Part shown: piece by piece, positions 1 through 64,000 of the stretch
Layout: each line of letters begins with the position of its first letter
How positions within the stretch are numbered: the stretch's first letter is position 1
From: a virus
Lineage: Duplodnaviria; Caudoviricetes
Strand: one strand, 5' to 3'
Length of the DNA stretch: 64,000 bases
Virus record (IMG/VR): IMGVR_UViG_2731957752_000002
Span: 24,025-88,024 of that record
The notes under the pieces: model-generated
What the model saw: the letters and a program-made list of their open reading frames with translations, nothing else
Database searches by the model: none
What the model was told of the DNA's origin: nothing
Position numbers and translations under genes: made by a program

Positions 1-344
1 ACATAGCGACCACACGACCCGTTCGATTTGGTCTTGTAACGCTCACCCGTGACCCGCTCATGAGTGCGGGTTCGGTGCTCACCGGTACCGGTCCAGCCGA
101 CCTTCGGCGCGGCGGGCAAGGGGAGAGCGGCGAGTGCATCCCACCCGGCGTTGGTCAGATAGACACCCCGGATGCGCTTGTCCTCGGCGTGACCCATTTC
201 GATCAGTCGGTTGAGGGTTTGAGCCGAACCGGTGATCGCGCCGGAGTCGTCCACTGTGTCGAGGGCCTTCGCCATCGCGGGTGTTACGGCTGACATAGGG
301 AACTCGCCAGCAGCGCTGAAAAAGCTGGTCGGAATGATGGTCAT
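1..344 (-). CDS. Hypothetical protein, runs off left edge
   Basis: ATG at 344 after GAGGAG RBS; MTIIPTSFF...; appears open to window edge. Confidence 0.55.
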   Translation of the reverse strand, partial: MTIIPTSFFSAAGEFPMSAVTPAMAKALDTVDDSGAITGSAQTLNRLIEMGHAEDKRIRGVYLTNAGWDALAALPLPAAPKVGWTGTGEHRTRTHERVTGERYKTKSNGSCGRY

Positions 345-456
345 CGTGAACTCCTCGGGTTGGACGGTCGGGGCGTGTGGTGGCTGGTTTGTGGGGAGCG
401 TCGTTGATCCGTTCCGCACGCCGTTGTGCGTCAACCAGCCACCACCATTCGGAAAG

Positions 457-657
457 TCAGGCGACGACCGTGACGGGTGCGTCCCAACCGTCGAGATCCC
501 ACGTCGAGCCATCGGCGAACGTGACCTGAACCCAGCAGCCGTGATCGTCGGCGGCTTCGGTGACGTCGGCGACGACACGGCCTTCGACCGCGAGACCGCT
601 GCGGGTGATTCGGTGACCGGCGCGGAGTCGGCTGACGGGGATAGTGGTCGTTCTCAT
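457..657 (-). CDS. Hypothetical protein
   Basis: 66 aa ORF, AAGGA RBS. Confidence 0.65.
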   Translation of the reverse strand: MRTTTIPVSRLRAGHRITRSGLAVEGRVVADVTEAADDHGCWVQVTFADGSTWDLDGWDAPVTVVA

Positions 658-680
658 CGGGGGTAGTCCTTTCGGAATAA

Positions 681-1073
681 TCAGGCCGCGACGAGGTGCG
701 CGGTCCGTGGGTAGGCACGCAGCCCCTCAGTTAAAGACGAGTCGGTGGGGGAGTATGCGAACACCTCGATCGGGCGGTCGTTGCGGACCGTCCACACACG
801 CTGCGGGTCAACGCCGGTGAGCGCGATGTGCGCGGCCTTCACCTTCTTGCCGGCGTGCGACCCGAAGCGCCGCACCAGCTCTTCGTCGGCACCCAGTGTC
901 CGCATGTGGGCGGTGATGGTGACCAGCGCGCCGCGGGTGATGGCTGCGGTGATGTCGGCACCGTTGAGGAACCGGACGACCGCCTGGGCGAGGAGGCGGC
1001 GCACGCGAGCGCGGAGGGCTTTCGCGGTGGCGCGACGCTGGGCGCGGGCTTCGCTGTAGGTGGTGCGGATCAT
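681..1073 (-). CDS. Hypothetical phage protein
   Basis: 130 aa ORF, GAAGGAG RBS, downstream of promoter. Confidence 0.7.
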   Translation of the reverse strand: MIRTTYSEARAQRRATAKALRARVRRLLAQAVVRFLNGADITAAITRGALVTITAHMRTLGADEELVRRFGSHAGKKVKAAHIALTGVDPQRVWTVRNDRPIEVFAYSPTDSSLTEGLRAYPRTAHLVAA

Positions 1074-1111
1074 CGCGGGGCTCCTTCGGTGTGATCTCGG
1101 CTACACGAACT

Positions 1112-1140
1112 ACTGTACGCGTCGCATATAATGAATGCAA
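1112..1140 (-). promoter_or_regulatory. Leftward SigA-like promoter TTGCAT-N17-TACAGT overlapped by TGAATG motif
   Basis: Hexamers read on minus strand. Confidence 0.65.
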
Positions 1141-1172
1141 CAGAATCGCATGAATGAGACATTGCGATTCGG

Positions 1173-1499
1173 CTACCGCTGCTCGTCCATACCCTCCGGC
1201 AGCGACGTCAGGATGTCCCCCAACATCACCGCAAGCGCCGGATCGCTATAGACCCGACCCGATTTCGTGTCCCGGACACAGAACTCCTGCCCATGCCGGT
1301 GTGCGCGCACCAGTACGGCCATGATCAGCATCGCCTGGTTGTACAGGTGCGACTTCGGCAGCCCGGTCAGCTCCGACAGTTCTGACGCATATCGGTGCGT
1401 GTACGGCGACTGCGTGAAGGTCAAGCGCCGTTCAGCGTCTTTGCGGCCGTTGCCGTTCGGTGAGCCGTTGGTGTGTGGGGCGCCTGGGCCCGCGGTCAT
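1173..1499 (-). CDS. Ribbon-helix-helix-like DNA-binding protein, candidate repressor
   Basis: RLTFTQS strand then two helices (ELSELTG / KSHLYNQAM); lies between divergent promoters. Confidence 0.55.
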   Translation of the reverse strand: MTAGPGAPHTNGSPNGNGRKDAERRLTFTQSPYTHRYASELSELTGLPKSHLYNQAMLIMAVLVRAHRHGQEFCVRDTKSGRVYSDPALAVMLGDILTSLPEGMDEQR

Positions 1500-1720
1500 G
1501 GCTGCCTGCCGCTCGGTGAGTGTTCGAGCGTCGATTTGGTGGTCATCTGGGGCCTTCCTGTGATGCGCCAACGCATGCAGAGGGCTGCGGGCGGGGGAGT
1601 GGAGGGCGCGCCGGCCGATCGTGGGCGGCGCTGCTGTCTCTTGACGGTACGTCTCGTGTGCAGTGAATGCAATCGCATGCATGAGATCGAACCGTTACCG
1701 AAGTTTCTCAGCAGTTCCTG

Positions 1721-1750
1721 TTGCGTCTAGTGAGCTGTATCTCATACAGT
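1721..1750 (+). promoter_or_regulatory. Rightward early promoter TTGCGT-N18-TACAGT
   Basis: Hexamers; TGAATG overlaps the -10. Confidence 0.6.
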
Positions 1751-1802
1751 GAATGCAACGAACCGCTCCGGCTGGCACCGGACCAACCCGAAAGCGACAC
1801 CC

Positions 1803-1925
1803 ATGGACGACCGATACGAGTGGATCCCCGTCATCCACGAAACCTGCAACGGACAGGGCTGCCGCGACTGCGGCTTCACTGGCGAACTCACCGTCCGCAT
1901 CAACCTCGACGAGGTGGCGGCATGA
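1803..1925 (+). CDS. Small Cys-rich protein (40 aa)
   Basis: CNGQGCRDC motif; ATGA overlap with next gene. Confidence 0.55.
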   Translation: MDDRYEWIPVIHETCNGQGCRDCGFTGELTVRINLDEVAA

Positions 1926-2233
1926 ACCTCACCACCGTCGTACGTGACGTCCTCAACACCAGCGACTACCGCGTCACCGGCCACATCGGCGCAGACCACC
2001 TGTTCGCCGACGAATGCGACCACTGCAACACCGGGGCCACCGTCCTCATCGAGGCCACCACCAGCCACCAGCGCGGCGCGACCCGCGAAGGCCACATCTA
2101 CTGCGTCGAACACGCCATCAACGCCATCGACACCCTCACCTGGGCCAGCGACGCCGACGAAATCGCCGTCACCATCCCCGCGAACCTCGCCGCCCTCGCG
2201 ACCTTCACCGCCTCCCTCGACATCGCAGCCTGA
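1922..2233 (+). CDS. Hypothetical Zn-binding protein
   Basis: CDHC...CVEH; GAGG RBS. Confidence 0.7.
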   Translation: MNLTTVVRDVLNTSDYRVTGHIGADHLFADECDHCNTGATVLIEATTSHQRGATREGHIYCVEHAINAIDTLTWASDADEIAVTIPANLAALATFTASLDIAA

Positions 2234-2244
2234 AAGGCCACACC

Positions 2245-2610
2245 ATGCGTACCTACACCGAAACCGACGTCCGCCGCATGCTCGGCCTGCCCGCGAAGGA
2301 CCCACGCGTCGACTTCGAGAACGACTGGAACGGAAGCGAATTCAAAGACGCCGAGTGCGTCGTTGACAAGTGTCCTCACGTCAGCGCCGCCGTGTTTCTC
2401 GACTGGACCCGCCCCGGCTTCGACCCCGACACCGACCGGCCCAACCAACTCAACCTTGAGCAGTGGGCTCTGTGCTGGGAGCACGCTCGCGCCGACATCG
2501 CCGAAGCGCTCGACGAGACTGAGCCGTTCGCGCATGACGACGACGTTTACATCAAGGTCGTCGTCAACGGTTGGTACCTGGTGTACGGGCTCGGGCAGGT
2601 GGCGGCATGA
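2245..2610 (+). CDS. Hypothetical Zn-binding protein
   Basis: CVVDKC...CWEH; GAAAGG RBS. Confidence 0.7.
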   Translation: MRTYTETDVRRMLGLPAKDPRVDFENDWNGSEFKDAECVVDKCPHVSAAVFLDWTRPGFDPDTDRPNQLNLEQWALCWEHARADIAEALDETEPFAHDDDVYIKVVVNGWYLVYGLGQVAA

Positions 2611-3071
2611 GCGCCCGCATGTCCGGCGACGAGTACATGGAACTGCTGAAACAGCGTTCAGACGAATGGATGGCCTCACACTCGACCGTCCGGCCGAAGT
2701 TTCCGCCGCTGCTGACGTGGTTCATCCAGGACGGCGACGAAGACTTGGTTGACCCAGCCATCCTGGCCGCCCCCGAACCGAAGCCGAAGCCGGTTCGCCG
2801 TCCCCGCTACTACCGGCCCGCGTCGTACTGGCGGGACCAGATCGCCGAGATTGAAGCACGGATGGCACCGCTCACTGCGCCGCTGATCAACGACCGCGCG
2901 GCAGCTGGCGGAGTCGGTCTCGGCCCCAAGCGGACAGCCCGCATTCAGGCCAGGGAAGACGGCCGATTGCGGCGATACGTCGCCCTGCAAAAGCAGCTGG
3001 AGCACGCGAAACACATGTTGCGGAGCGCAGAGGTACGAGAGGCGCGCGCAGCAGGGAAGGCGGTGGCGTGA
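2607..3071 (+). CDS. Hypothetical phage protein
   Basis: ATGA coupling, codon bias. Confidence 0.7.
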   Translation: MSARMSGDEYMELLKQRSDEWMASHSTVRPKFPPLLTWFIQDGDEDLVDPAILAAPEPKPKPVRRPRYYRPASYWRDQIAEIEARMAPLTAPLINDRAAAGGVGLGPKRTARIQAREDGRLRRYVALQKQLEHAKHMLRSAEVREARAAGKAVA

Positions 3072-3310
3072 TGATCACCCGGCATCCGGCAGGCCGCCCC
3101 GTCACCTACTACGGGGAGGAACCGATCACCGACCACGACGGGTACGCCGTCGAGGTCGCGGGGGAGGAAGGCACCGAATGGTGCCGCCTGCGCATCGCAA
3201 CCGCGGTCGGGAGCCGCGTCCGTATCTCGGCTGAGCTCAACGAATCCGACGTCCGCGAGACCATCGCCCGCCTCGCCGCGTGGCTCGAAGATCACCAGGA
3301 GCAGAAGTGA
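3068..3310 (+). CDS. Hypothetical protein
   Basis: Coupled ORF. Confidence 0.65.
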   Translation: MMITRHPAGRPVTYYGEEPITDHDGYAVEVAGEEGTEWCRLRIATAVGSRVRISAELNESDVRETIARLAAWLEDHQEQK

Positions 3311-3504
3311 ACCCCAACGACATGTGGGATCCCGAGTTGGAAGCGCTCGCGCTCGTCATCTTCGGCGCCATCCACCGCAACGAAATCGGCACCGACCCCG
3401 CCGACGTTCGCGCCGAATGGCACGTCATCGGCCACAAAGAGCAAGCCAACTACATTGCCGGCGCGGTCGCCGCGTGTGCTCACGCACTGGAGGTCCAGCG
3501 GTGA
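3307..3504 (+). CDS. Hypothetical protein
   Basis: GTGA overlap, AGGAG RBS. Confidence 0.6.
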   Translation: MNPNDMWDPELEALALVIFGAIHRNEIGTDPADVRAEWHVIGHKEQANYIAGAVAACAHALEVQR

Positions 3505-3662
3505 CCGATTGCAGGCACGAGCAGCAGGCCGCCGCAAGGTTCGCTCGCGCGGCTGACGAACTCCGCGCTATCGAGCACGACCTCCGGTGGAACAACCACG
3601 GTCAAGCCGCAGCCCAAATCGCCGCGCTCGCCGACCGATTCGAGAAAGACATCCAGCGATGA
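3501..3662 (+). CDS. Hypothetical protein
   Basis: GGAGG RBS, GTGA overlap. Confidence 0.55.
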   Translation: MTDCRHEQQAAARFARAADELRAIEHDLRWNNHGQAAAQIAALADRFEKDIQR

Positions 3663-4183
3663 CCGAGCAAAGAAGCATCAAGTACGCGATCCGGCAGCCA
3701 GACGGACGCCTCGTCTACGACTACCCCGGCAACGACCCCGAAGACGGCGTAGCGATGTGGATTTCGGCGAGCGAACGCGCCTACGTGTGGGACACGCTGG
3801 AAGAAGCCGAACAAGCACGCCGGGTGATCATCGAATACATCTCCCGACTGGGGTTCGGGCTCGCCTACGCGTTTCGTGCGCACTCACAGGTGACTCCGTT
3901 GCGGATCGTCACAACAGTTGAATTGCTCAGGTTGGAGGAAGTAGACGACCCGAAGGCAGATGCCGAAGTCGCAGACGTGACGGAACTGCGCACGTGGCCA
4001 CGAGCCGAGGACGTGCCAATGGGTGTGAAGTTCAAAGGCATCGGCGAAGCCAGCATATACGTGTGGCAGCGCAGTGAAGATATCCGATTCGCGGTATCGA
4101 CTACGCCCGAAAACCCATCCGCGGAATACCTTTACGAGCTGGACATCGCATACCCCGACGGTTTCGTGGAGGTACTGCCGTGA
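3659..4183 (+). CDS. Hypothetical protein
   Basis: Coupled ORF. Confidence 0.7.
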   Translation: MTEQRSIKYAIRQPDGRLVYDYPGNDPEDGVAMWISASERAYVWDTLEEAEQARRVIIEYISRLGFGLAYAFRAHSQVTPLRIVTTVELLRLEEVDDPKADAEVADVTELRTWPRAEDVPMGVKFKGIGEASIYVWQRSEDIRFAVSTTPENPSAEYLYELDIAYPDGFVEVLP

Positions 4184-4371
4184 ACAAGCCGTTCGTGTAC
4201 CGCACACCTATTGGAGAGTGGGCCGTATCCCGCCCCACCGGACGCGACGAGTGGGAATGCGTCGCCACCTTCCCGGCATGGCAAAACGCGTTCAGCTACG
4301 CGCTTCGGCAAGCGACCAGCGACCGCGAGCGCTACCAGCCGTGGTGGCCGCCGAAGCGAGTTGCAGCATGA
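4180..4371 (+). CDS. Hypothetical protein
   Basis: GGAGG RBS, coupled. Confidence 0.65.
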   Translation: MNKPFVYRTPIGEWAVSRPTGRDEWECVATFPAWQNAFSYALRQATSDRERYQPWWPPKRVAA

Positions 4372-4619
4372 GCGCCCCGAAGCCTGGTGACCTGGTCGTC
4401 TGGTACGTGCCAATGCCGCCAGTCCGCTCCTACACGCAACCGGTCCAGCATCTCGTCGAAGCCATCGCAGTCCTCGACCACATCCGCCTCGTCCAAACCG
4501 GTAGGCCGACACAAATAGGCGTCTCCCGGTGGGAACCCGACGGCGACGGCGAGTTCGAGTGGACCGAAGTCGAAGCCCACGAACTCGATGAAGTGAAAGT
4601 GGCACTCGCCGCGCAATAG
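4368..4619 (+). CDS. Hypothetical protein
   Basis: Coupled ORF; VVWYVP...IGVSRWEPDG. Confidence 0.6.
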   Translation: MSAPKPGDLVVWYVPMPPVRSYTQPVQHLVEAIAVLDHIRLVQTGRPTQIGVSRWEPDGDGEFEWTEVEAHELDEVKVALAAQ

Positions 4620-4753
4620 ACCTCCCAGCTCGCCGCCGCGACCCACGAGAAACGCGCGCTCGACGGCCAGCACAGGAGGAGGGCGGCGGCCCGAGATCGA
4701 CCCGCAATCTCTCGGGCCGCCAGCCCTACCAAGCCTCAACCAGGAGAACCGAA

Positions 4754-5131
4754 ATGCCCGACACCATCCCCCTCATGCGTAAGGTGCTCGACCACCTCAC
4801 CCAGAACCCCAAAGACCACGACCAAAGCAAGTGGCGGAAATGCGTTGCCGGATGGGTGATCCAGATCCACGGCGAGTACGGATTCCTCTACGACGACCGC
4901 CCCTACGCCGATGCGTCCGAAGTGATCGACTTCCGCACCGGCGAAACCAGCAACACCGAAGACGTCGCCGCCCGACTCCTCGGACTCGACCCGAACGAAG
5001 CCGCCGGCATGTTCGGTGTCCCGGAGCGCGACGCTCTCGACTGGCTCAGCGACCTCATCGCCGCCCACGACTCGAAGGTCCTCGACGCGCTCGCTGCCGA
5101 CCTCGACGGGCGGGAGATCCGCCATGCCTGA
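4754..5131 (+). CDS. Hypothetical phage protein
   Basis: AGGAG RBS; HDQSKW..CVAGW motif. Confidence 0.75.
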   Translation: MPDTIPLMRKVLDHLTQNPKDHDQSKWRKCVAGWVIQIHGEYGFLYDDRPYADASEVIDFRTGETSNTEDVAARLLGLDPNEAAGMFGVPERDALDWLSDLIAAHDSKVLDALAADLDGREIRHA

Positions 5132-5537
5132 CCGCGACACCCTGGCCGACATCGTTCGCCAGCACGTCTCCTACGACCACCAGCAAGCCACCGTTGACGC
5201 CATCCTCGCCGCAGGCTGGCAGCCACCCGCACGAGTCATCGAATCCGTGGACGAACTCGACAGGCTCCAGTCCGCTCAAGCGCTCACCGACGCCCGCGAT
5301 CGCTGGGAATCCGTGGTGCCAGCAGTCATCGAGGACGCCCGCGGGCACATCTACGAACGCGACGTCGACAACGTCGAGTCGGAACTCTCTGGTGGCCTGC
5401 CGCACGCGGGTTGGTGGAAGACCGGCACCGACAACGAGGACTACGACAGTTCCACGATCCCGCTGCCCGTGAAGGTTCTGCGGCGTCCGCTGCATGGAGG
5501 AGAGGAGATCACCGATGACGAACGATCGAATTGGTGA
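5124..5537 (+). CDS. Hypothetical protein, AAGWxPP family
   Basis: Motif shared with 5999 and 6686 genes. Confidence 0.7.
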   Translation: MPDRDTLADIVRQHVSYDHQQATVDAILAAGWQPPARVIESVDELDRLQSAQALTDARDRWESVVPAVIEDARGHIYERDVDNVESELSGGLPHAGWWKTGTDNEDYDSSTIPLPVKVLRRPLHGGEEITDDERSNW

Positions 5538-6006
5538 ACTGGAAGCCGAAGTCGAACGACTCCGTAATGGCGGCAAAGACCGCGGCGAAATGATCCGGCG
5601 CCTCAACGCAATCGCGTTGGACGCGACCGGACTTCACGACGCCATCAACGCGGACGGCGACGGGGACTGGGCTGCGGTGTGGGAGAACGTCAGCGACCTC
5701 GGCGCCAACCTCAAACGTGCGCGCGCCCGCGTCGCCAAGTTGGAGGAGCAGGTTGAAGCCGTGGCGGGCGAAAAGTGGCAGGCGGTGCTGATCATCCGTG
5801 AACAAGCGCACCGTGTCGATGAGCTGGAGGAGTTCGTCACCGACCTCGCTCGTCACGGTCTGCGGTTCGACACCACACCGACGATGCTCTCCTACGAGCC
5901 GACCCAGCTGTACATCAAGCTGACTGGCTACCTGCAAGACGCCGACCGGCGTATCCGCGAACGCGCCCGCGCACTGATCGCTGCGGATGTGAATACCGAT
6001 GTCTGA
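5515..6006 (+). CDS. Coiled-coil hypothetical protein
   Basis: Heptad-rich ORF, GAGGAG RBS. Confidence 0.7.
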   Translation: MTNDRIGELEAEVERLRNGGKDRGEMIRRLNAIALDATGLHDAINADGDGDWAAVWENVSDLGANLKRARARVAKLEEQVEAVAGEKWQAVLIIREQAHRVDELEEFVTDLARHGLRFDTTPTMLSYEPTQLYIKLTGYLQDADRRIRERARALIAADVNTDV

Positions 6007-6313
6007 CAGTTCGATCCGCAAGAATCTTGCGCGCGTGATGGCGGAATCGACCGACAGGCAGGCCCGTGAAATCGGCGGAGCCAGCTGGAACGAGACCGCG
6101 GCAGATGTCATCGCGGCCGGTTGGCGTCCACCCGCCAGCGTGGTCACTGACGCCGAGGCCGGCGAGCTTCCCAATGGGTCGGTGATCCTGCGCAACGGCA
6201 AGGCTTGGCAGCGCGACGGCTGGTGGTGGCACGCCGGTACCTCGACCAGCTGGGACCGGCCGTATGGGTCCGGCCCGATCACCGTCCTGCACATCCCCAC
6301 CGAGGAGGCGTGA
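5999..6313 (+). CDS. Hypothetical protein, AAGWxPP family
   Basis: Shared motif. Confidence 0.7.
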   Translation: MSDSSIRKNLARVMAESTDRQAREIGGASWNETAADVIAAGWRPPASVVTDAEAGELPNGSVILRNGKAWQRDGWWWHAGTSTSWDRPYGSGPITVLHIPTEEA

Positions 6314-6693
6314 TGGGCCACACGATCATCAAACCGATTCGCGACGAGGACTTCTACGTCGTCTACTCGTCTGTCGTGGATGCGCCGATCCAGTGCGGCA
6401 CTCGCGCAGAGCTGGAGGCCACCTACGAGCACGCCGCAGCGGACCGGTTCGCCCGCGCGGACGAGCATGGCACGTCCTCGATGCATGGCTGGGATGGATG
6501 GGATCAGCAGACCATCACGGTGCGTGAAGGCTTTCGACCGGGCGCGTACCCGGCGAATGCCTGGTGCGCGAAAGTCGCACGTGCGGACCTCCGCAAATTC
6601 TGCGAATCCGTTGATGCCGACGGCTACTGGAACCCGCCCGAGGGGCTCATTACCTGGGACCTCTTCGACGAGGAGGGCGACGACGATGTGTGA
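6313..6693 (+). CDS. Hypothetical protein
   Basis: GAGGAGG RBS, TGATG overlap. Confidence 0.7.
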   Translation: MGHTIIKPIRDEDFYVVYSSVVDAPIQCGTRAELEATYEHAAADRFARADEHGTSSMHGWDGWDQQTITVREGFRPGAYPANAWCAKVARADLRKFCESVDADGYWNPPEGLITWDLFDEEGDDDV

Positions 6694-7069
6694 CCGCGAC
6701 ACCCTGGCCGAGTTGATCAACCTCCATCAACCAGCCGCTCGGGGGTTCTGGTGTTCGTGCGGGGAAGCGCTCGACTGCCATATCGACCAGCACCGCGCGG
6801 CCGTGGTGATCGCCGCAGGTTGGCGTCCACCCGCACGCCGCATCGAGACTCCCGCGGAGTTGGACGCGTTGCCGGAAGGTGCAGTCGTGCGCACCGCCGA
6901 AGGGCGGATCGCGGAGAAGACCTGCCACTACGGCGCCGCCGATCGTCACGGGTTTCGGTCCGACTGGGCGGAGACGCAGGACGACGACATCCCCATCGGC
7001 ACTGACGAACTCGACGACCTGCCCGCCATCGTGCTGTGGGAACCCGAGGAGGTGACCAGCGGTGAATAA
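6686..7069 (+). CDS. Hypothetical protein, AAGWxPP family
   Basis: Shared motif plus CSCG. Confidence 0.7.
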   Translation: MCDRDTLAELINLHQPAARGFWCSCGEALDCHIDQHRAAVVIAAGWRPPARRIETPAELDALPEGAVVRTAEGRIAEKTCHYGAADRHGFRSDWAETQDDDIPIGTDELDDLPAIVLWEPEEVTSGE

Positions 7070-7676
7070 CTACGAAGACTCCTACCGTGACTTTCTCGCC
7101 TACGCCGCTAGGCACGAGATGACTGTTCTGCACGATGACGGCCTGTACCGGCACATCCAGTTCGGGGCGCGCGGCAGTGTCGGCTGGTTTGAACTCGTCA
7201 CCTGGCCTGGATATTTGGCGATCACCGGCGATTTCTATTCGTTCACGTTCGCGCGCATCTCGGACATGTTCGAGTTCTTCTCGGCATCCGGCATGGAGCG
7301 CATCAATCCTGGCTACTGGGCGGAGAAGCTGGTAGCCCGAGGAACGGACATCGAGGCGGTATCGGCAGAGAAGTTCACCACCGAGGTGGTCCGCTACTTC
7401 TGGGAGCGTCGCGAAGACTGGATCGGCGAGAACGCTGCACTGTTCCACGAGATCCGTGAGGACGTTCTCAGCCATGCCGGCCACGGTTCGGAGCGGTTTG
7501 CGCTCGACGACTTCCGTTACTGGTTCGACGACGGCACCCCGTTCACCTTCGAGGACTCGTGGGAATGGGACCTCAACGACTGGTCCATCCACTACCTGCG
7601 TGCCTGCCACGCCATCGTCTGGGGCATCAACAAATACCGCGCCGCCGCGGTCGAAATCACAGGAGCAGCAGCATGA
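7062..7676 (+). CDS. Conserved phage protein of unknown function
   Basis: HDDGLYRH...TWPGYL...DMFEFF...INPGYWAEK pattern recalled from diverse phages. Confidence 0.75.
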   Translation: MNNYEDSYRDFLAYAARHEMTVLHDDGLYRHIQFGARGSVGWFELVTWPGYLAITGDFYSFTFARISDMFEFFSASGMERINPGYWAEKLVARGTDIEAVSAEKFTTEVVRYFWERREDWIGENAALFHEIREDVLSHAGHGSERFALDDFRYWFDDGTPFTFEDSWEWDLNDWSIHYLRACHAIVWGINKYRAAAVEITGAAA

Positions 7677-7951
7677 GTTACATCGGCGGATACGGCAGCC
7701 GCATGTACGAGCGGCTTGAAGACCTCAGCGAACACGCCGACTGGATCGGCCGCAGCAGTAGCGGATACGACGACGCCATCAAACAGTACGTCGAAGCCTT
7801 ACACACGGCCGCGAAAATCCGTGCCGCCGAACACCCAACCGTCACCAAGCCAGCCGAAGACCAGGCGCGCGGCCGACGCGTCGTCCCGATGCAACGCGGC
7901 ATCGGACGCCGGTCCGCAGGCCGTCCACGCCGCGGCGCCCGAGCCGCATAA
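7673..7951 (+). CDS. Hypothetical protein
   Basis: Coupled ORF. Confidence 0.6.
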   Translation: MSYIGGYGSRMYERLEDLSEHADWIGRSSSGYDDAIKQYVEALHTAAKIRAAEHPTVTKPAEDQARGRRVVPMQRGIGRRSAGRPRRGARAA

Positions 7952-7972
7952 CCAACCCCCGAGGTGAAGTAG

Positions 7973-8161
7973 TTGATCACGACCGAAACCGACGCCACAA
8001 TCAAGCTCGAAGTCGCCGAAGGGAAGAGCGGCGCGAAATACGCGCTGCTCACCGTCGAGAACCACGCTGGCCGGATCGTCGTCGCACTCGACCGCGACCA
8101 AGTCCGAACCCACGTCGGCGACAGCGTCGAAGTCTGGGCCGAACTGGGCCAGTCCAGCTGA
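7973..8161 (+). CDS. Hypothetical protein
   Basis: GAGGTG RBS, TTG start. Confidence 0.55.
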   Translation: MITTETDATIKLEVAEGKSGAKYALLTVENHAGRIVVALDRDQVRTHVGDSVEVWAELGQSS

Positions 8162-8183
8162 CAACTGAACACAGCAAACCCTG

Positions 8184-8211
8184 ACGGGGCGGGAGAAATC
8201 CCGCCCCGTTT
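8184..8211 (+). terminator. Intrinsic terminator-like hairpin
   Basis: ACGGGGCGGGA-GAAA-TCCCGCCCCGT then TT. Confidence 0.7.
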
Positions 8212-8476
8212 GCTATCTCCAGCATTGTGTGCGCATACAGTGAATGATATTGTTTCCAGTGAACTCGACATTACCGCAAACCGGCAGCAAGACGACGAAA
8301 CCATCGCCGACGCAAGCGAAAACCACTGCCACAAGCGCGAATACAATCCCCGATCTGGAGCACCCCATGAACAGCCTCAAACCCCACCCGCTCCTCACCC
8401 TCCTCGGCGTCCTCGCCGCAATCCCCATCCTCGCCATCGGCATCCTCATCGCCCCCATCATCGCGGCGGCCAAGCA

Positions 8477-8818
8477 GTGAGGCAGCTACCACCATCACCC
8501 TTCAAAGACGCGCCCTGCACGTCCGAAGAGTCGCGGGAATGGATGCGCCAGCACCGCGGCGCCTCCCAATGGGACTTTCGCATCGACGGCGAATCCGACT
8601 TCGCTGCGAAAGAGCGTCGGCTCCGGTCCCAACAGCTGTGCGGCTCATGCCCGGCCAAGGCGAAGACCGCATGCGCGAAGATCCACGCCGACTTGGTAAC
8701 CGAGTATTCGACGTCGATCCCCGGCATATGGGCGGGCCGCATCTGGCGCGACGGCGACGACAGCCCCAAGACCCCTAACGTGATCCCGCTCTACACGCAC
8801 GACGACCTCGCCGCCTAA
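8477..8818 (+). CDS. whiB: WhiB-family transcription factor
   Basis: C...CGSC...C and GIWAG turn. Confidence 0.8.
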   Translation: MRQLPPSPFKDAPCTSEESREWMRQHRGASQWDFRIDGESDFAAKERRLRSQQLCGSCPAKAKTACAKIHADLVTEYSTSIPGIWAGRIWRDGDDSPKTPNVIPLYTHDDLAA

Positions 8819-8839
8819 CCGTCCGAGGAGGACTCACTC

Positions 8840-9004
8840 ATGGCTGACAACCAGCCGATCGACCCTCGGGAACCGAAAGGTGTTCTGCGGGGTCTGCAAC
8901 ACAAGCCGATGTACGAGGGCACCGTCTCGCACTCGGAGGTCGCGAAGCGGCGCACCAAGAACAAGGCCGCCCGCAAAGCGCGGAAGCAGCAACGACGTGG
9001 CTGA
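8840..9004 (+). CDS. Small basic protein (54 aa)
   Basis: GAGGAGG RBS; YEGTV...KRRTKNKAARKARK. Confidence 0.65.
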   Translation: MADNQPIDPREPKGVLRGLQHKPMYEGTVSHSEVAKRRTKNKAARKARKQQRRG

Positions 9005-9383
9005 ACGATCATGGCGCGGCCTGGCGCCCGACCTCCGTGACGGATGCGTGTTCTGCGACCGCATCGCCGCAGAAGACTACGAATACGAATACGCCGACAC
9101 CGTCGTCCGGTTCACACCCCTCAACCCAGTCACGCCCGGACACATGCTGTTCCTGCCCGCCTGGCACGCCGAACACCCACACGCCGAAGCAGTCCGAGTG
9201 TCGATGAGCTACGCCGCGACGTACGCCAACAGCCAGGGCGAGGACTTCAACCTCATCACCTCCAGCGGACCAGCAGCCACTCAATCTGTCGCGCATATTC
9301 ACTGCCACTACGTTCCGCGGCGACCGGGTGACGGCCTGCACCTGCCGTGGACCGGTCAGAAGAAACCGAGGGCCGCCGCATGA
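8997..9383 (+). CDS. HIT-family nucleotide hydrolase
   Basis: CVFC, PVTPGH, HIHCH histidine triad. Confidence 0.9.
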   Translation: MAERSWRGLAPDLRDGCVFCDRIAAEDYEYEYADTVVRFTPLNPVTPGHMLFLPAWHAEHPHAEAVRVSMSYAATYANSQGEDFNLITSSGPAATQSVAHIHCHYVPRRPGDGLHLPWTGQKKPRAAA

Positions 9384-9613
9384 CCGCCGCGACCCGGCTC
9401 CGCCGCGCCCGCAAGGCGTACCGGTGCGACACCTGCGCACTCCGCAGCATCAAAACCGGCCAACAGTACCTGGAGGGCACCATCTTCCCAGGGCATGACT
9501 CGGGTCTGGCAGACACGGTAGGGCATCCGGTGCGTCTCCGCGAATGCTTCGTATGCGCCGAGCGGTACGGACGCGACCACCTGTTCACAGACGACGAATG
9601 GCGGTGCCGATGA
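9380..9613 (+). CDS. Small zinc-finger protein
   Basis: RARKAYRCDTC...CFVC. Confidence 0.7.
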   Translation: MTAATRLRRARKAYRCDTCALRSIKTGQQYLEGTIFPGHDSGLADTVGHPVRLRECFVCAERYGRDHLFTDDEWRCR

Positions 9614-9891
9614 CCGCCGCGACCCCGCCCGCGTTCGTCTACATCCAGCGCGCGGAGAAGCTGATCCACGAGCTGCCAGCAGGCACAGAGTTCGTGAACG
9701 CCGACATCTACGCACGCATGAAAGCGGCAGGCTGGCCTGACATGCCGGAACCCCGCCAGTTCGGGCCGATGCTGCTGCGTCTCCGCCGTGAAGGCGTCAT
9801 CGAAAAAGCAGGAGTCCAGGCAACAGCCGCCCGATCACACGGAGGAGTCGCATCCGTGTGGCGCCGAACCCGAATGGAGAAGACGACATGA
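9610..9891 (+). CDS. Winged-helix-like hypothetical protein
   Basis: Coupled ORF; EPRQFG...SHGG..VW. Confidence 0.65.
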   Translation: MTAATPPAFVYIQRAEKLIHELPAGTEFVNADIYARMKAAGWPDMPEPRQFGPMLLRLRREGVIEKAGVQATAARSHGGVASVWRRTRMEKTT

Positions 9892-10190
9892 CCGACCCGC
9901 AAACCCTGATGCGGAAACCGTGGCTCGCCGCCGAACCTCAGTCCATCTGGGACATCACCGGCGACTACCCGTATGGCGGCACCTTCACCAACTGTCTCGC
10001 CCTGGTGCTGCCGCTCCACGTTACCGACGGGCACTTGTTATTCGAACTCCTGCCGCCTGCTGCCGGGTTCAGTTCACATATCTCGCCTGACTGGATCACA
10101 TCCGCGCGCCGCCTGATCTTGGTGGATGCGCAGAACCCGACCGAGGCGTACTTCGCTGACGAACAGGATTTCCTTGATGACCGATCGTGA
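9888..10190 (+). CDS. Hypothetical protein
   Basis: GGAG RBS, coupled. Confidence 0.65.
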   Translation: MTDPQTLMRKPWLAAEPQSIWDITGDYPYGGTFTNCLALVLPLHVTDGHLLFELLPPAAGFSSHISPDWITSARRLILVDAQNPTEAYFADEQDFLDDRS

Positions 10191-10587
10191 CCTCATCACC
10201 GAAGGGCGACGGTTGCTCGCCGAAGCCACCAACGGGCCATGGCAAGTCACCGATCTGCGCAATGCCGAGGACGGAAACCGGGACTGCCTGTGGGTTGATA
10301 GCTGGGGCGGCCCAGAAGTTGAGGGTGTGCCGCACTCTTACGCGACCGTCGCTGAGATGACCGAAGACGAAGGACTGCAAGTCATTTGGGGGCTCGCCGA
10401 CGCCGAGCTGATCGCGTGGATGCGCAACAACCTCGGCACCATCCTCGACGAGTGGGAAGCCGCCCGCAACACCTACGAACAGTTGCAGCGAGACACCCAA
10501 GAAGGGTGGACAGCGATCGCCACCAAACAACAGCGGGACGCCCAGCTCATCGCCGACCTTCAAACGCAACTGCGAGGCGTGTCATGA
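10177..10587 (+). CDS. Ead/Ea22-like hypothetical protein
   Basis: ATNGPW...DAELIAWMRN pattern. Confidence 0.65.
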   Translation: MTDRDLITEGRRLLAEATNGPWQVTDLRNAEDGNRDCLWVDSWGGPEVEGVPHSYATVAEMTEDEGLQVIWGLADAELIAWMRNNLGTILDEWEAARNTYEQLQRDTQEGWTAIATKQQRDAQLIADLQTQLRGVS

Positions 10588-10910
10588 ACCCAACCCAACA
10601 CGTCCTCACCCGCGTCGACACCGGCGGCAAATCGTATGCCGCGCAATGCCTGTGCGGGTTCTCCTCGGTCTCCTACAACCGGCAAAAAGCCGTCGCGAAC
10701 CTCTACTCGCACGTCATCCACGCGAGCAAACCGGTCTGCCCGACACCGAAGAAGAAGGCGTACCCCAACCAGGTGCACGCGGAAAACGCCATCCGCAACT
10801 ACATCCTCCGCCCAACACCTGGCGCCCGACCCGCACGCGCCTACCAATGCCCATCCGGACAGCACTGGCACACGACGAAAAACGTCGCCCGCGAAAGGCG
10901 CATCGCATGA
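10584..10910 (+). CDS. Zn-binding hypothetical protein
   Basis: CPTPKKKAY...RAYQCPSGQHWHTT. Confidence 0.7.
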   Translation: MNPTQHVLTRVDTGGKSYAAQCLCGFSSVSYNRQKAVANLYSHVIHASKPVCPTPKKKAYPNQVHAENAIRNYILRPTPGARPARAYQCPSGQHWHTTKNVARERRIA

Positions 10911-11185
10911 CCACCCAAACCCTCGAAATCGTCGACGGCATCGAACACCTCGACCACGAAGTGATGTGTGTGAGCAAGCTGCATCAAGACGGCGCTCGTC
11001 CGCCAGCGGAACTATTCATCGACCAGCACGGATGCCGCGACTACCTGTTCTGCGCAGCATGTGAGGCGCACGATCGGCGAGTGATCGAAGACGCGCTCGC
11101 GAATGGGGCCGACGTGTTTTGTATCAGGTGCAAGCAACAGTTTTGGGCGTACGGAAACCTGTACACGCGGGTGATGCCGCTGTGA
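10907..11185 (+). CDS. Zn-binding hypothetical protein
   Basis: CAAC, CIRC. Confidence 0.65.
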   Translation: MTTQTLEIVDGIEHLDHEVMCVSKLHQDGARPPAELFIDQHGCRDYLFCAACEAHDRRVIEDALANGADVFCIRCKQQFWAYGNLYTRVMPL

Positions 11186-11568
11186 CCAGCAAGCAGAAGC
11201 GCAAGGGCGACGAGTTCGAGCGGCAGCAACGCGACTTCTACCGGCTCGCCGGATTCCCCCACGCCGAACGGACCCGCGCCGGATACGAGCGCGACGGCGG
11301 AGACATCCACCTCGACCCCACCGTAGGGCTGGCGCCCGGAGTGATCGCCCAATGCAAGAACGTCGTCACACCACGATGGACGGAATGGGTGACCGGGCTC
11401 CGCGAGCAGACCGAAACCGCCGGCGCCGAGGTGGGGTTCATCGCATGGAAGCGCCGCGGGGTCGGATGGCCCGGTGACCAGCTGGCGATCATGCCGATGA
11501 CTGAATTCCTGGAGCTGCTGCGCCGCGCAGGCTACGGGCTGCCGCTGACCGACCAGGAGGCCGCGTGA
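11182..11568 (+). CDS. Holliday junction resolvase-like PD-(D/E)xK nuclease
   Basis: KRKGDEFER...GDI...QCKN. Confidence 0.75.
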   Translation: MTSKQKRKGDEFERQQRDFYRLAGFPHAERTRAGYERDGGDIHLDPTVGLAPGVIAQCKNVVTPRWTEWVTGLREQTETAGAEVGFIAWKRRGVGWPGDQLAIMPMTEFLELLRRAGYGLPLTDQEAA

Positions 11569-11798
11569 CCGCCGTCTATGACGAGCCCTTGTTGCCGCCG
11601 CCGGGTGAGCCTGCGACGTCACGTGACGAATACAGGATCACCTACCGGGACCCGGAAACCGGCGAAGAATTCACCCTCCTGTCGGACAGGGCGACGTGGT
11701 TGGAGAAACGCAACGGGCTCCGCAAGATGGGCTACCCCGTCGTCGTCCAGAAACGCCAAATCCACACCACCGCATGGGAACAAGTAGGGGACAAGTGA
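11565..11798 (+). CDS. Hypothetical protein
   Basis: Coupled, AGGAGG RBS. Confidence 0.65.
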   Translation: MTAVYDEPLLPPPGEPATSRDEYRITYRDPETGEEFTLLSDRATWLEKRNGLRKMGYPVVVQKRQIHTTAWEQVGDK

Positions 11799-12166
11799 TG
11801 GGCGACCGGCTGTCCGACGAACTGTTCGACGAGATCTCGCATGCAATCCCGTTCCCCTACATGGGCGGCGACTACCCCGAAAACCTCAGCCAGCAGGCAC
11901 GGGAGTGGATCGGCCCGGACGGCGGAACCCTGTCGCTGCTGAACGAACTACGAGACGAACGCGCCCGCCTCGCTGAAGCCGTCCAAGCCATGAGTAAAAG
12001 CCGCATGATGGAACCGATCTACGTTTCCGCGGAGGATTTGCGTCTAGATTCGTCGGCGGCTGACTTGCAGGCGCTTGTCGCAGAGGTGCACAGCCTGGCG
12101 CTCATGCACTGGGACGCCGACTTCGGGACTGCGCTCCGGTACGGCGAAGGTGTGTGGCTGCATTGA
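11798..12166 (+). CDS. Hypothetical protein
   Basis: TGATG overlap. Confidence 0.6.
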   Translation: MGDRLSDELFDEISHAIPFPYMGGDYPENLSQQAREWIGPDGGTLSLLNELRDERARLAEAVQAMSKSRMMEPIYVSAEDLRLDSSAADLQALVAEVHSLALMHWDADFGTALRYGEGVWLH

Positions 12167-12342
12167 CGGTCGCGGAGTTGATTGCACGGTTGTCGGAGTT
12201 CCCGGCCGAGCTGAGTGTGCAGATCGAGTTTGAAAACCCGCTCGAAGACGGCGGATGCATACTCGAAAACCTCACTGTCACTGGGGTGAAGTTGGAGCAA
12301 TCTAAGTTCCCGTGGCGCGGGCATACGGTCACCATCTTCTGA
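12154..12342 (+). CDS. Hypothetical protein
   Basis: LTVAELIARL N-terminus typical of small phage proteins. Confidence 0.6.
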   Translation: MAALTVAELIARLSEFPAELSVQIEFENPLEDGGCILENLTVTGVKLEQSKFPWRGHTVTIF

Positions 12343-12815
12343 GCACGAAAACCCGGTTTGACTTGATCGATACGCTTCATTTGAACACGAGGAGATGCTA
12401 ATGAGCGTCGACAAATTCAATGAAGCAGACGAGCGAGACTATGACCCGCTCGACGAATTCTTGCCCTCGGTGAAAGGTCTCCCGTGGGTGGTGTATGAGG
12501 AGACCGAACCCGATGAACCGGACTGCAATTAGTGGTGTGGCGGTCGCTGTCCTGGTTGCTGCGTGGGCTGTGTGCGTTCGCTTTACTTTGGCTCAGCTGG
12601 TTCGCGCGGCCGAGAACATCGACGACACCGCAACAGGCGATGAGTAAACGCGTGGGCGTCGCCCAATACGTGTGCCTCTCCCACGGCTGCCCGCTGTGGA
12701 CCGGACGTGAACTCACCAAAGAGGAAGTCCGCGCCCTCTCCCTCGCGCACGCCCTCCAACACCACACCCGGCCCATCGCACCCGCCGACCTCTTCGGCGA
12801 ACAGGAGAACCCCGA

Positions 12816-13160
12816 ATGATCGTCGCGATCAAACGCCAGTTCGACGCAATCAAAATGTACGGGAGTTGGGTAGATCTCGTGTGGCCGGTGGGCTGGATCG
12901 GCGTGGCCGCGTGGGCTTGGAGCGCCAGCCAGGGAGCGATTGCGTCGTACTCCGTCGGAATGTTCGTCTGGAACGTTGTGTTCGCGCTGCAACAGCTCAA
13001 AGTCCGCGCGCTGACCGACGAGAACGAACGCCTCCGGAGGCTGAACCAGCCGACGAACGTCTACAACATCACAACCGGGAATCCGCTCGACACCTCGGAA
13101 GCGGTCCGGCAGGCAGCGCGTTTGCAGCACATGGAATTCCGGCATGACCGCCGACGATGA
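12816..13160 (+). CDS. Membrane protein
   Basis: Two hydrophobic segments, AGGAG RBS. Confidence 0.65.
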   Translation: MIVAIKRQFDAIKMYGSWVDLVWPVGWIGVAAWAWSASQGAIASYSVGMFVWNVVFALQQLKVRALTDENERLRRLNQPTNVYNITTGNPLDTSEAVRQAARLQHMEFRHDRRR

Positions 13161-13711
13161 TGACGACACCTATGTGCCGCGCTACCAGGTGGACAAGATC
13201 ACGGTTAAGCCCGGCCAGCTCGCGAAGATGGCGGCCAGCGGTGCCGTACCCAGCCCCGAACTGCGGGCCGCGATCGAACGCGCGAGACAACGCCGTCATG
13301 GATGACTACGACGACATCCCCGACTGGCTCGACGCTGACGACTGCTGCATCGCCTGCGGACACTTTTGGACGGACTGCACATGCCCCTGATGCCGTGGCG
13401 ACGCAACCGCGAACACCGCACCAAACCGCGCCAGTTCTACGACAACGGCTCACCCTGCACCGCCCAGTTCTGCCGCGCCTACGACGAATGCCCCTGCCTG
13501 GATGCCACACGCCAGGACGAACAACGGAGAGAACGTTGAGCGAGACCGAGAAGTACGCCCGCGGCGGCATCATCCGAGGCGGCGCGCCGATCAAGCTGTC
13601 TGAACGGCTCGGCATCGGAATCGACGGCGTATGCATCTACGCCGCACCAGAACCCGTCCTCACTCCTGAAGAGATGGGGCGCATCGTCAACGAACCTGCT
13701 CAGGAGGACGA

Positions 13712-14110
13712 ATGAAGAACACCAAGTGGCTGCGGGTCGCGGCTGCGATGGCCGGTATCACGCTCGCCGCTAGCCTGATGGCGGGCTGCTCGTCCGACGC
13801 CGACGTAGCCAACGAAAACATCAAGAAGGCCGCCGAACAGTTCGAGATCAGCCGCCGGATCGTCGCCATCAACGGTGTCACCGACAAGTACCTGCTGGTT
13901 GTCGAGGGCAGGTGTTCCATCGAGTGGCCGGACAGTCGCGCTGACATCATCTGCAAGCTCGACGACGGCTCCTACATCAAGCACACGGTGCACCTGTCCG
14001 ACAACGTGACCGTGATGTCTGAGCAAACCAACGGCACGCAGGTCTCCACCGACCACTACCGGGTTGTCTTCAAACCTGAAGTGCTGCTGCCCAACGTCGA
14101 CCGGCCGTGA
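13712..14110 (+). CDS. Conserved phage lipoprotein
   Basis: Signal peptide, lipobox MAGC, SDADVA...RRIV.INGVTDKYL. Confidence 0.8.
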   Translation: MKNTKWLRVAAAMAGITLAASLMAGCSSDADVANENIKKAAEQFEISRRIVAINGVTDKYLLVVEGRCSIEWPDSRADIICKLDDGSYIKHTVHLSDNVTVMSEQTNGTQVSTDHYRVVFKPEVLLPNVDRP

Positions 14111-14182
14111 CCTTGACGAATGCACCCTGAGCTGCCAGTTGCGATGTGTGCGCGAAAACCATCAACACGACGGAGATGAGCA

Positions 14183-14575
14183 ATGAACGGCGTGCGCCAG
14201 ATCTATCGGGGACGCATACATGAAGCCCCATGCGGCGAACATGACGACGCCCTATTCCTCGCCGATATCGATGTTCCCTTAGCTGAGCGCATCGAAGACG
14301 GGCTAGACCAGTGGGGACGGTTCGCGACAGTCCGCTACTGGATCACCGACACCGAACGGTGCGCCGAAGAACTGACCGACAACCTCGCCAAGATCGCAGT
14401 CGGCGCCATCGATGCCGACTACACCCACTGCTACTCCGAGTACACCGGATACCTGTGGACCGACGAGGAATTGAACGTCGGCGGCCACGACCTCCTAGAC
14501 GAGCTGCGCACGCATCTCGGGCGGTTCGCTCACATCGAGTTCGAGTACTGCGTGGAGGCACCCAACCTTGAGTGA
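14183..14575 (+). CDS. Hypothetical phage protein
   Basis: YSEYTGYLWTDE...GGHDL motif. Confidence 0.7.
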   Translation: MNGVRQIYRGRIHEAPCGEHDDALFLADIDVPLAERIEDGLDQWGRFATVRYWITDTERCAEELTDNLAKIAVGAIDADYTHCYSEYTGYLWTDEELNVGGHDLLDELRTHLGRFAHIEFEYCVEAPNLE

Positions 14576-15224
14576 AGCGACCCCTGAGCTAGTCGCGGGC
14601 GCGCACACCGCCTTTGTCGACGCTGTCCATGCGCTCATCGGCCTGCGCCCCGACACCATCACCCGCGACGACGGAACCACCACCATCGTCCTCGACAGCC
14701 TCTACGCCGAACTCCTCGAAGCCCGACACGGCGAACAACGCAGCGACCCAACCGCCGGCACCGTCTACAAATCCCGGCCGCCCTTGTGGATCGACGCCGC
14801 GAGCCTGCTGCATCAGATCGACCGCACCGTAGCCGGATGGTGGCGTCACCTGCCCGCGGACGACCACGGCCTGCCCGCCACCGTGCGACGTTTGCATGCC
14901 CTCGTCGACCACGATTGGCGCCCGCAGGATGTGGGGGAGTTGCGGCGGATGACACGCACCGTCGAAGACTGGGTGCAGCGCGTGAAAACGCTGCTGCCCG
15001 AGGAAGTCACACACACGTGGGAGTTGCGAGCTGCCTGCCCGGCTTGCGGTGAAACCACCCTGCATGTTGACGACGGCAGCGGGGAGCTGGTGCGGCGGGC
15101 GGTGTTGCAGGCCAACCAATCCGGTGCGCACTGCCTCGCCTGCACAACCACGTGGGCGCCTGAATACTTCGCGATCCTCGCTCGAACGATCGGCGCGGGC
15201 CTCCCGGAAGGCGTGCTCGAATAA
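14568..15224 (+). CDS. Zn-finger protein typical of the end of early operons in actinobacterial prophages
   Basis: SRPPLWIDA; CPAC and CLAC. Confidence 0.75.
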   Translation: MSEATPELVAGAHTAFVDAVHALIGLRPDTITRDDGTTTIVLDSLYAELLEARHGEQRSDPTAGTVYKSRPPLWIDAASLLHQIDRTVAGWWRHLPADDHGLPATVRRLHALVDHDWRPQDVGELRRMTRTVEDWVQRVKTLLPEEVTHTWELRAACPACGETTLHVDDGSGELVRRAVLQANQSGAHCLACTTTWAPEYFAILARTIGAGLPEGVLE

Positions 15225-15229
15225 CGCTG

Positions 15230-15259
15230 TTGCATCCAGTGAATGCGATGTGTTACAGT
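15230..15259 (+). promoter_or_regulatory. Promoter of Y RNA/Ro60 locus, TTGCAT-N18-TACAGT with extended -10 TG
   Basis: Hexamers; two TGAATG motifs 19 nt apart. Confidence 0.75.
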
Positions 15260-15275
15260 GAATGAAAGCATCGGA

Positions 15276-15348
15276 TCCCGGTGCGAACGCAGACGGTTAC
15301 TTCTCATTCTGGTTGATAAAGACACCGACTGCGGTCATGTTCTCGGGA
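15276..15348 (+). ncRNA. Y-RNA-like unit 1 (short; apical TTCTGGT loop)
   Basis: Nested stems TCCCGG/TCGGGA, CGCAG/CTGCG, CGGT/ACCG; GGTGCGA and GGTTACTTC motifs. Confidence 0.6.
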
Positions 15349-15360
15349 GACAACTTCACA

Positions 15361-15504
15361 GGGGCGCTGGTCCGTAGGAGTGGGTTACTTCGCATTGGGA
15401 GCGCGTAGAGCGGGTTCAACTCCCGCCATCTCGCCATAGCGCGAGATGTGGTGTAACGGCAGCACTCGTACACGTCACCTACACCGTCTTGTTGTCAGCG
15501 CCCT
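15361..15504 (+). ncRNA. Y RNA (YrlA-like) unit 2 with circularly permuted tRNA domain
   Basis: GGGCGCTG/CAGCGCCC terminal stem, GCTGGTCCG Ro-binding motif, T arm, closed acceptor stem, D arm; upstream of TROVE gene. Confidence 0.85.
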
Positions 15505-15554
15505 ACTGTGACTGCCTCCCAAGGGCATCCGGGAAACCGGGGAGAACTTCACAA

Positions 15555-15662
15555 GGTGCTGATCCGTAGAAGTGGGTTACTTCTTTGGTTGAAACTCGCA
15601 GTGCTCCTGCGAGCTAGCGGTTCAAACCCGCACGTCACCCACCTCGCCTTGTTGACAGCACC
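15555..15662 (+). ncRNA. Y-RNA-like unit 3
   Basis: GGTGCTG/CAGCACC stem, GATCCG...TTGAC, GTGGGT/ACCCAC, T arm GCGG-TTCAAAC-CCGC. Confidence 0.8.
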
Positions 15663-15711
15663 GCTTGAAGCCTCCCAGCGCAATCCAGGAACCCGTTGGG
15701 AGGCATTTCTT

Positions 15712-17385
15712 ATGGCCCGCTTCAATACCCCCGCCAAGGCACGCCCAGTCGCTGTCGGACCGATCCGCACCAAGAGCAAGAAGACCACCACCCACGAGGG
15801 TGCGGACGGATTCTTGCGCGACGCACGCTCCGAACTGCTTCTTTTGGCAGTCTCAAATTTCGTAGGCACCGACTCCTTCTATGAGTCCGCTGCCGTCCGT
15901 GACGGTCGCTACCAGAAGCTCGTGCGGAAGATGGCCGTCAAAGACGGCGACTGGACCGCCCAGCTCCTCGCGTGGCTCCGCGGCCCCGAAGCCAACATGC
16001 GCACCGCATCGCTCGTCGGCGCCGCCGAATACGTGAAAGCCCGCCTCGACGCCGGCATCACAGGCAACAACCGGCACGTCATCTCGTCCGTTCTTCAGCG
16101 CGCCGACGAGCCGGGGGAGATGCTGGCCTACTGGGCCTCGAAGTACGGCTGGCCGGGAGGGCGCACACCCCACGAGAGCGGTAAGATGCCGACCGCGCCG
16201 GTGCTCCCGCAGCCGGTCAAGCGAGGCGTTGCAGACGCGGCGGTCAGGCTGTTTTCGGAACGGTCGCTGTTGAAGTACGACACCGCATCCCACGGCTTCC
16301 GGTTCGGCGACGTCATCGACCTCACTCACCCCGAGCCCAAAGCTGACTGGCAGTCCGACTTGTTCCGGCATGCCCTCGATCGCCGACACAACCGGGGCGA
16401 GAACATCCCCGACGCGCTGAACATGTTGGTGAAGAACCGGAACGTCCGCAACTGGACACCGGAGGAGATCGTGAAGCGCGCGAATTACACCGGTGACGAA
16501 CTGACGCCATTGTCGGAGGTGCTCGCGCAGTCCGGCATGACATGGGAAGACGTTCCGTCGTTGGTGAACGGACCGTGGACGAAGGAACTGTGGGAAGCCA
16601 TCATCCCGTCCATGGGCTACATGGCGCTGCTGCGTAACCTCCGCAACTTCGATCAGGCGGGCGTGTCCGACAAGGTGGCGGCGCAGGTGATCGCGAAACT
16701 CGCCGACCCCGAGCAGGTTGCGCGGTCGCGGCAGCTGCCGATGCGGTTCCTGTCCGCGTACAAGGCGGCGCCGTCGCTGCGGTGGGCGTACCCGCTGGAG
16801 CAGGCGTTGGATCACTCGCTCAGCAACATTCCGAAGCTCGCGGGCCGCACCCTGATCCTCGTGGACACCTCGTCGTCGATGGACGCTGGCTTCAGCAAGG
16901 ACGGGACGCTCATGCGGTGGGATGCCGCGGCGCTGTTCGGGATCGCGTTGGCGTCGCGTTGCGCGGACGCGGACGTGGTGTCGTTCTCGTCGACTGCCAT
17001 CTACTGGGGTGACCCTGTCGGCGCGAGGACGAAGGTGTTCGACCGCCCGCGTGGTGAGTCGCTGCTGAAGTCGCTGGACCGTTGGAAGTCGGGTGGCTGG
17101 TTCCTCGGCGGCGGTACAGCCACCCGAGAAGCCGTGCAGAAGCATTTCGCGAACCACGACCGTGTCGTCATCCTCACCGACGAACAGGCGGGCGGCACAG
17201 GGAATCCTGGCGCGGCAATCCCCAAGCAGACGCCGCTGTACACATGGAACCTCGCCGGATACCGAGCGAGTCATGCGGAGTCCGGTCCGTTCAGGCACAC
17301 GTTCGGCGGGTTGAATGACAGCGGCTTCCGCCTGATTCCGTTGTTGGAATCCGGGCGCAACGGCACGTGGCCGTGGATCTCCTGA
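15712..17385 (+). CDS. rsr: Ro60/Rsr TROVE-domain RNA-binding protein with C-terminal vWA
   Basis: THEG, SFYES, QRADEPGE, MGYMALLRNLRN, vWA MIDAS DTSSS, GGT, ILTDEQ; GGGAGG RBS before ATG 15712. Confidence 0.95.
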   Translation: MARFNTPAKARPVAVGPIRTKSKKTTTHEGADGFLRDARSELLLLAVSNFVGTDSFYESAAVRDGRYQKLVRKMAVKDGDWTAQLLAWLRGPEANMRTASLVGAAEYVKARLDAGITGNNRHVISSVLQRADEPGEMLAYWASKYGWPGGRTPHESGKMPTAPVLPQPVKRGVADAAVRLFSERSLLKYDTASHGFRFGDVIDLTHPEPKADWQSDLFRHALDRRHNRGENIPDALNMLVKNRNVRNWTPEEIVKRANYTGDELTPLSEVLAQSGMTWEDVPSLVNGPWTKELWEAIIPSMGYMALLRNLRNFDQAGVSDKVAAQVIAKLADPEQVARSRQLPMRFLSAYKAAPSLRWAYPLEQALDHSLSNIPKLAGRTLILVDTSSSMDAGFSKDGTLMRWDAAALFGIALASRCADADVVSFSSTAIYWGDPVGARTKVFDRPRGESLLKSLDRWKSGGWFLGGGTATREAVQKHFANHDRVVILTDEQAGGTGNPGAAIPKQTPLYTWNLAGYRASHAESGPFRHTFGGLNDSGFRLIPLLESGRNGTWPWIS

Positions 17386-17693
17386 ACCTGGTTTCGGGTC
17401 TGCTGGGGTGGAGGAGAGCGCAGGCGGCTGGTCGTGCGCTCTCCGCCCAGCTGGCGGCCAACCGGAACGCATTCAAAGCCGACCTCGTTCGGGCGCGTGA
17501 GGACGCTGGACTGAGCCGTGAGGACGTCGCCGAACGGCTTGGTGTCAGCGTCGAGCACATCGCCCGGTTCGAGGATCCGAAAGCCAACCCGCGACTGCAA
17601 ATGATCTGTTCCTACGCGCATGCGATCGGCGCGATCGTGGCGTTCGATGTCCGACCGTTCGAAGGGGATAAGGTTGCGAAACAAGCTGGGTGA
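17367..17693 (+). CDS. XRE-family HTH protein
   Basis: REDAGLSREDVAERLGVSVEHIARFE. Confidence 0.8.
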   Translation: MAVDLLNLVSGLLGWRRAQAAGRALSAQLAANRNAFKADLVRAREDAGLSREDVAERLGVSVEHIARFEDPKANPRLQMICSYAHAIGAIVAFDVRPFEGDKVAKQAG

Positions 17694-17981
17694 CTGGTGG
17701 TTCTACGCCCATCAGCGCGGAGTGTTCATGCACTGCAAAGGCATGTTCTGGACCTGCTTTGCCGACAACATCGCCGCTGCTGTTCTGCGGCGGGAACTCA
17801 CATGGGCGGACCCAACCGTTCGCTGGCACTCCCGCACCGCGGATCGTGTCGGGCTCCGATACGCCGAGAGCGAGCAGGAACGCGCCGAATGGGCCGCCGC
17901 TGCTGCGGAATTCGACGCCCGCCTGGACGCCCGCGTCGCGCGCGCCCGCTCGATCCGGAGGCTCGGATGGGGAAGCGGTCG

Positions 17982-18299
17982 ATGAAGACACTCGCTGACC
18001 TGTACCGCCTGCACGTCGGCGACGAAGTCGTGTTGAAGCTGCATGACGGTTGCCCCGGTTACACAGGTGCCGATCACCTGGCGGCGGGTGACGGCATGCC
18101 CATCCAGCACGAATGGGGAAGTGCGGAGGAGGCAGAGTTCGTCTGCTTCGAACGCATCAACGCATGCGCTCTCTCGATATGGCGAGAGGGCCGCTGCATC
18201 GACTGGATGTGGTTGAACAACGGCGACTCACTACCCGTGAGGTGCCGCCCTGGAGGCACCCTGAAGGTGCGTGTCAGCCAGAGAGGAAGGTGGGCATGA
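17982..18299 (+). CDS. Hypothetical protein
   Basis: Coupled ORF. Confidence 0.6.
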   Translation: MKTLADLYRLHVGDEVVLKLHDGCPGYTGADHLAAGDGMPIQHEWGSAEEAEFVCFERINACALSIWREGRCIDWMWLNNGDSLPVRCRPGGTLKVRVSQRGRWA

Positions 18300-18775
18300 G
18301 CGGCAACGAAGTTCTCGTGATTCTCCCGCCGATCAGCGACGACGATGTGTCGACCTCGCTGCGGGCACTCACACGCGCGATCGCCAACGCCACCAGACAG
18401 GTACTTTGGGGCGGCCTCGGTGGAGATGACGGGTACGGGCTCGCCCACGAGACAGACGTTTTCGTGATGCGCCCCTTCTACTGGGGTGACTGCGACTGCG
18501 GGCACATGGACCGCATCAACAACCGCTGGTACGACCTCGACTTGGACAATCACCCTGGCGGATGTGACTGCGAACAGTGCGCCGCCTACAGCGAATGGGT
18601 CAACAAGCAAGGCAGGTGCCTGCCGACGTGCTCGACCGAGCTGCCGAACTTCCTGTACAAGCCGACCGGCGCGCGGGTCGAGTGGTACAAGTGGATCGGC
18701 CGTGACATGGAGATCAAAGGCGACCTGCCCGCGGACTTCCTCACCCATTGCCTCCAGTCCCTGGAGGGTGCGTGA
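18296..18775 (+). CDS. Cys-rich conserved phage protein
   Basis: FVMRPFYWGDCDCG...PNF.YKP...WYKWIGRDM. Confidence 0.7.
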   Translation: MSGNEVLVILPPISDDDVSTSLRALTRAIANATRQVLWGGLGGDDGYGLAHETDVFVMRPFYWGDCDCGHMDRINNRWYDLDLDNHPGGCDCEQCAAYSEWVNKQGRCLPTCSTELPNFLYKPTGARVEWYKWIGRDMEIKGDLPADFLTHCLQSLEGA

Positions 18776-19074
18776 AGCTCTTCGTTGATGACGAGCGGCC
18801 CGCGCCCGACGGCTGGGTGCGTGTTGAGACCAGCGCCGAAGCGCTCTCGATCCTCAGCGCCTACCGCTTGGATGGGCACACCGTCGAAGCCATCTCCCTC
18901 GACCACGATTTGGGCGGCGACGACACCACACGCCCGGTCATGCTCTGGATGTGTGAACACGATTGGTGGCCGCTGCGGCTCACCATTCATAGCGCGAATC
19001 CGGTTGGCCGCGACCACCTGGCTGGCATGGCCCGCCGCTACGCGCCCGACTGGGTGAAGGTGGACAGCCGGTGA
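18772..19074 (+). CDS. Cyclic-phosphate-processing receiver domain protein
   Basis: KLFVDDER, ISLDHDLG, IHSANPVG motifs. Confidence 0.85.
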   Translation: MKLFVDDERPAPDGWVRVETSAEALSILSAYRLDGHTVEAISLDHDLGGDDTTRPVMLWMCEHDWWPLRLTIHSANPVGRDHLAGMARRYAPDWVKVDSR

Positions 19075-19265
19075 GTGCCGAAGACATGGTGATTGTGGTG
19101 ACCGAACTCGACACGGCGCACTCGATCCGCAACGCGCTCTCCCGTCTCGGCTGCACGTTCGAAGACCTCCACGAAATGCACCGGACAGGCGACTACGCCA
19201 CTCTGAAACACCGTCTCGCATGGATCGCGATCGGCCCTACTACGACGACCGCGAACACTACCTGA
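19071..19265 (+). CDS. Hypothetical protein
   Basis: GTGA overlap. Confidence 0.55.
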   Translation: MSAEDMVIVVTELDTAHSIRNALSRLGCTFEDLHEMHRTGDYATLKHRLAWIAIGPTTTTANTT

Positions 19266-19281
19266 AGCTCCTGGAGAACGA

Positions 19282-19647
19282 ATGACCCTGTTCGTCCGCT
19301 ACATCGAAAACAACGACCACGAAGGCGAACGGTGGGTGTTCTGGCTTCAGAAGGACGGTAACGAAGCCGCCCTCGCCGAGCTGGAACAAATCCTTGAGAC
19401 CGCCGAAGCCGAAGCGACCGCCGCAGAAGGCTACTACGAGATGCCCTACCAGATCCCAGCCGACATCGAGCCCGAAGCAGTCGTGGACAAACTGGTCGAG
19501 TACGCGGAGGGCGGGTACATGGATGGCCACAACAAGGTACGCGGCAAACTCGATCTAACTCGACTGCGTGGGCGATCTTGGGAAGGCGCCTTCGACACCT
19601 TGTACAAGGGCGGTATCCGCAACATGTTCAAGGACGACACCGAGTGA
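19282..19647 (+). CDS. Hypothetical phage protein
   Basis: ENNDHEGERW...GYMDGHNK...LYKGGI. Confidence 0.7.
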   Translation: MTLFVRYIENNDHEGERWVFWLQKDGNEAALAELEQILETAEAEATAAEGYYEMPYQIPADIEPEAVVDKLVEYAEGGYMDGHNKVRGKLDLTRLRGRSWEGAFDTLYKGGIRNMFKDDTE

Positions 19648-20390
19648 CCGCCTGGGAAGACCTCGCGCCGACCCGGCTGGCGATCGCGGGCGATTGGCAT
19701 GGCAACCAGTTCCATGCGGTTCGCGCAATTGAGTACGCGGCTGAGCAGGGCGCTGACGTCATCGTGCACGTCGGCGACTTCGCTTACGACTTCAAACCGA
19801 AGTTCATGGCAGCAGTTCAGCGCGCGCTCGAAGACGCTGGGCTCGTTCTCGGGTTCGTGCCAGGCAATCATGAGAACTGGACCTACCTCGACACCCGCGA
19901 GCAAGAACACGGCTGCACTGCGATCCCGCTGCGCCCCAACATCTTCTACCTACCTCGCTGCTACCGATGGACTTGGGGCGGTGTCTCGTTCCTCGCGCTT
20001 GGTGGTGCGCACTCCGTCGACCGGCCATGGCGCGTACCCGGCAAGTCTTGGTGGCGGCGGGAGACGATTACGCAGGCCGAAGCCGACCGTGCGATAGCCG
20101 GGGGAGCGGCCGACGTGATGATCTGCCACGACGTGCCCTCGGGCGTCCGTATCCCGTGCATTGAGAGCAACCCGCTCGGCTTCCCGCAAGCGGAGATCTA
20201 CGCGGCTGACGTGCACCGCGCGCGCCTGCGTGAGGTCGTCGACGTTGTTCAACCGCGGCGCCTTTTCGCCGGCCACTACCACTGCCGTCTGACCGCTGAG
20301 CTCGACTGCGGCAGCTACCGGACACAGGTCGACATCCTCGCCGACGACTCGGCGCCACTCGCCGACAACACCACGCTCGTTGACATTTGA
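19644..20390 (+). CDS. Calcineurin-like metallophosphoesterase
   Basis: GDWHG, VGD, GNHE, HD, GHYH. Confidence 0.9.
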   Translation: MTAWEDLAPTRLAIAGDWHGNQFHAVRAIEYAAEQGADVIVHVGDFAYDFKPKFMAAVQRALEDAGLVLGFVPGNHENWTYLDTREQEHGCTAIPLRPNIFYLPRCYRWTWGGVSFLALGGAHSVDRPWRVPGKSWWRRETITQAEADRAIAGGAADVMICHDVPSGVRIPCIESNPLGFPQAEIYAADVHRARLREVVDVVQPRRLFAGHYHCRLTAELDCGSYRTQVDILADDSAPLADNTTLVDI

Positions 20391-20513
20391 TCGAATGTAT
20401 TGAATCTCATCGTTTGAATGAGATAACCTGGAGGCATGAACCTCGCCTCCTCGAACAGGTCTGTTCGTCCTCGGGGGGGGATTCCCGATCGCGATGACTT
20501 CTGAGGTGGCCTG

Positions 20514-21089
20514 ATGTTCAAAGCCGTTCGCATTCCATGGGTCGGTTGGTCGGTGCACATCCAAACGTGGTACCCGGAGTTCGACCAAGGTCCGCGCTGG
20601 GCTACCGGCCGCGGGCGCTGCCGTGAGCGGGTGTTCGCGATGCCGTTCTTCGGTTGGGACGTCACCTTCTACGGGCGCGGCAAGTCGTACCGGGAGCTGG
20701 TCGGGTTCGACCTGCCTATCGACTGGATACTGGACGAGTTCGATGACTCCTTCAACGATCTGGCTATCGCCTCGCTCCGCTACCACATGGACTACTCGGT
20801 CGCATTGTGCAGCGATGAGCGCCGAGCCAAGTACACCGATCTCATCGAGCGCCTGACCGAGCCACGCCCACGGTTCACCGAAGAAGAGCTGGCGATCCTG
20901 GAGCCGCCCGGCTGGACGTGGGAAGACGACTTCGAGCCGCACCCTGATGGTGGCGCGCTGATGAAGCCGACACCTCCCGAGAAGCAAGCGGTGTACGAAG
21001 CGCATCGGCTCCGGGAAGACGCGTACCTCGAACGCATCCGCCAAGCACGACACGACTTCGTCGACATCATGCCCGAGCTGTGGAGCTGA
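20514..21089 (+). CDS. Hypothetical protein
   Basis: GAGG RBS, 191 aa. Confidence 0.7.
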   Translation: MFKAVRIPWVGWSVHIQTWYPEFDQGPRWATGRGRCRERVFAMPFFGWDVTFYGRGKSYRELVGFDLPIDWILDEFDDSFNDLAIASLRYHMDYSVALCSDERRAKYTDLIERLTEPRPRFTEEELAILEPPGWTWEDDFEPHPDGGALMKPTPPEKQAVYEAHRLREDAYLERIRQARHDFVDIMPELWS

Positions 21090-21092
21090 ACC

Positions 21093-21671
21093 ATGACAAC
21101 TATCGATCCGTGGGCGCCGCCTGAGCAGGGAGAGGACGAAGACTATGTCGACTACCTCGGGCGCAAAGCCGACCTTTACTACGAGAGCCCGCCGCCTGCA
21201 CCACCTGGCTTCCGGTTGATCGAATGCACTGCCGAGCCGCGGCACTGGCCTCGATACGAGTTCATTGACCACGACTTCTACGGCAGCTCATGCCCGGACT
21301 GCGGAGCAGACCTTTACCACCGCGAGCTGCGGGAGTTGAAGCGCCGCTACCACCGCCTCCAGCATCCGATCCGAGGCAGGATCGCAAGCCGCGGATTGGG
21401 TTACCTCCAACTGTTGGGCGTGATCGCAGGCTACGGCTCACGGTGGGGCGGGGACGCGGGTTGCAAATGGTGCCTGACTGGGATCCGCATCCGCGGCAAG
21501 CGTTCCTACATCTTGGGTTGGCCGACGTGGAAGTGGGCGTGCCTGTTCCAGCGCCGCCACTGGCCTGGCGAGGAAGCCTATTTCGGGTTGTGCGGCAAAT
21601 GCCTGCCCTGCCCCGACTGCGGAACAACGAAATGGGACCACGAGTGCACTGGAACTGAGGCGGCGGCATGA
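21093..21671 (+). CDS. Cys-rich hypothetical protein
   Basis: CPDC, CKWC, CGKC.PCPDC. Confidence 0.7.
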   Translation: MTTIDPWAPPEQGEDEDYVDYLGRKADLYYESPPPAPPGFRLIECTAEPRHWPRYEFIDHDFYGSSCPDCGADLYHRELRELKRRYHRLQHPIRGRIASRGLGYLQLLGVIAGYGSRWGGDAGCKWCLTGIRIRGKRSYILGWPTWKWACLFQRRHWPGEEAYFGLCGKCLPCPDCGTTKWDHECTGTEAAA

Positions 21672-22300
21672 ATCTGTGGGATGACGTGGCGGCTTTTTCC
21701 CGTGCGTGCGGTGTGCGGATGCTGACCAAACCTGGATGGGTGCCAGACGACGAGTTGCAGCTCGCCTTACGACTCGTACGGGAAGAACTGACCGAACTCG
21801 ACACCGCCCTCCAAGAACGCGACCTCGTGGAGGTTGCTGACGCAATCGCGGACAGCTTGTACGTCCTCGCTGGTCTCGCTCTCCGCACGGGCCTCGCACG
21901 CACGTACATCGTCGACATGATCAAAGACCTGTCGTACTCCACGCTCATGACCATCAGCGGACATGTCGGATTCGCGACGCTCACCGACGACGAAATCGAC
22001 GAAATCCGCCGCGACCTCGAAACCCAACACGAGCGCATCACTGCCGCGGTCGACGCCCGCAACCTCATTGAACTGGACGCCGCCACACACCAAACCATGC
22101 ACGCGGTCGCGGGCATCGGATACGTGATGTGCCTGCCCATGAAAGCGGTCTGGGATGCCGTCCAGTCCTCGAACATGAGCAAGGTCGTTGACGGCAAGGT
22201 GATCCGCGATGAAGGCGGCAAGATACTCAAACCATCGACCTTCGTGCGCCCCGACATCGCTGGTGTTCTCGCACGCCACGGATGGACGGAGGCGGCGTGA
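21668..22300 (+). CDS. MazG/PRA-PH-like nucleotide pyrophosphohydrolase
   Basis: EELTEL...EVADAIADSLYV, SNMSK, GKILKP. Confidence 0.85.
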   Translation: MNLWDDVAAFSRACGVRMLTKPGWVPDDELQLALRLVREELTELDTALQERDLVEVADAIADSLYVLAGLALRTGLARTYIVDMIKDLSYSTLMTISGHVGFATLTDDEIDEIRRDLETQHERITAAVDARNLIELDAATHQTMHAVAGIGYVMCLPMKAVWDAVQSSNMSKVVDGKVIRDEGGKILKPSTFVRPDIAGVLARHGWTEAA

Positions 22301-22575
22301 AGACGCATCCGTCGCTGGGTTGGTGCCAGTCCTGCGGTAAGCAGGCGTTCAGCGGTCGGAAGGCAGCGAAGGCTGCTTGCCGGCGCCGGTTTCCGAATGA
22401 ACGGATGCAGGGCTACCGGTGCCCTGTACGTGAAGGTGCTTGGCATGCTGGGCATCTCGCGGATGAAGTGCGGTCGGGTGAGGTGTCCCGCGCCGAGTTC
22501 TACGGTCCGCGTGGGGTTGGTCGTGTACGGGAGATGCAGGGCACTCGGCGCCCGCTGAGGAGGGCAGTGGCGTGA
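22297..22575 (+). CDS. Zn-binding hypothetical protein
   Basis: CQSCGK...YRCP...WHAGH. Confidence 0.65.
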   Translation: MKTHPSLGWCQSCGKQAFSGRKAAKAACRRRFPNERMQGYRCPVREGAWHAGHLADEVRSGEVSRAEFYGPRGVGRVREMQGTRRPLRRAVA

Positions 22576-23084
22576 GCGGGCGAGGGATGGGGAGTCATCA
22601 TTCGGCGCGAGCCGGGTCGGATGTGTGGTTGACGCCGCCCGGTGTCGTCACCGCGCTTGGCGCTTTCGATCTGGACCCCTGTGCGGCGGAACCTCGACCG
22701 TGGGACACCGCCCGTCGACACATCGCGCCGCCTGACGACGGGCTCGCAGCCACATGGGAGGGGCGTGTGTTTCTGAATCCGCCCTATTCGAACCTTACGG
22801 ACTGGCTTGGCAAGCTTGCCGACCACGGCCGCGGAACCGCTCTGATCTTTGCGCGCACCGAAACCCGATGGTTCGTTGACCTGGTGTGGCAGCGGGCGAG
22901 TGCAGTGATGTTCCTGCATGGGCGACTCCACTTCCATCTGCCTGATGGTTCCAGGGCGCGGGGCAACGCGGGCGCCCCAAGTTGCCTTGTCGCCTATGGC
23001 GATGGTGACGCCCTTCGGCTGGCGGGGTCGGGGCTGGCGGGAACTTTCGTGAATCTCGGCAACAGTAGTTTGGAGGCGGCATGA
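22572..23084 (+). CDS. Phage DNA N6-adenine methyltransferase
   Basis: WLTPP, FDLDPCA, DGL, NPPYS, ARTET, GRL.F. Confidence 0.9.
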   Translation: MSGRGMGSHHSARAGSDVWLTPPGVVTALGAFDLDPCAAEPRPWDTARRHIAPPDDGLAATWEGRVFLNPPYSNLTDWLGKLADHGRGTALIFARTETRWFVDLVWQRASAVMFLHGRLHFHLPDGSRARGNAGAPSCLVAYGDGDALRLAGSGLAGTFVNLGNSSLEAA

Positions 23085-23599
23085 GCGGTGACTTCGTGAA
23101 GGTCGATATCGTGCTGCCGCTCCCGCTGGATGTGGCCGCGACCCTGATCAATTTGATCGGCACCGCTTATCCCGGCGCTCAGATGGATGCGTCCGGTGGC
23201 CGGGATGGTTGGGGGCGTGAGGTGATGAGGATGCAGATCCCTAGCGCTGAACGCTATGCGAGTGCCGCGGCGCGTGACGAGATCCAGGCGGCGAAGCGGG
23301 TTGTTGAGGACGAGCGAGAGACGATGCTTGCGAGCGTCCGCGACGGTATCGCCGTGTCGACGCCGGAGGAGATCCAGCACCAGTTGGGGTACTTGTGTTC
23401 CCGGTTCTTCCTCGACAACCCGGCCGCCGTCAACTATGTGGAGGTCGAGATGGACGTCCAGAACCGCGACACCCGCGAGCGATTCGTGCTCACGGTCCGG
23501 CGGGCGGAGGGTAAGACCCCGCATGCGTTGCGGAAGGAAGCCGAAGCAGAGGTGGAGCGGCTGCGTGCCCGCCTTGCAGAACTGGAGGCGGCAGCGTGA
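23081..23599 (+). CDS. Hypothetical phage protein
   Basis: NYVE...GKTPHALR. Confidence 0.7.
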   Translation: MSGDFVKVDIVLPLPLDVAATLINLIGTAYPGAQMDASGGRDGWGREVMRMQIPSAERYASAAARDEIQAAKRVVEDERETMLASVRDGIAVSTPEEIQHQLGYLCSRFFLDNPAAVNYVEVEMDVQNRDTRERFVLTVRRAEGKTPHALRKEAEAEVERLRARLAELEAAA

Positions 23600-23853
23600 G
23601 CGTCATGTACTTCCGGGAACATCGTGCCGAAGACGGTTCGATCGCTATCGAGTGCGTCAACCCGTTGCCGCGGATCCCGGTCACGGAAGAGTTCTTGCGG
23701 GACTCTGATCCGGGCTTCCTCACCCGCGACGGCGACACCTTCACGTTGCACTGCATGAACGGCACATGGACCTACCAAATCCTCGAACCAACGTCGCGGC
23801 GCCCGGATTCGCGGACGCTGACCGCGGTTCTCATCGAAAGCGAGGCAGCATGA
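23596..23853 (+). CDS. Hypothetical protein
   Basis: Coupled, GGAGG RBS. Confidence 0.65.
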   Translation: MSVMYFREHRAEDGSIAIECVNPLPRIPVTEEFLRDSDPGFLTRDGDTFTLHCMNGTWTYQILEPTSRRPDSRTLTAVLIESEAA

Positions 23854-24449
23854 CCAGCATCGTGAAAGCTGTGCAAACCTGCTACGCAATCCCGTCAACG
23901 TGGGACGTGTGGACCGAGGCGGGCGAGTACCTGCACTTGAAGTACCGGAGCGGGTTGGCGAAGGTGTTCGTCGGTTCAGAGGACGGCCCGCTGGAGATGG
24001 AAAGCGCTATCCGCATCGGCAACCGGTTCGACGGCCTCATCACCATCGAAGCATTCTGCGAGGCAATAGGATTGACGTTGGCGTTGCAGGAACCGTACGT
24101 GCCGCTGCCGGATCCCAACGAGGGCCACGACGATCACGATGGCGAAGATCCGTCGTGGGCCGTGAAGACGGAGCGACCTGTCCGCGCGGAGGTGTTGCAG
24201 GAAGCGGAAGCGCTGGTGTGCGGCGATCGAGATGAGCAGTACGGTTCGCCGCGGGACAACCTCCAGCGGATAGCGAACTACTGGAACGATTACCTCTTCG
24301 ACGTAGTCCACCCGGAAAACCAGCTCACACCACGTGACGTCGCCCTGATGATGGTGCTGCTGAAGGTCGCGCGCGAGGCCGCGGGACACAAGCGCGACTC
24401 GTGCGTGGACGGCGCCGGATACTTCTCGCTGGCCGCTGAAGTGGCGTAA
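23850..24449 (+). CDS. Protein with C-terminal DUF6378-like domain
   Basis: [15 protein letters not shown]...[13 protein letters not shown]...DS.VD.AGY. Confidence 0.75.
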
Positions 24450-24561
24450 TCGGCGGTATGCCCGAGGTCGGGGCGGGGACCGGTTAGGTCGATCAATCGT
24501 CGTACGGATAGGGTTGGTGGCTGTTGTCCATTCCCCGCCAGCCCTGGACAGGAGACCAGTA

Positions 24562-25947
24562 GTGGGTAAGCAGTCCCGTGTCGATACCGTCGCCAACCTC
24601 GCAAAACGTCGAGGAATCGTCTACCAATGCGGCGAAATCTATGGCGGCACCAAGTCGGCATGGGACTACGGTCCGCTCGGCGTCGAGCTGAAGGAGAACA
24701 TCAAGCGGCAGTGGTGGCGGTCCATGGTCACCGGCCGCGAAGATGTCGTCGGCTTGGACTCGTCGGTGATCCTGCCGCGCCAGGTGTGGCATGCATCCGG
24801 CCACGTCGAGACGTTCTCTGACCCGCTGGTGGAGTCGCTACACACCCACAAGCGATACAGGGCCGATCACCTGCTGGAGGCGTACGAAGCCAAGCACGGG
24901 CACCCGCCGGCCAACGGTCTCGCCGACATCCGTGACCCTGAGACGGGGCAGCCTGGCGCGTGGACGGAGCCGCGGAACTTCTCCGGCCTGCTCAAGACCT
25001 TCCTCGGTCCGGTGGATGACGAAGAAGGCTTGCACTATCTCCGCCCGGAGACGGCGCAGGGCATCTTCGTCAACTACAAGAACGTCGAGACCACCGCGCG
25101 CAAGAAGCCGCCGTTCGGCATCGCCCAGATCGGCAAGAGCTTCCGCAACGAGATCACGCCGGGCAACTTCATCTTCCGCACCCGCGAGTTCGAGCAGATG
25201 GAGATGGAGTTCTTCGTCAAGCCGGGCGAGGACGAGCAGTGGCACCAGTACTGGATCGACACCCGCATGGCCTGGTACACCGAACTGGGTATCGACCCGG
25301 AGAATCTGCGACTGTTCGAGCATCCGAAGGACAAGCTGTCGCATTATTCGACGCGGACTGTGGACATCGAGTACCGGTTCGGGTTCCAGGGCAGCGAGTG
25401 GGGTGAGTTGGAAGGTGTCGCCAACCGCACTGACTTCGACCTGAAGACGCATTCGGAGCACTCGGGTACCGAACTCAGCTACTTCGACCAGGCCACCAAC
25501 GAGCGCTACATCCCGTACGTCATCGAGCCCGCGGCCGGTCTGACTCGTTCGCTGATGGCGTTCCTGGTGGACGCGTACACGGAGGATGAGGCGCCGAACG
25601 CGAAGGGTGTGATGGAGTCGCGGACCGTGCTGCGCCTGGACCACAGGCTTGCGCCGGTGAAGGTGGCGGTGCTGCCGCTGTCCCGTAACGCTGATCTGAC
25701 TCCGAAGGCGAAGGATCTCGCGGCCCAGCTGCGGAAGCACTGGAATGTGGAGTTTGATGATGCGGGTGGTGTCGGTCGTCGTTACCGCCGTCAGGATGAG
25801 ATCGGTACACCGTTCTGTGTGACGGTCGATTTCGATTCGCTGGACGATCAGGCGGTGACCATCCGGGAGCGGGACTCGATGGCGCAGGAGCGTGTCGGGT
25901 TGGACCAGGTGGAAGCGTATTTGGCGACGCGGCTGCTGGGCTGCTGA
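24562..25947 (+). CDS. glyQS: Glycine--tRNA ligase (alpha2, class II)
   Basis: [61 protein letters not shown]; AGGAG RBS before GTG. Confidence 0.97.
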
Positions 25948-26070
25948 GCCCGTAATCACTCGCGTGTGGTGAAAAACACATTAAGTAGTGAATCGGCAGG
26001 TCATCGCACTGTTCACGTCAATTCGTGACGCGTGAAAGCGGTTTTCGGGCGGCTGAAGCTGGATATCGTC

Positions 26071-26079
26071 TGGTATAGT
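26071..26079 (+). promoter_or_regulatory. Extended -10 promoter TGGTATAGT upstream of RNA gene cluster
   Basis: TGn-TATAGT. Confidence 0.55.
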
Positions 26080-26170
26080 CCGCCTCGCGGTACCCCCATG
26101 CCCAAAATCAGTCGGCGCTCCGACTGCATTGGTGGCCGTGGGTGTCTAGCTGTAGAACTTCATAACGGTC

Positions 26171-26240
26171 TCCTCGATAGCTCAGTGGTAGAGCGCCCGA
26201 TAGAAAGGGACGGTCCCGCGTTCAATTCGCGGTCGAGGAA
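26171..26240 (+). tRNA. tRNA-like gene with defective anticodon arm (isotype undetermined)
   Basis: Perfect acceptor TCCTCGA/TCGAGGA, D arm and T arm; anticodon arm only CCC-GATAGAAA-GGG. Confidence 0.7.
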
Positions 26241-26243
26241 CAA

Positions 26244-26577
26244 AGCGCAGGCTAGCTACCTGCGCTGGTGGTGACAGAGGGAGCGGCTATCTGCGTGATC
26301 GGGCCGCGAATGTGTGCGATGTCGGGAACCCGACGGGCAAGTGCCTGAGGGGAAGCCTTAGCCGGCGGAAGCCGATGCCTCAGCGGGCAACTCGCAGCAC
26401 CGGGTACATAAGCCTTACGGTCCGTGCCCCGGTCGGAGCCTAGGAAACTCCCCACCAACTAACTTCGCCTCGGGCCTCGCGGGGCCTCAGCTTTCTCCCG
26501 AGGGCATTTGATCGTGATGGCTCTGGATTCGTAACACCGAGCTAGGTTGGCAACCTGACGTAGGCGCCTACGTCTCA
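26244..26577 (+). ncRNA. Candidate structured ncRNA(s) between tRNA genes
   Basis: Dense hairpins, GNRA loops, long-range GGTGG/CCACC stem, no convincing ORF. Confidence 0.45.
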
Positions 26578-26587
26578 ACAGCCTCAT

Positions 26588-26663
26588 AGCGGCGTAGAGC
26601 AGTTCGGTAGCTCGCTGGGCTCATAACCCAGGTCTGTCGTGGGTTCAAATCCCACCGCCGCGA
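26588..26663 (+). tRNA. tRNA-fMet (CAT), initiator type
   Basis: Cloverleaf; 1:72 mismatch, three G-C pairs in anticodon stem, A11-U24; CCA not encoded. Confidence 0.9.
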
Positions 26664-26689
26664 CAACCACCCCGACTTTGCGAACCGGG

Positions 26690-27454
26690 TCAAATACCTG
26701 CCTGCTCAAGCTGATCAAGGATGTCGGTCACCCTCTCCTGCATCGGACGCAGTGTCTCGATGATCGGCTCAGGTATGCCGTCGGGAAGGTCGATCGAAAT
26801 CGGGAAACCGACCGCCATCGCCACGAAATCCGCAGGATGCAGTGAGGGGTCTGCCTTGTGCCGAAACCGAAGCATGCACACCCGAGTCCCGACAGTCAGT
26901 TCGGATCCGTTGTACGACTCGCCGCCCTTGATGAGCTCGTAGCGGGGATCCGGCTGTATGTCGATCATCAACCTCACTGAGTTGGTGGCCAGCAGATACC
27001 TGTGCTTGTCGCGGTTGACAAGCGCATTCAGCCGCCACAGGGGATCCTCTTGGTATGAACTTGCCTGGTATGGCTGATTGGCCGTGATCACGGCCAAAAC
27101 TGCTGTATCGAACTGTGCGCCAGCATTGTTCAGCCTTGCGGGGCTTGTAACGATCGGAAACGAGATTTGCGTTTCACTAAGGTTTGGGCACCTCGCCCGC
27201 ACGTGGTCGAAGATCGAGTGATCGAGCGCTGCGCGCAGGTTTGTAAGGTAGTCACCGGTGATCAGCGAAAACTCCTCCGGCAACTCCACAGCCGAATCGA
27301 CCACTAGCGTGCAGGTGAACACCTGCTCGCCAGGTGTGTAGTCCCAGTCGGGGCGCAACGTGTACGGGCCGGGTTGCACGAAGTCGGACAGTGCTGACTG
27401 GAGTGTGTCGAGATGGTGTGCCGCGCGTCCCAGTTTCAGTCGTGCGCTCTCCAT
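26690..27454 (-). CDS. Hypothetical protein (moron, opposite strand)
   Basis: MESARLKLGRAAHHL...NLRAALDH...LVNRDKHR; lower GC. Confidence 0.75.
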   Translation of the reverse strand: MESARLKLGRAAHHLDTLQSALSDFVQPGPYTLRPDWDYTPGEQVFTCTLVVDSAVELPEEFSLITGDYLTNLRAALDHSIFDHVRARCPNLSETQISFPIVTSPARLNNAGAQFDTAVLAVITANQPYQASSYQEDPLWRLNALVNRDKHRYLLATNSVRLMIDIQPDPRYELIKGGESYNGSELTVGTRVCMLRFRHKADPSLHPADFVAMAVGFPISIDLPDGIPEPIIETLRPMQERVTDILDQLEQAGI

Positions 27455-27915
27455 CGCCGGAACCATCATTACTCGAAATGTACTGGCTCTCAGATGATTG
27501 TCAATGAAATTTAACTGCGCGTGATGCGTAGTGCGACCTCCATGCGAGGTAACGCAAATAGGTAGACGGTGACTGCCTGGAGAACCAACACCGCTAAGCA
27601 CAGAAGGAAGCCCCCGGCGCATACCCAACGGGTAGAGGCGACGCCGCGTAGCAGGGGGCAGCGGCGGCAACACGGGGGCGTTCCCCGTCAACGATAGCCG
27701 CTGACAATAAGTTTCGCCACCACCCTCGTGCCCCATTCGCTCACGGGGCCGCCGCGCCGATCTCACGCCGCGCGGCTGTAGGGGATCCAGGTGGCGGGGC
27801 CGCAGGCAGCGCTTACCCGCGCCGCGGCCCGCCCGCCGGGCCATTGTCGCTACCTGGGAGCCCGGCGGGCACAAACCACCCTCTCACCGCATCGAAAGCC
27901 TGCCAGGAGCAGCCC

Positions 27916-28881
27916 ATGTCCAATCCGCGCACTATTCGGACCACTGCTCTCGCAGGTGTCATCTTCCTCGGCAGCCTCGGATTCGCGACACCAACCGCCA
28001 CTGCCGACACCGAACCCGACTGCCGACCACTCGTTCTCGGCATCGGCGGCAACGGGCAGCGGTCGGCAGAAGCTGTCGGCCAGCCCGGTTTGATGGGCGC
28101 CCAGCTCGCGCATGAAGCCGCGCAGGGCAAGCAGGTGGAGTCCCTGGACTACAAGTCCAGCGTGTGGCCGACCGGCCCGTACACCAAAGACGAATCCGTC
28201 ACTGACGGCCGCGCCCGCGCAACCGAACGGATCAACCAGTATCGGCAGGACTGCCCCGGCGGACATGTGAAGGTCATCGGGCACAGCCTCGGCGCCGAGT
28301 TCGCTGACGAGGTGGGCGCCGATGAGGTTGTCACATACGGGGATCCGCGCCGTCCGGGCGGCATCTACGACGCGCTGCCCGGCATTGTTCCCGGCATCTC
28401 CTCGCCCGGCCCGCGTGAACCTGGCGGGACCGTGACGACCGTGTGCCACGAGTTCGACGCCATCTGCGATTCACCTGCGCCATGGTCGGACCCAGCCAAG
28501 TTCATCCAGGGGTGGGCGGGCTACCTGAGCGGCTGGCACTACTACGCGCCCGGCGAAGCCGACGGCCTGCCGCCCGGCGACCACTACGTAGACATGCCGG
28601 CGCCGCTGCCGTGGCTGCCCGAGAGCACCCCGACCGGGATCCCGGAAGCGCCGCACTTCGCGCTGCCACCCGTCGAGCCCGGTCCGCTGCCGAGCCTCAT
28701 GGACTTCAACCCGATCATCGACGCGGTCACACCGGATCCGTACGTGCCGACACCGCTTTCTGTGTACATCCCGGATGAGGTCGAAACCGTCCTGCCGTCC
28801 GAGGTTCTGACGTACGTTCCGCCGCCGTTGCCGGAGATCGTTCTCCCGCCACTGCCTGATCTGGGGGTTCGGCTGCCATGA
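27916..28881 (+). CDS. Secreted cutinase/PE-PPE-like serine hydrolase with Pro-rich tail
   Basis: Signal peptide, GHSLG, YGDP, D.ICD, H. Confidence 0.85.
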   Translation: MSNPRTIRTTALAGVIFLGSLGFATPTATADTEPDCRPLVLGIGGNGQRSAEAVGQPGLMGAQLAHEAAQGKQVESLDYKSSVWPTGPYTKDESVTDGRARATERINQYRQDCPGGHVKVIGHSLGAEFADEVGADEVVTYGDPRRPGGIYDALPGIVPGISSPGPREPGGTVTTVCHEFDAICDSPAPWSDPAKFIQGWAGYLSGWHYYAPGEADGLPPGDHYVDMPAPLPWLPESTPTGIPEAPHFALPPVEPGPLPSLMDFNPIIDAVTPDPYVPTPLSVYIPDEVETVLPSEVLTYVPPPLPEIVLPPLPDLGVRLP

Positions 28882-29072
28882 GTGACGCACTTGCCCACGC
28901 TCAATCGCGTGTCGCGTACGCGCAAGAGCGGCTTCGAAAGGCGCAGGAGAGCGTCGCTGCCAAGTCTCAGTACTTGGCGTACGCCTTCGCGGAACTCGCC
29001 AAGGCGGAACGCGACGCAGCCAGTGAACTCGCAGAAGTGAAGAGGGAGCTGGGCGCCGACGATGCCGAGTGA
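28878..29072 (+). CDS. Small coiled-coil protein
   Basis: Coupled ORF. Confidence 0.6.
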   Translation: MSDALAHAQSRVAYAQERLRKAQESVAAKSQYLAYAFAELAKAERDAASELAEVKRELGADDAE

Positions 29073-29316
29073 CATCACCGTCTACAGCAAGCCCAACTGC
29101 GTGCAGTGCGACGCCACCGTGCGCAAGCTCGACCAGCTCGGCGCAACCTACGTGAAGGTCGACGTCACCGAAGACATCGAAGCCCTCGAAACCATTCGAG
29201 CCATCGGCTACTCGCAGGCGCCAGTCGTCGTCGCGGGCGAGGACCACTGGTCCGGGTACCGCCCGCACCGAATCGAGGAACTGGTGGCCGATGCGCAAGA
29301 AGCAGTGGAGAGCTGA
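29062..29316 (+). CDS. nrdH: NrdH-like glutaredoxin
   Basis: CVQC, QAPVV, WSGYRP. Confidence 0.92.
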   Translation: MPSDITVYSKPNCVQCDATVRKLDQLGATYVKVDVTEDIEALETIRAIGYSQAPVVVAGEDHWSGYRPHRIEELVADAQEAVES

Positions 29317-29669
29317 ACCATCACCGACCGCTGAACGCGAATGGCATGTGCATCCGATCGACGACCTCATAGCGCACGAGCTTGACGGCCACGACTGCGC
29401 CTGCGGGCCACGGACTGAACTGCATCTACGTGGCTGGTTGATCATCCACCACAGCCTCGACGGCCGCGAACGCACCGAACGATCCCCGCGCGGGCAGGAG
29501 AACGACTCATGAAATTCCGGCTCAAGCTGTGGGCGTTCGAACTCGAAATCAACACCCCCGAACCCGTACAGGTGTCACCCACCGACCTGGTCACCGCATT
29601 GTGGTCGGCCATCTCGGCGCACCCGATGCAGCCGATCGTGCTCGTTGAGGACACTGAAGCCGAGGACTG

Positions 29670-29918
29670 ATGCACGCCTACCGATCACGGATCAAGGGAG
29701 AGTATGCGTGGTTGATTTTGGGAGTCTCGGTGCTCGTATATGAGGCCCTTGCACCGGCCGATCAACTGCTGACGACGGCGTGTGCGCGGGGATTGACGCG
29801 CCATCCTGTGCTTACTCGGGCCGCGATTGTAATCACGGCCGCTCATCTGCTCCGGCTCATACCCCCCTCGTTGGACCCGTATAGTGGAGCTGAAAAGCTC
29901 CTCCGAAAGTGGAATTAA
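29670..29918 (+). CDS. Small membrane protein
   Basis: AW...YE...QLL...AHL...DP pattern. Confidence 0.65.
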   Translation: MHAYRSRIKGEYAWLILGVSVLVYEALAPADQLLTTACARGLTRHPVLTRAAIVITAAHLLRLIPPSLDPYSGAEKLLRKWN

Positions 29919-29946
29919 ATCGACTGTCGCAAGCGTTATTTCAGAT

Positions 29947-30705
29947 ATGGTTGATGTCGAACGATGGTCCGATATTCCCGGATATGAGGGCTACTATCAA
30001 GCGAGCGACCAGGGGCGGATAAAGAGCCTCCGGCGAACGATCCTGCGAGCCAACGGCATCCCGCAAACGGTGAAAGAGCGGATCCTTCGCCCAGGTCGAT
30101 TGAGCAGCGGGCATCTTCATGTCGCGCTGAACGCGCCCGATAAGTCAATCAAGACGCGCCGAGTGCATCAGCTTGTCATGCTGGCATTTGTGGGACCGAC
30201 GCCCGAAGGGCTTGAGATCTGCCACAACGACGGCAACCATGAGAACAATCGTCTCGATAATCTCCGGTTCGACACTCACGCTGAGAATATGCGGGATGTC
30301 ATCAGGCATGGTGGCAATGCATACACGCGCCGGACCATGTGTCCAAATGGTCACGAGTACACATCTGAGAATGCCGGTGCAATCAAGGGGCGCGGTGGAC
30401 GCTACTGTCGCGCATGCAAGTCGGAGAACTGGCGGGCATGGCGAGGACAACAGGAACCACGAGGGCCGCGGTCGCACTGCCGTAAAGGGCATGAGTACCG
30501 TCCTGGTTCCTTCACTCAAAATGGTGAGTCCGGACGGCGTCTATGCATCGAATGTCAGCGGGCGAGAACGGCACGACAGCGTCCGACGCATTGCCACCGA
30601 GGGCATGAACAGAACAGTCAGAATGCATATACGGGCAAAGATGGCCGACGTCAGTGTCGTGTCTGCAAGAACGCCCGGCGGCGCAAGAACTCTCAAACTC
30701 CTTGA
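29947..30705 (+). CDS. NUMOD4-HNH endonuclease with three Zn-finger repeats
   Basis: W..IPGYEG.YQAS..GRI; CHNDGN..NNRLDNL; three CxxGH...CxxC. Confidence 0.9.
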   Translation: MVDVERWSDIPGYEGYYQASDQGRIKSLRRTILRANGIPQTVKERILRPGRLSSGHLHVALNAPDKSIKTRRVHQLVMLAFVGPTPEGLEICHNDGNHENNRLDNLRFDTHAENMRDVIRHGGNAYTRRTMCPNGHEYTSENAGAIKGRGGRYCRACKSENWRAWRGQQEPRGPRSHCRKGHEYRPGSFTQNGESGRRLCIECQRARTARQRPTHCHRGHEQNSQNAYTGKDGRRQCRVCKNARRRKNSQTP

Positions 30706-30857
30706 GCGAGTGACAACACCACGCCCACATCTGTCCCTAACCGGCAGCGGAGCTCCTGTCATTTCTCTCAATCGGCTTGCCCAGGCGGCAGCCGCCCCCA
30801 CCCCCAACTGATCGCGGACCGGCCAGGAGCCCGCCGCGCATCCTGGAGGTCCGCCAC

Positions 30858-31385
30858 ATGGCACGAAAACGCACCATCCCCGTCGAAGTCCTCGTGCAAG
30901 CGCAGGAACGTCGCAACAAGATCCTGGAACTGCGTCTCGCAGGCAAGTCCCAAGCCCAGATCGTGGCCGAAACAGGCTGGTCCAAACAGACCGTCAGCGC
31001 CGACCTGAAACGAGCTATCGAGGACATCACCCGCGAAAACGCCGAAGAATACCGGGAACTGGAACTCACCCGCCTCGACGAAATGTGGGCAGCCATCTGG
31101 CCGCGGATCGTCAACCCGAAAAACGCCGAGGAACGCAAAGCCCAACCATGGTTAATGGACCGCGCATTCGAGATCATCGAGAAGCGCGCCAAACTCACAG
31201 GCACTTACAAGGCAGCCGAACTGCGCGCCATCGCTGACGCCAAGGGTGGTGTCGGCACCGAGACTTTGTCCATGGTCGGCAGCTTCTTCAGCCGACTGGA
31301 AGAACTCGTCGCAGCCGATCAGCTCGCCGACGACAACGAGGAGACAGAGCCCGCAGATAGCGACGAAACGGACCTTCCAGAGTGA
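30858..31385 (+). CDS. Terminase small subunit
   Basis: N-terminal HTH, ELTRLD, RAKLTG; precedes TerL. Confidence 0.75.
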   Translation: MARKRTIPVEVLVQAQERRNKILELRLAGKSQAQIVAETGWSKQTVSADLKRAIEDITRENAEEYRELELTRLDEMWAAIWPRIVNPKNAEERKAQPWLMDRAFEIIEKRAKLTGTYKAAELRAIADAKGGVGTETLSMVGSFFSRLEELVAADQLADDNEETEPADSDETDLPE

Positions 31386-32692
31386 ACGTCCTCGACGACC
31401 TGCCACTGTCTCGCAAGCAGATCGTCAGCATCGTCGAAGCCCGCCGCTACCGCACCACCATCTGGTCAGGAGCCGTCCGCGCCGGCAAAACCATCGCCTC
31501 GATTCTCGCGTTCTACGACGCCGTGCACAAGGCGCCCGACACCGGGCTCATCATCATCGTCGGCCGAACGTTGCAGACCATTGAACGCAACATCATCGAA
31601 CCGATGCAGGACGAGAACGTCTTCGGTCCGTGGGCGGCAGAGGTGCATCACACCCGCGGCTCGAACATCGCGGTAATCCTCGGTCGCACCGTGCACTTGA
31701 TCGGCGCGTCCGATGTGCGCGCGGAGGGGAAGTTGCGCGGCATGACGTGTTGCCTCGCGCTCGTCGACGAAGCAACGTTGTTGCCAGAGAACTTCTGGAC
31801 CCAGTTGCAAGCGCGACTCTCGGTTCCTGGCGCCCGTTGTCTCGCGACAACGAATCCGGACAATCCTGCCCACTATTTGAAGACGAAGTTCATCGACAAG
31901 GCGTCCGACCCAGAGATGCGGTTGCGTGCGTGGAACTTCACGATGGACGACAACCCGTCTCTCGACCCGGAATTCGTGGCTACCACGAAGGCGTCGTTCA
32001 CGGGATTGTTCTATCTCCGCAACATTCTCGGACATTGGGTTGCCGCCGAAGGCGGCGTGTATGACTGCTTTGATCCCGATCGGCATGTGGTGAAATGGGC
32101 CGACCTGCCCGAGATGCAATGGTATGTGGGTGTCGGCGTCGATCACGGTACGACTAACCCGACCGCCGCGACCATGGTTGGCCTCGGCGTGGACAATGTC
32201 CTCTATGCGGTCGACGAATGGCGGTATGAACCCAGCAGCAAGGAAGCCCGCCGGACCAACGTACAACTGTCCCAAGGGCTACGAACATGGCTTGCCGGTC
32301 CGCACCACCCGAGCGAAGACCCAGACAGTCCGCCCCGGATCACATGCCCCGTGGTCGTCGACCCCGCCGCTGCGGACTTCCGTGTCCAGTTGAAACAGGA
32401 CGGGCTCAGCACCGGCCCCGCCCAAAACGATGTCCTCTATGGGATCAGGACGGTGTCCGCTCTTTTCAGCGTGGACAAACTGAAGATAGCTGATCGATGC
32501 GTCGGGCTTATCAAAGAGATTCCCGGCTATGTGTGGGATACCAAGGCCACCGAAGAAGGAAAAGACCAGCCGATCAAGCTGGATGATCATTCTGTGGACA
32601 GTGTTAGGTACGCCCTGGTTTCGACTGAGCGGAAATGGCGGCGCCGCGTAAAGCTGGCGCATGATTCGAAAGCAGAACCGGTTGCTGCGTGA
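31382..32692 (+). CDS. terL: Terminase large subunit (PBSX-like)
   Basis: GAVRAGKT, LVDE, TTNP, DHG, DHSVDSVRY. Confidence 0.95.
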   Translation: MNVLDDLPLSRKQIVSIVEARRYRTTIWSGAVRAGKTIASILAFYDAVHKAPDTGLIIIVGRTLQTIERNIIEPMQDENVFGPWAAEVHHTRGSNIAVILGRTVHLIGASDVRAEGKLRGMTCCLALVDEATLLPENFWTQLQARLSVPGARCLATTNPDNPAHYLKTKFIDKASDPEMRLRAWNFTMDDNPSLDPEFVATTKASFTGLFYLRNILGHWVAAEGGVYDCFDPDRHVVKWADLPEMQWYVGVGVDHGTTNPTAATMVGLGVDNVLYAVDEWRYEPSSKEARRTNVQLSQGLRTWLAGPHHPSEDPDSPPRITCPVVVDPAAADFRVQLKQDGLSTGPAQNDVLYGIRTVSALFSVDKLKIADRCVGLIKEIPGYVWDTKATEEGKDQPIKLDDHSVDSVRYALVSTERKWRRRVKLAHDSKAEPVAA

Positions 32693-32761
32693 TTTGCGTC
32701 GACGAATTCGGGTTTGCTATCGCCGATACGATCATACTAGTCAGTTGATCTAGGAGGCGGA

Positions 32762-33016
32762 ATGTCCCTCGCGGATGATCTATTCGAGGACGCTCAAGAG
32801 AAAAGCAAGCCGATACCGTGTAAGACCGGTGTTTGGATCGCTGGGCTCCCCGACCGCGACCGAGAAGCATTCGACGAGTTTCTCAACAACGGCGGCCCGG
32901 TTTCGAACCTGTGGCGGCTGGCGGTCAAGAATGGCTGCGCATCCGCCGAGACCCGCTTCCGCGCGCACTGCCGGAAACGATGCTCCTGCTACAACGCTTT
33001 GGAGATCGCTGCGTGA
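32762..33016 (+). CDS. Small Zn/HTH-like protein
   Basis: C...HCRKRCSC; AGGAGG RBS. Confidence 0.7.
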   Translation: MSLADDLFEDAQEKSKPIPCKTGVWIAGLPDRDREAFDEFLNNGGPVSNLWRLAVKNGCASAETRFRAHCRKRCSCYNALEIAA

Positions 33017-34155
33017 GCCTCGCCGACGACCTCTCTCGGCAGCCGACTGCCGCGGAATCGGAGTACCGGCCGCGTACTGAATTCGACGGCCGCGCCGGGG
33101 GATACATCCAGACCGGGCCGCTGCCAACCGCACCCGCCTCCTACACAGAGCTGCTGGAACAGTTCGGCTACAACCCTGATGAAGTCGAGATCGTCGGTCA
33201 CCCGCGGGTGAGCCGCTGGCAGGGCTTCAGCGGGGAATGGTTAGCGGCATACCGGTTCCGTATCGCGCCGAAGGCCGCACCGTCGAACGTTGACGACTTG
33301 CTGGCACGCATCAATGCGTGGACTGCACATCAACCGGTCGCCGCGCCTGGGCCGCACGTGTTCAACCTTCAGTGCTCGGATTTGCAGATCGCCAAGGTCG
33401 ACAACGGTGGCACCGAAACGATCGTCGAGAAGTTCTTGGAGACCGTCGACCGCGCCGTAGCTGAATACAACTCGCTGAAGCCCCGCGGCATCGCCGGCGT
33501 CCACATCTTGTTTCCCGGCGATTGCATCGAGGGCAACCAATCGCAGGACGGCCGCAACTGGTGGCGCACCGAATACGGTGTCACCACCCAAACCCGGATC
33601 CTGCGCCGCCTGATGCTGCACACCGTCGAACAGTTCGCGCCACTCACTGACCAGGTTTGGATGTCGGTCGTCAACGGCAACCACGATCAGGCCCAAAGGT
33701 TCCAGAACACGAACCCTGGTGACGGGTGGGCCACAGAGTGCGCGATCAGCGTCGCCGACGCCCTGAAGATGAACCCGGCCGCGTTCGGGCACGTCACCGT
33801 CGAGGTGCCGGACCCTGAGCAGGGGTTCATGACCGTCGCTCGCGGCGACACCATCTTCACCATCGCGCACGGTCACCAGTGGAAGGGCGGCGCCAGCGCG
33901 AAGCATTCGCATGCTTTCACCTGGTGGTCCGATCAAGCCTTCCACCAGCAGAACCCTGCGGGCGCTCATGTCTTAGCGCACGGCCACTTTCACAGTTGGG
34001 CCGTCGAAACGTCGAAGACCCGCACCCGCATCTGCTCGCCCACCTTCGACGGCGGCAGCAACTACTACCGAGACCTGACCGGCGCTGAAGCCAAGCGCGG
34101 CGGCCTCATCTACCTCACCCGAGCAGGCGAAGTCTCCAACATGAGCCTCGTCTAA
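33013..34155 (+). CDS. Metallophosphoesterase-fold nuclease-like protein
   Basis: SDLQ, GDCIEG, GNHD, HGH, GHFH. Confidence 0.85.
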   Translation: MSLADDLSRQPTAAESEYRPRTEFDGRAGGYIQTGPLPTAPASYTELLEQFGYNPDEVEIVGHPRVSRWQGFSGEWLAAYRFRIAPKAAPSNVDDLLARINAWTAHQPVAAPGPHVFNLQCSDLQIAKVDNGGTETIVEKFLETVDRAVAEYNSLKPRGIAGVHILFPGDCIEGNQSQDGRNWWRTEYGVTTQTRILRRLMLHTVEQFAPLTDQVWMSVVNGNHDQAQRFQNTNPGDGWATECAISVADALKMNPAAFGHVTVEVPDPEQGFMTVARGDTIFTIAHGHQWKGGASAKHSHAFTWWSDQAFHQQNPAGAHVLAHGHFHSWAVETSKTRTRICSPTFDGGSNYYRDLTGAEAKRGGLIYLTRAGEVSNMSLV

Positions 34156-34216
34156 CGGGCTTTCGAACTTCACTGCGCCCCCGATTCGGCGCGTACACCT
34201 TTTCGGGAGGCGCCCC

Positions 34217-35824
34217 GTGGCGATGCCTGAGTTCAAAGGCGCGTGGCCGCCGGAGCCCCACGATCAGGCGGCAGACGCCTACGACACCTTCACCGCCTGG
34301 TGGTCAGGTGATGTGGAAACGCTTCAGGAGATCTACAGCGATAGCAGCCGGATGCCAGCGCCGCGGCCGTCGCAGTTGGCGGGTGGGTGGCGAGGCCGGC
34401 TGGCCCGCTTTTGGTACGGCCGACCAGTCCTTCAGGACACCAAGCGCCTTCACATCCCGGCCGCCGCGGATATCGCAACCACTTCAGCGGACCTGCTGTT
34501 CGGTCAGCCCCCTACCTGGCTGTTCAACCAGGGCGATGCGAAAGACCTCCAAGCCGCGCAGGACCGGTTGTCGGATCTGCTCGACGGCGCCGACACGGTA
34601 GCGACCCTGTTGGAAGCTGCTGAGGTGCAAGCGGCCTTGGGTGGTGTCTACATTCGGCTCCATTGGGACAAAGAGGCCACTGAGAAGGTGATGTTCTCCG
34701 CGGTCGCCCCTGACGCTGCTATCCCGGAGTGGCGGTACGGGAAGCTGATCGCAGTGACTTTCTGGTCTGTTGTCGCGAAGGACAAGCGGGGCACGTGGCG
34801 GCACTTGGAGCACCACAGTATCGGCAGGATCGAACATGCCCTCTATCTGGGTGATGACGGCTCGATTGGCCGTGAAGTGCCGCTCGACTTGTTGGATGCC
34901 ACGAAGTGGGCCGCCGATCAGCCTGTCGTAGAGACCGGCGTGGACGGCTTGACTGCCTGCTACATCCCGAACGTTCGTCCGGCTCGCCGCTGGCGAAACA
35001 CTCCCGGCCTGTCCGCACTGGGCCGCTCAGACTTCGAGGGTGTGGAGCCGCTGTTCGACGCACTGGACGAGGTGTGGTCGTCGTGGATGCGGGATATCGA
35101 TCTCGCGAAAGCCCGCCTGTTCGTCGCGCAGGAGCTGTTGGAGGATCAAGGACCGGGCAAGGGCTCCACGTTCGACCCGGAGCAGGCGATCTTCACGCCG
35201 GTGCCGTCCGATGGGATGGCGCTGAATGACGACAGCGGCGCGCGGCTCGTGCAAGCCCAGCAGTTCGCGATTCGGGTGGAGGAGCACTCGAAGACGTGCG
35301 ACAAGCTGTTGAAGCAAATCCTTCGCGCGGCAGGCTATTCGGCGGGCGACTTCGACGATTCGGAGACTGCCGGTGCGATCACCGCTACCGAGGTGTCCGC
35401 GCGCAAGGACAAGTCGAACACCACCCGATCCCGGAAAATACTTTACTGGCAGAGCGAGTTTCCAAAACTTGCGTCGGTCGCACTCCGCCTCGATGGACTG
35501 ATCTTCCAGCGCCCCGATCTCGGAATCACCGCCGACCCGGAAATGGTGTTCCCGGTGCGCGTGGACCAGGATCCGGTGCAGTTGGCTACCGCGCTTTCCG
35601 CGTTGAAGACTGCCCGGTTGATCTCGACGGAGACCGCGGTCCGGGAACGCAACCCGAACTGGTCGAAGGACGAGGTTGACGACGAGGTCGCCCGGATCCT
35701 GAAGGAAAACACGCTGGAAGTCGCTGACCCTGATGGCGGCGAGTTCGAACCAGCCCACGAGGAACCCGACACCGGTTTCACCGATGAGGTCGAGCCCGAC
35801 AGTGAGGTGGAGGAGGCGGCGTAA
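34217..35824 (+). CDS. Portal protein
   Basis: SADLLFG, GRSDF, IRVEEH, TATEV; position. Confidence 0.9.
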   Translation: MAMPEFKGAWPPEPHDQAADAYDTFTAWWSGDVETLQEIYSDSSRMPAPRPSQLAGGWRGRLARFWYGRPVLQDTKRLHIPAAADIATTSADLLFGQPPTWLFNQGDAKDLQAAQDRLSDLLDGADTVATLLEAAEVQAALGGVYIRLHWDKEATEKVMFSAVAPDAAIPEWRYGKLIAVTFWSVVAKDKRGTWRHLEHHSIGRIEHALYLGDDGSIGREVPLDLLDATKWAADQPVVETGVDGLTACYIPNVRPARRWRNTPGLSALGRSDFEGVEPLFDALDEVWSSWMRDIDLAKARLFVAQELLEDQGPGKGSTFDPEQAIFTPVPSDGMALNDDSGARLVQAQQFAIRVEEHSKTCDKLLKQILRAAGYSAGDFDDSETAGAITATEVSARKDKSNTTRSRKILYWQSEFPKLASVALRLDGLIFQRPDLGITADPEMVFPVRVDQDPVQLATALSALKTARLISTETAVRERNPNWSKDEVDDEVARILKENTLEVADPDGGEFEPAHEEPDTGFTDEVEPDSEVEEAA

Positions 35825-36786
35825 TGCCTCTGACCCCTTCCTACGGTGACCGCCGCATCGGCCCGATTCAACGCCTCTACCGCAAGACGGAGAAGCGACT
35901 GATTCAGTGGCTCGCTAAGACTGTGGCCCCTGGCGTTGGGCATGGGTGGGCGTGGGCGTACAACGCCCTGTCCCGCCTGCTGAAGTTCCGGGTCGGTGTT
36001 GACCGAATCATGTCCGAAACCGATAACGTGATGCAGCCGCGCGTGGAATCTGCGATCCGCGGCGCTTGGCGAGACGGACTTACTGAGGCTCGACGCGATG
36101 CAGGGCCCGCGCCGGCGCCGGATGAGCGGCCGATGTGGCGGATCATCGACGACACCACCGAGGCGATTCGTGGCGCGCACCGCCATGTTCCGCGCTCGCT
36201 GGACAACGTGTACCGCGAGATCGTTGACGCCGCAGTGCATCCCCGCGAGATCGGGGAGCAGGCGCGCAGGGACGCGGTGCAACGTGCGCTGGAAGCGTTC
36301 GCACGCCAAGGCATCACGGGGTTCATGGACTCCCGTGGTCGTCGCTACGACTTCGTCACCTATGTGGAGACTGCGGTCCGTTCGGCGATCACTCGCGCCG
36401 AGGTGGATGCCTACTGTGCACAAGCTGTCTCGGCTGGGCATGACCTTGTGATCGTGTCCGATGTCGCTGGCTCCTGCCCGCTGTGCCGCCCTTTCGAGGG
36501 CCAAGTGTTGAGCATCACCGGCAACACCGTCGGCGCCATCGCCCGCGACAACAGCACGGGCCACGCCGTGCGTGTGCGCGTGTTGTGCTCGCTCGCGCAG
36601 GCACGTGAACGTGGCCTGTGGCATCGCAATTGCCGACACACCCTCAAGGTGTGGACGCCCGATGACCCTGCTCCGCCGCGTGCGGCCCGTGTTCCTGCCG
36701 AAGTGCGTGAGCGGCGTCGCCGTCAACGCAGTGCTGCGCGCCGGAACCGTATCCGTGAACGCGTCGGATTCGTTGCACAGTCCTAA
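35824..36786 (+). CDS. Minor capsid protein (MuF/Phage_min_cap2-like)
   Basis: CPLCRPFEGQVLS, GLWHRNCRH. Confidence 0.88.
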   Translation: MPLTPSYGDRRIGPIQRLYRKTEKRLIQWLAKTVAPGVGHGWAWAYNALSRLLKFRVGVDRIMSETDNVMQPRVESAIRGAWRDGLTEARRDAGPAPAPDERPMWRIIDDTTEAIRGAHRHVPRSLDNVYREIVDAAVHPREIGEQARRDAVQRALEAFARQGITGFMDSRGRRYDFVTYVETAVRSAITRAEVDAYCAQAVSAGHDLVIVSDVAGSCPLCRPFEGQVLSITGNTVGAIARDNSTGHAVRVRVLCSLAQARERGLWHRNCRHTLKVWTPDDPAPPRAARVPAEVRERRRRQRSAARRNRIRERVGFVAQS

Positions 36787-36932
36787 ATAAGCTTCCCGCC
36801 TTCTGTGCGGGGACTCTACCCCCAACCTTTAACTCAGAATTCCTGAGTTAAAGGTTCTGAGGGTTTCGTCATTTCAACACCCTGTATGGCCAGGTTGCCT
36901 GCGGGTGTTTCTGCGTGTCCAGGAGGCACATC

Positions 36933-37667
36933 ATGGCCGACGAAGCCACCCCCCAGGAAACCACAACTGAAAACGCTGTCGACACTCCTGTCGAAACCCC
37001 GGCCGACAATCCGGTGCCCGGTGACGCTGTACAGGTCCCCGAGTCCGAAAACCCGGTCGAAACTCCTGCCCCCGAGCAGGAAAAGCCCGCGGCAAAAACC
37101 TACGACGAAGCCTACGTCAAGAAGCTTCGCGAGGAGAACGCCGCGACCCGCGTGAAGGGTAAAGAGGCTGCGGAAAAGGCTGCACAGGATGCCGCCGCTG
37201 CTGCCGAGAAGGCCCTCACTGAGAAGTGGGCGAAGGCTCTCGGACTGACCAAGGACGACGAACCCGCCGATCCCGCTGAGCTGCTGAAGCAGGCTGAGGA
37301 GCGGGAAAAGCAGATCGCCGCAGAGCGCGACGCTGCTGCTGAACGGCTCCGCGCCTACGAGCGCAAGGACGCCATCACCAAAGCCGTCAATGACGTTGAC
37401 GGCGACCTCGAATCCATTCTCGATTCCCGCAAGATCAGCGTGGAAATCGAGAAACTCGACACGAATGCCGACGATTTCGCTGCCCAGGTGGCCGCGATCG
37501 TTTCTGCGGCAGTCGAATCCAACCCAAAGCTCAAGAAGGCTGCCGACCGGGCGTCGGCTCCTCGAAGCGGCGGTGATCTCTCGAACGGCAACGCGGCACC
37601 GAAACCGCGCGGCCCGAAAACCGTTGACGACTTCCGGCGCGAAATCGCCGAACGCAATAAGCGTTAA
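36933..37667 (+). CDS. Capsid scaffolding protein
   Basis: Acidic N-terminus, KLREENA, coiled coil; precedes capsid. Confidence 0.8.
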   Translation: MADEATPQETTTENAVDTPVETPADNPVPGDAVQVPESENPVETPAPEQEKPAAKTYDEAYVKKLREENAATRVKGKEAAEKAAQDAAAAAEKALTEKWAKALGLTKDDEPADPAELLKQAEEREKQIAAERDAAAERLRAYERKDAITKAVNDVDGDLESILDSRKISVEIEKLDTNADDFAAQVAAIVSAAVESNPKLKKAADRASAPRSGGDLSNGNAAPKPRGPKTVDDFRREIAERNKR

Positions 37668-37695
37668 GTCGTTCTGATTCTAGGAGCCACATTCA

Positions 37696-38613
37696 ATGGC
37701 TAATACCCTGCTTACCCCCGATGTTCTGGCGCGGGCCGCTCTGGCGAACCTGTACGAGCAGTTGTGCATGGTGCCGCTGGTGTACACGGATGTTTCGTCC
37801 GATTTCACTCGGACCAAGGTCGGCGAGACCGTGAACATCCGGAAGCCCGCGACCTTCACCGCGAACACCTTCGATCGGTCCAGCGGCATCACCATTCAGA
37901 ACGCGACTGAGACCAGCGTCCCGGTCGTGCTGAACACCATCAAGGACGTGTCGTTCGCGGTCACCTCGGAAGACCTGACCCTCCACCTGGAGGACTTCAC
38001 CGAGCAGCTGCTGAAGCCCGCCATGGAAGCACTGGCCCAGTCGATCGACCGCGCCATCATCGCGCAGGCGAAGGCCGACTTCACCCAGGTCGCGGGCACC
38101 CAGACCGGTTTCGAGTGGAACAAGCCCGAAGTCCTCATCGAAGCGCGGCGCCAGCTCGACATCAAGAACGTCCCGAACTCGGAGTGCGCGGCTGTTGTCG
38201 GCCCCACGACCAAGGCGAACTGGCTGAACTCCGACTGGCTGAAGCACGCCGACAAGAGCGGTTCGACCGAGGCACTGCGCAAGGGCTCGATCGGCACCGA
38301 CCTCCTGAGCTTCGACGCCTTCATGACCCAGAACATTGTCCAGCCTGCGGGTTCGCCGGCGACCGGTCAGCCGACCACCGAGGTGGGTTTGGCGTTCCAC
38401 CGGACTGCACTGGCGCTTGCTTCGGCTCCGCTGGCTCTGCCGAGCGACCAGGGCTGGGCCGCGGTCGAGTCGTACAAGGGTCTGTCGCTGCGGCTGGTGA
38501 AGCGCTACGACATCGTCAAGAAGCAGGACGTCTGCTCTCTGGACATCCTGTTCGGCACCAAGACCCTCGACGCGAACCGCGGCGTTCTGCTGCGCGGCGC
38601 TCTGGCTGCCTAA
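37696..38613 (+). CDS. Major capsid protein (P22 coat-like)
   Basis: MANTLLTPD, GETVNIRKP, AFH..A, DILFG. Confidence 0.92.
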   Translation: MANTLLTPDVLARAALANLYEQLCMVPLVYTDVSSDFTRTKVGETVNIRKPATFTANTFDRSSGITIQNATETSVPVVLNTIKDVSFAVTSEDLTLHLEDFTEQLLKPAMEALAQSIDRAIIAQAKADFTQVAGTQTGFEWNKPEVLIEARRQLDIKNVPNSECAAVVGPTTKANWLNSDWLKHADKSGSTEALRKGSIGTDLLSFDAFMTQNIVQPAGSPATGQPTTEVGLAFHRTALALASAPLALPSDQGWAAVESYKGLSLRLVKRYDIVKKQDVCSLDILFGTKTLDANRGVLLRGALAA

Positions 38614-38619
38614 TCCCGT

Positions 38620-38653
38620 GCCCGTGCCGCCTACTTCGGTGGGCGGCACGGGC
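38620..38653 (+). terminator. Stable hairpin after capsid gene
   Basis: 15-bp GC-rich stem with C(TTCG)G loop. Confidence 0.7.
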
Positions 38654-38692
38654 GCCGGTCGGTCGCCGTAATCCGTTTGGAGACAACGACAA

Positions 38693-38896
38693 GTGTCCTA
38701 TTGCTACAAGTATCTGGGCGACGATCAGGATCTGGTGGTCGAGTCCGACGAGCCGCGCCCTGATCTGCTGGAGTGGGCGTACTGGGCTGAAGTCCCCGCG
38801 CCCGTCGTGAAGCCCGAGCCGAGGCCGGAAGCCGAGTCGGAACCGGTGAAGCCTGCCCGTAAGCCGCGCGCCGCGAAGGCGGCGGAGGTCGAGTAA
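38693..38896 (+). CDS. Small virion-associated protein
   Basis: GGAG RBS; position. Confidence 0.6.
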   Translation: MSYCYKYLGDDQDLVVESDEPRPDLLEWAYWAEVPAPVVKPEPRPEAESEPVKPARKPRAAKAAEVE

Positions 38897-38898
38897 CC

Positions 38899-39321
38899 GT
38901 GCTGACCTACGCCGTACCGGACGACCTTGCAGACGGCTGGATCATCGGCGACCTGCCAGACGACGCGACCGCGAACGTCTTGATCCGGTACGCCTCACAG
39001 TTGGTGCGGAAAGCAACTCGGCTCGACCTCTACGAAGTCGACCCCGCCGGATTGCCCACCGAACCCGACGTGATCGAGGCCATGCGCGACGCCACCTGCG
39101 TTCACGTGGCCATGTGGCACACCGCTGGCATCAACCCTGCTGGGGGCGCGGTCGGTCGAGAGGTTGCGATCAAGTCGCAGACCGCAGATGGCGGATCCAC
39201 CACCTATATGGATGCGCCGAGCGCGGAGGAGATTCAGCGTTCGCTGGAGTACCTGTGCGCGGCGGGCATCGACATCCTCCGCAACGCGGGGCTTGCGTCG
39301 ACGAGGCCGTGCACATGGTGA
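38899..39321 (+). CDS. Head-tail adaptor
   Basis: Position; DATC...ILRNAGL. Confidence 0.75.
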   Translation: MLTYAVPDDLADGWIIGDLPDDATANVLIRYASQLVRKATRLDLYEVDPAGLPTEPDVIEAMRDATCVHVAMWHTAGINPAGGAVGREVAIKSQTADGGSTTYMDAPSAEEIQRSLEYLCAAGIDILRNAGLASTRPCTW

Positions 39322-39695
39322 GGTACGCAGCCCCGAAGTTCACCAACGGGACGATGCTGACCGTCGTCCGCCGCGGTACAGCGAACGACCGGAACTGGGA
39401 AGGCGACTACGAAACACCAACGGAGTCGACACATCAGATCGGCCCTTGCGACATGAAGTGGCTGACCGACACCGAGGACAACTCCACCGGTGAACTGTTG
39501 CAGCGGCTCGCCCAAATCACAGCCCCGCTCGGCTCGGATGTGCTGGCTACGGATGGGATTCGGGTGCCTGGCATCACTGAAGACTTCGTGATCGACGGCG
39601 CTGTCCGGATGACCCCTAATCCGTTCACTGGTTGGGCGACGGGGGTTCGGTTTCGGATCGCGAAGGACGGCGGCAGTGGAATACGACAGCGCTGA
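39315..39695 (+). CDS. Head-closure/stopper protein
   Basis: Position; DV.ATD...NPFTGW. Confidence 0.7.
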   Translation: MVRYAAPKFTNGTMLTVVRRGTANDRNWEGDYETPTESTHQIGPCDMKWLTDTEDNSTGELLQRLAQITAPLGSDVLATDGIRVPGITEDFVIDGAVRMTPNPFTGWATGVRFRIAKDGGSGIRQR

Positions 39696-39975
39696 CTTCG
39701 ACCTCGACACCACGTTCATGCGGACCTCGCCGGAACTCACCGAGTTCGTGCACGAGATCGCGGAACAGGGCGCGGACAGGTGGGCAGCGCGCAGTAAGTG
39801 GAGGACGGGCTTTAACGCAACCAGCGTGTCCGCACATTCCGGCCCCGGCGAATCTGGCGACATCGAAGGCGTCACCTACGCCTCCGGCTACTACTCCCGC
39901 TTCCGCGAGCACGGCACCCGCTGGAACCGGCCCGAGCATGTGATGCACGACTTCATCCGAGACGTGGAGGGGTGA
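39676..39975 (+). CDS. Neck protein (HK97 gp10-like)
   Basis: RTG...EHGT motif. Confidence 0.7.
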   Translation: MEYDSADFDLDTTFMRTSPELTEFVHEIAEQGADRWAARSKWRTGFNATSVSAHSGPGESGDIEGVTYASGYYSRFREHGTRWNRPEHVMHDFIRDVEG

Positions 39976-39979
39976 CCGA

Positions 39980-40357
39980 ATGCCGCTGCCTCCGTACCCG
40001 GAGTTCGACGAAGTCATGCGCGCGCTTTTGGGTGACCTTGCTCCGGTCGTCACGTTCGAATCCGACGAAATCGAACCTCCGTTCATCTATGTCACCCGCG
40101 TGGGTGGCCGGGAAGACGACGTGTTCGACAGCCCATTGATCGACGTCGAATACGTCGCCGCAACGCGTGCCGAGTCGAAGCAGTTGAAGACCGCGGGCCA
40201 GGAACGCATCCGCGCCGCAGGCAACACCGCGCCCGGCGGGTTCTTGATCGACACCGCCGAGGAAACCACTGGCGGGCAATACATTCCGCCGCAGAACCGG
40301 CAGCTTCGCGGCATCACCGCGACCGTGCGTCTCTCCTATCGACGCCCGCGCGCCTAG
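39980..40357 (+). CDS. Tail terminator
   Basis: VTRVGG; position before major tail gene. Confidence 0.75.
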   Translation: MPLPPYPEFDEVMRALLGDLAPVVTFESDEIEPPFIYVTRVGGREDDVFDSPLIDVEYVAATRAESKQLKTAGQERIRAAGNTAPGGFLIDTAEETTGGQYIPPQNRQLRGITATVRLSYRRPRA

Positions 40358-40432
40358 CCACTCTTTTCACTCTTCACGCCACCCGCGTATCTGCGCGGGT
40401 TCTGTGGCGTGCCCATTTCAAGGGGATTCTTC

Positions 40433-41353
40433 ATGCCCGCAGCAACTTTCGAGCAGGTCGCCAACTGGCGACCCTCGCTCATCCGCCGCCCGAACAAGGG
40501 CTTCGCCCTCATCGGCGACATGTCCGCCACCATCCCGGCCGCGTTCACCTCGGGTGTGGCCGCCGAGTTCCAGAGCCTCGCCAGCAGCGGCTTCGAGAGC
40601 CTGGGTCTCACCGCCAAGGACGCACCCCCGACTTTCCGCCCGGAAATCGAATCCAGCGACGTCGAGGCATGGGGCGCTTTGGAGCCGCCCCGCACCGACA
40701 TCATCTCCCGGAAGATGACCGTCTCCACCACGCTGCTTCAGACACAGCGGCGTTCGCTGGAGCTGTACAGCGGTCTCGACCTGTCCGCGGTGACCGCTGA
40801 TGCGACCACCAAGGAAATCAGCTACAACGACCCGACCGCACCCGAAACCCGGTATCACCGACTGATTTTCGGCATGGTCGACGGCGCGGGCGATAACCAG
40901 ATCTGGATCCTGCGCATCCTGCCGCGCGCGACCGTCACCGAGATCGGTGAGCAGTCGTGGGCTCAGGACGGCGCTCTCAACTACAACATCACCTGGGCGG
41001 CGAAGATCGACGAAACCCTCGGCTACTCGATGAAGAACGTCATCTGTGGTCCCGGTGTCGGCCCGTTGCTGGATGAGATGGGCTTCGAGGCTGTCGCGGC
41101 TGTTCCGACGATTTCCGGTCGCGCTCCGTCCGGCAACCTGGCGACCGCGGGCGGCGAGATCCTGGTGCTGTCCGGTCAGCACTTCACCGGCGTCACTGGC
41201 GTCACGGTTGGTGGTACTGCTGCGACCGATTTCCAGCTCATCGACGATCTGACTCTGTCGATCATCACCCCGGCGAAGACCGCGGGCAGCCACAACATCG
41301 TGGTCACCAACGCGACCGGCCCTTCGGCTGGCTTCGCCGTCACCTACGCCTAA
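40433..41353 (+). CDS. Major tail protein with C-terminal IPT/TIG domain
   Basis: EPPRTDI; AGG....SG.HF..V..VTVGG. Confidence 0.88.
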   Translation: MPAATFEQVANWRPSLIRRPNKGFALIGDMSATIPAAFTSGVAAEFQSLASSGFESLGLTAKDAPPTFRPEIESSDVEAWGALEPPRTDIISRKMTVSTTLLQTQRRSLELYSGLDLSAVTADATTKEISYNDPTAPETRYHRLIFGMVDGAGDNQIWILRILPRATVTEIGEQSWAQDGALNYNITWAAKIDETLGYSMKNVICGPGVGPLLDEMGFEAVAAVPTISGRAPSGNLATAGGEILVLSGQHFTGVTGVTVGGTAATDFQLIDDLTLSIITPAKTAGSHNIVVTNATGPSAGFAVTYA

Positions 41354-41448
41354 TCCGGCCTTCCTAGTCGTCGCTCCGCGCGTGTTTCCTGGCCGCGCGC
41401 GGAGCGGCCTTCTCTCTCAACGACTTTCGGCCAGGCCAGGAGATTCCT

Positions 41449-41643
41449 ATGGCTTTCGAACCCATCTACATGGTGTCCCCCGCCGGCGTGCGCGTGCTCG
41501 TCGGCTCCGCTGTGGAGCGCGAAACCCTGCGCTCGCGCGGCTACACGCTGGCGACGCCTGAGCCGGAACCCGTGCGCAAGCCGGCGCCCGTCGCCAAGCC
41601 CGTCGACGAACGCGCCACCAGCACCCCGAAGACCAGCAAGTAA
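41449..41643 (+). CDS. Small hypothetical protein
   Basis: AGGAG RBS. Confidence 0.65.
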   Translation: MAFEPIYMVSPAGVRVLVGSAVERETLRSRGYTLATPEPEPVRKPAPVAKPVDERATSTPKTSK

Positions 41644-41667
41644 CCCCCTCTGCCAGGAGAAACAGCA

Positions 41668-42042
41668 ATGCCTGCACCGAAGAAGACCACCGATGCACCT
41701 GTGAAGTCGCGTTGGGCGACTCTGCGTGATGAAGCGCTCGCTGACCGCAAGGTTGTCGAGCCGTACGTTTTCGACGGCACCGAGCCGCCCACCTTGATCG
41801 GCGCCCCCGACACCGTGGAGCAGGTCACCGCTCTCGCCGAACTGGTCGACGCAGACGGCAGTTTCGATTACAAGGACATCCGGCGTTTGTTCGCCAACGT
41901 GTGCGGCGACGCCTTCGACGCCGTGTGGGCAGTGATCCGCCGCGAACCTATCGACGTCCTCGTCCCACTCATCCAGGACATCAACAAGCATTTCAACGCT
42001 GTGCCCGGTGAGGAGGGCAACGATCTGCCGGGGGGCGCCTAG
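41668..42042 (+). CDS. Tail assembly chaperone
   Basis: Position; ends at slippery site. Confidence 0.85.
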   Translation: MPAPKKTTDAPVKSRWATLRDEALADRKVVEPYVFDGTEPPTLIGAPDTVEQVTALAELVDADGSFDYKDIRRLFANVCGDAFDAVWAVIRREPIDVLVPLIQDINKHFNAVPGEEGNDLPGGA

Positions 42043-42485
42043 CCCTGGTTCTCCTGATCGAGGATTACGGGGCTGACATCGAATGGGACCTCCAGGACCG
42101 GAACGTCGACCTACACGACTACTTCCGTGGCCGACGTCCCTGGGCACAGCTGTACAGGTTCCTTGCCCGACTGCCTGAAGACGGCTGGTACAAGTCCGCG
42201 CTCGCAATGAACGAGGACATCGGCCGGATCCGAGCCGAGCAGCCGTTGCCCGAGAAGATCCCACCTCCAACGCCTTTGGGCTACAGCCTGCCAGTGCTGC
42301 TGCAACTGCGGCAGATCGACCTGACCAAGGAACTGCTGCGAGCACTGCCCGCGGTATTCGGCGGAAAACTTCCGCCTCCGTTCCCGCCTGAACCGCGGCC
42401 ACAGACCGCGGAGCAGCGGATCCGGGACGAGCAGGAAACCAACAACGTCCTCGACGCCCTCAGACAGATGGGCTTCTCTGCCTAA
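42030..42485 (+). CDS. Tail assembly chaperone -1 frameshift extension
   Basis: -1 frame open from G-run: ...IEWDL..VDL.DYFRG.RPW..L. Confidence 0.8.
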   Translation, partial: GGRLALVLLIEDYGADIEWDLQDRNVDLHDYFRGRRPWAQLYRFLARLPEDGWYKSALAMNEDIGRIRAEQPLPEKIPPPTPLGYSLPVLLQLRQIDLTKELLRALPAVFGGKLPPPFPPEPRPQTAEQRIRDEQETNNVLDALRQMGFSA

Positions 42486-42497
42486 AGGCGGTGTCGT

Positions 42498-45400
42498 ATG
42501 GCTGATTGGCCCGCGTACAAGGCTGGGTCGGCTCGGCTGACTCTTAGACCGAAGCTCGCCAATGACTTCCGCGCCCAGGTCAAGAAGCAGCTCGCACCGA
42601 TCAACGAGTCGCTGAAGGTCACCGTCGAACCGGTGTTGATGCGCGGATTCAAAACGGATCTGCGCACCAAGCTCAACGCCGCCACCAAGGGCCTGTCGGT
42701 TGACATCGAGGCTCGCCCGAAGCTGGCGGCTGGTTTCCGCACTGACCTGCGGAACAAGCTGAATGCCGCCACCGCTGGCATGACTGTCAAGGTCGGCGTC
42801 AAGATCGACACGACCGGCGTCCGGTCCCGCATCCGTGGCGCCACCACCGGCGTGGGGAATGTGAAGATCCCCGTCGATGTCGACCTCACGCAGGCGACGG
42901 CGCAACTGGAAGCGTTCCGTACAGGGCAAGCCGCCATCCCGTTGACGATGAATGTCAACGTGGACACGGCGGCGGCGGTCGCCCAACTGATGGCACTGCG
43001 CTCGCTGGCCGGTGCTGTCGGTGAACAGGTGGGTGGCATCGGCACGGCGGGTGCTCTCGGCCGCGGCGGCCGATTGCGCGGCAACATCTTCACCCGCCCC
43101 ATCCGGGCGATCCGCCTGCAAGTCGAACTTGACCGCGCCTCTGTGGCCCGCGCTGAAGCCGAGGTCGCGAACATCGCAGCCCGCCTGAGCACCGCTCGGC
43201 AGCGGCAGGGCGATGCGCTCGACCGTCTGCGGCTGGCGGAGGAACGCCACAACGAAGTGATGTCGCGAGCGAACTCGACTGCGTCGCAACGCCTCGCGTC
43301 CACGCAACGCCTCGCTCGCGCGCAACGAGACCTTGCCGACGCGCAAGGCCGCGTCAACGGCCTGCTGGGCGAGGAGCACCGCGCGAACCAGCGGCTTGAT
43401 CGTGCTAACCGTGATCAGAACGGATTCAGGCGTGTAGGCCGATTGTTCGGCGCTGGCCTCTCGGGGCTGACCTCGGCAATCGGCGATGCAGCCCGAAACA
43501 TGTTCACGTTCCGGAACATCACCAACGTCGCGCTCGTCGGCTTGGTCGCGTTGGCTGCTGTCTCACTGGTCCCGCTGATCGGTCAGCTGGTACAGGCGGC
43601 GGGTGTGGTCGCGATCCTCCCGGCCGCGCTGTCCGGTGTGGTTGCGGTGATCTCCACCCTTGTCGTGGGCACTCGTGGCATCGGCGATGCATTCAAGGCG
43701 GCGAGCAAGGCTGCCGAATCTGCTGGTGAAGACGCTGAGGCGCACGCGAAGAACGTCGCGAATGCGCAGAAGGCTGCGGCGAGCGCTGCCCGCGGTGTGG
43801 CTGATGCCCAGCGGGGGATCGTCACTGCCGAGCGCGGTGTCCGTGATGCGCAGCGCAACACCCTCCAGGCGCAGAAAGACCTCAACAGGGCGCGCGCAGA
43901 CGCCAAGAAGAACATCGACGACCTCAACCGCGCGCTTGGTCGGACCGCGCTCAACGAGCAGTCCGCGGCGATCGCGGTTGCGGAAGCACATCGAGAGATG
44001 CTGCGGACCTTCGCCGATCCCGAAGCGGACGCGATCGACCGCGCTCGGGCCCAGAACTCGTACAACCAAGCGTTGGTCGACCAGCAGGACGTCCTCCGGG
44101 AGACCAACGAGCTGCGGGAACGCGCGGCAGAGGCGAATGAGAAGGGCGTCGACGGCTCAGACGAGGTCGTTTCCGCACAGGAGCGTGTGAATCAGGCCAT
44201 CGAGTCTGAGGGTGACGCACGCCAGACATTGGCTGACGCTCACGTTCGCCTTGCCGATGCGCAGGCGGCGCTTGTCGAGGCGCAGCAAGGCGTCATCGAC
44301 GCGATGAACGAAGGCAGCACTGCCGCTGAGGCTTTCGAGAAGGCGATGGGCAAGTTGTCGCCCGCCGCGCAGGACTTCGTTCGGCAGGTGCTTGCGCTCA
44401 AGCCCGCGTTGGGTGAGCTGCGGCGGGCCGTGCAGGAGTCGCTGTTCACCGGCCTCGGGGATTCGGTCACGAGCCTGGCGAACCCGAAGTGGATTGACAC
44501 GCTGCGGACCGGGCTCACCGGGATCGCGGCGGAGATCAACGGCGGTGTTCGTCGTGCCCTTGCCGACCTGGATACGGATGCCAGCCGCAGCAAGGTCGCG
44601 GGAATCTTCGAGAATGTCCGCCAATCCATCGGTCCAGTACTCGATGGGCTGAACGACATCCTTCAGGGCTTTCTGTCGTTGTCGCAGGTCGGCAGCGAAT
44701 TCCTGCCCGGCTTGTCCGGAGGCTTCGGCGATCTGGCTGAACGGTTCCGGCGGTGGGCGGAGTCGCCCGAGGGGCAGGAGCAGTTCCGCAACTTCCTGCG
44801 TGAATCGTTGCGCACCTTCGGGCAACTGATGGACATCGTCAAGGAGTTCGCAGGTCTTGTCGGCGAGATCTTCCGAGGCTCGGACGAGGTCGGCGAGTCG
44901 TGGTTTGACTCCATCCAACGTGCACTTCGCGAATGGCGTGAATACCTGAGCACACCGGAAGGGCAACAGCGGCTCAGGGACTTCTTCGGCGGTGTCCAAG
45001 ACACCGTCAAGGGCATCCTCGATGTGATCCGCGAGATCGTCAAGCTGATTGACCGCATCGACGGCTGGAACCTCGATGAGCGGTTCGAGAGGTCACCTGT
45101 CGGCGCTATCGCCGGGCTGGCTGACCCGGACAAATCTGCTGGCGAGAAAGCGCTGGGTGTTGGCAAGGGCATCGGTGGCGTCCTGTGGGATTTCAGCCCC
45201 ATCGGCGTGCAAGGAAAGCTCGCGCTGACCGGCTTTAAAGACGCGGCCACCATCGCGCAGGCTGCATGGGATGGGTTCACCGACGCAATCGAGGATGAAG
45301 CCGGTGCCGTCGTCGGCAAGTTCTATGAATTGGGTACGAGCGCAGCCGATTTCGGTTCCCGCGCTTGGGATTCGCTGACCAATAAGGTCGTCCCCGCTTT

Positions 45401-47579
45401 TGCCAGCCTCGTTACCAAATTGCCGGACGTCGAGTCTTCGCTTGAGGACTTCAAGTCCTCTGCCTCGGACAAGTTCAATCTTCTCCAGAACGTGACGTCG
45501 TCGGTGTTCGACAAGATCACCGGCCCCGAAGTGTTCGGCAAGTTCAGGGACGCCCTCTCGGAGTTTCCGAGCTTCTTCGATGAGATGGTTCGCGGAATCG
45601 GCTCCGCCTGGTCAAAGGTCACTTCAGCCATTCAAGGACCGATCAACTCCGTCATCGACGTCCTAAACTCGTTCGGCGACATCTGGAACAAGGTCGCCGG
45701 CAAGCTCGGGCTGCCGACCTGGGATCCGATCGACCACGTCGGGGTGACCGGCCAGTCCGCGACGTTCGACAAGCCTCTTGTCGGTGCTCGCGCGATGGGT
45801 GGCCCTGGTGGTCCCGTCAACGGTCCCGGCAACGGCAAGGACGACAAAGCTGGACTGTATCGGCTCTCCCGTGGTGAACATGTCTGGACCGCAGACGAGG
45901 TCCGTGCCGCGGGCGGGCATGACGCGATGTATCAGATGCGTCGCTCCGTGCTCAAGACGGGCGGTCAGCAGTCGCGTGGCGATGGCTTCGCTGACGGCGG
46001 CGGCGTCGTCAAGACGTCGGATCCGCTGGACCCGATCCAAATGCAGCTGTGGGACTTGGTCCGAACCGCTATTCCGTCGGCCGTTCTGACGAGCGCGAAG
46101 CGCTTCGTCGATGTGGGCAGCGGCTACGACCTGCACATGCAGGGCAAGGCGATTGACCTCGGCGGCCCGATGCAGGACATCAGTCGCTGGATCTACAACA
46201 CCTACCCGCAGAGTGCGGAACTCATCCACTGGCCCCTCAATGGCTGGCAAAACTTGGATGAGGGTAGGCCGCACGACTTCGGAGCGGTCACCAACAACCA
46301 GCATCGTGACCATGTCCACTGGGCGGCCAACGATTTCCTCGCTCCTCTGTCGGAGGAGGAAAAGAAGGGCTTGTTCGACCGTGTCCGCGAGGGCATCGGC
46401 GGCATCGTCTCCGGCGGTCGCTCGCTGTTGGTGGACAACCTGTTGGCAAAGCCGCTGCGCGGTCTCGCCGACCAGGTGCCCGTGTTCGACGGCTTGGGCG
46501 AGTTCGGTCAGATCCCGAAGGCTTTCGCGCGGAAGATGGCGGACACTGTCATCGGCTGGGTGACTAGTCGTCTCGGTGGCAGCTCCGGCAGTGCTGGCCC
46601 GTTCGCGGACTGGCAGCCGTCTGCTGGTGCTGAGCAGTGGCGTCAGATGATGATCGACGCCTATCGCAACCAAGGGTATGAGCCGACTCCCGAGAAGATC
46701 GACGCCTGGGTGCGTCAGATCGACACCGAATCGGGCGGCAATCCGAACATCGCTCAGCAGATCGTGGACGTCAACGGGACGGGCGAGGCTGCCGGTGTCG
46801 GTCTGGGGCAAATGATCCCGACGACGTGGCAGGCATACCGCGACCCGTCACTGCCCGACAACCGGCGTGATCCGTGGGCGATGACGAACGCGATGGTCCG
46901 CTACGGCGAACAGAAGTACGGCGCCCAACTGCTGTCTGTGATCGGTCGCGGCCATGGCTACGACCAGGGCGGAATCCTCAAGAACAAGCATTGGGGGTTC
47001 AACCTCTCCGGCTTGCCGGAGGCGGTTCTGACGAACCCGCAGTGGCAAATGTTCGACCAGTTCGTGCAGTCGATCCCTGGGTTCAACCAGCAACTCAAGG
47101 CGATTCCGCAACCGCTCGAAGGCGGAACCAGCCCGACGTTGCCCTCACCGGTCACACCTGGCGTGGACACGTTCGAGATGGTCGGCGCGAAAGCTCAACA
47201 GCGCTTCACCAGCGCGCTGCAAAGCGGTTTCGACGACCTCCTGTCCTCAACGCTTGGCCCGCTCGGGCTGCCGGATCCGCGCACGCTAGTCCCGTCCGAA
47301 GTCATCGACTACGGCAAGCAGTTGGCGGCATGGGACCAGGCACGGATGGCGTCCGCGCAGGCGTCGCAGAGCCTCGCCCAGTCCGGGTATCAGGCCGCGG
47401 CTGTCCCTGGGACGGGCGCCGCGAACATGGTCACCCAGAACTCGACGGGCGGAGCGACGGTCAACAACATCGACAACTCGATGGTGTTCAACATCAGCGC
47501 CGCCAACCCTGGCGAAGGGCTGCGGAAGGCTCAGCAGTTCGCCGACCTCCACGCACTTCAGCACACTGCAAAGGGTTAG
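42498..47579 (+). CDS. Tape measure protein with C-terminal cell-wall hydrolase domains
   Basis: 1693 aa helical; H..GKAID...H.DHVH and TESGGNP...GLGQ.IP.TW (transglycosylase). Confidence 0.95.
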   Translation: MADWPAYKAGSARLTLRPKLANDFRAQVKKQLAPINESLKVTVEPVLMRGFKTDLRTKLNAATKGLSVDIEARPKLAAGFRTDLRNKLNAATAGMTVKVGVKIDTTGVRSRIRGATTGVGNVKIPVDVDLTQATAQLEAFRTGQAAIPLTMNVNVDTAAAVAQLMALRSLAGAVGEQVGGIGTAGALGRGGRLRGNIFTRPIRAIRLQVELDRASVARAEAEVANIAARLSTARQRQGDALDRLRLAEERHNEVMSRANSTASQRLASTQRLARAQRDLADAQGRVNGLLGEEHRANQRLDRANRDQNGFRRVGRLFGAGLSGLTSAIGDAARNMFTFRNITNVALVGLVALAAVSLVPLIGQLVQAAGVVAILPAALSGVVAVISTLVVGTRGIGDAFKAASKAAESAGEDAEAHAKNVANAQKAAASAARGVADAQRGIVTAERGVRDAQRNTLQAQKDLNRARADAKKNIDDLNRALGRTALNEQSAAIAVAEAHREMLRTFADPEADAIDRARAQNSYNQALVDQQDVLRETNELRERAAEANEKGVDGSDEVVSAQERVNQAIESEGDARQTLADAHVRLADAQAALVEAQQGVIDAMNEGSTAAEAFEKAMGKLSPAAQDFVRQVLALKPALGELRRAVQESLFTGLGDSVTSLANPKWIDTLRTGLTGIAAEINGGVRRALADLDTDASRSKVAGIFENVRQSIGPVLDGLNDILQGFLSLSQVGSEFLPGLSGGFGDLAERFRRWAESPEGQEQFRNFLRESLRTFGQLMDIVKEFAGLVGEIFRGSDEVGESWFDSIQRALREWREYLSTPEGQQRLRDFFGGVQDTVKGILDVIREIVKLIDRIDGWNLDERFERSPVGAIAGLADPDKSAGEKALGVGKGIGGVLWDFSPIGVQGKLALTGFKDAATIAQAAWDGFTDAIEDEAGAVVGKFYELGTSAADFGSRAWDSLTNKVVPAFASLVTKLPDVESSLEDFKSSASDKFNLLQNVTSSVFDKITGPEVFGKFRDALSEFPSFFDEMVRGIGSAWSKVTSAIQGPINSVIDVLNSFGDIWNKVAGKLGLPTWDPIDHVGVTGQSATFDKPLVGARAMGGPGGPVNGPGNGKDDKAGLYRLSRGEHVWTADEVRAAGGHDAMYQMRRSVLKTGGQQSRGDGFADGGGVVKTSDPLDPIQMQLWDLVRTAIPSAVLTSAKRFVDVGSGYDLHMQGKAIDLGGPMQDISRWIYNTYPQSAELIHWPLNGWQNLDEGRPHDFGAVTNNQHRDHVHWAANDFLAPLSEEEKKGLFDRVREGIGGIVSGGRSLLVDNLLAKPLRGLADQVPVFDGLGEFGQIPKAFARKMADTVIGWVTSRLGGSSGSAGPFADWQPSAGAEQWRQMMIDAYRNQGYEPTPEKIDAWVRQIDTESGGNPNIAQQIVDVNGTGEAAGVGLGQMIPTTWQAYRDPSLPDNRRDPWAMTNAMVRYGEQKYGAQLLSVIGRGHGYDQGGILKNKHWGFNLSGLPEAVLTNPQWQMFDQFVQSIPGFNQQLKAIPQPLEGGTSPTLPSPVTPGVDTFEMVGAKAQQRFTSALQSGFDDLLSSTLGPLGLPDPRTLVPSEVIDYGKQLAAWDQARMASAQASQSLAQSGYQAAAVPGTGAANMVTQNSTGGATVNNIDNSMVFNISAANPGEGLRKAQQFADLHALQHTAKG

Positions 47580-47585
47580 AAGTAA

Positions 47586-48521
47586 TTGCAGAATAGCTCC
47601 GCGAAAGTGGAGGTCTTCGGCAACGACGAACACTTCATTCTGAATGGTCCCGGCGTGTCCCCGAAACTCTTCCTCACCAAAGGTGGGGTCAAGGGAATCT
47701 ACGATGCGCCGGTCACCACTTTCTACAAGAGTTCGGCGTTCCAAAAAGGCTCCACCTATCAGGGTAAGAAATATCAGCAACGGGACCTGACGTTCGGTGT
47801 GTCCATCAAGGGCGAAAACCCCGCCGACTGGCAGGACCTTGAAGACCGGTTCCGGTCCGCTTGGGTCTTCGACATCGACCCGTGGGACCCGGATGCCACG
47901 CTGACGAAACTGTCGATCACCACCCCGTCGTCGGGGACAAGAAGCCTGTACGTGGCGTTGACCGAGGCCCCTGCACCGGATATGGAGCAGGACGGGCACC
48001 TCCGGTCGGCGTCGATCATGCCGATTTCCGCGGTCGCACCGCAGCCATTCTGGTTCGAAGACAGGTGGGAGACGGAGCCATTCGACTACTTCGAGACCGG
48101 CTCGTCAGGCACTTCGGAAGGGTTCGTGACGATCGCGAACCCAACCCCGCTGCCGATGCATCTGGAATGGGTCGTCACCCGAGGCAAATGGACCCTCCCG
48201 GACTACTCGTGGACCGGTAAGAAGCATCAGCGGGTGCCAGGCGGCACGTGGGCAAACCGGAAAATCACGCTGCCGTTGCTGACGGACGTGAACGGCGGCG
48301 CACGAATCGTCGTCCGCCGCACCGAAGAACTCATGATCAGGGACTTCGCAGGAACCAACCTGATTGGCGCAATGAATGGCATCTACTTCATGCATACGAT
48401 TGCGCCGTTCACGCCGGAAACGAATCTCCCGGTGAAAGTTGAAAACGCGCCGACCGGCGGTGCTCGCGTAGACGTGTATTGCAAGCGTCGCTGGCCGCAT
48501 TGCTGGGGGGCTAGGGCATGA
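47586..48521 (+). CDS. Distal tail protein / minor tail protein
   Basis: Position; PFW, NPT, WTLPDYSW. Confidence 0.85.
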   Translation: MQNSSAKVEVFGNDEHFILNGPGVSPKLFLTKGGVKGIYDAPVTTFYKSSAFQKGSTYQGKKYQQRDLTFGVSIKGENPADWQDLEDRFRSAWVFDIDPWDPDATLTKLSITTPSSGTRSLYVALTEAPAPDMEQDGHLRSASIMPISAVAPQPFWFEDRWETEPFDYFETGSSGTSEGFVTIANPTPLPMHLEWVVTRGKWTLPDYSWTGKKHQRVPGGTWANRKITLPLLTDVNGGARIVVRRTEELMIRDFAGTNLIGAMNGIYFMHTIAPFTPETNLPVKVENAPTGGARVDVYCKRRWPHCWGARA

Positions 48522-50695
48522 CTGAACTTCTTGACCTGTCCCTTGAGGAACAGTGTCGCGAAATCTGGAAAGCGACCATTGCGCAAGAGGAAGCGGAGGC
48601 ACGTGCTCGCCTCGAACCGCCGCTCATGCGTATCTGGACCGGTGATTTTAATTTAGCCGGTGTCCTGGAATCGGAATACACCGCCGAATTCACGTGGATC
48701 GACAACGACGTCGGCACCGGCCTCACCGAAATCCCGTTGCATGATCCGCTGGCCAAATGGATCTTCCAGGTCAGTGAGCGCGTCGACAACGGCGAGAAGC
48801 GCAACGTCTTCATCACCGTCGACAAAGACGGCGCCCGCTGGTCGGGACGCATCCATGACCACACGGTTGAAAAAAGAGAAGACGGCACCCGTGTATTGGT
48901 CGTGCGCTGGCTGCACGACATGGATATCCTGCGCTACTACCTCGTGTGGTGTAACCCATTCCTGCCCGACTTCGTGCAGTTTCCGCGCGTGTTTTTCGCG
49001 GCAGGACCGTCTATTTGGGCATTGAAAACCGCCCTGTTTCTGAACGTCATGCGGGAACAGGAAAACCTGTGGGAACTGCCCGACGACCCGATGGATTACG
49101 GCGCAGTCGGCATGTCCAACTGGTCAGTAGTGGTTAAACCAACCACCTTCGCCGAAGACATGCTTGCGGGCACCATCTGGTCCGTCCCCAACTCTCGGTT
49201 CAAGTACTGGATGGATATGAGCAAGGACATCCTTGAGGATGCCCAGTTGTCCATTCAAGTCCGCCGCTTCATCGAAACCGACGACGAACAACCGATCGCG
49301 GGCGAAACACTGCGCAACGGCTGCCTCGTCGTCGACATCGTCGACAAGAGCGGCTACTACACCGACACTTCCAACGGCGGCGACCCATTCCTTGGGCTCA
49401 GGCGCACGTTCGCGCAATTCGCGGAAGACTTCATCGATGAGGTCATCGAAGACGTCATCGACCCCGCTGTCCCGGACTCATACAAGATTCCTGGCCTGAA
49501 ACTCACCGACAAGACCTGCCCCTATGTGGTCTTCCTGGAGGGCGACGACACCGGCATTGAGTCGTCCAAGTTTAACTTCACTTATTCGACCTCGATCCAA
49601 GTCGTAGCTGGAGGGCACTCGATGCCCTTCGTCAACGAATTGATCAGCGCCTGCGTCGCGGGTGACACAATTGTCCAGAGCCCCGATGGCGACGAACGAA
49701 TCGACGTTCTCGCTGAACGAGGGACGCCATTCCGGGTGTGGTCTGTAACGCCCTACGGGCGACGCGTCGAGGCGGTCGCTTCACGCGCGTTCCTCAAAGG
49801 GCAAGCGGAACTCTTCGAGTACACACTTTCTGACGGAAAAAAGATCAAGGCCACTCAGCAGCATCGGTTCCTCTCTCGATCTGGGTGGGTTAGAGGATCC
49901 TGTATTTCCGTCGGAACGGAGATCGCCGTAATCCAAAATATGGATGGCGATGCCTTGGATATCGACGCGGTTGATGTCAGTGATTCTGATTACCGAGCCG
50001 TTCCTGAGACGCTCGACGTCGCATATCGAGAAGTTGTCAGCATTCAATCATTGGGTGTTGATGACTACTTCGATATGACGGTTCCGGGCTGGAAGAACTA
50101 CTGTGCTGACGGAATCGTCAGTCACAATACGATTCAGACCCTAGGTGATCTCCTGGCCGCTGCCGTGTTTATCCCCCCAATCGGCGGAACCGTGGATGCG
50201 CTCCTCCAGCCGCTGTACTGGGACACCATCCTAGCCTGGATGCATTTCCGAAGTCCGGGACGAGTCGCCCACTCGGGATGGGCTCGACCATTCGAATCTA
50301 TCGCATCTAACGGCGATCGGGCGTACACGCTCGAAGCGCTGCTGTCTTTGCGAAAAGAGTTCCATGAAACACGATCATGGTTTTCGCATGAGGTGATGAT
50401 CCGCGACGGCGCACCCTGGTATATCGGCGACAACGGTCAAGGTCACTTCTTCATCGGCGACCGCATCGGCGCACAAGTGCTCGGTGACTTCGCCGCCCAA
50501 TACGGCTTCGATGATTACAAAATCTACGTCGACCGTGTCCGTGAACTGACCCTCGCATGGGATCGCGGAAGCCTCCCCGAATGGAAATGCACCATCGGCG
50601 AGAAAGACAAGAACAAGGATCGCGGCCAACGAGCGTTGGGCCTGATCTCTGACCTCGGTGCCCTCGTGCAGCAGCTCGCGGTGCACGGCCGATAG
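48518..50695 (+). CDS. Minor tail (baseplate hub) protein containing an intein
   Basis: RWSG, NPFLP..QFP, GGHSM, GHFFIGDR. Confidence 0.9.
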   Translation: MTELLDLSLEEQCREIWKATIAQEEAEARARLEPPLMRIWTGDFNLAGVLESEYTAEFTWIDNDVGTGLTEIPLHDPLAKWIFQVSERVDNGEKRNVFITVDKDGARWSGRIHDHTVEKREDGTRVLVVRWLHDMDILRYYLVWCNPFLPDFVQFPRVFFAAGPSIWALKTALFLNVMREQENLWELPDDPMDYGAVGMSNWSVVVKPTTFAEDMLAGTIWSVPNSRFKYWMDMSKDILEDAQLSIQVRRFIETDDEQPIAGETLRNGCLVVDIVDKSGYYTDTSNGGDPFLGLRRTFAQFAEDFIDEVIEDVIDPAVPDSYKIPGLKLTDKTCPYVVFLEGDDTGIESSKFNFTYSTSIQVVAGGHSMPFVNELISACVAGDTIVQSPDGDERIDVLAERGTPFRVWSVTPYGRRVEAVASRAFLKGQAELFEYTLSDGKKIKATQQHRFLSRSGWVRGSCISVGTEIAVIQNMDGDALDIDAVDVSDSDYRAVPETLDVAYREVVSIQSLGVDDYFDMTVPGWKNYCADGIVSHNTIQTLGDLLAAAVFIPPIGGTVDALLQPLYWDTILAWMHFRSPGRVAHSGWARPFESIASNGDRAYTLEALLSLRKEFHETRSWFSHEVMIRDGAPWYIGDNGQGHFFIGDRIGAQVLGDFAAQYGFDDYKIYVDRVRELTLAWDRGSLPEWKCTIGEKDKNKDRGQRALGLISDLGALVQQLAVHGR
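49652..50128 (+). mobile_element. Mini-intein (159 aa, no homing endonuclease)
   Basis: Block A CVAGDT, block B ATQQHRF, block F FDMTV, block G SHN then T(+1). Confidence 0.93.
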
Positions 50696-50711
50696 CAGCA
50701 GGAGAATTAGC

Positions 50712-51389
50712 TTGCCTGACCAGGAACTGGATACGCTGCCGCGGCTGAAGGGCGGCGAGTTCCCCGAACAGCACAACACCAATCCCAACAATCCAGAGGA
50801 AGCCTTCATCTGGATGTTCGGTGGCCTGCCCGGAATGAAAGGGGCGCCGCTCCCGTTCCCGGTCGAATACCTGAAGCAGGTCAGCCGTCGACTGTGGGAC
50901 TGCGGCGCGCGTCCAATGGGTTCGACTGTCCCGCCGGAGCAGAAGATCAAGTATCAGAAGCCGCGGCAGACGGATCCGCATTGGCTGACCTCACCCGGCG
51001 TGTGGGTGGACATCGACGCGCCGGACCGCTCGCAGTTCGACATCAAAGAGTTCGTCGGCTCGCTGCCGCAGGACGCGAAGCGGCAGCTGGCGGAAGCTCT
51101 CGGGTTTGACCCGGCCGCGGCCTTGCCCGCGGATGAACGGATCATCGCCGGATACGAGGCGCCGAAGCAGCAGCGGCACGGGCTGCCGTCACGTGACGGC
51201 GCGACGGTCAGCAATATGCCCGTCCGCGATCCGGGCTACAACCCGACGCAGCATCCTGTGGCAGCGGTCCTGGAATACCTCGAAACCGCCGACGACACAG
51301 AGCGTGACCGCGTCCTTTCAGTCGAGCGCTACCTGTCCAAGAAGCCGCGCAAGTCAATCCTTGATCGCTATCCGGAGGTGGGCGTCTGA
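50712..51389 (+). CDS. Minor tail protein (DUF2744-like)
   Basis: PEEAFIW...LP...SRRLWDCG...PGVW. Confidence 0.8.
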   Translation: MPDQELDTLPRLKGGEFPEQHNTNPNNPEEAFIWMFGGLPGMKGAPLPFPVEYLKQVSRRLWDCGARPMGSTVPPEQKIKYQKPRQTDPHWLTSPGVWVDIDAPDRSQFDIKEFVGSLPQDAKRQLAEALGFDPAAALPADERIIAGYEAPKQQRHGLPSRDGATVSNMPVRDPGYNPTQHPVAAVLEYLETADDTERDRVLSVERYLSKKPRKSILDRYPEVGV

Positions 51390-52450
51390 TGCCTGCACCC
51401 CAGTTCACCGAACTCAACCGCCTCGGTAACTCTCGCAGCAACCGGTGGGGGAGCCGCGTCACGAACTTCCTGCTGCACACGCAGGAGGGCGACGGCACCG
51501 CCGAGTCGCTGGCGAGCTATCTGAACAACCCGAACAACGGTGCCTCCTACCACTACACCGTGCGCGACGGCGTCGTGTGCGACGTCGTTGACACCGACTA
51601 CGCCAGCTGGTCCGTCCTCGACGCCAACTCGTACACGATCAACCTGTGCTTCGCCGGATCCCGTGCGTCATGGTCGCGGGAGCAGTGGCTTGCCCGCGAA
51701 CACGACATCCGGATCGCCGCCTGGCTCGCCGTCCAGGACGCACGCAAGTACAGCTTCGCACCGGTCGTCATCGCCCCGCCCTACTACCAGGGCGAAGGCA
51801 TAAGCGACCACCGATATGTCACAGACGAACTCGGAATCGGCACACATACTGACGTCGGCCCCGGCTTCCCATGGGACCGGTTCGCCGCGTTCGTCAGCGA
51901 ATATGCCGGTGGTGCAACGCTGGTGAACGAGATCGACGCGAAGGCGGAGGTGTCGCCGTGGCTCGGCGCCCGGCTGACTGCCGGCGAGAACGTGTGTCCC
52001 GACAACATCGGCCGCTGGGCGCACTTCGAACACGGCTACATCTACTGGTCGCCTTCGACTGGTGCACACCCGATCCCGGACGCCCTCTGGAGCAAGTTCG
52101 AAGCGCTCGGCTGGGAAGTCGGCCCGCTCGGCTACCCGACCACCGACCACACCGTGCTTACTGGGCCGGATGGACAACCGTGGGGCGACGTGCAGGGCTT
52201 CCAAGGCGGCGCCCTGTACCGGCGATACGGCCAACCGATCGCTCTCTGGGTGCATGGAGCGATCCGAGACCACTGGAACCGCTCAGGCTTTGAGAACGGC
52301 CCGTTCGGGTGGCCGACCTCGGACGAGCAGCCGTTCGACGGCGCTGCGTTCCAGGACTTCGAGCACGGCCGCATCTACTGGATGCCTAAGCCGACCCTCG
52401 GCCTGCTGAACGCAGGCGAGACGGACAAGCCCCTCGCCGACGCCGCCTAA
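51389..52450 (+). CDS. Endolysin: amidase_2 plus LGFP repeats
   Basis: LLHTQEG, ASYH, HTDVG; LGYPTTD, FGWPTSDE. Confidence 0.92.
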   Translation: MPAPQFTELNRLGNSRSNRWGSRVTNFLLHTQEGDGTAESLASYLNNPNNGASYHYTVRDGVVCDVVDTDYASWSVLDANSYTINLCFAGSRASWSREQWLAREHDIRIAAWLAVQDARKYSFAPVVIAPPYYQGEGISDHRYVTDELGIGTHTDVGPGFPWDRFAAFVSEYAGGATLVNEIDAKAEVSPWLGARLTAGENVCPDNIGRWAHFEHGYIYWSPSTGAHPIPDALWSKFEALGWEVGPLGYPTTDHTVLTGPDGQPWGDVQGFQGGALYRRYGQPIALWVHGAIRDHWNRSGFENGPFGWPTSDEQPFDGAAFQDFEHGRIYWMPKPTLGLLNAGETDKPLADAA

Positions 52451-52491
52451 CTGTGCGTCACTCTATTTCGACTACCCAACGAGGTATCTCC

Positions 52492-52833
52492 ATGTCTTTT
52501 GACACCCTTCGTGACCTCTCCGCTGATGTACGCGGTCGCCTCTACGCGCTGCTCGCACCGGTTCAGGTCCTTCTGGTCACCCTCGGCCTTCTGAACGACT
52601 CCAACGCCGCCCTCTGGGGTTCGGTCGTCGCCGCAGTGCTCGGCTTCAGCGTCGCCGGCGCGAATTCCACTGCGACCTGGCGGACTTGGCTGTACGGGAT
52701 CCTTGGGGTCGCGCAGCCGGTCCTGATCGCCTACGGCGTCTTCTCCGACTCGCAGGCCAGTGCGGTCGCTGCGGTTGTGACTACTGCGCTCGGCTTGGGC
52801 GTGGCCGCGGCTAAGACTCCGTCGATCGGATGA
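52492..52833 (+). CDS. Holin
   Basis: Four TM segments, duplicated RxxLY halves; follows lysin. Confidence 0.8.
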   Translation: MSFDTLRDLSADVRGRLYALLAPVQVLLVTLGLLNDSNAALWGSVVAAVLGFSVAGANSTATWRTWLYGILGVAQPVLIAYGVFSDSQASAVAAVVTTALGLGVAAAKTPSIG

Positions 52834-53162
52834 GCGCCATTTGGACGGCCGTGATCGGGGCGTCCACTGGCTTGCTTGGTGTGATCGCGGGGTTCTTTGC
52901 CCCGCGGTCGCGCTCGCTGGATTCACAGCGTGCGGACTTCACTGCCGTCCTCGAACCGCTTCGGGATGAGTTGAAGGATCTTCGCGATCGTGTGAAAACC
53001 CTTGAGGCTCAGCATGTTGCGGACGTTGCGCAGCACTACCAGGACGTTCGCCGTATCGATGTGCTCGTCGACTACGTGAAGGACCTGTTGGCGTTCATCC
53101 AGTTGCACGTTCCGTCGCCGCCGCCTCCTCCGATCCCGCCCGAAATTTCAAACGATATTTGA
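52830..53162 (+). CDS. Lysis-cassette membrane protein
   Basis: N-terminal TM, coiled coil, poly-Pro. Confidence 0.75.
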   Translation: MSAIWTAVIGASTGLLGVIAGFFAPRSRSLDSQRADFTAVLEPLRDELKDLRDRVKTLEAQHVADVAQHYQDVRRIDVLVDYVKDLLAFIQLHVPSPPPPPIPPEISNDI

Positions 53163-53185
53163 CCCGGTATTGGGGGTGATCGCCT

Positions 53186-54094
53186 GTGACCGCCCCCAAT
53201 CAATCCAATCCTGATGGCGCGCTCAACGTAGGCGATTTTGCAGCCTTTCAGGCGATGACGGAAGAGGACGCGAAAACCGCCATGACAAGCGGGTCCGTCT
53301 CTTCCATAGACGGTGCGCGCAGCACTCACGACAACGAGGTCAAAGCGCCCATCACCTCGCACGCCGGGTCGATCGACAACCACGAAGTACGCATTGTGTC
53401 GCTGGAAGACGGCGGCACCATGACCGTCTACTCCGGAAACGCAACCTGGACCAATATTGGTGGCCGTATCGGCGTGGGTGTCATTTGCGGGGGCCAGGCC
53501 GGACAGAGCGGCGGCGGCAGCGAAGCCCAGAAGCTCGGCGGGAACCATGGCGGCTACAAGTACATGGAGTTCGATGCCGCCGACCTGCCGGCGACCGTGG
53601 CTATCACTGTTGGCGCTCCCGGAACTTCGGCAGGTCAGGCGGGCGGCATCTCGTCGTTCGGGTCGTATGTTGTGGGCGAGCATGGCGTTTCGCCTGCGAT
53701 CCACACGAGCCGGGGCGCGATGGCATCGTCTTCTGGTCCTGGCGCTGGCGGAAACAATGCTGGCGATTTCGACCTCGCGGGGTTTTCCGGGGGTTCGTCC
53801 GCGCTGGGCTCCGCTGGCGCTGGCGGTGCGGCTGGCGGTGGCGGTGGTGGCACTGCTGGTCATGGCGGTGCTGGCGGTTCAGTGCCGACGGATTCGCTGA
53901 CTCCGTGCGGCGGTGGGGGAGGCGGCGCAGGCGGCGGTAACCGCGGCCTGATCTCCACGGCCGGCAACGGCGGCGCTGGCGGTGCTCCGGGTGGAGGCGG
54001 CGGCGCTGGCGGCAACTGTGAACTCGGTGCCGCGGGGACTTTCGGCGCTGGTGGCGCTGGGCGCGTATTCGTCATCCAATCAGCAGGAGCATGA
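53186..54094 (+). CDS. Glycine-rich minor tail protein
   Basis: MTAPNQ..PDG; long GGAGG tracts. Confidence 0.85.
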   Translation: MTAPNQSNPDGALNVGDFAAFQAMTEEDAKTAMTSGSVSSIDGARSTHDNEVKAPITSHAGSIDNHEVRIVSLEDGGTMTVYSGNATWTNIGGRIGVGVICGGQAGQSGGGSEAQKLGGNHGGYKYMEFDAADLPATVAITVGAPGTSAGQAGGISSFGSYVVGEHGVSPAIHTSRGAMASSSGPGAGGNNAGDFDLAGFSGGSSALGSAGAGGAAGGGGGGTAGHGGAGGSVPTDSLTPCGGGGGGAGGGNRGLISTAGNGGAGGAPGGGGGAGGNCELGAAGTFGAGGAGRVFVIQSAGA

Positions 54095-54426
54095 CCTTGA
54101 GGAATGCCACAGTGCATATCCCGCTCGTCGAGGGCATCTACCCCGGACGGACGCGAGTGTACAAACTCGACCCGCCGCTCCCGGATCCCGATAACGGCAA
54201 CGCACACGAGTACGTGGCTGTTGTTGTTCAACCGGGTAGGCGTAACCATCAACTACCGGAAACCTTGGTTTTCGCTGCGAACCCGATCAATGGCGGACCG
54301 AAAGGTCCATCGATGAAGCGGCTTCCAGGTTCCGGCATTCTCTATTTCTGGCCCGACGATCCCGATGACGGCTGGCGGTGGGCGCTCATGCAACTCGGCG
54401 TGACACAGATCGAGGGTGCAGCGTGA
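54091..54426 (+). CDS. Hypothetical tail-region protein
   Basis: Coupled ORF. Confidence 0.7.
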   Translation: MTLRNATVHIPLVEGIYPGRTRVYKLDPPLPDPDNGNAHEYVAVVVQPGRRNHQLPETLVFAANPINGGPKGPSMKRLPGSGILYFWPDDPDDGWRWALMQLGVTQIEGAA

Positions 54427-54731
54427 CCATCGGAAACGAACCTCTCATCGACACGCTCGTCCTTGTCAAGGGTCAGGATTTCATTCACGAAATCCTCATG
54501 CCCGCAGGGGAATCGGTCCCTCCGAGTACGACTTGTGAACTCATCATCAGCGATCTGACAGGCGCCGTGCTCGCTGATTGGGACGCCTCCGTCGCGTCGA
54601 CCTCGATCAGCTGGAATGTGTCGTCCACTGTCGCGGACACCATCAACCTGCCCGCGACCTTCCGCATCTACGTCCACTACAGCGACGGCAAAGACTTCTG
54701 CTGGTACGCCGGGCAAGTCGTCCGGGAGTGA
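54423..54731 (+). CDS. Tail-region protein
   Basis: IG.EP....L.L..GQDF...W..G.V.R. Confidence 0.7.
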   Translation: MTIGNEPLIDTLVLVKGQDFIHEILMPAGESVPPSTTCELIISDLTGAVLADWDASVASTSISWNVSSTVADTINLPATFRIYVHYSDGKDFCWYAGQVVRE

Positions 54732-54803
54732 TCTCCCCCTCCCCAGTCTTCTTTTCCTTTTAGCCGGTATCCCGTTGGGTGCCAGCGTATTTGAGGTGCA
54801 CTC

Positions 54804-55157
54804 ATGGCAATCGCCGTCGCAACAACCAGGCAAGTCCTCGCCGACGCCTACAAAACTCTCGCAGGCTCATCGAGCGTCTACGTAAGCCTGCACACCGCCG
54901 ACCCGAGTACGACCGGCGCCAACGAGGCCACAGGTGGCGGCTACGCCCGCGTCCAGGGCACATGGAGTTCTGGCAGCGGTGGCGCACTGTCCATGGCTGA
55001 GTTGACGTTTACGGCTCCCGCGGGAACGTACACGCACGTGGGCCTGTGGTCGGCGTCCAGCTCGGGCACCTTCTATGACAAGGCGGCTCTCAGCCCCAAC
55101 ATCACCCTTGGTAGCGCGGGCACGATCAAGGTCACTCCCTCCTTCGCCCTGAGCTGA
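54804..55157 (+). CDS. Tail fibre-associated protein
   Basis: SLHTADP..TGANE..GG.YAR. Confidence 0.8.
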   Translation: MAIAVATTRQVLADAYKTLAGSSSVYVSLHTADPSTTGANEATGGGYARVQGTWSSGSGGALSMAELTFTAPAGTYTHVGLWSASSSGTFYDKAALSPNITLGSAGTIKVTPSFALS

Positions 55158-56062
55158 TGGCATCTCTGCCGACGTCGTCGCGGTGGCAGGCTAGCCTGCC
55201 TGGGGCGCCGGCATCGTCAGCGTCTCTTCCGAGCGGTTCTCGTACCCGCCTGCCCGCAATACGCTGGTACGAGCCGCCGCCGATCATCCCCTTCACCGGG
55301 ACTGGCACCTTGTCCGCGATCGCGGTTGCGCATGCGACAGCCCAGTTCACCGCTGTCGGTGACCTTTCCGCCATCGGCGCCCCTGCTGTGACGGCTGGGT
55401 TCTCCGGTGTTGGCGAATTCTCGGTGCCAATGAACGAGGGCGACGCCCTGTTCGAAGCCGTTGGTGCGCTCGCTGTCTCTGCCACACCTTCATGCACGGC
55501 GACCTTCTCCGGCACCGGCATTCTCTCTGCGCTCGGTGTCCCTGCTGCCACTGCGGCTCTCTCTGGGGCTGGAACACTGTCGGCGACTGGCTATCCGACT
55601 GCGACGGTAGCTTTCTCGGGTGCTGGCACGCTGTCGGCGACCGCGGTGACGTTCTCTCCCAGCGGTATGACGAAGAACGGCACGCAGACGTGGGCGGTTA
55701 ACTCCACCTGGACGACGATCACGTCCTGGACGGCGAACACGGGCACCTACCCAGGCAGTTCGGTGGATGGCTCGCATCGTCTTGTCGTGCAGGGCAGCAA
55801 GTCCAATGCCACTGTTGCCGCGCAAGTCCCATTTACGGGATCGTTTGGCGGCACGCATCAGATCCGCGTGGTCGATCAGAACGGCACAGTGATCGGGTCG
55901 GCGGGCTCGGGTGTCAGCGGCAACTCCGGTACCTGCACTGTGACGGTGAACAATGTCAACCTCGCAAGCATCACTGCTATCGGAGTCCAGATGTTCTGTG
56001 ACGGTGCGTCGTCGACGGGCACTGTGACGTCGGGCGCTACGTCCTTCTTGACCATCACGTAA
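55157..56062 (+). CDS. Tail fibre / minor tail protein
   Basis: FSGxGxLSA repeats; SGMTKNG..TGTYPGS. Confidence 0.8.
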   Translation: MASLPTSSRWQASLPGAPASSASLPSGSRTRLPAIRWYEPPPIIPFTGTGTLSAIAVAHATAQFTAVGDLSAIGAPAVTAGFSGVGEFSVPMNEGDALFEAVGALAVSATPSCTATFSGTGILSALGVPAATAALSGAGTLSATGYPTATVAFSGAGTLSATAVTFSPSGMTKNGTQTWAVNSTWTTITSWTANTGTYPGSSVDGSHRLVVQGSKSNATVAAQVPFTGSFGGTHQIRVVDQNGTVIGSAGSGVSGNSGTCTVTVNNVNLASITAIGVQMFCDGASSTGTVTSGATSFLTIT

Positions 56063-56071
56063 CGAAGCTGG

Positions 56072-56107
56072 ACGGCCCCTGAACCTTGGTGGTTCAGGGG
56101 CCGTTTT
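56072..56107 (+). terminator. Intrinsic terminator ending late operon
   Basis: 14-bp stem plus T run. Confidence 0.85.
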
Positions 56108-56167
56108 CGTCGTGTCGAGGGTGCGAGCGGTTTGCTACGTGACGTTCCAGCAAACACACGATAGGAT

Positions 56168-56183
56168 TCGCACATGTGTTCGA
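56168..56183. promoter_or_regulatory. LexA (SOS) box
   Basis: TCGCAC-ATGT-GTTCGA vs actinobacterial TCGAAC-N4-GTTCGA; follows -10 TAGGAT. Confidence 0.75.
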
Positions 56184-56545
56184 GATTATGGTTTGAGGTG
56201 AGGGGGCAAGGGGTAGTGGTCCGGGACTATGACGAATTCATCTGCGCGCACGTCACTGCTGACGCCTCCGATCTCCTCGATGCACTCGGTATCGCAACCC
56301 GCAGTCCCGCAGGGGAAGTCGCCGTATGGATCGATCCTGGTTGGCAGTGGTGGCGCGAAGTCGGGCACGTCAGCGTCACCGGCAACCGGATCCAAATCTG
56401 GCCGCACCGCGGCATCACCGGCACCGACATGGACGTCCTGCGCGGCGCGGCCTGCGACGCATTCCGTATCCCGCCCTCATCAGCCGCTCAATGGTTGCGG
56501 CGAGGGCGCGGATGGGAATGCTCGATCTCTGTCCCCGCTGACTAG
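56174..56545 (+). CDS. Hypothetical protein, probably leaderless and SOS-regulated
   Basis: ATG 6 nt after -10, inside SOS box. Confidence 0.6.
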   Translation: MCSRLWFEVRGQGVVVRDYDEFICAHVTADASDLLDALGIATRSPAGEVAVWIDPGWQWWREVGHVSVTGNRIQIWPHRGITGTDMDVLRGAACDAFRIPPSSAAQWLRRGRGWECSISVPAD

Positions 56546-57246
56546 CGGAGCGCGACCTTCACGCCGCCGGAGAACATCGAGTCATGGAACTCGGCCGCGG
56601 CAGGAACCGTCCCCGGCGGGATATCGAACGCGATTGCCGCCGACACCGTGAATCCAGGGTTCAACGTTCCATCGATGTCGTCGTTCAACGCCTGTCCGGC
56701 TTCCCAATTCGCCTCGAACTCGCGGCCCTGGTCGTCGATGAGCTTCTGGTTGTCGCCGAAGAATCCGCGGGGCTCGTTGCCAACGTTGGTGATGTTCACG
56801 TGGACGACGATGAACTGGCCTCGCGCGGTCGCTTCCCAGAAACTGCCGGCGCCAATCTTCGTGACGGGCGCATCGATGGCGGTGACCTGGAATTCGAACT
56901 TGCCATCCCGGACGGCCGTGCCAGCGGGCGCGTACTTGCTACTCGGTGGCGCGGGTGTCGCGGGGGCAGGGGACTGGGCTCCAGGGGCGGGCGCGGCGAG
57001 CGGTGCGGCCGACGTCGAATGGCGAGGGGTCGTGGGGTCGTCGCTGTTGCTGCTGCTCATGGCGACGATGCCGAAGCATCCGCCACACAGAAGGATTGGT
57101 GCCAAGACCACGCCCAGGATGATCCACAGCACCGGGGATTGCTTCTTCTGTGGCGGTGGCGGGTATCCCGGCTGGCGGGGCGGCCCGTAGTAGGGCTGCT
57201 GCGGTCCGGCTGGCCCGAGCGGTGGCGGTGGCGGCTGGTAGGTCAA
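56542..57246 (-). CDS. DUF4352 membrane protein (Mpr-like)
   Basis: Pro-rich N-terminus, TM, VRDGKFEF.V, NPG, HDSMFSGG. Confidence 0.85.
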   Translation of the reverse strand: MTYQPPPPPLGPAGPQQPYYGPPRQPGYPPPPQKKQSPVLWIILGVVLAPILLCGGCFGIVAMSSSNSDDPTTPRHSTSAAPLAAPAPGAQSPAPATPAPPSSKYAPAGTAVRDGKFEFQVTAIDAPVTKIGAGSFWEATARGQFIVVHVNITNVGNEPRGFFGDNQKLIDDQGREFEANWEAGQALNDDIDGTLNPGFTVSAAIAFDIPPGTVPAAAEFHDSMFSGGVKVALR

Positions 57247-57394
57247 GGGTTCCCCCTGGGGTGAGTGGCCGTGTCGCAGTGTCGATCTGCGCTATTGTGT
57301 GGGCTGTTACACGTTTAGAGGGAGAGCGTATCGGGCACGGCTTCTGACGGGGAAGACTGCTGCACTGTTGCCGGGCTGTGAGCTTGGCTATCAT

Positions 57395-57410
57395 TCGAAC
57401 ATGAGTGCGA
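57395..57410. promoter_or_regulatory. LexA (SOS) box
   Basis: TCGAAC-ATGA-GTGCGA; follows -10 TATCAT. Confidence 0.7.
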
Positions 57411-57730
57411 ACGAGGAAACGGAGCGGGTCGAGGGGTGGGGGCCTGCCGTCACAAACGAGATTTGGGGTCACCGCGAGCCCGCGAAACGTGTGTGGGTCC
57501 GCCTCGACGCCGTCATGCTCCGCAACCCAGGCATCCCCATCCGTCAGAACGCGGCCGGCATCGACATGACCGGCGAAGTGCCCGGCATCCTCTTCTACTG
57601 GATTCCAACGGGCCGCGGCGACTGGATGGGGATGGTGGATTACGACGTCCAGTACTTGGACGGCCGGACACTGCGCTTACGGCAACAGCTCCTGCCGTCC
57701 TATACCGTGCGGGAGCGGATCGAAGAGTAG
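57401..57730 (+). CDS. Hypothetical protein, probably leaderless and SOS-regulated
   Basis: ATG inside SOS box; VWV.L...GIDMTGEVPG...W. Confidence 0.7.
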   Translation: MSANEETERVEGWGPAVTNEIWGHREPAKRVWVRLDAVMLRNPGIPIRQNAAGIDMTGEVPGILFYWIPTGRGDWMGMVDYDVQYLDGRTLRLRQQLLPSYTVRERIEE

Positions 57731-57731
57731 G

Positions 57732-59195
57732 TCACGACGGCCCGCGTTCGATCCCGCGTTGCCGGTCACGCTCCCGTTGCTCACGGGCCGCTCGCTCGGC
57801 AGCCATCCGTGAGCGATGATCCGGATCCGCGTCGCGCTCTACTCGCCGCGCTTCCTCACCGGGCAGGAGATGGTTCAGTCCGAGCACGCGGGCAACCATC
57901 GGGTCCATGCCGCGCTCGATGGCGTCTCTCTCCAGCGCTTGGTGCTGCGCGCGTGCCTCTCGCGCCTCCTGCTCCCGCTTCGCAATTTCACCGAGGCCAT
58001 CGATCCGCGAAACCATCTCTTTGTCACGTTGATCGGTGATGAGCTTCATCCCGAGCAGCCATTCCTCACGGCTCTGAAGCGGGCTGTCCCGTGGCGGATC
58101 TGGCAAGCCCCGTGACAACTCCTCGAACATCTTGCGCTCCATCTTCTGGACCGCGGCGTAAGTATTGCCCAACGCAACGTGCTGTTGGCGTACCTGCTCG
58201 ATGTCGAGGGCTCTGCCCTGCTCGCGTGCCTGCGCGATCTCCCGATGTGCTTCGCGGGCTGCTTTGTCCAGGCTTTCGCGTTCCCGGTCGAACAGTTCAT
58301 GCCCGATGTTGTCGATTGGCCTGGACGTTTCGGCGTGCGCGTCCAGCGCCCGAAGCTCCAGCCACTTCTCGACCTCGCGGTTCTCGTGGAACCGCAGCCC
58401 CAGCGCTTGGCGCCGTTCGTCTGCTTTGTCCAGTGCTACGCGCAGCTCCGCCCGGTCGAGGTCGCGCAACGTGTGGTAGACGAACCGCATCTGCTCGATA
58501 CCGACTTCGCGCCCCTGCTCCTTGGCTTTCGTGATCTCAGTGAGGTAGTCGCGAGCGATGTCGCCGATGCCGCGTCCTGGCGCTTCCTTCTCCTGCGCCG
58601 CGGGGAGCCGGGAAAGATTGTCGCGAAGTTGCTGCCGCTGCTCTTTCTGCACCACACGCGTGCCAGCCTCCAAGACGCGTTGAAACACGCGCTCGTTCAT
58701 TTTCATGACGCGGAACAGTTGCGGGTACTGCTGGGACAACCGCGCGATCTCCTCGCGCGCTTCCTTACTGAAGGTGCCCTCTCTGGCTTCGCGGGTGATC
58801 AGGATGACTCGCTCACCTTTGGTGAGCTTGTCGGCATAGCCACGTAATTGGGCCATGTCGCGTTCGCCCTTGATGGCACCTGCTTTGATCTCGATGTTCG
58901 CGGCGATACCGTCAGGTGTCTTCGCCTGCTCCAGGTGTCGGTCGACGACGATCTTCTCCCCGGTGTCGGCCCTGTGCGGCACCTCGGGCGTCCATCCGGC
59001 TTCCCTCAGCCCTAGAACGATGTCGAGGCCGCGCGCGACCGTGTAGCCGTAGATGCCATTCGTCCGCCAGACCGCGTTCGCGTCCTTCCAGCGGTCGACC
59101 CCTTTCGGGATCTCGCCCTTCGCGATCTTGCCTGGTCCGTAGTTCTCAAGGTACTGATGCCGCTCCGCGGGCGACAGATCGTCGGGATGCCCCAC
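57732..59195 (-). CDS. Putative REase-fold toxin with coiled coil and Arg-rich C-terminus
   Basis: E..D..EIK..QL.GY; ends RERDRQRGIERGPS. Confidence 0.65.
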   Translation of the reverse strand: MGHPDDLSPAERHQYLENYGPGKIAKGEIPKGVDRWKDANAVWRTNGIYGYTVARGLDIVLGLREAGWTPEVPHRADTGEKIVVDRHLEQAKTPDGIAANIEIKAGAIKGERDMAQLRGYADKLTKGERVILITREAREGTFSKEAREEIARLSQQYPQLFRVMKMNERVFQRVLEAGTRVVQKEQRQQLRDNLSRLPAAQEKEAPGRGIGDIARDYLTEITKAKEQGREVGIEQMRFVYHTLRDLDRAELRVALDKADERRQALGLRFHENREVEKWLELRALDAHAETSRPIDNIGHELFDRERESLDKAAREAHREIAQAREQGRALDIEQVRQQHVALGNTYAAVQKMERKMFEELSRGLPDPPRDSPLQSREEWLLGMKLITDQRDKEMVSRIDGLGEIAKREQEAREARAQHQALERDAIERGMDPMVARVLGLNHLLPGEEARRVERDADPDHRSRMAAERAAREQRERDRQRGIERGPS

Positions 59196-59220
59196 TGTGT
59201 CCTGCTATGTTCATGCCCCG

Positions 59221-59775
59221 TCACCTTCCGGTGCGAAGCGAATCCATCTGTTCCTCTATGGACGGCTTGTTGTCGGCCACCCATTTCTTGTAATCGCGGT
59301 CGGAGTTGCCGAAGACCCACGCAAGCATGTTCTCGTCGGGGAGCGGGAATCGCTTGCTGCCCTTGGCGAACGCCAACCCGAGCTGGTCGCCTACGTCCAT
59401 ATACAGCAGTCGATACGGCTCCCGAATCATCGGGTACAGACCACCGGCATCGTCGGGGGCATTGACCCAATTCGCCTTAAAGCAACGGCAATACACCTGG
59501 CCGATGTACCGGATGAAGCGGTCGGCGACCGCAGCGTTCGCGGGGTCCTGGGCGCCATGCAGGTCGCCGAAGATGGCGCGAGCCGCCTCACTGGCCAGGC
59601 GCAGGCCCTCGGCGGACCACGGCTTGTCTAGTGCGCCGACCGCAGGCGCATCCTCGGTCAGGAAGATGGATAGCGCATGGTCCATCTCCGCCAACCATTC
59701 CTGGAATTCGGGCACGTGCTGTTCCTTCTCAAATCGACGCCGTTGCGCGGGTGCGAGCTGGTGAACACTTCCCAT
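59221..59775 (-). CDS. Putative immunity protein
   Basis: FQEWLAEM...WSAEGL...RYIGQV...W; same operon as toxin-like gene. Confidence 0.6.
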   Translation of the reverse strand: MGSVHQLAPAQRRRFEKEQHVPEFQEWLAEMDHALSIFLTEDAPAVGALDKPWSAEGLRLASEAARAIFGDLHGAQDPANAAVADRFIRYIGQVYCRCFKANWVNAPDDAGGLYPMIREPYRLLYMDVGDQLGLAFAKGSKRFPLPDENMLAWVFGNSDRDYKKWVADNKPSIEEQMDSLRTGR

Positions 59776-59820
59776 GACCTGCTCCTCTCGGTTGCTGCGG
59801 TCTAGCGGAAGTGTCCCAGA

Positions 59821-60039
59821 TCACGGGCCTAGGTACAGCGCTTCACACGGCAACCTGCGCAATCCGGTGGCATCGCCGGGGATGAGGATGACGCTGTTGA
59901 GGTAGCGGCGCATCTGGTCGTCATGCATGAGTCGCAATGCTGCTGCGGCCTGTGCGGCGTAGTGGAGGATCACGCCCTGTAGGTCGACTTGTATGTGCAC
60001 ATCGTCCCCGTCGCTGGAGTCGTCGTCGGCGCGTGTCAC
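59821..60039 (-). CDS. Hypothetical protein
   Basis: Coupled; RLPCE motif. Confidence 0.6.
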   Translation of the reverse strand: MTRADDDSSDGDDVHIQVDLQGVILHYAAQAAAALRLMHDDQMRRYLNSVILIPGDATGLRRLPCEALYLGP

Positions 60040-60290
60040 GGCTGATCATCACCGTAGAAGCTGGGCGTGCGGATTTTCGGCACCGGCGCCCGGAGGTTGT
60101 CGAAGTCGTGGCGGATCTTTTCCCAGAGGTTGCGGGGAAGTTCCTCGCAGCACTCGCCGAGTGAGAGGTGGGGCACTGGTGTGACGTTGCCGTCTATGTC
60201 GTGCCACCGAAGCACACGAATGACACCGTCCTGTACGTACCAGTGGGCGGACTGCTCGCCGCAATGGGTGACTTGCTCCCCGAAATTCAC
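60036..60290 (-). CDS. Hypothetical protein
   Basis: AGAGGAGG RBS, coupled. Confidence 0.6.
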   Translation of the reverse strand: MNFGEQVTHCGEQSAHWYVQDGVIRVLRWHDIDGNVTPVPHLSLGECCEELPRNLWEKIRHDFDNLRAPVPKIRTPSFYGDDQP

Positions 60291-60736
60291 CTCCGTTCCT
60301 CCTCTACGCAGTAGACGAGGGCATCAAGCACTGATGCCATCGTTGGGCGGAAGAGATCTCGGACTGGCGTCTGCCACCTGCGGGATTCCTCGCCTGGTGC
60401 GGGCAGGTACAGCGGTGTGCCTGGTTCGATGAGCACCGATCCGGATCTGCGGATCACGGTGGCGGTGCGGTCGGAGTGGTCGGAGTGGTCGTAGCTGCCG
60501 GTGAGGAATGTCATTCGGTGGAAGGGGTGCCAGATGGTCGGGCCTTTCAGCCCGAACTCGGCGAGCTTGTCTTTGATTCGGGCACCCCAGTAGTCGGGGA
60601 CTGTGAGTGCTCGGATGGTGCCGCCGATGGTGACGGCGATTCGGTTGCTGTTGTCGACGTGGCAGGGTAGGCCGCCGACGGTTCGGAGGTAGTGGCATGC
60701 GCCGACGATGTCGGCGGGTATTGCTGGCGCGGTCAT
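60287..60736 (-). CDS. Prim-pol-like small protein
   Basis: GP.I.HP..R.TFLT...LPAP...RRW. Confidence 0.6.
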   Translation of the reverse strand: MTAPAIPADIVGACHYLRTVGGLPCHVDNSNRIAVTIGGTIRALTVPDYWGARIKDKLAEFGLKGPTIWHPFHRMTFLTGSYDHSDHSDRTATVIRRSGSVLIEPGTPLYLPAPGEESRRWQTPVRDLFRPTMASVLDALVYCVEEERR

Positions 60737-60992
60737 GGTGGCCCCTGGACACTTCTCGCGTTGGTGTGGGTGCCCGGCCCCTGACTCCCGTTGTCGCGGC
60801 GGGACTCTGGGAGTGAGGGGAACGGGAGGAATCTCCCTTCCGGACACATAGCAAGCACACACCATTCGGCGGGCGTCCGACGTGCCATCGTGGGATCCCA
60901 AAATGATTCGCCCAAAAGTGCTGCGCGAGTGCCATACTGGGCGTGAGACTTTTCCCAGAATGGGATAGCGTGACCAGTCAGGATGGGACGTG

Positions 60993-61883
60993 ATGTCAAG
61001 CAACGCCGATAGCACGCTGCCGCGGCGGCAGTTGGGCCGCTACTTACGTGAGGGACGTGACAGCGTAGGCATGACTTTGGAAGATGCCGCCAGGCTGATG
61101 CAGTGGGGTAAAAGCACCCTGCAACGCCTGGAACGTGGTCAGTCCGACCGTGTTCGAGACGTAGACGTCAAGGAGCTATGTCGAATCTACGGAATGGAGC
61201 CGGAGCAAGAGGCCGCGATGATCGGTCTGGCTCGTCAGGCTGCGGTGAAGTCGTGGTGGCACGAGTTCGGCGACATCATTCCTGCCAACTTCAGCGTCTA
61301 CGTCGGGCTCGAAGCCTCCGCTGAGACGCTCACGTCCTACCAACCGGACCTTGTCCCGGGGTTGTTGCAGACCGCCGACTATGCGCGCGTGCTGGCACGC
61401 GCTGCGAATCCCGATGACTCCGAAGCGGAGCTGGACAGTCGTGTCCGGCTGAAGGTGCAGCGGCAGTCGTTGTTGACCAGGAAAACCAGGCCGGTTCACA
61501 TGGAAGTGATCCTCTCCGAGGGAGTCTTGCGCCGCAAGATCGGCACACGCAAGACAATGACGACTCAGCTTCGCCACCTCGCGGACGAGGGCACACGGCC
61601 GAACATCAGTCTGCGGGTCCTTCCCTTCGAAGCGGGGATGCCCACAGGCGACCAGATCGGTCCGTTCGTCATCATGGACTTCGGGCTCGACGGTCGCGGT
61701 AAATCAGTTGAACCGACCATCGTGTATGCCGAGAATTACACCGGCGACATGTACTCGGAGAAGGCCAGTACCGTTCTGCGGTACACGCAGGCATACCAGG
61801 CGATCCAGCACCTATCACTGGACGAAGTCGCATCCAGAAGCCTGCTACGAGATATAGCAAGGGAGTACGAGCGTGAACGTTGA
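60993..61883 (+). CDS. XRE HTH + DUF5753 regulator (WhiJ/Scr1-like)
   Basis: RRQLGRYLR, WW, GLEA, VPGLLQT.DYAR. Confidence 0.92.
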   Translation: MSSNADSTLPRRQLGRYLREGRDSVGMTLEDAARLMQWGKSTLQRLERGQSDRVRDVDVKELCRIYGMEPEQEAAMIGLARQAAVKSWWHEFGDIIPANFSVYVGLEASAETLTSYQPDLVPGLLQTADYARVLARAANPDDSEAELDSRVRLKVQRQSLLTRKTRPVHMEVILSEGVLRRKIGTRKTMTTQLRHLADEGTRPNISLRVLPFEAGMPTGDQIGPFVIMDFGLDGRGKSVEPTIVYAENYTGDMYSEKASTVLRYTQAYQAIQHLSLDEVASRSLLRDIAREYERER

Positions 61884-62079
61884 CCTGTCCGGAGCCCGCT
61901 GGTTCAAGAGCAGTCGCAGCGGCGGCAGTAAGGAGTGCGTTGAGGTCGCATTCCTCGATGGGGGGCAGGTCGGGGTTCGCGACAGCAAGAACCCCGACGG
62001 CCCGAAGCTGGTCTTCACTGCTGGCGAGTGGGATGCTTTCACCGCAGGAGTTAACGCAGGTGAGTTTGACCGTCCTTAA
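61873..62079 (+). CDS. DUF397 protein
   Basis: WFKSSRS...CVEVA...VRDSKNP. Confidence 0.92.
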   Translation: MNVDLSGARWFKSSRSGGSKECVEVAFLDGGQVGVRDSKNPDGPKLVFTAGEWDAFTAGVNAGEFDRP

Positions 62080-62095
62080 CGAAGGAGTATGCCGC

Positions 62096-62302
62096 ATGAG
62101 CATGGATCTTTCCGGCGCTAAGTGGTTCAAGGCCAGCTACAGCCAGTCGGGTGGCGATTGCGTCGAAGCTGCCCACTTGGACGATGGTTCGGTCGCGATT
62201 CGGGACAGCAAGAACCCGACCGGTCCCGCGCTCGTGTACACCCCGCGTGAGTGGGACGCGTTCCTGGCGGGTGTGCGCGACGGCGAGTTCGACCGACCGT
62301 AG
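62096..62302 (+). CDS. DUF397 protein (second copy)
   Basis: WFKASYS...CVEAA...IRDSKNP. Confidence 0.92.
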   Translation: MSMDLSGAKWFKASYSQSGGDCVEAAHLDDGSVAIRDSKNPTGPALVYTPREWDAFLAGVRDGEFDRP

Positions 62303-62321
62303 CGCCGCCTGACGACGTCTG

Positions 62322-62358
62322 AAGCCGCCCCAGCCTCATTGGCTGGGGCGGCTTTCTT
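62322..62358 (+). terminator. Intrinsic terminator
   Basis: 14-bp stem followed by T-rich tract. Confidence 0.8.
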
Positions 62359-62493
62359 ATGCCCGCAGCAGCCTTGCGGCACCCGCCATAATTTGCATAG
62401 CATGAATGAAAACTCATTCAATGCATACGAACGGCTAACCTTTGGCGAACCATCCGGGTCTCGACACGAGCTACGCCGGTCAGGAGGCTCCCC

Positions 62494-62688
62494 ATGTCCA
62501 GTGAAACGAAATGGCTCACCCGCCAAGAGGTCGCCGAACTCACCGGCTACACAACCAAGACCCTGAGCAACTGGCATCACCTTCGCAAGGGGCCGCGCTG
62601 CTTCAAGGTCAACGGCGGTCGGTACCGATATCGCGCTGATGAGGTTCGTGCCTGGCAGGTCAAACACCAGCAGGCGACGGCGGCGTGA
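62494..62688 (+). CDS. xis: Excisionase (AlpA/HTH_17-like)
   Basis: WLT..EVAE..G...TL.NW...GP...RY; precedes integrase. Confidence 0.85.
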   Translation: MSSETKWLTRQEVAELTGYTTKTLSNWHHLRKGPRCFKVNGGRYRYRADEVRAWQVKHQQATAA

Positions 62689-62710
62689 CCGAAGACCACA
62701 TGAGGAAGTC

Positions 62711-64000
62711 ATGGCGCAGGAATCGTTAGAACCGGGGGCTTTGCCGCCCGCCACCCAACTCAATCCCGTCAAAGGCGCTGACGGGGTGTGGCGTCTGACT
62801 CGGGTCAGGCACCGCACCTTCAGCGGCACCTACGTGCGTACCAGCGGATCCGGTCGCACTCGGAAGGAGTGCTTGGCGGACTGGAACGCGCGGTTCGAGA
62901 AGAACCGGCAGAAGTCCAGTAGCCGCGCCGCCCGTGACACCGCGCGTGAGTTCGAGCACTCGGACAAGATGTCGAAAGCCCTGGATGCCTGGTATCGCCG
63001 TGAGGTGAAGCGGTACGAAGCGGGGAAGATCCGCGAGCAGTCGTTGCACAACTATCGCCGTTGGATCTATGAGGCTGAGGAGCGGGGGCGCCGCGGCTCG
63101 GTGAAGTTGATGAAGGAGTTGGGGCATCTGACGATTCGGGAGGTGGGGAAGCCGAAGTTCCTCGCCGACTACTTCGAGGATGTCACCGAGATTGGGCCGT
63201 CGATCGCGGCTGGGCACTACATGATCTTGACTGCGGTGTTCAACATGTTGACGGTCGCGGGGTTGTTCGATGTGTCGCCGATGCATCCGGTGCCCGCCTT
63301 GGATGCGGGTGGCGGTAAACAGCGCGCGTTGACGTCGGCGGAGCGGGATACGTTTCTCGATCTGCTGGAGGAGCGGTCTACCGCCGAGTGGCTGAAGCCG
63401 TTCTGGCTGACGTTGCTGGGCACGGGGATTCGGCCGGGGGAGGCGATGGCGTTGCGGTGGTGCGATTTGGCGCACCTGGACAGCGACGATGAGGCTGTGG
63501 TGATGCACGTGTGTGGGGCGATCGTGACCCGTAAGGGTGGTCGGGTGCGGCAGCCTCGCCGGAAGCGTGGCGAGAACTATCACGTCCTGTTGCCGGAGTG
63601 GCTGGCGGAGGTGTTGTGGGCGTGGCGTGACTGGGTGGGGCCGCGTGATGTCCAGGAGCCGTTGTTCCAGGGGGCGCGGGGTGGATGGCTGTCGACGCCG
63701 ACGATGTCGCGCGCTTTGGGGGTGGTGAAGGCCGGGACGGAGTTGGAGTGGTTCACGTTCGGCAACTGCCGGGACACGGTGGCGACGCATGTGACGGGGA
63801 AGACACGCGATCCTAAGCGTGCTAGTGCCCAGTTGGGGCATTCGGCGGGGTCGTCGACGGCGTTGAAGTATTACATCGACCGGGAGGGGTATCAGTATCC
63901 GGCGGTGGACAACGAGGCGGTGTTGGAGTCGCTGGCGCCGTCCAAGCTGACACTAAAGTTGGAATCTGGGGGGTTGGAGCCGGACTGGTTCAGGGTTTGA
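62711..64000 (+). CDS. int: Tyrosine integrase
   Basis: TGIRPGEAMALRW, R.TVAT, QLGHS, YY; stop at window end. Confidence 0.92.
   Translation: MAQESLEPGALPPATQLNPVKGADGVWRLTRVRHRTFSGTYVRTSGSGRTRKECLADWNARFEKNRQKSSSRAARDTAREFEHSDKMSKALDAWYRREVKRYEAGKIREQSLHNYRRWIYEAEERGRRGSVKLMKELGHLTIREVGKPKFLADYFEDVTEIGPSIAAGHYMILTAVFNMLTVAGLFDVSPMHPVPALDAGGGKQRALTSAERDTFLDLLEERSTAEWLKPFWLTLLGTGIRPGEAMALRWCDLAHLDSDDEAVVMHVCGAIVTRKGGRVRQPRRKRGENYHVLLPEWLAEVLWAWRDWVGPRDVQEPLFQGARGGWLSTPTMSRALGVVKAGTELEWFTFGNCRDTVATHVTGKTRDPKRASAQLGHSAGSSTALKYYIDREGYQYPAVDNEAVLESLAPSKLTLKLESGGLEPDWFRV

Follow-up and report, generated by a model that had tools for sequence, protein, structure and literature searches.

An actinobacterial prophage that carries a gene for a Ro60 protein behind an array of three hairpin-forming units raises the question whether these units are Y RNA genes of a known kind, tRNA decoys, a structured mRNA leader or degenerate tRNA or protein-coding genes. 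The locus occupies positions 15230–17385 of the 64-kb stretch of DNA that was analysed (the window), in which terminase, portal, major head and minor tail proteins are also encoded. We consider it highly likely that this locus is an rsr (Ro60) operon of the prophage and that its three paralogous units encode Y RNAs, predicted members of the YrlA family. The locus is an ordinary three-RNA case of the protein-RNA particle known from mycobacteria and phages. For Ro60 biology it contributes little beyond a further rsr operon, in this case with a short Y RNA beside a YrlA and a YrlB-like one.

The locus and its Ro60 gene

The elements follow each other on the plus strand in the order promoter-like region, units 1, 2 and 3, hairpin and rsr. 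The predicted features are:

15230–15259, plus strand: promoter-like region as read from the sequence, with TTGCAT (15230–15235), an 18-nt spacer and the extended −10 element TGTTACAGT (15251–15259)
15268–15353, plus strand: unit 1, short Y RNA with terminal stem, GGUGCGAAC handle, second helix and GGUUACUUC apex, without T or D arm
15349–15360, plus strand: linker between units 1 and 2, GACAACTTCACA, read in the same way
15357–15505, plus strand: unit 2, full YrlA-type Y RNA of 149 nt, with handle GGUCCGUAG, with GGUUACUUC at 15383–15391 and with CUUGUUGUCAGCGCC in its 3' strand
15391–15403, plus strand: V hairpin of unit 2, CGC-AUUGGGA-GCG
15410–15426, plus strand: T arm of unit 2
15427–15448, plus strand: acceptor-like hairpin of unit 2, 8 bp
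15451–15465, plus strand: D arm of unit 2
15506–15548, plus strand: spacer with a weak hairpin, GCCTCCCA ... GGGGAG
15542–15553, plus strand: second copy of the linker, before unit 3, GAGAACTTCACA
15549–15665, plus strand: unit 3, T-arm-only Y RNA with handle GAUCCGUAG and with GGUUACUUC at 15575–15583, without acceptor hairpin or D arm; its interior holds a small hairpin, UUC-UUUGGUU-GAA, a 7-bp hairpin (15595–15613) and a T-arm-like hairpin with a 4-bp stem (15617–15631)
15670–15704, plus strand: pre-rsr hairpin, the 3' arm of which holds the Shine-Dalgarno sequence GGGAGG (15698–15703), 8 nt before the ATG; AUUUCUU follows
15712–17385, plus strand: rsr, Ro60 ortholog of 557 amino acids, with TROVE ring and a putative vWA domain with the MIDAS motif DTSSS at 16864–16878

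The start codon of rsr is the ATG at 15712, and the gene does not begin at 15703. The encoded protein is matched by Pfam TROVE (PF05731) with 68 bits against a cut-off of 23 (E = 1.2e-18) and, over residues 23–553, by PHROG 850 'RNA-binding protein' (E = 1.6e-48). In a phmmer search residues 260–554 match Ro60 from the Thermus phage phiLo (9KOP/9L5Y; E = 2.7e-19). Profiles for the vWA domain stay below the cut-off (VWA_2 18.7 bits, cut-off 27; vWA_Ro60 11.4 bits), and the DTSSS motif (DxSxS) is readable. As rsr is the sole TROVE match in the 7.69-Mb genome, the host has no TROVE gene of its own, and a lysogen of this prophage would therefore offer a clean laboratory system for the function of the phage Ro60 particle.

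Three hairpins with a common handle

The array lies on the same strand as rsr, and its end is at a distance of 47 nt from the start codon; a position within about 4 kb of a TROVE gene, on the strand of the latter, serves as a mark of YrlA RNAs. In single-sequence folds, each unit is a closed hairpin with its 5' end paired to its 3' end. Folding energies are −27.8, −60.0 and −40.4 kcal/mol for units 1, 2 and 3, respectively, with z-scores against shuffled sequences of only −1.7 to −2.3. Common to all three units are a handle made of two helices and an internal loop (GGUGCGnAG or GGUCCGUAG) as well as the junction GGUUACUUC. The string GGTTACTTC is found at 15295, 15383 and 15575, always on the plus strand, and these are the only copies in the window; 0.11 copies are expected, and three were reached in none of 100 shuffles. 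The handle varies between GGTGCG in unit 1, GGTCCG in unit 2 and, in addition, GATCCG, and units 2 and 3 share ACGTCACC...CTTGTTG.

Units of this type were searched for with R1, a covariance model built from 16 units of other loci and containing no sequence from the window. Between 14500 and 18500, R1 recovers unit 2 with 94.9 bits (model positions 1–144; E = 1.2e-25 over the whole window), unit 3 with 41.0 bits (E = 7e-10; the handle is aligned and the interior skipped) and unit 1 with 29.5 bits (E = 9.4e-08 with filters off), while the next best of the 48 matches listed reaches 8.6 bits. When the 7.69-Mb genome was searched, units 2 and 3 were the top two matches and unit 1 was missed; three of the four other matches are tandem tRNA gene pairs. 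An RNAduplex search for the 3' partners of the handles was noisy, often paired neighbouring units and was dropped.

The initial annotation had placed three hairpins with a shared scaffold before rsr and had taken them for Y RNAs beside a phage-borne Ro60 gene. Both statements are borne out, the former by the R1 matches and the latter by these together with the TROVE match. It had further described a constant handle with variable, tRNA-derived inserts; the handle indeed appears to be of the Ro60-binding kind, and the apical modules differ and contain parts of tRNA. Only unit 2 possesses the complete permuted tRNA-like domain, which runs from the V hairpin via the T arm and the closed acceptor-like stem to the D arm; in unit 3 the tRNA-like portion is confined to a T arm, and unit 1 has none. 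The statement that the inserts differ completely goes too far, since the T arm recurs in units 2 and 3 and UGGUUGA(U)AA follows GGUUACUUC in units 1 and 3.

As judged from these features, units 1 and 3 fit the non-YrlA partner classes, short hairpin and YrlB-like, respectively, and not YrlA proper. Unit 1 is a predicted member of a short hairpin class with clear counterparts at other loci. In an alignment of 21 short units, compensatory changes affect five of the six predicted terminal-stem pairs; RNAalifold recovered only this 6-pair stem because the second helix was left unaligned by MAFFT.

The Ro-binding motif given by Chen et al. (2014) for the 5' strand of the terminal stem is GNCGAAN0-1G, and its literal GNCGAA is missing from all three units, although their stems are present and covary. 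The sequence is UGCGAAC in unit 1 and UCCGUAG in units 2 and 3, and GGUGCGnAG is conserved in the handles of relatives.

Could the units instead be degenerate tRNA genes or small protein-coding ORFs? ARAGORN calls a tRNA-Pro at 15360–15435, ORFs of 44 and 48 amino acids overlap the units, and equivalent units in the phages Trax and Rabbitrun lie under the annotated CDS 91–93 and CDS 93–94, respectively. We nevertheless regard this explanation as extremely improbable. The Rfam tRNA model has no match on unit 2, conservation tracks base pairs and not codons, and the arms of unit 2 run from T via acceptor to D with a closed acceptor stem, so that a tRNA could not arise from it without cutting. 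The ARAGORN call itself is a partial reading of unit 2, which lacks the cloverleaf order with free acceptor ends. When the 64-kb window was scanned with Rfam at gathering thresholds, only a tRNA-Met was found, and the tRNA model matches solely at 26588–26663. An Rfam scan by E-value brought up BjrC68 and a Tymovirus tRNA-like element in 15150–15750, both of which are matches at chance level.

Counterparts at other TROVE loci and in actinophages

Comparison with the regions upstream of related TROVE genes, as suggested in the initial annotation, favors the reading as Y RNA genes. Directly upstream and on the same strand, at least one unit is present at 27 of 30 related loci, at least two at 24 and at least three at 12, with a maximum of five, counts that overstate independent support because the loci share ancestry. 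For the 16 training units of R1, RNAalifold yields 31 pairs, 21 of which exhibit compensatory changes. In 52 model-aligned units 95.9% of the cells pair as compared with 67.8% after shuffling and 38–45% in slid controls, and both sides change in 26 of the 31 pairs; this alignment leans towards structure because it was fitted to R1 itself.

The order of the units is also conserved. Elsewhere, a short unit is followed by a full YrlA and then by a T-arm-only unit or a second YrlA, and the layout of unit 3 recurs in the second units, about 102 nt long, that separate the YrlA unit from the TROVE gene in bacterial genome records (L024–L028). The three modules are thus conserved classes that keep the same order at other loci, and the designation as interchangeable payloads is not supported. 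The same applies to the statement that no description of such an array is known, as sets of upstream Y RNAs are given in the available text of Chen et al. (2014; PMC4201824) and of the phiLo paper (PMC12135203).

According to the accessible text of the former study (RNA 20:1715; PMC4201824), YrlA and YrlB are encoded upstream of rsr in Mycobacterium smegmatis as parts of one precursor, from which they are cut, and the freed RNAs are bound by Rsr; four small RNAs are reported upstream of rsr in D. radiodurans and YrlA-like RNAs in 22 phages. There as here, the RNA genes immediately precede rsr in the same orientation, and a T-arm-only second RNA resembling unit 3 lies between YrlA and rsr. M. 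smegmatis YrlA has a length of about 147 nt and the order V, T, acceptor-like and D with a long acceptor-like stem, while unit 2 has 149 nt, the same order and 7–8 bp in this stem. The hairpin CCA-CUUCUAA-UGG, contained in the published M. smegmatis YrlA probe, has direct counterparts in relatives. The locus differs in that it resides in a prophage, the host of which has no other TROVE gene, and in that it has a third, short unit at the front. Moreover, its handles GGUCCGUAG and GAUCCGUAG with the conserved 3' CUUGUUG are nearer to animal GGUCCGA than to GNCGAA.

In the Thermus phage phiLo, Ro60 is accompanied by two Y RNAs encoded upstream, Yrl1 and Yrl2, both of which are bound by the protein, and phiLo Ro60 forms a complex with host PNPase, as the available text of the report states (NAR 2025; PMC12135203). 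The two phage systems have in common the Y RNA-like genes directly upstream of the Ro60 gene, and phiLo Ro60 is the only solved structure matched by the sequence of the window protein. They differ in protein sequence (about 26% identity) and in the number of RNAs, two in phiLo and three here.

The check with the Rfam YrlA model (RF02553) proposed in the initial annotation had a different outcome: the model has no match in 15150–15750, even at E up to 10. On full units of relatives it scores 28–54 bits (E down to 1.4e-09), all below the gathering score of 69. The model is seeded on Salmonella-type YrlA, with which the units share the succession of T arm, closed acceptor-like stem and D arm as well as the replacement of the anticodon stem by the handle stem, whereas actinobacterial units have an extra hairpin between handle and T arm. 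Because a match to RF02553 is absent, the tie of the units to the YrlA family is transitive, via R1 and the published members from M. smegmatis and Gordonia.

Arrays of two to five units were found in six further actinophages. Phages taken into the comparison were Gordonia Trax, Neville, VanLee and Rabbitrun, Streptomyces GiJojo, BRock, Kradal and Frankenweenie, and Arthrobacter Atuin. Their Ro-like proteins are 37–47% identical over 99% of the query, with two to five R1 matches beside the gene. Unlike the prophage studied here, these are lytic or large phages; in several of them, from Streptomyces and Arthrobacter, the Ro gene sits within tRNA gene arrays. In Atuin, the array is located mostly downstream of the Ro gene. 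None of the fetched actinophage stretches has an annotated Y RNA feature, and the units are left blank or lie under small ORFs, as in Trax and Rabbitrun, or under tRNAs (Arg-tct in VanLee, Arg-cct in GiJojo and Pro-tgg in Frankenweenie). Public phage records thus miss Y RNA arrays, which may be more frequent than the main texts, as far as these are available, suggest with their 'at least two' per species. A model of the R1 type would remedy the missing annotation, as the Rfam YrlA model is drawn too narrowly to cover this clade.

The association with phages and tRNA gene arrays also bears on the proposal of a decoy array, in which Rsr-bound tRNA parts, including the 7-nt loop after GGUUACUUC, would, in the course of infection, divert tRNA-cleaving toxins, defence nucleases or tRNA-modifying enzymes of the host. 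Of 31 distinct full units, 13 can form a stem of 4 bp closed by a 7-nt loop when the register is fixed; automatic selection of the longest V-region hairpin with such a loop was rejected as it picked non-homologous hairpins. In these 13 units, the second loop position is U without exception, the sixth a purine in 12 and the seventh A in 11, and the middle triplet varies, which together is the signature of an anticodon loop. Furthermore, tRNA finders and annotators label such units tRNA-Pro, tRNA-Arg(tct) or tRNA-Arg(cct). On the other hand, the stem has only 3–4 bp and 18 of the 31 units fall outside the fixed register. Similar RNAs, hairpin included, occur in the M. smegmatis order beside TROVE genes in the bacterial records mentioned above, which may include prophages. 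An anticodon loop is absent from the solved tRNA-like domain of Salmonella YrlA, for which the authors, in the part of the report available, expect recognition of the D/T elbow by the partners (10.1101/312249). In the present analysis, the locus was not linked to any defence or toxin gene. On balance, we judge a decoy function to be quite unlikely. A broader conjecture would have the hairpin after GGUUACUUC act as a working mimic of an anticodon stem-loop and the array as a panel of 'anticodons' and elbows on one Ro60 ring, directed at tRNA-specific nucleases, modification enzymes or synthetases of the host and varied by phages through tandem duplication; this, too, appears unlikely.

Promoter-like region, linkers and spacer hairpins

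The proposal of one promoter ahead of the array stands in so far as a conserved element, TGnTAnnnT or TANNNT, is present; it is the sole support, and a scan for the sigma-70 consensus returned no sites. TGnTAnnnT is kept at the equivalent place in the related loci L019 and L005, and TANNNT occurs at most 22 nt upstream of the first unit at 24 of 28 loci, the background rate being about 0.024 per stretch of this kind. The linker pattern A[AC][CT]T[TC][CT]A, which was defined post hoc, precedes 17 of 71 units as compared with about 0.7 expected, and by analogy the linkers may represent processing sites. The pre-rsr hairpin (−14 kcal/mol, z −1.64) is kept in L019 and L005 and may have a role in translational control or termination.

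These features bring up the possibility that the three hairpins jointly form a long leader of the rsr mRNA, acting in cis on its stability or translation, instead of giving rise to individual RNAs. They are encoded on the same strand as rsr, no plus-strand terminator was called between the units and rsr, the one terminator-like site called in the scan being located on the minus strand inside rsr, and a conserved hairpin right after unit 3 sequesters the ribosome-binding site. Such a leader is still very unlikely, as the copy number varies from one to five among close relatives, each unit has its own closed and compensated terminal stem, the array is found mostly on the other side of the Ro gene in Atuin, and the M. 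smegmatis counterparts are released RNAs.

For the favored reading as Y RNA genes, the following sequence of events can be put forward by analogy. As in the published relatives, the array would be transcribed as a single precursor, with one promoter immediately ahead of unit 1, and be cut in the C-containing single-stranded linkers. The Rsr ring would bind the handle of each RNA, and the apical module would tether Rsr to RNA enzymes of the host. PNPase, a documented partner in Deinococcus, Salmonella and phage phiLo, is a candidate for the tethered enzyme, and a tRNA-binding protein would be expected to recognize the tRNA-like elbow of unit 2. [quoted passage not shown]

Tandem duplication, with later loss or exchange of interior parts, has probably enlarged the array. 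Unit 3 and its trailing hairpin look like a tandem duplicate of unit 2 and its hairpin at 15506–15548. The latter folds with −13.5 kcal/mol and is not significant alone because its z-score is −0.13. It is kept in L019, its counterpart in L005 directly precedes the TROVE gene, and it is apparently a decayed copy of the pre-rsr hairpin.

Three Y RNA units ahead of the phage rsr gene

Three hairpin units with a shared scaffold had been proposed upstream of the TROVE gene rsr, a Ro60 ortholog, and all three are recovered (29.5 to 94.9 bits) by R1, a covariance model made from units of other loci with the window sequence excluded. The locus is organized as follows:

14568-15224, phage gene of unknown function (DUF7341 and DUF7340, PHROG 1467)
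15225-15711, non-coding region between this gene and rsr
15268-15353, unit 1
15357-15505, unit 2
15549-15665, unit 3
15712-17385, plus strand, rsr

Related TROVE loci were gathered from five genome records, eight IMG/VR records and two Gordonia phages; another 18 places, spread over 17 other genomes, came from 300 genomes of the same family. In many of these loci, one to four copies of the 9-mer GGTTACTTC lie ahead of the TROVE gene; the window holds three copies in 64 kb, all at the Y RNA locus (0.11 expected). Of the 22 units in which the 9-mer is combined with a T arm, 16 were aligned for R1; the two window units (deliberately) and four short units without D arm were omitted. RNAalifold predicts 31 pairs for this alignment, 21 with compensatory changes. 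The consensus begins with an 8-bp terminal stem, the internal loop GGUGCGnAG, a second helix and the junction GGUUACUUC, which is followed by a T arm, a 7-bp closed hairpin and a canonical D arm (UAGCUCAnnGGUAGAGC). R1 matches unit 2 end to end with 94.9 bits, unit 3 with 41.0 and unit 1 with 29.5, the best score besides these in 4 kb being 8.6. Every unit folds into a closed hairpin, with modest single-sequence z-scores of -1.7 to -2.3. Judged from sequence, the three units are real and above chance.

When the whole source genome (7.69 Mb in 124 contigs) was searched with R1, units 2 and 3 were the top two matches, unit 1 was not recovered, and four other matches appeared. Three of these, with 28-37 bits, span adjacent tRNA gene pairs on other contigs (L045 926-1128, L046 1510-1704 and L048 1468-1644), the model taking its T arm from the first tRNA and its D arm from the second. 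Such matches are in line with a published proposal that YrlA, a named bacterial Y RNA, derived from a dimeric tRNA transcript (cited in 10.1101/312249). The fourth, on another contig, is a partial match of 30.6 bits to model positions 54-110 (L047, G000:C42:64859-64916, minus strand), where ARAGORN finds no tRNA.

The rsr reading frame runs from the ATG at 15712, 8 nt behind GGGAGG, to 17385. Its product has matches to Pfam TROVE (1.2e-18) and, across almost its whole length, to PHROG 850 ('RNA-binding protein'); the sole solved structure matched is the phiLo Ro60, from a Thermus phage (E 2.7e-19). The MIDAS motif DTSSS is legible, while Pfam vWA models score under their cut-offs. The genome has no other TROVE match.

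Identity and origin of the units

The Rfam YrlA model has no match in the window and reaches only sub-threshold scores with the relatives' full units (28-54 bits, E down to 1.4e-09). Membership of the units among the Y RNAs is therefore based on architecture, genomic position and the R1 link. The arms of unit 2 follow the published YrlA order. Its 5' part comprises the handle, a two-helix stem with internal loop of the kind bound by Ro60, then the conserved YUAY (here UUAC) starting the V region, and the V hairpin. The remaining elements are:

15410-15426, T arm
15427-15448, closed acceptor-like stem of 8 bp
15451-15465, D arm, preceded by U and G and followed by the 3' strand

YrlA of M. smegmatis, about 147 nt long and located 5' of rsr, has an acceptor-like stem of 7 bp, is cleaved by RNase P and receives CCA (PMC4201824). 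Unit 1 is a member of the short class (about 80 nt), which comes first in the array in most relatives and shows covariation in five of six terminal stem pairs. Unit 3 has three hairpins, one small, one of 7 bp and one resembling a T arm, but neither acceptor stem nor D arm. The same layout is found in the second units (~102 nt) of five related loci (L024-L028), between YrlA unit and TROVE gene, just the position of M. smegmatis YrlB, which has a possible T arm (PMC4201824).

The initial annotation regarded the apical inserts as interchangeable cassettes. A simpler account is that unit 2 and its trailing hairpin were duplicated in tandem, and that the copy, unit 3, then lost its interior. This origin is the most likely one because in the window and in its nearest relative L019 (71% protein identity) unit 2 is followed by a decayed copy of the hairpin found ahead of rsr. 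L019 has a short unit and a YrlA unit as in the window, and a full YrlA in third place; the array of L005 stops at two units.

Arrays are the rule in related TROVE loci. With filters off, 27 of 30 loci have full-model R1 matches directly upstream in the orientation of the gene (none in L029, L030 and L035), with at least two units in 24, at least three in 12 and five in L016. Six further isolated actinophages have 2-5 units each. Across 52 model-aligned units, 95.9% of cells are paired (shuffles 67.8%, slid controls 38-45%) and two-sided changes occur in 26 of 31 pairs, figures that overstate independent support because the alignment was fitted to R1 and the loci are interrelated. The locus of phage Trax has four additional partial matches confined to the model's T-arm region, two of them on or beside annotated tRNA genes. 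In Arthrobacter phage Atuin (L039 3245-3836), only one full-model match precedes the Ro gene, and four follow it in a stretch with tRNA genes; the array need not be the gene's leader.

The array had also been taken as undescribed. Y RNAs adjoining phage Ro60 genes and several Y RNAs per locus are already in print: YrlA-like RNAs were reported in 22 phages (Chen et al. 2014, PMC4201824), Ro60 and Y RNAs of phiLo were studied by experiment (PMC12135203), and a survey of Mycolicibacterium prophages mentions one YrlA (PMC8190616). What stands is that our literature search turned up no publication describing actinophage arrays of three to five units, which the supplements of Chen et al. may list.

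Transcription, processing and genomic setting

An extended -10 element, TGTTACAGT, at 15251-15259 is kept in L019 and L005, and in 24 of 28 loci a TANNNT hexamer is located no more than 22 nt ahead of the first unit (background ~0.024). The single promoter originally proposed is supported to this extent, but a promoter scan, which uses an E. coli-type consensus, found none. A linker, AACUUCACA, precedes unit 2 (15349-15360) and unit 3 (15542-15553), and may be a processing site; across related loci, a loose version of the pattern, defined post hoc, stands ahead of 17 of 71 units (~0.7 expected). Endonuclease cuts within the linkers could plausibly free the units from a precursor, since mycobacterial RNase E cleaves immediately upstream of cytidines (PMC10641625) and one precursor gives both YrlA and YrlB in M. 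smegmatis (PMC4201824).

The Shine-Dalgarno sequence of rsr, GGGAGG (15698-15703), pairs with GCCUCCCA in a predicted hairpin within 15670-15711 that is kept in L019 and L005 and is followed by AUUUCUU. It could act as a translational switch or as a weak terminator between the RNAs and rsr.

Terminase, portal, major head and minor tail genes lie in the window on the strand of the Y RNA/TROVE locus, which marks the setting, by gene content, as a prophage or phage-derived region. An XRE-type helix-turn-helix gene (17367-17693) starts 19 nt ahead of the rsr stop codon, and because of this overlap rsr is probably co-transcribed with downstream genes. Further downstream are:

19578-20390, same strand, metallophosphoesterase
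21668-22300, same strand, MazG-like PRA-PH protein
22572-23084, same strand, Dam-type methyltransferase
24514-25947, same strand, class II aminoacyl-tRNA synthetase-like gene with anticodon-binding domain
26171-26241, 'tRNA-Ser' called by ARAGORN alone, without confirmation by Rfam
26588-26664, tRNA-Met, after the synthetase-like gene

Function and likeness to tRNA

In Deinococcus and Salmonella, Rsr is tethered to PNPase by a Y RNA. In phage phiLo, Ro60 binds two Y RNAs encoded upstream of it and joins host PNPase in a complex (PMC12135203). Those who solved the YrlA crystal structure expect its partner to be a tRNA-binding one, recognizing the D/T elbow (10.1101/312249). By analogy, the most likely working model is that a phage-supplied Ro60 ring carries three adaptor RNAs, which would link it to host RNA-decay or tRNA-handling enzymes.

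A different role, in which the Rsr-bound units mimic tRNA and serve as decoys, survives at low odds on account of an additional hairpin straight after ACUUC in actinobacterial units, the V stem-loop of Chen et al. (15391-15403 in unit 2, loop AUUGGGA). Counted in fixed register, it yields 31 distinct 15-mers, taken from 33 of the 38 units that score 60 bits or more; the other five fall outside the motif pattern. Thirteen of the 31 form a stem with a 7-nt loop. These loops carry an anticodon-loop signature, with U at position 2 in every case, purine at position 6 in 12 and A at position 7 in 11, the triplet being variable. Paired cells number 80 of 124, a value that none of 1000 shuffles attains (mean 65.2, sd 3.5). 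However, the stem is short, 18 of the 31 are off the fixed register, the hairpin is also present in the published M. smegmatis YrlA, and the solved YrlA, as described in 10.1101/312249, has no anticodon loop.

The signature leads tRNA finders to call such units tRNAs. Strong R1 matches are overlapped by tRNA-Arg(tct) of VanLee (L002 2316-2387), tRNA-Arg(cct) of GiJojo (L037 1269-1343) and a 91-nt tRNA-Pro(tgg) of Frankenweenie (L040 1248-1338), as well as by small 'hypothetical protein' CDS of the Gordonia phages Trax (CDS 91-93, L001 2244-2654) and Rabbitrun (CDS 93-94, L042 921-1278). These GenBank features are probably Y RNA units mis-annotated as tRNAs or open reading frames.

Follow-up and report, generated by a model that had tools for sequence, protein, structure and literature searches.

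Directly upstream of a gene for a Ro60-like protein, a prophage carries three tandem Y RNA genes, whose RNAs are probably partners of that protein, and we consider it likely that the middle unit, of the YrlA type, mimics a permuted tRNA and includes a full anticodon arm, whose role we infer. Within the window, by which we mean the whole stretch of 64,000 nucleotides analysed, the array spans positions 15273–15670 and lies directly 5′ of the TROVE/Ro60 gene (15712–17385), with unit 3 ending 42 nt before the start of that gene; RDF, terminase, portal and head protein genes flank the array and point to the prophage setting. The system is a known one (Ro60 with YrlA and YrlB RNAs), apparently carrying a structural variant without description so far.

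15273–15349, + strand: Y RNA unit 1, simple hairpin type (YrlB-like), without T arm (motif, fold)
15361–15503, + strand: Y RNA unit 2, YrlA type, with a circularly permuted tRNA-like domain (sequence, fold, homologues)
15547–15670, + strand: Y RNA unit 3, with a predicted Ro60-binding-type stem and a T arm, no D arm (repeats shared with unit 2, fold)
15712–17385, + strand: gene for a Ro60/Rsr-like TROVE-domain protein of 557 aa (PF05731, E 1.1e-18)

A protein search gave 47% identity between the Ro60-like protein and phage genes annotated 'Ro-like RNA binding protein'. Relatives in the phage collection were detected by protein search only; at the DNA level, the collection held no match to positions 14500–17500 (megablast) or to unit 2 (blastn). 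Searching the window with Rfam returned no Y RNA or tRNA family over the array, the only match being a T-arm fragment, and a scan of 15100–15800 returned no promoters or terminators.

The sequence GGTTACTTC occurs once per unit (15295–15303, 15383–15391 and 15575–15583) and is the conserved Y RNA junction motif, given as 'YUAY' in the relevant passages of Chen 2014 (PMC4201824). In each unit, the stem formed by the two ends would carry the Ro60-binding motif in its 5′ strand and stop at the conserved junction GGUUACUUC, and the module following the junction would be the effector module. The initial annotation had placed a hairpin with an anticodon-like 7-nt loop right after the motif in every unit. 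All three hairpins exist exactly as it stated; the anticodon likeness holds fully for unit 2 and plausibly for unit 1, whereas it is poor for unit 3, which has U at position 37.

Architecture of the middle unit

The 5′ and 3′ ends of unit 2 form a stem of the Ro60-binding type with GGTCCGTAG, the predicted binding motif, in the 5′ strand. This GNCGAA-like/GGUCCGA-like element lies within 15361–15379, which is paired with 15483–15503 in the MFE fold. The YUAY element is TTAC at 15385–15388, inside GGTTACTTC, and the distance from the end of the unit to the same-strand ATG at 15712 is 209 nt, well inside the 4 kb used to define Ro60 proximity. Its arms follow the permuted YrlA order of T arm, closed acceptor-like hairpin and D arm.

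15391–15405, + strand: anticodon-like arm CGC/ATTGGGA/GCG with two inter-strand pairs (sequence, covariation)
15467–15468, + strand: dinucleotide following the D arm and position 26, completing the 5-bp anticodon stem (covariation)
15406–15465, + strand: remainder of the tRNA-like domain (fold, Rfam T-arm match), comprising the next five features
15406–15409, + strand: variable loop TAGA
15410–15426, + strand: T arm (Rfam T-arm fragment, fold)
15427–15448, + strand: closed acceptor-like hairpin, 8 bp (fold)
15449–15450, + strand: TG linker
15451–15465, + strand: D arm GTGT/AACGGCA/GCAC (fold)
15360–15435, + strand: ARAGORN 'tRNA-Pro(tgg)', over the 5′ half of unit 2 and taken as a pseudo-tRNA, no tRNA gene (ARAGORN)

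Three local pairs (C15391–G15403, G15392–C15402 and C15393–G15401) close the loop ATTGGGA at 15394–15400, which presents U33, the triplet UGG, G37 and A38 and matches a real anticodon loop at 6/7 positions, with a similar stem. Together with two inter-strand pairs (C15404–G15468 and G15405–C15467) they make a 5-bp stem, followed by a 4-nt variable loop and then the T arm. The small hairpins of units 2 and 3 are found in the RNAfold MFE structures and are absent from the centroids. On the reading we propose, a complete anticodon arm takes its 7-nt loop and its lower three pairs from the hairpin after the junction, and its upper two pairs from the strand that runs on from the D arm. In effect, the Ro60-binding stem would therefore be an insertion into a full cloverleaf, placed between positions 28 and 29. 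Read from its sequence, the middle unit is a mimic of a whole tRNA, five-pair anticodon arm included.

The YrlA RNAs of S. Typhimurium, M. smegmatis and mycobacteriophages (RF02553), as portrayed in excerpts of the literature, share with unit 2 a same-strand Ro60 gene just downstream, the 5′ motif in the terminal stem, the YUAY element, the order of T arm, closed acceptor hairpin and D arm, and a stem-loop ('V') before the T arm. In passages of Chen 2014 (PMC4201824), YrlA and YrlB stand upstream of rsr in M. smegmatis and mycobacteriophages, and the V stem-loop preceding the T arm is termed 'less-conserved'; YrlA membership there and in RF02553 further includes being bound by Ro60 and being a substrate of TruB, DusA, RNase P or the CCA-adding enzyme. 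Unit 2 differs from the family in its D arm (GTGT...GCAC instead of GCTC...GAGC) and in that RF02553 has no match to the window at E up to 10, while among homologues the model matched 12 of 12 related loci with 24.9–51.8 bits, all below its gathering score of 69. We take the 'V' stem-loop to be the lower portion of an anticodon arm that has 5 bp and a tRNA-type loop of 7 nt; at this position the RF02553 consensus has no hairpin.

The published picture, as conveyed by parts of Wang 2018 (bioRxiv 10.1101/312249), is of YrlA as a tRNA mimic without an anticodon loop, the S. Typhimurium RNA being said there to lack 'the anticodon loop'. A five-pair anticodon arm apparently goes without mention in the YrlA descriptions considered, and the figures or supplements of Chen 2014 may already depict the hairpins discussed here. 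The L-shaped tRNA-like core recalls tmRNA and the TYMV tRNA-like structure, both discussed in sections of Wang 2018, and the permuted tRNA genes of algae and archaea described in the same source, in whose pre-tRNAs, too, the acceptor loop is closed and the transcript ends make up the anticodon stem. Unlike in the permuted tRNAs, the permutation or insertion point of unit 2 would lie inside the anticodon stem (28/29), and the inserted helix is predicted to bind Ro60.

Conservation of the hairpin among homologous units

Upstream of Ro60 homologues 41–68% identical to the window's protein, 159 distinct GTTACTTC units were collected, of which 101 have a T arm and 71 of these a D-like arm too, and were divided into YrlA-type units (T and D-like arm, n=71), T-arm-only units (n=30) and units without a T arm (n=58). 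A first pattern scan had yielded at least 551 confirmed relatives among the 600 matched stretches listed. In 60 of the 101 T-arm units and in 51 of the 71 YrlA-type units, 3 bp or more close a 7-nt loop whose end is 8–11 nt away from the T stem, as in tRNAs; 500 shuffles gave a mean of 19.2 and a maximum of 33. The classes were also scored for a U33-type hairpin, defined as at least 3 bp and a 7-nt loop with U at loop position 2 within the stretch after the motif. It was found in 48/71 YrlA-type units (shuffles: mean 8.2, maximum 15), 47 of the 48 having a purine at 37, in 24/58 units without a T arm, the class of unit 1 (shuffles 3.1; purine 37 in only 13/24), and in 13/30 T-arm-only units, the class of unit 3 (shuffles 3.1; purine 37 in 7/13).

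On these comparisons, support for the hairpin is strong only in the unit 2 class, where, to judge from the homologues, it is a real, conserved element. Loops of free length with no U33 preference, which the initial annotation had named as evidence against anticodon likeness, were not seen in the unit 2 class, whereas they are largely what the classes of units 1 and 3 display. The hairpin is absent from 20 of the 71 YrlA-type units, including one clade of 8, and is therefore dispensable. A loop-length scan across classes was rejected as evidence; nested stems were counted several times.

That the three 3-bp hairpins stand by accident beside a conserved motif, or that unit 2 is a real tRNA-Pro gene, seems to us very improbable. 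The stems are indeed short, as had been cautioned at the outset. When the 23 nt after the motif in the window were shuffled, a stem of 3 bp or more closing a 7-nt loop that has U at position 2 arose at frequencies of 0.069, 0.070 and 0.125 for units 1–3 (product 6e-4, the units being paralogues and not independent), and without the U33 requirement a 3-bp stem and 7-nt loop arose in 22–48% of shuffles per unit; for unit 2, however, the enrichment and covariation across the family contradict a chance origin. As to a tRNA gene, ARAGORN takes the unit 2 hairpin as the anticodon arm of a 'tRNA-Pro(tgg)', but the acceptor stem of this call pairs at 5 of its 7 positions, two of them G-U, leaving two mismatches, the Rfam tRNA model RF00005 (which needs 29 bits) has no match, and the stretch lies inside the Y RNA stem common to units 2 and 3; this candidate was rejected. 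In favour of a tRNA-like arm in the unit 2 class, ARAGORN read 13 such units across 60 loci as tRNAs in the same register as the window's own, and the Rfam tRNA model reached 25.5–26.7 bits (threshold 29) on three of the 13.

Of 41 distinct homologous units, 39 have a Watson-Crick pair at the inter-strand position 27*–43, where 3 pair types occur, and 37 have one at 28*–42, where 4 occur. Over both pairs this makes 76 of 82 cells, whereas shuffles averaged 35.6 and none of 5000 reached 76; the local pairs are at 100% in this 41-unit test by construction, the rows having been picked for having them. At the inner stem pairs there were 7 and 13 double changes, with a covariation of 0.344 versus 0.125 in shuffles (0/500 reached 0.344), so that compensatory changes were found in four stem pairs, inner and inter-strand. 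RNAalifold on the 55-sequence alignment recovered the T arm only and no anticodon-like hairpin.

Loops of the YrlA type follow the consensus C32 U33 NNN R37 A38, with C32 in 44, U33 in 53, a purine at 37 in 54 and A38 in 50 of the 60 loops from T-arm units. The triplet is variable, with 29 kinds among the 60 loops, GUU, GGU and CCU being commonest; in 47 rows it takes 21 forms and requires at least 32 changes on the Ro60 tree, against 17 for the loop flanks. In 7 of 9 independent contrasts G36 accompanied G37, and the reverse was never seen (p=0.016). Five independent sister pairs differed at 7 of 15 triplet positions, their four-fold sites having diverged by 0.19 on average (binomial p=0.014, a rough estimate). 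The triplet would accordingly evolve no more slowly than four-fold degenerate positions, which, given the GC richness of the genome, make a poor standard of neutrality. Exact identity with a real anticodon loop of this genome was found for 28/53 loops, compared with a flank permutation mean of 20.6, and 4 of 5000 permutations reached 28, in a test that ignores relatedness and draws its tRNA set from one genome only. Taken together, the comparisons indicate that the loop frame (Y32 U33 R37 A38, with the 36/37 rule) is under constraint and that the triplet is free or diversifying. The anticodon-loop resemblance proposed initially is thus borne out, more strongly than the letters alone could reveal, in the unit 2 class by tRNA geometry, covariation, the 36/37 rule and frequent exact loop matches.

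These data also bear on the suggestion that the hairpin is an inert relic of a tRNA, or tRNA dimer, ancestral to YrlA, at most a generic cap in the variable-arm position with anticodon-like features that are not selected, which we regard as unlikely. The dimeric-tRNA origin model for YrlA cited in part of Wang 2018 (bioRxiv 10.1101/312249) would agree with it, as would the hypervariable triplet, the loss of the hairpin in one clade and the wording 'less-conserved' in the Chen 2014 passage. A relic does not readily explain, however, why the loop retains its length, U33, R37 and A38 among Ro60 proteins as divergent as those surveyed, why the flanks change less than the triplet, why four stem pairs show compensatory changes or why G36 and G37 change together.

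Units 1 and 3

The hairpins of the outer units, and the arms that follow in unit 3, are the following.

15304–15316, + strand: unit 1 apical hairpin TCA/TTCTGGT/TGA, loop at 15307–15313 (sequence)
15581–15593, + strand: unit 3 first hairpin TTC/TTTGGTT/GAA (sequence, MFE fold)
15595–15613, + strand: unit 3 second hairpin, 7 bp with a 5-nt loop (fold)
15617–15631, + strand: unit 3 T arm GCGG/TTCAAAC/CCGC (fold)

The basal stem of unit 1 pairs TCCCGG (15276–15281) with TCGGGA (15343–15348), and CGAA at 15284–15287 precedes the junction motif. The apical hairpin, present in the RNAfold MFE structure, has a 3-bp stem and a 7-nt loop with U33 and G37, and no T arm follows. The loop had been likened initially to that of actinobacterial tRNA-Gln(CUG), correctly so, TTCTGGT being identical at 7/7 positions to the genome's own tRNA-Gln(CUG) anticodon loop. 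Homologues of unit 1 include those at loci L015, L112, L002 and L095; its nearest relatives have other loops, and loop length in the class ranges from 3 to 15 nt. By the best local alignment with all host tRNAs, tRNA-Gln(CUG) came top for unit 1 (11/12 identical), but with a score of 19 against 18 for unrelated hits, a margin too small to be taken as significant. By description, unit 1 resembles M. smegmatis YrlB and the Y RNAs with a 'long hairpin, small loop' in the corresponding passages of Chen 2014, namely a simple hairpin beside YrlA and upstream of Ro60, and differs in that its loop is the host tRNA-Gln anticodon loop. On the reading favoured for unit 2, unit 1 would carry a reduced form of the unit 2 hairpin with a tRNA-Gln(CUG)-like loop.

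In unit 3, positions 15547–15561 pair with 15656–15670 to form the basal stem. The initial annotation was also accurate in describing a 7-bp hairpin and a T arm after the first hairpin, another hairpin thus standing between the latter and the T arm. The first loop, on a 3-bp stem, has U33 but no purine at 37, and TGGT occurs in 15 of the 30 T-arm-only units against 2.5 expected, with or without a hairpin. The motif count makes a stand-in for a D loop a likelier reading here than an anticodon loop, and unit 3 would have a non-permuted order, with a GG loop in the D position, a hairpin and the T arm. In layout only, this recalls D. radiodurans Yrn1 as outlined in Chen 2014 (PMC4201824, in part), which has a D-like element, a short-loop hairpin in the anticodon-arm position and a T arm.

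Possible roles and consequences for annotation

According to the portions of Chen 2014 (PMC4201824) and Wang 2018 (bioRxiv 10.1101/312249) relevant here, it is not yet known which effector binds bacterial YrlA RNAs at their tRNA-like half. The element of unit 2 emerges from the comparison of homologues and its role we infer: the anticodon arm would complete the tRNA look-alike, such that the Ro60 particle would tether or titrate host factors that bind tRNAs. Should a full anticodon arm with tRNA-faithful loops indeed be a feature of a large branch in actinobacteria and phages, candidate partners extend to enzymes that read anticodon loops, and the question of the partner becomes open to simple loop mutants.

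A broadened form of the initial proposal holds the loops to be functional mimics of anticodons that would bait or decoy enzymes reading anticodon loops, among them VapC/MazF-type toxins, further anticodon nucleases or modification enzymes; the array would be a Gln-CUG and Pro-UGG panel that protects or reports on host tRNAs in phage–host conflict. The loop matches (7/7 in unit 1, 6/7 in unit 2, 28/53 exact in the family), the tRNA-like 36/37 rule and the rapid triplet change are consistent with it, as are a Ro60-like phage protein reported to counter a defence system (PMC11482910, in excerpt) and the discussion of Ro/TROVE as an RNA-repair platform in phages (a passage of PMC7824862). We nevertheless judge it improbable, and for decoys of Gln/Pro-specific VapC/MazF toxins, as first inferred, no support emerged. 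The Gln/Pro preference was not conserved, UGG being found in only 3 of the 60 loops; the window holds no toxin gene, all 6 PIN and 1 PemK matches of the genome being on other contigs; the hairpin is lost in 20 of the 71 units of the class; the acceptor hairpins follow clade, not triplet; and the yardstick for the rapid triplet change is a poor one. Aminoacylation identity would lead one to expect acceptor hairpins that change with the triplet; this was accordingly rejected, and because the hairpins follow clade nothing else in the RNA tracks the 'anticodon'. A link between the loops and the prophage glycine-tRNA ligase was also rejected, since the loops are Gln-like and Pro-like and have no relation to Gly.

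A speculative extension, which we put slightly ahead of that proposal and still think doubtful, is that actinobacterial and actinophage YrlA RNAs are complete cloverleaves with the Ro60 stem inserted in the anticodon stem and with fast-switching loops read by anticodon nucleases or position-37 modifiers; the arrays would then be tRNA-specific bait or decoy panels, here for Gln(CUG) and Pro(UGG), coupling Ro60 to tRNA damage in phage–host conflict.

ARAGORN made 21 tRNA calls in 20 of the 60 loci, in addition to the window's own, and in Gordonia phage Neville such units lie under small 'hypothetical protein' genes. Because ARAGORN calls these units tRNAs and the Neville units are covered by protein-gene calls, phage annotations are likely to contain errors of both kinds.

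Three Y RNA units in a prophage

The window is a prophage, in which three tandem Y RNA units (units 1 to 3) lie upstream of a Ro60 gene that starts 42 bases past unit 3. A nine-base junction word, GGTTACTTC, is present in each unit, with copies starting at 15295, 15383 and 15575.

Features of the prophage, the Y RNA units and the Ro60 gene
13712-14110, recombination directionality factor
15304-15316, unit 1 hairpin TCA/TTCTGGT/TGA, after the word copy at 15295
15391-15403, unit 2 hairpin CGC/ATTGGGA/GCG, after the word copy at 15383
15410-15426, unit 2 T arm
15427-15448, unit 2 closed hairpin, 8 bp
15451-15465, unit 2 D arm GTGT/AACGGCA/GCAC
15581-15593, unit 3 hairpin TTC/TTTGGTT/GAA, after the word copy at 15575
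15595-15613, unit 3 second hairpin, 7 bp, after the first
15617-15631, unit 3 T arm, after the 7-bp hairpin
15712-17385 (+), TROVE-domain (Ro60) protein, 557 aa (PF05731, E 1.1e-18)
29884-30705, HNH endonuclease
31382-32692, large terminase
34217-35824, portal
35824-38613, head proteins

The array has the layout of the bacterial Y RNAs in the parts of Chen et al. (2014; PMC4201824) consulted here, which describe a motif close to the 5' end that binds Ro60, a conserved YUAY, a YrlA tRNA-like domain ordered as V stem-loop, T arm, closed acceptor hairpin and D arm, and YrlA and YrlB upstream of rsr in M. smegmatis, with such RNAs also in mycobacteriophages. Unit 2 carries every part of this YrlA layout. 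The 5' strand (GGTCCGTAG... up to GGGTTACTTC) is common to units 2 and 3 and pairs with their common 3' strand, and unit 1 has a more diverged version of it, with CGAA at 15284-15287. The best named-phage matches of the TROVE protein, with no more than 47% identity, were genes annotated 'Ro-like RNA binding protein' in phages of Gordonia and Streptomyces.

Unit 3 is flanked on both sides by a 22-nt inverted repeat (82% complementary, arms 15513-15534 and 15684-15705), whose downstream arm overlaps with the Ro60 gene's ribosome-binding site, GGGAGG. Such a repeat might serve as a processing stem or hide that site. Elsewhere, the prophage holds an intact glycine-tRNA ligase gene (24514-25947, +; NF003211, 666 bits; PDB 8t5n, E 8.5e-259), which lies between tRNA-Met and genes for a Dam-like methylase and DUF6378, and the second GlyRS match of the genome, on contig C50, was reported as three pieces. 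ARAGORN called tRNA-Ser(aga) at 26171-26241 and tRNA-Met at 26588-26664, of which Rfam confirmed tRNA-Met only (58.4 bits).

The loops of the three window units

The initial annotation had placed a small hairpin after each word copy, and the sequences were present as described in all three units. All three hairpins appeared in minimum-energy folds (RNAfold), while those of units 2 and 3 were missing from the centroid structures, as expected of 3-bp stems. When the 23 nt following the word were shuffled for each unit, the chance of a 7-nt loop with U as its second base, closed by 3 bp or more, was 0.069, 0.070 and 0.125 for units 1 to 3, respectively.

Comparison with the genome's own tRNAs bore out the proposed identity of the unit 1 loop, TTCTGGT, with the host tRNA-Gln(CUG) anticodon loop. 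Among homologous Ro60-linked loci (L-numbers), TTCTGGT closes a 5-bp stem in the YrlA-type unit of L117, and L095 has TTCTGGC; in the units most closely related to unit 1, however, the loops are different and longer. Across the 58 units that lack a T arm, the loop of the best apical hairpin was 3 to 15 nt long; it was 7 nt in 12 units, and by inspection four of these 12 loops equal real anticodon loops. Unit 2 reads TTCGC/ATTGGGA/GCGCG, as compared with TCCGC/TTTGGGA/GCGGA in the host tRNA-Pro(UGG); its loop recurs in L112, and L015 has ATTCGGA. In unit 3, TTTGGTT and the loop region of tRNA-Gln(UUG) have seven bases in common only when the register is shifted, and position 37 is U. TGGT stands right after the word in 15 of 30 T-arm-only units, with or without a hairpin (2.5 expected), and the order of GG loop, hairpin and T arm is that of D. 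radiodurans Yrn1 as described in Chen et al. (2014; PMC4201824, sections consulted). From this constancy and the Yrn1-like order, we infer that the first loop of unit 3 is probably a D-loop stand-in.

Homologous units and the position of the hairpin

From the matches listed for Ro60 protein and Ro60 alignment queries, 173 loci were fetched from actinobacterial genomes and IMG/VR contigs, so that, with the window included, 157 distinct upstream regions were available. A relaxed version of the word, preceded by a Ro-motif-like G.[CT]G, occurred 167 times in 98 of them and was absent from the other 59. The exact word, GTTACTTC, defined 159 distinct units, with a T arm within 70 nt in 101 (71 of which also have a D-like arm) and without one in 58. 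This exact-word survey leaves out YrlA-type units with the variant words GATACTTC, CCTACTTC, GTTCTTC and GTTCCTTC (L039 1324-1392, L049, L074, L081, L114 and L117 1151-1222), which have 5-bp stems and anticodon-type loops. Gordonia phage Neville carries four GTTACTTC units (L175 963-1373) immediately before its Ro gene (CDS 1423-3099) or at the beginning of it, with word starts at locus positions 1027, 1167, 1252 and 1410, the first three inside the small 'hypothetical protein' CDS 88-90 and the fourth between the last of these and the Ro CDS.

The Rfam YrlA model, RF02553, matched units in all 12 related loci tried (24.9-51.8 bits, all below the 69-bit threshold), and matched the Neville unit at 1252 with 44.1 bits. 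Window unit 2 gave no RF02553 match at E up to 10; its D arm, GTGT...GCAC, departs from the family's nearly invariant GCTC...GAGC. L112 and L153 have the same D arm variant, which is similar to that of tRNA-Gln(UUG) in this genome.

The distance from word to T stem peaked sharply, at 19 nt in 36 and 18 nt in 16 of the 101 T-arm units. In 60 of the 101, 51 of them among the 71 units that also carry a D-like arm, at least three contiguous pairs enclose a 7-nt loop whose end lies 8-11 nt upstream of the T stem, as it would in an anticodon arm followed by a variable loop of 4-5 nt; 500 shuffles gave a mean of 19.2 such units (sd 3.9, maximum 33). The 60 include some spurious registers, such as the second hairpin of window unit 3. 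Among these 60 loops, C32 occurred in 44, U33 in 53, U36 in 36, A37 in 43, G37 in 11 and A38 in 50.

Double changes numbered 13 and 7 at the two inner pairs in a MAFFT alignment of the 55 units that had a D arm and a 17-20 nt spacer, and whole-structure covariation was 0.344 as compared with 0.125 in shuffles, none of 500 reaching the observed value; every slid register scored below this one. RNAalifold predicted the T arm alone from this alignment, without the small hairpin.

A composite five-pair stem in YrlA-type units

The acceptor hairpin and D arm could be parsed in 47 of 48 units and, with two units of doubtful D arm dropped, 41 distinct rows were obtained. In these, the three local pairs stand at 100% because the rows were selected for having them, and the outer two local 'pairs', with the invariant UU of the word, were poor (23/41 and 32/41 paired, mostly G-U). 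The partners of positions 43 and 42 are instead the two bases next after the D arm and position 26, with Watson-Crick pairing in 39/41 and 37/41 rows (C-G 21, G-C 16 and U-A 2 at the first position; C-G 23, U-A 8, A-U 4 and G-C 2 at the second). Together, 76 of 82 cells were paired, while random dealing of the 3' halves gave a mean of 35.6 and reached 76 in none of 5000 shuffles. The corresponding pairs in the window are C15467-G15405 and G15468-C15404. Thus, in the predicted structure of the unit 2 class, the local and inter-strand pairs form a 5-bp stem with a 7-nt loop, and the Ro60-binding stem branches between positions 28 and 29.

This arm differs from the RF02553 consensus, which lacks the hairpin and has a 4-bp helix beside the T and D arms, and from S. 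Typhimurium YrlA, which 'lacks the anticodon loop' according to the consulted part of Wang et al. (2018; bioRxiv 10.1101/312249). The texts retrieved on YrlA and Y RNAs gave no account of YrlA having an anticodon-like arm, a negative on which figures, supplements and the 2020 Annual Review may bear; 'anticodon' occurs three times in Chen et al. (2014; PMC4201824), and the accessible passages relate to Yrn1. ARAGORN read 13 exact-word units in 60 loci as tRNAs with the anticodon exactly in the 7-nt loop, and made two odd calls on such units and six on variant-word units (21 calls, 20/60 loci). Window unit 2 was called 'tRNA-Pro(tgg)', but we rejected it as a tRNA-Pro gene: the ARAGORN acceptor stem has two mismatches and two G-U pairs in seven positions, and the Rfam tRNA model gave no match on this unit.

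Loop turnover and possible function

When 62 Ro60 proteins were placed on a FastTree phylogeny, units with the 7-nt loop occurred throughout it, with one clade of eight rows lacking the loop. In 47 rows that each had a single U33 loop, at least 32 changes of the triplet (21 kinds) were counted, as compared with 17 for the four flanking loop positions together. G36 and G37 co-occurred (both in 8 rows, neither in 35, one alone in 2 each); across nine independent G36 contrasts, G37 went the same way in seven, the opposite way in none and did not differ in two (sign test p=0.016).

The loops were also compared with host anticodon loops from 58 of 68 ARAGORN calls of the window's genome (undetermined, >91 nt and Y-unit calls dropped). 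In tests that ignore relatedness and use one genome's tRNAs only, exact 7-nt matches were found for 28 of 53 loops (mean 20.6 with flanks re-dealt among triplets; 4/5000 reached 28) and 12 of 32 distinct loops (mean 7.2; 37/5000 reached 12). Closely related loci were compared in 33 pairs, which diverge by a mean of 0.26 at four-fold sites, are not independent and include two loci with shifted registers; the triplet differed at 54/99 positions and the flanks at 37/132. Five independent sister pairs, with a mean divergence of 0.19 at four-fold sites, differed at 7/15 triplet positions (rough binomial p=0.014).

Loops that change fast yet stay true to type would fit anticodon mimics acting as decoys or baits for anticodon-reading enzymes, as would reports that, in the parts consulted, link phage Ro60 to RNA repair or counter-defence (PMC7824862, PMC11482910, PMC12135203). 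We nevertheless consider this role improbable. The Gln/Pro specificity initially proposed, as bait for VapC/MazF-type toxins, is not conserved: the middle triplet takes 29 forms in the 60 homologous loops (GTT 10, GGT 5, CCT 5, GCT 4, TGG 3). Moreover, no toxin gene was found in the window, and the genome's six PIN matches and one PemK match are all on other contigs. Taken together, the comparison of homologous sequences shows the predicted anticodon-like element of the unit 2 class and its constraints, and this arm would complete a tRNA look-alike tethered to Ro60. The acceptor hairpins of these units track clade, not triplet.

Follow-up and report, generated by a model that had tools for sequence, protein, structure and literature searches.

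A YrlA-type Y RNA of an actinobacterial prophage with a probable structural equivalent of the tRNA anticodon arm

The window, a 64,000-nt stretch of viral DNA, is a prophage in a 7.7-Mb actinobacterial genome and contains an RNA element of about 146 nt (15360-15505) with a tRNA-like core inside it. We are all but certain that this element is a YrlA-type Y RNA. The hairpin just 5' of its T arm is probably the structural equivalent of an anticodon arm, with neither decoding nor proline identity. The element adds a member to the known YrlA family. The T arm, the acceptor, the D arm, their permuted order and the opening at the acceptor loop are known traits, because they have been published for YrlA (Chen et al. 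2014, PMC4201824; Wang et al. 2018, 10.1101/312249). The only new element here is the reading of the hairpin as an anticodon arm. A literature search, with most subscription journals outside its scope, returned no paper that names the YrlA V stem-loop an anticodon arm, and such hairpins or related prophage RNAs may have been included before in Supplemental Fig. S1 and Tables S1/S2 of Chen et al.

Results

The locus and the parts of the RNA

Genes for terminase, portal, major head protein and tape measure were found in the window. The YrlA-type RNA, a second Y RNA and a TROVE (Ro60-like) gene follow each other in this order on the plus strand, with these parts:

15360-15388, + strand: 5' strand of the Ro60-binding module, with the terminal stem AGGGGCGCUG, a GGUCCGU motif, the link-helix strand GUAGGAGUGGGU and a conserved UUAC
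15389-15405, + strand: anticodon-arm-like hairpin UUCGC-AUUGGGA-GCGCG, at the published "V" position
15406-15409, + strand: 4-nt linker UAGA, in place of the tRNA variable loop
15410-15426, + strand: T arm GCGGG-UUCAACU-CCCGC (T-arm segment of the Rfam tmRNA model, E 0.0024)
15427-15448, + strand: closed acceptor hairpin of 8 pairs, 7 bp plus G-1:C73 (pair probabilities 0.94-0.99)
15449-15465, + strand: U8 and G9 (15449-15450) and D arm GUGU-AACGGCA-GCAC (15451-15465), of the tRNA-Gln type
15466-15505, + strand: single-stranded joiner UCGUACACGUC, then the 3' strands of the link helix and terminal stem (MFE fold, RNAalifold)
15555-15662, + strand: second Y RNA, YrlB-like, with 5' motifs as in the first RNA (GAUCCGUAGAAGUGGGUUACUUC)
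15712-17385, + strand: rsr-like gene for a TROVE-domain (Ro60-like) protein of 557 aa (Pfam PF05731, E 1.1e-18)

The 557-aa protein shares 45-47% identity with proteins named "Ro-like RNA binding protein" in Gordonia and Streptomyces phages, and scored only 18.8 bits with the NCBIfam Rsr equivalog model (cut-off 900). Chen et al. (PMC4201824) looked for Y RNAs on the same strand as a TROVE/Ro60 orthologue and at most 4 kb from it. The YrlA-type RNA lies well inside this limit, with 206 nt between its end (15505) and the start of the TROVE gene (15712) on the same strand. The YrlB-like RNA has two hairpins, UUC-UUUGGUU-GAA and the 7-bp CUCGCAG-UGCUC-CUGCGAG, and a T arm, GCGG-UUCAAAC-CCGC, without an acceptor or D arm. 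A scan of 15100-17600 found no consensus sigma-70 promoter and one terminator-like site, on the minus strand; shuffled sequences gave more. A look for sequencing runs of this stretch listed none. No RtcB or other RNA-ligase family was present among the neighbouring ORFs scanned, a DNA search of the phage collection with 15300-15720 returned no match, and no Y RNA family or other family of Rfam 15 matched the 15360-15505 RNA.

The same architecture precedes rsr in contigs from IMG/VR, in Nocardia, in Spirillospora and in many other genomes of actinobacteria, and also in Gordonia phage Neville and Streptomyces phage GiJojo. We collected rsr loci from IMG/VR (8), from named genomes (5), from the family of the window's host (Rsr in 17 of 301 genomes, including the window's) and from its class (Rsr in 32 of 401). 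A home-made parser that asks for a T arm, a closed acceptor hairpin and a D arm gave 65 distinct candidates from 59 loci and the window.

Fold of the tRNA-like module

The YrlA RNAs described by Chen et al. (PMC4201824) have four stem-loops, namely V (less conserved and 5' of T), T, a closed acceptor-like AS, and D, and their termini form the Ro-binding stem. The V stem-loop is present in many members, and a conserved YUAY is predicted as its beginning. The termini of 15360-15505 also pair in the MFE fold, and this pairing covaries among relatives: AGGGGCGCUG (15360-15369) pairs with CAGCGCCCU (15497-15505), in the MFE fold as 15361-15370 with 15496-15505. When 13 homologues were folded together with RNAalifold, both the terminal stem and the link helix persisted, with substitutions on either side of the pairs. 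For the 5' Ro-type motif we looked for GNCGAAN0-1G, related to GGUCCGA; GGUCCGU in the window matches six of the seven positions of the quoted GGUCCGA, and GNCGAA is not matched literally. UUAC at 15385-15388 directly precedes the hairpin at 15389-15405, which is the YUAY-before-V order of YrlA.

After the hairpin come the T stem-loop, the closed AS stem-loop and the D stem-loop, in this order. All three exceed chance, as judged from the T-arm model match and the homologues, and 99.8-100% of the T-arm alignment cells are paired across relatives. The acceptor strands CAUCUCGC (15427-15434) and GCGAGAUG (15441-15448) are closed by the loop CAUAGC (15435-15440). In the 7-bp acceptor C1 (15442) pairs with G72 (15433), and the CCA that the earlier note had seen after G72 is present at 15434-15436. 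Every other element listed there was also found when the sequence was read base by base, and the YrlA-like, tRNA-shaped domain in permuted order that it proposed is borne out. Opening of the RNA at the acceptor loop, which the note suggested, has been described before for the M. smegmatis YrlA (PMC4201824).

A D arm of the tRNA-Gln kind had been suggested, and this is confirmed: it is identical to the D arm of the host tRNA-Gln(UUG) at 14 of 15 positions, and the 5' half of the tRNA (acceptor and D part) is best matched by Gln(UUG), followed by Gln(CUG). Of the 65 relatives, 7 have a GUGU D stem and 9 a CCA that comes no more than 5 nt after the seventh acceptor pair. In L016, the relative nearest to the window (same genus, Rsr 71%), ACCA stands directly after G72, where the window has CCA. 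The two RNAs are almost the same along the 5' Ro strand, up to and including UUACUUCGCAUU(G/C)GGAGC, and along the 3' strand, and have diverged between those strands, in the T arm, the acceptor and the D arm, the last being of another type. This near-identity despite the diverged arms suggests that the UUACUUCGCAUU(G/C)GGAGC stretch is under constraint.

The hairpin among relatives

The core of the hairpin consists of CGC (15391-15393), AUUGGGA (15394-15400) and GCG (15401-15403). The earlier note had placed it in tRNA order before the T arm, and it does stand at the anticodon-arm distance of 4 nt from it. The same note had taken the hairpin for a departure from canonical YrlA, and this does not hold, since it occupies the published V position. 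The reverse complement of the YrlA-5' probe used for M. smegmatis (PMC4201824) reads UUAC-CA-CUUCUAA-UGGAA-UGGUC, a hairpin of the same kind with the loop CUUCUAA; thus it exists in a validated YrlA under the name V.

Taken by itself the hairpin is not beyond chance, and its reality rests on homologues. We applied a home-made frame test just 5' of the T stem, in which a segment had to show a 7-nt loop on a 5-bp frame, at least 4 of the frame's pairs (the two beside the loop among them) and a spacing of 4 or 5 nt from the T stem. It was passed by 36 of the 65 candidates, 25 of them with all five pairs. Shuffled upstream segments passed in 13% of cases, and frames slid 3, 6, 8 and 10 nt upstream in 5, 9, 11 and 9 of 65, respectively. 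Among the 36 hairpin-bearing relatives, 14 have a linker of 4 nt to the T stem and 22 one of 5 nt. Their inner 3-bp stems come in 12 different complementary versions. In an unfitted MAFFT alignment of all 65 relatives, all five pairs of the hairpin vary on both sides, and the covariation score was 0.317 against 0.161 in shuffles (none of 500 reached 0.317) and at most 0.197 with slid partners. Among the 24 different loops the consensus is C-U-NNN-R-A, with C32 in 29, U33 in 36, R37 in 34 and A38 in 34 of 36. Because the relatives share descent, these counts overstate independence, and the invariant U33 may be inherited rather than selected. A covariance model of the hairpin, linker and T arm (R1) also finds the anticodon-to-T part of a real tRNA-Met at 26608-26655.

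A less probable alternative is that the hairpin is a peripheral stem-loop of the variable-arm type and that it is the link helix that lies stacked below the D stem and takes the part of the anticodon stem, the anticodon look being inherited or coincidental. The secondary structure is then the same as in the anticodon-arm reading and only the three-dimensional role differs. The name given by Chen et al. (PMC4201824) and the solved Salmonella structure, in which the helix to the Ro module stands at the anticodon-stem position (10.1101/312249), agree with this view. So does the covariation of the link helix top GGU/ACC, from which 3 nt (UAC) separate the hairpin. The hairpin is also the least conserved helix: 60% of its cells are paired in an unfitted MAFFT alignment of all 65 relatives and 62.7% in the model-fitted alignment, and 29 of 65 relatives fail the frame test, which indicates that it is dispensable.

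The geometry argues against a variable arm. Class II tRNA variable arms have a short loop and 0-2 nt between arm and T stem; an anticodon arm is defined here by a 5-bp stem, a 7-nt loop, U33, a purine at 37 and 4-5 nt to the T stem. With its 7-nt loop and 4-nt linker the window hairpin lacks the former features, and has of the latter four of the five pairs (in a register of P about 0.3), the loop A-U-UGG-G-A and 4 nt to the T stem. When the frame test was calibrated on host tRNA calls, 41 of 44 class I calls passed and the true anticodon was framed in all 41, while only 3 of 12 long calls passed and in none was the true anticodon framed. Because of this calibration, the geometry in the family is that of an anticodon arm with a short variable loop and not of a class II variable arm. 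In addition, the joiner from the D stem to the link helix has about 6-11 unpaired nt, as read from alignments of relatives, versus 1 nt in tRNA and in Salmonella YrlA (10.1101/312249). We prefer the anticodon-arm reading.

The hairpin in the window copy

The hairpin has three G-C pairs and a U.G pair, with a U.C mismatch at 15390/15404. RNAfold assigns P 0.28-0.30 to its 7-nt-loop register and slightly more, 0.33-0.34, to a 9-nt-loop register (CGC with 15403-15405); a CUUC/GGAG register receives 0.11-0.13. The isolated 24-mer folds preferentially as CUUC/GGAG (-3.0 kcal/mol). With model R1 the window scored 29.1 bits, compared with 40-58 bits for most relatives. L016 failed the frame test, with 3 of 5 pairs, and its stem is weaker than that of the window. 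These data would be expected if the window hairpin were a decayed remnant with no defined structure, 15386-15409 being a flexible joiner. We consider such decay unlikely, since the MFE fold of the whole RNA includes the CGC/GCG hairpin and since the UUACUUCGCAUU(G/C)GGAGC stretch has been kept in the window and L016. Energy models are a poor judge of this tRNA-like module, because the D arm of the window is not predicted either (P 0.006).

The triplet and proline identity

The earlier note had noticed a likeness to tRNA-Pro(UGG) and had made its reading depend on conservation of the loop in homologues. The likeness stands for the loop, which agrees with the UUUGGGA of the host tRNA-Pro(UGG) at six of seven positions, and does not extend beyond it. 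Over the 17-nt arm the identity is 13/17, which is background, because host anticodon arms of different amino acids have a mean best identity of 12.4/17. C1-G72, the other feature compared, is present in 14 of 65 relatives. When the loop was masked, the module ranked closest to Gly(CCC) and Gly(UCC), with Pro(UGG) third. Descent of the module from a tRNA-Pro was rejected on the ranking and the arm identity.

By that standard the note's reading fails for the sequence of the loop, whose triplet is not conserved. L016 has AUUCGGA, with the triplet UCG, and 21 different triplets occur in the 36 hairpins. Three close relatives with identical stems carry GUG, GUG and GUU. In seven close relatives of another group, an aligned run of 42 consecutive positions varies only at positions 34-35, which 32 invariant positions precede and 8 follow. 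The amino acid of the loop agreed with the best loop-masked host tRNA in 4 of 36 cases across the family, which is not significant (permutation mean 1.6, P 0.064). One relative (L013) is tRNA-Glu-like in both halves (score 32 vs 15 for the next other amino acid) and has a tRNA-Glu-type loop, CUUUCAC. Two relatives with Glu bodies (L055, L059) have the triplets CGG and GCG, and two with Gln bodies (L050, L052) have AGG.

The proline identity set consists of G35, G36, G72 and A73, and bacterial tRNA-Pro requires A73. G35, G36 and G72 are present in the window, and A73 is absent: position 73 is C, where the host tRNA-Pro(UGG) has A73. It is very improbable that the RNA is the precursor of a working proline-type or chargeable two-piece tRNA, which would be released by RNase P and 3' trimming, completed with CCA and recognised by ProRS through G35, G36 and G72. 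An acceptor of 7-8 bp with C1-G72, an encoded CCA, and a loop with UGG followed by G37 are what such a precursor would have, and for the M. smegmatis YrlA both RNase P cleavage and the addition of CCA in vivo have been reported (PMC4201824). Besides C73, the variable triplet and a body that is Gln-like in its D arm and not Pro-like speak against it. The acceptor in the window is a closed hairpin, so that the free acceptor ends of a functional tRNA are absent. Furthermore, both halves would remain tied to the Ro module, and Wang et al. (10.1101/312249) know of no bacterial enzyme that excises the extension. In sum, a tRNA-Pro function is without support, and the reading of the V stem-loop as an anticodon arm has some support.

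Calls by tRNA finders

The chance that 15360-15435, called "tRNA-Pro(tgg)" by ARAGORN, is an ordinary tRNA-Pro(UGG) gene is negligible: what the call takes for an acceptor and a D arm is the Ro-binding strand, the Rfam tRNA model (RF00005) gave no match within 15200-15800 at the gathering score or at E up to 10, and a real tRNA-Pro(UGG) gene lies elsewhere in the host genome.

The in-silico permutation suggested in the earlier note was carried out with ARAGORN. Although 63 of the 65 permuted constructs were called tRNA, 57 of 65 were still called after the hairpin had been shuffled, and the check therefore does not discriminate. The permuted window construct was called Pro with a shifted "ggg". 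For annotation, the consequence is that 5' halves of YrlA get taken for tRNA genes. ARAGORN did so here and at 6 of 30 foreign loci, and the deposited "tRNA-Arg(cct)" of Streptomyces phage GiJojo overlaps a YrlA 5' half. In Gordonia phage Neville a YrlA-type RNA lies beneath small "hypothetical" CDSs.

Discussion

The interpretation that we favour is a composite one, a YrlA-type tRNA-like module whose hairpin is the structural equivalent of an anticodon arm. By analogy with published YrlAs, the RNA is probably co-transcribed with the YrlB-like RNA and the rsr gene of the prophage, and the Rsr protein, a Ro60-like ring, would bind its terminal stem. The T and D loops may form a tRNA elbow that is recognised by tRNA enzymes or by an effector. 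As in M. smegmatis, the 7/8-bp acceptor hairpin might be opened by RNase P and its CCA then restored. We infer that the anticodon-arm-like hairpin has been kept as a structural equivalent of the anticodon arm and probably goes back to an ancestral tRNA, with constrained flanking loop positions and with middle bases that are free to vary.

According to Wang et al. (10.1101/312249), no effector has yet been identified for the tRNA-like module of YrlA. If the hairpin is equivalent to an anticodon arm, the candidate partners widen to enzymes that read anticodon arms, and the G36-G37 loop of the window becomes a simple object for testing m1G37 formation. The tRNA origin of Y RNAs would also gain an intermediate that is better preserved than the Salmonella RNA. 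A bolder proposal is that the V stem-loop of actinobacteria and actinophages is a true anticodon arm, the module being a complete tRNA opened between positions 26 and 27, with some members keeping the body of one tRNA. Positions 34-35 would then be exposed and diversifying, and the Ro60-Y RNA particle would present a changeable anticodon loop. In conflicts between phage and host, such a loop could be a decoy, a sensor or a guide for nucleases, modification enzymes or synthetases directed at anticodons. We regard this proposal as speculative and improbable.

Comparison with known systems

The nearest published relative is the YrlA of M. smegmatis (PMC4201824), an RNA of about 147 nt upstream of rsr, with a YrlB that has a T arm following it. 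It shares with the window RNA the T, closed acceptor and D arms and the stem-loop 5' of the T arm. Its acceptor has 7 bp; RNase P cuts the RNA in vitro, and two halves with completed CCA are found in vivo. The window copy differs in being prophage-borne, in its Gln-like D arm, its AUUGGGA loop and weaker hairpin, and in the CCA that stands directly behind G72. Of the two RNAs, it is the M. smegmatis one for which expression, binding by Rsr and cleavage by RNase P have been demonstrated. When searched with the published probe, the M. smegmatis locus was not found in the 401 family genomes sampled.

The YrlA module of Salmonella (S. Typhimurium) is the only YrlA known to have been solved (Wang et al., 10.1101/312249); its authors described YrlA as lacking the anticodon loop and as resembling circularly permuted pre-tRNAs. 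Common to it and the window RNA are the T stem-loop, the closed acceptor and the D stem-loop in like order, YUAY 5' of the variable region, and a Ro module made from the RNA ends. In contrast, it has a 5-nt variable loop with no hairpin at that place. Its link helix follows 1 nt after the D stem and acts as the anticodon stem (D stem-loop 67-81, anticodon stem from 83), and RNase P does not cut its acceptor, which is 6 bp long.

Circularly permuted pre-tRNAs occur in some algae and one archaeon (cited in 10.1101/312249) and are similar to YrlA in their closed acceptor end and in having the RNA ends on the anticodon side. They differ in that a splicing endonuclease and a ligase turn them into working tRNAs, whereas the ends of the window RNA form a Ro-binding stem; a pathway of that kind is not reported for bacteria. 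The Yrn1 RNA of Deinococcus radiodurans (PMC4201824) is, like the window RNA, a Y RNA with a T arm and a proposed "anticodon arm" with a 5-bp stem. However, its loop has 6 nt, the arm lies between T- and D-like arms, which makes the order of the arms a different one, and its authors see a separate lineage. Finally, b7a-tRNA (Burroughs and Aravind 2016, cited in 10.1101/312249) is a predicted non-coding, whole-tRNA-like RNA beside RtcB and Band-7 proteins, which is said to be interchangeable with YrlA at some loci and which differs from the window RNA in its ordinary tRNA order.

YrlA body types and their phage copies

The YrlA modules upstream of Ro-like genes were found to sort into body types, each resembling particular tRNAs; we saw this in L013 (1165-1290), L048, L055 and L059, and in L002, L050 and L052, all rsr loci of relatives. 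The tRNA-Glu-like body has the D arm GUCU-AGUGGCCUA-GGAC and a 4-nt NNAC linker. The tRNA-Gln-like body has a D arm of the form GUGU...GCAC, and the window's YrlA is of this type. In many loci, two or three YrlAs that differ in type stand in tandem.

YrlAs of two phages were found under other annotations:

PP725410.1 9796-9870 (L062 1269-1343), Streptomyces phage GiJojo: deposited as tRNA-Arg(cct)
L063 about 1230-1375, Gordonia phage Neville (NC_060131.1): YrlA with the hairpin CUUCC-AUGCUAA-GGACG

In GiJojo, 158 nt separate the deposited tRNA-Arg(cct) from the Ro-like gene downstream, and the annotated tRNA overlaps a YrlA, in the 5' half of the latter. Beyond the overlap, this YrlA continues, first as a closed acceptor hairpin and then as a D arm of the tRNA-Gln type, GUGU-AAUUGGCA-ACAC. 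The tRNA-Arg(cct) is probably a mis-annotation. The YrlA of Neville lies immediately upstream of the Ro-like gene, and two small CDSs (gp089 and gp090, "hypothetical protein") are annotated over it.

A YrlA copy without the 5' hairpin was noted in the relative's locus L004. By eye, a GAAA-capped extra hairpin (about 1395-1425) follows immediately 3' of its D arm, across the junction from where the 5' hairpin is missing.

tRNA-related calls in the window

Three further tRNA-related features were called in the window:

24514-25947, + strand: complete glycine--tRNA ligase gene (NCBIfam NF003211, E 2e-200; PDB 8t5n, E 8.5e-259)
26171-26241: tRNA-Ser(aga), ARAGORN call
26588-26664: tRNA-Met(cat), ARAGORN call; Rfam 58.4 bits

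The glycine--tRNA ligase is a second copy, since the genome has another on contig C50 that is 82% identical to it, and may be a prophage-borne synthetase. Phage-like genes surround it. A connection between this ligase and the Y RNA loop was looked for and none was found. Only tRNA-Met(cat), of the two ARAGORN calls in the prophage, reached the Rfam gathering score; the tRNA-Ser(aga) call may be spurious.

Leader and small hairpin

Each Y RNA is immediately preceded by a conserved leader, which itself follows a UCUCGGG-type end of the preceding element:

15352-15359 and 15545-15552: leader AACUUCA(C/G)A

The leader occupies the same place in L001, L003, L006 and L008, also loci of relatives, and may serve as a processing or start signal.

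In both the window and a further relative (L017), the YrlB-like RNA begins with a small hairpin after UUAC:

Window, 15581-15593: UUC-UUUGGUU-GAA
L017, second RNA, minus strand: UUCA-UUUGGAU-UGAA

A longer hairpin and a T arm follow in both RNAs. This order is reminiscent of an anticodon arm followed by a long variable arm and then a T arm.
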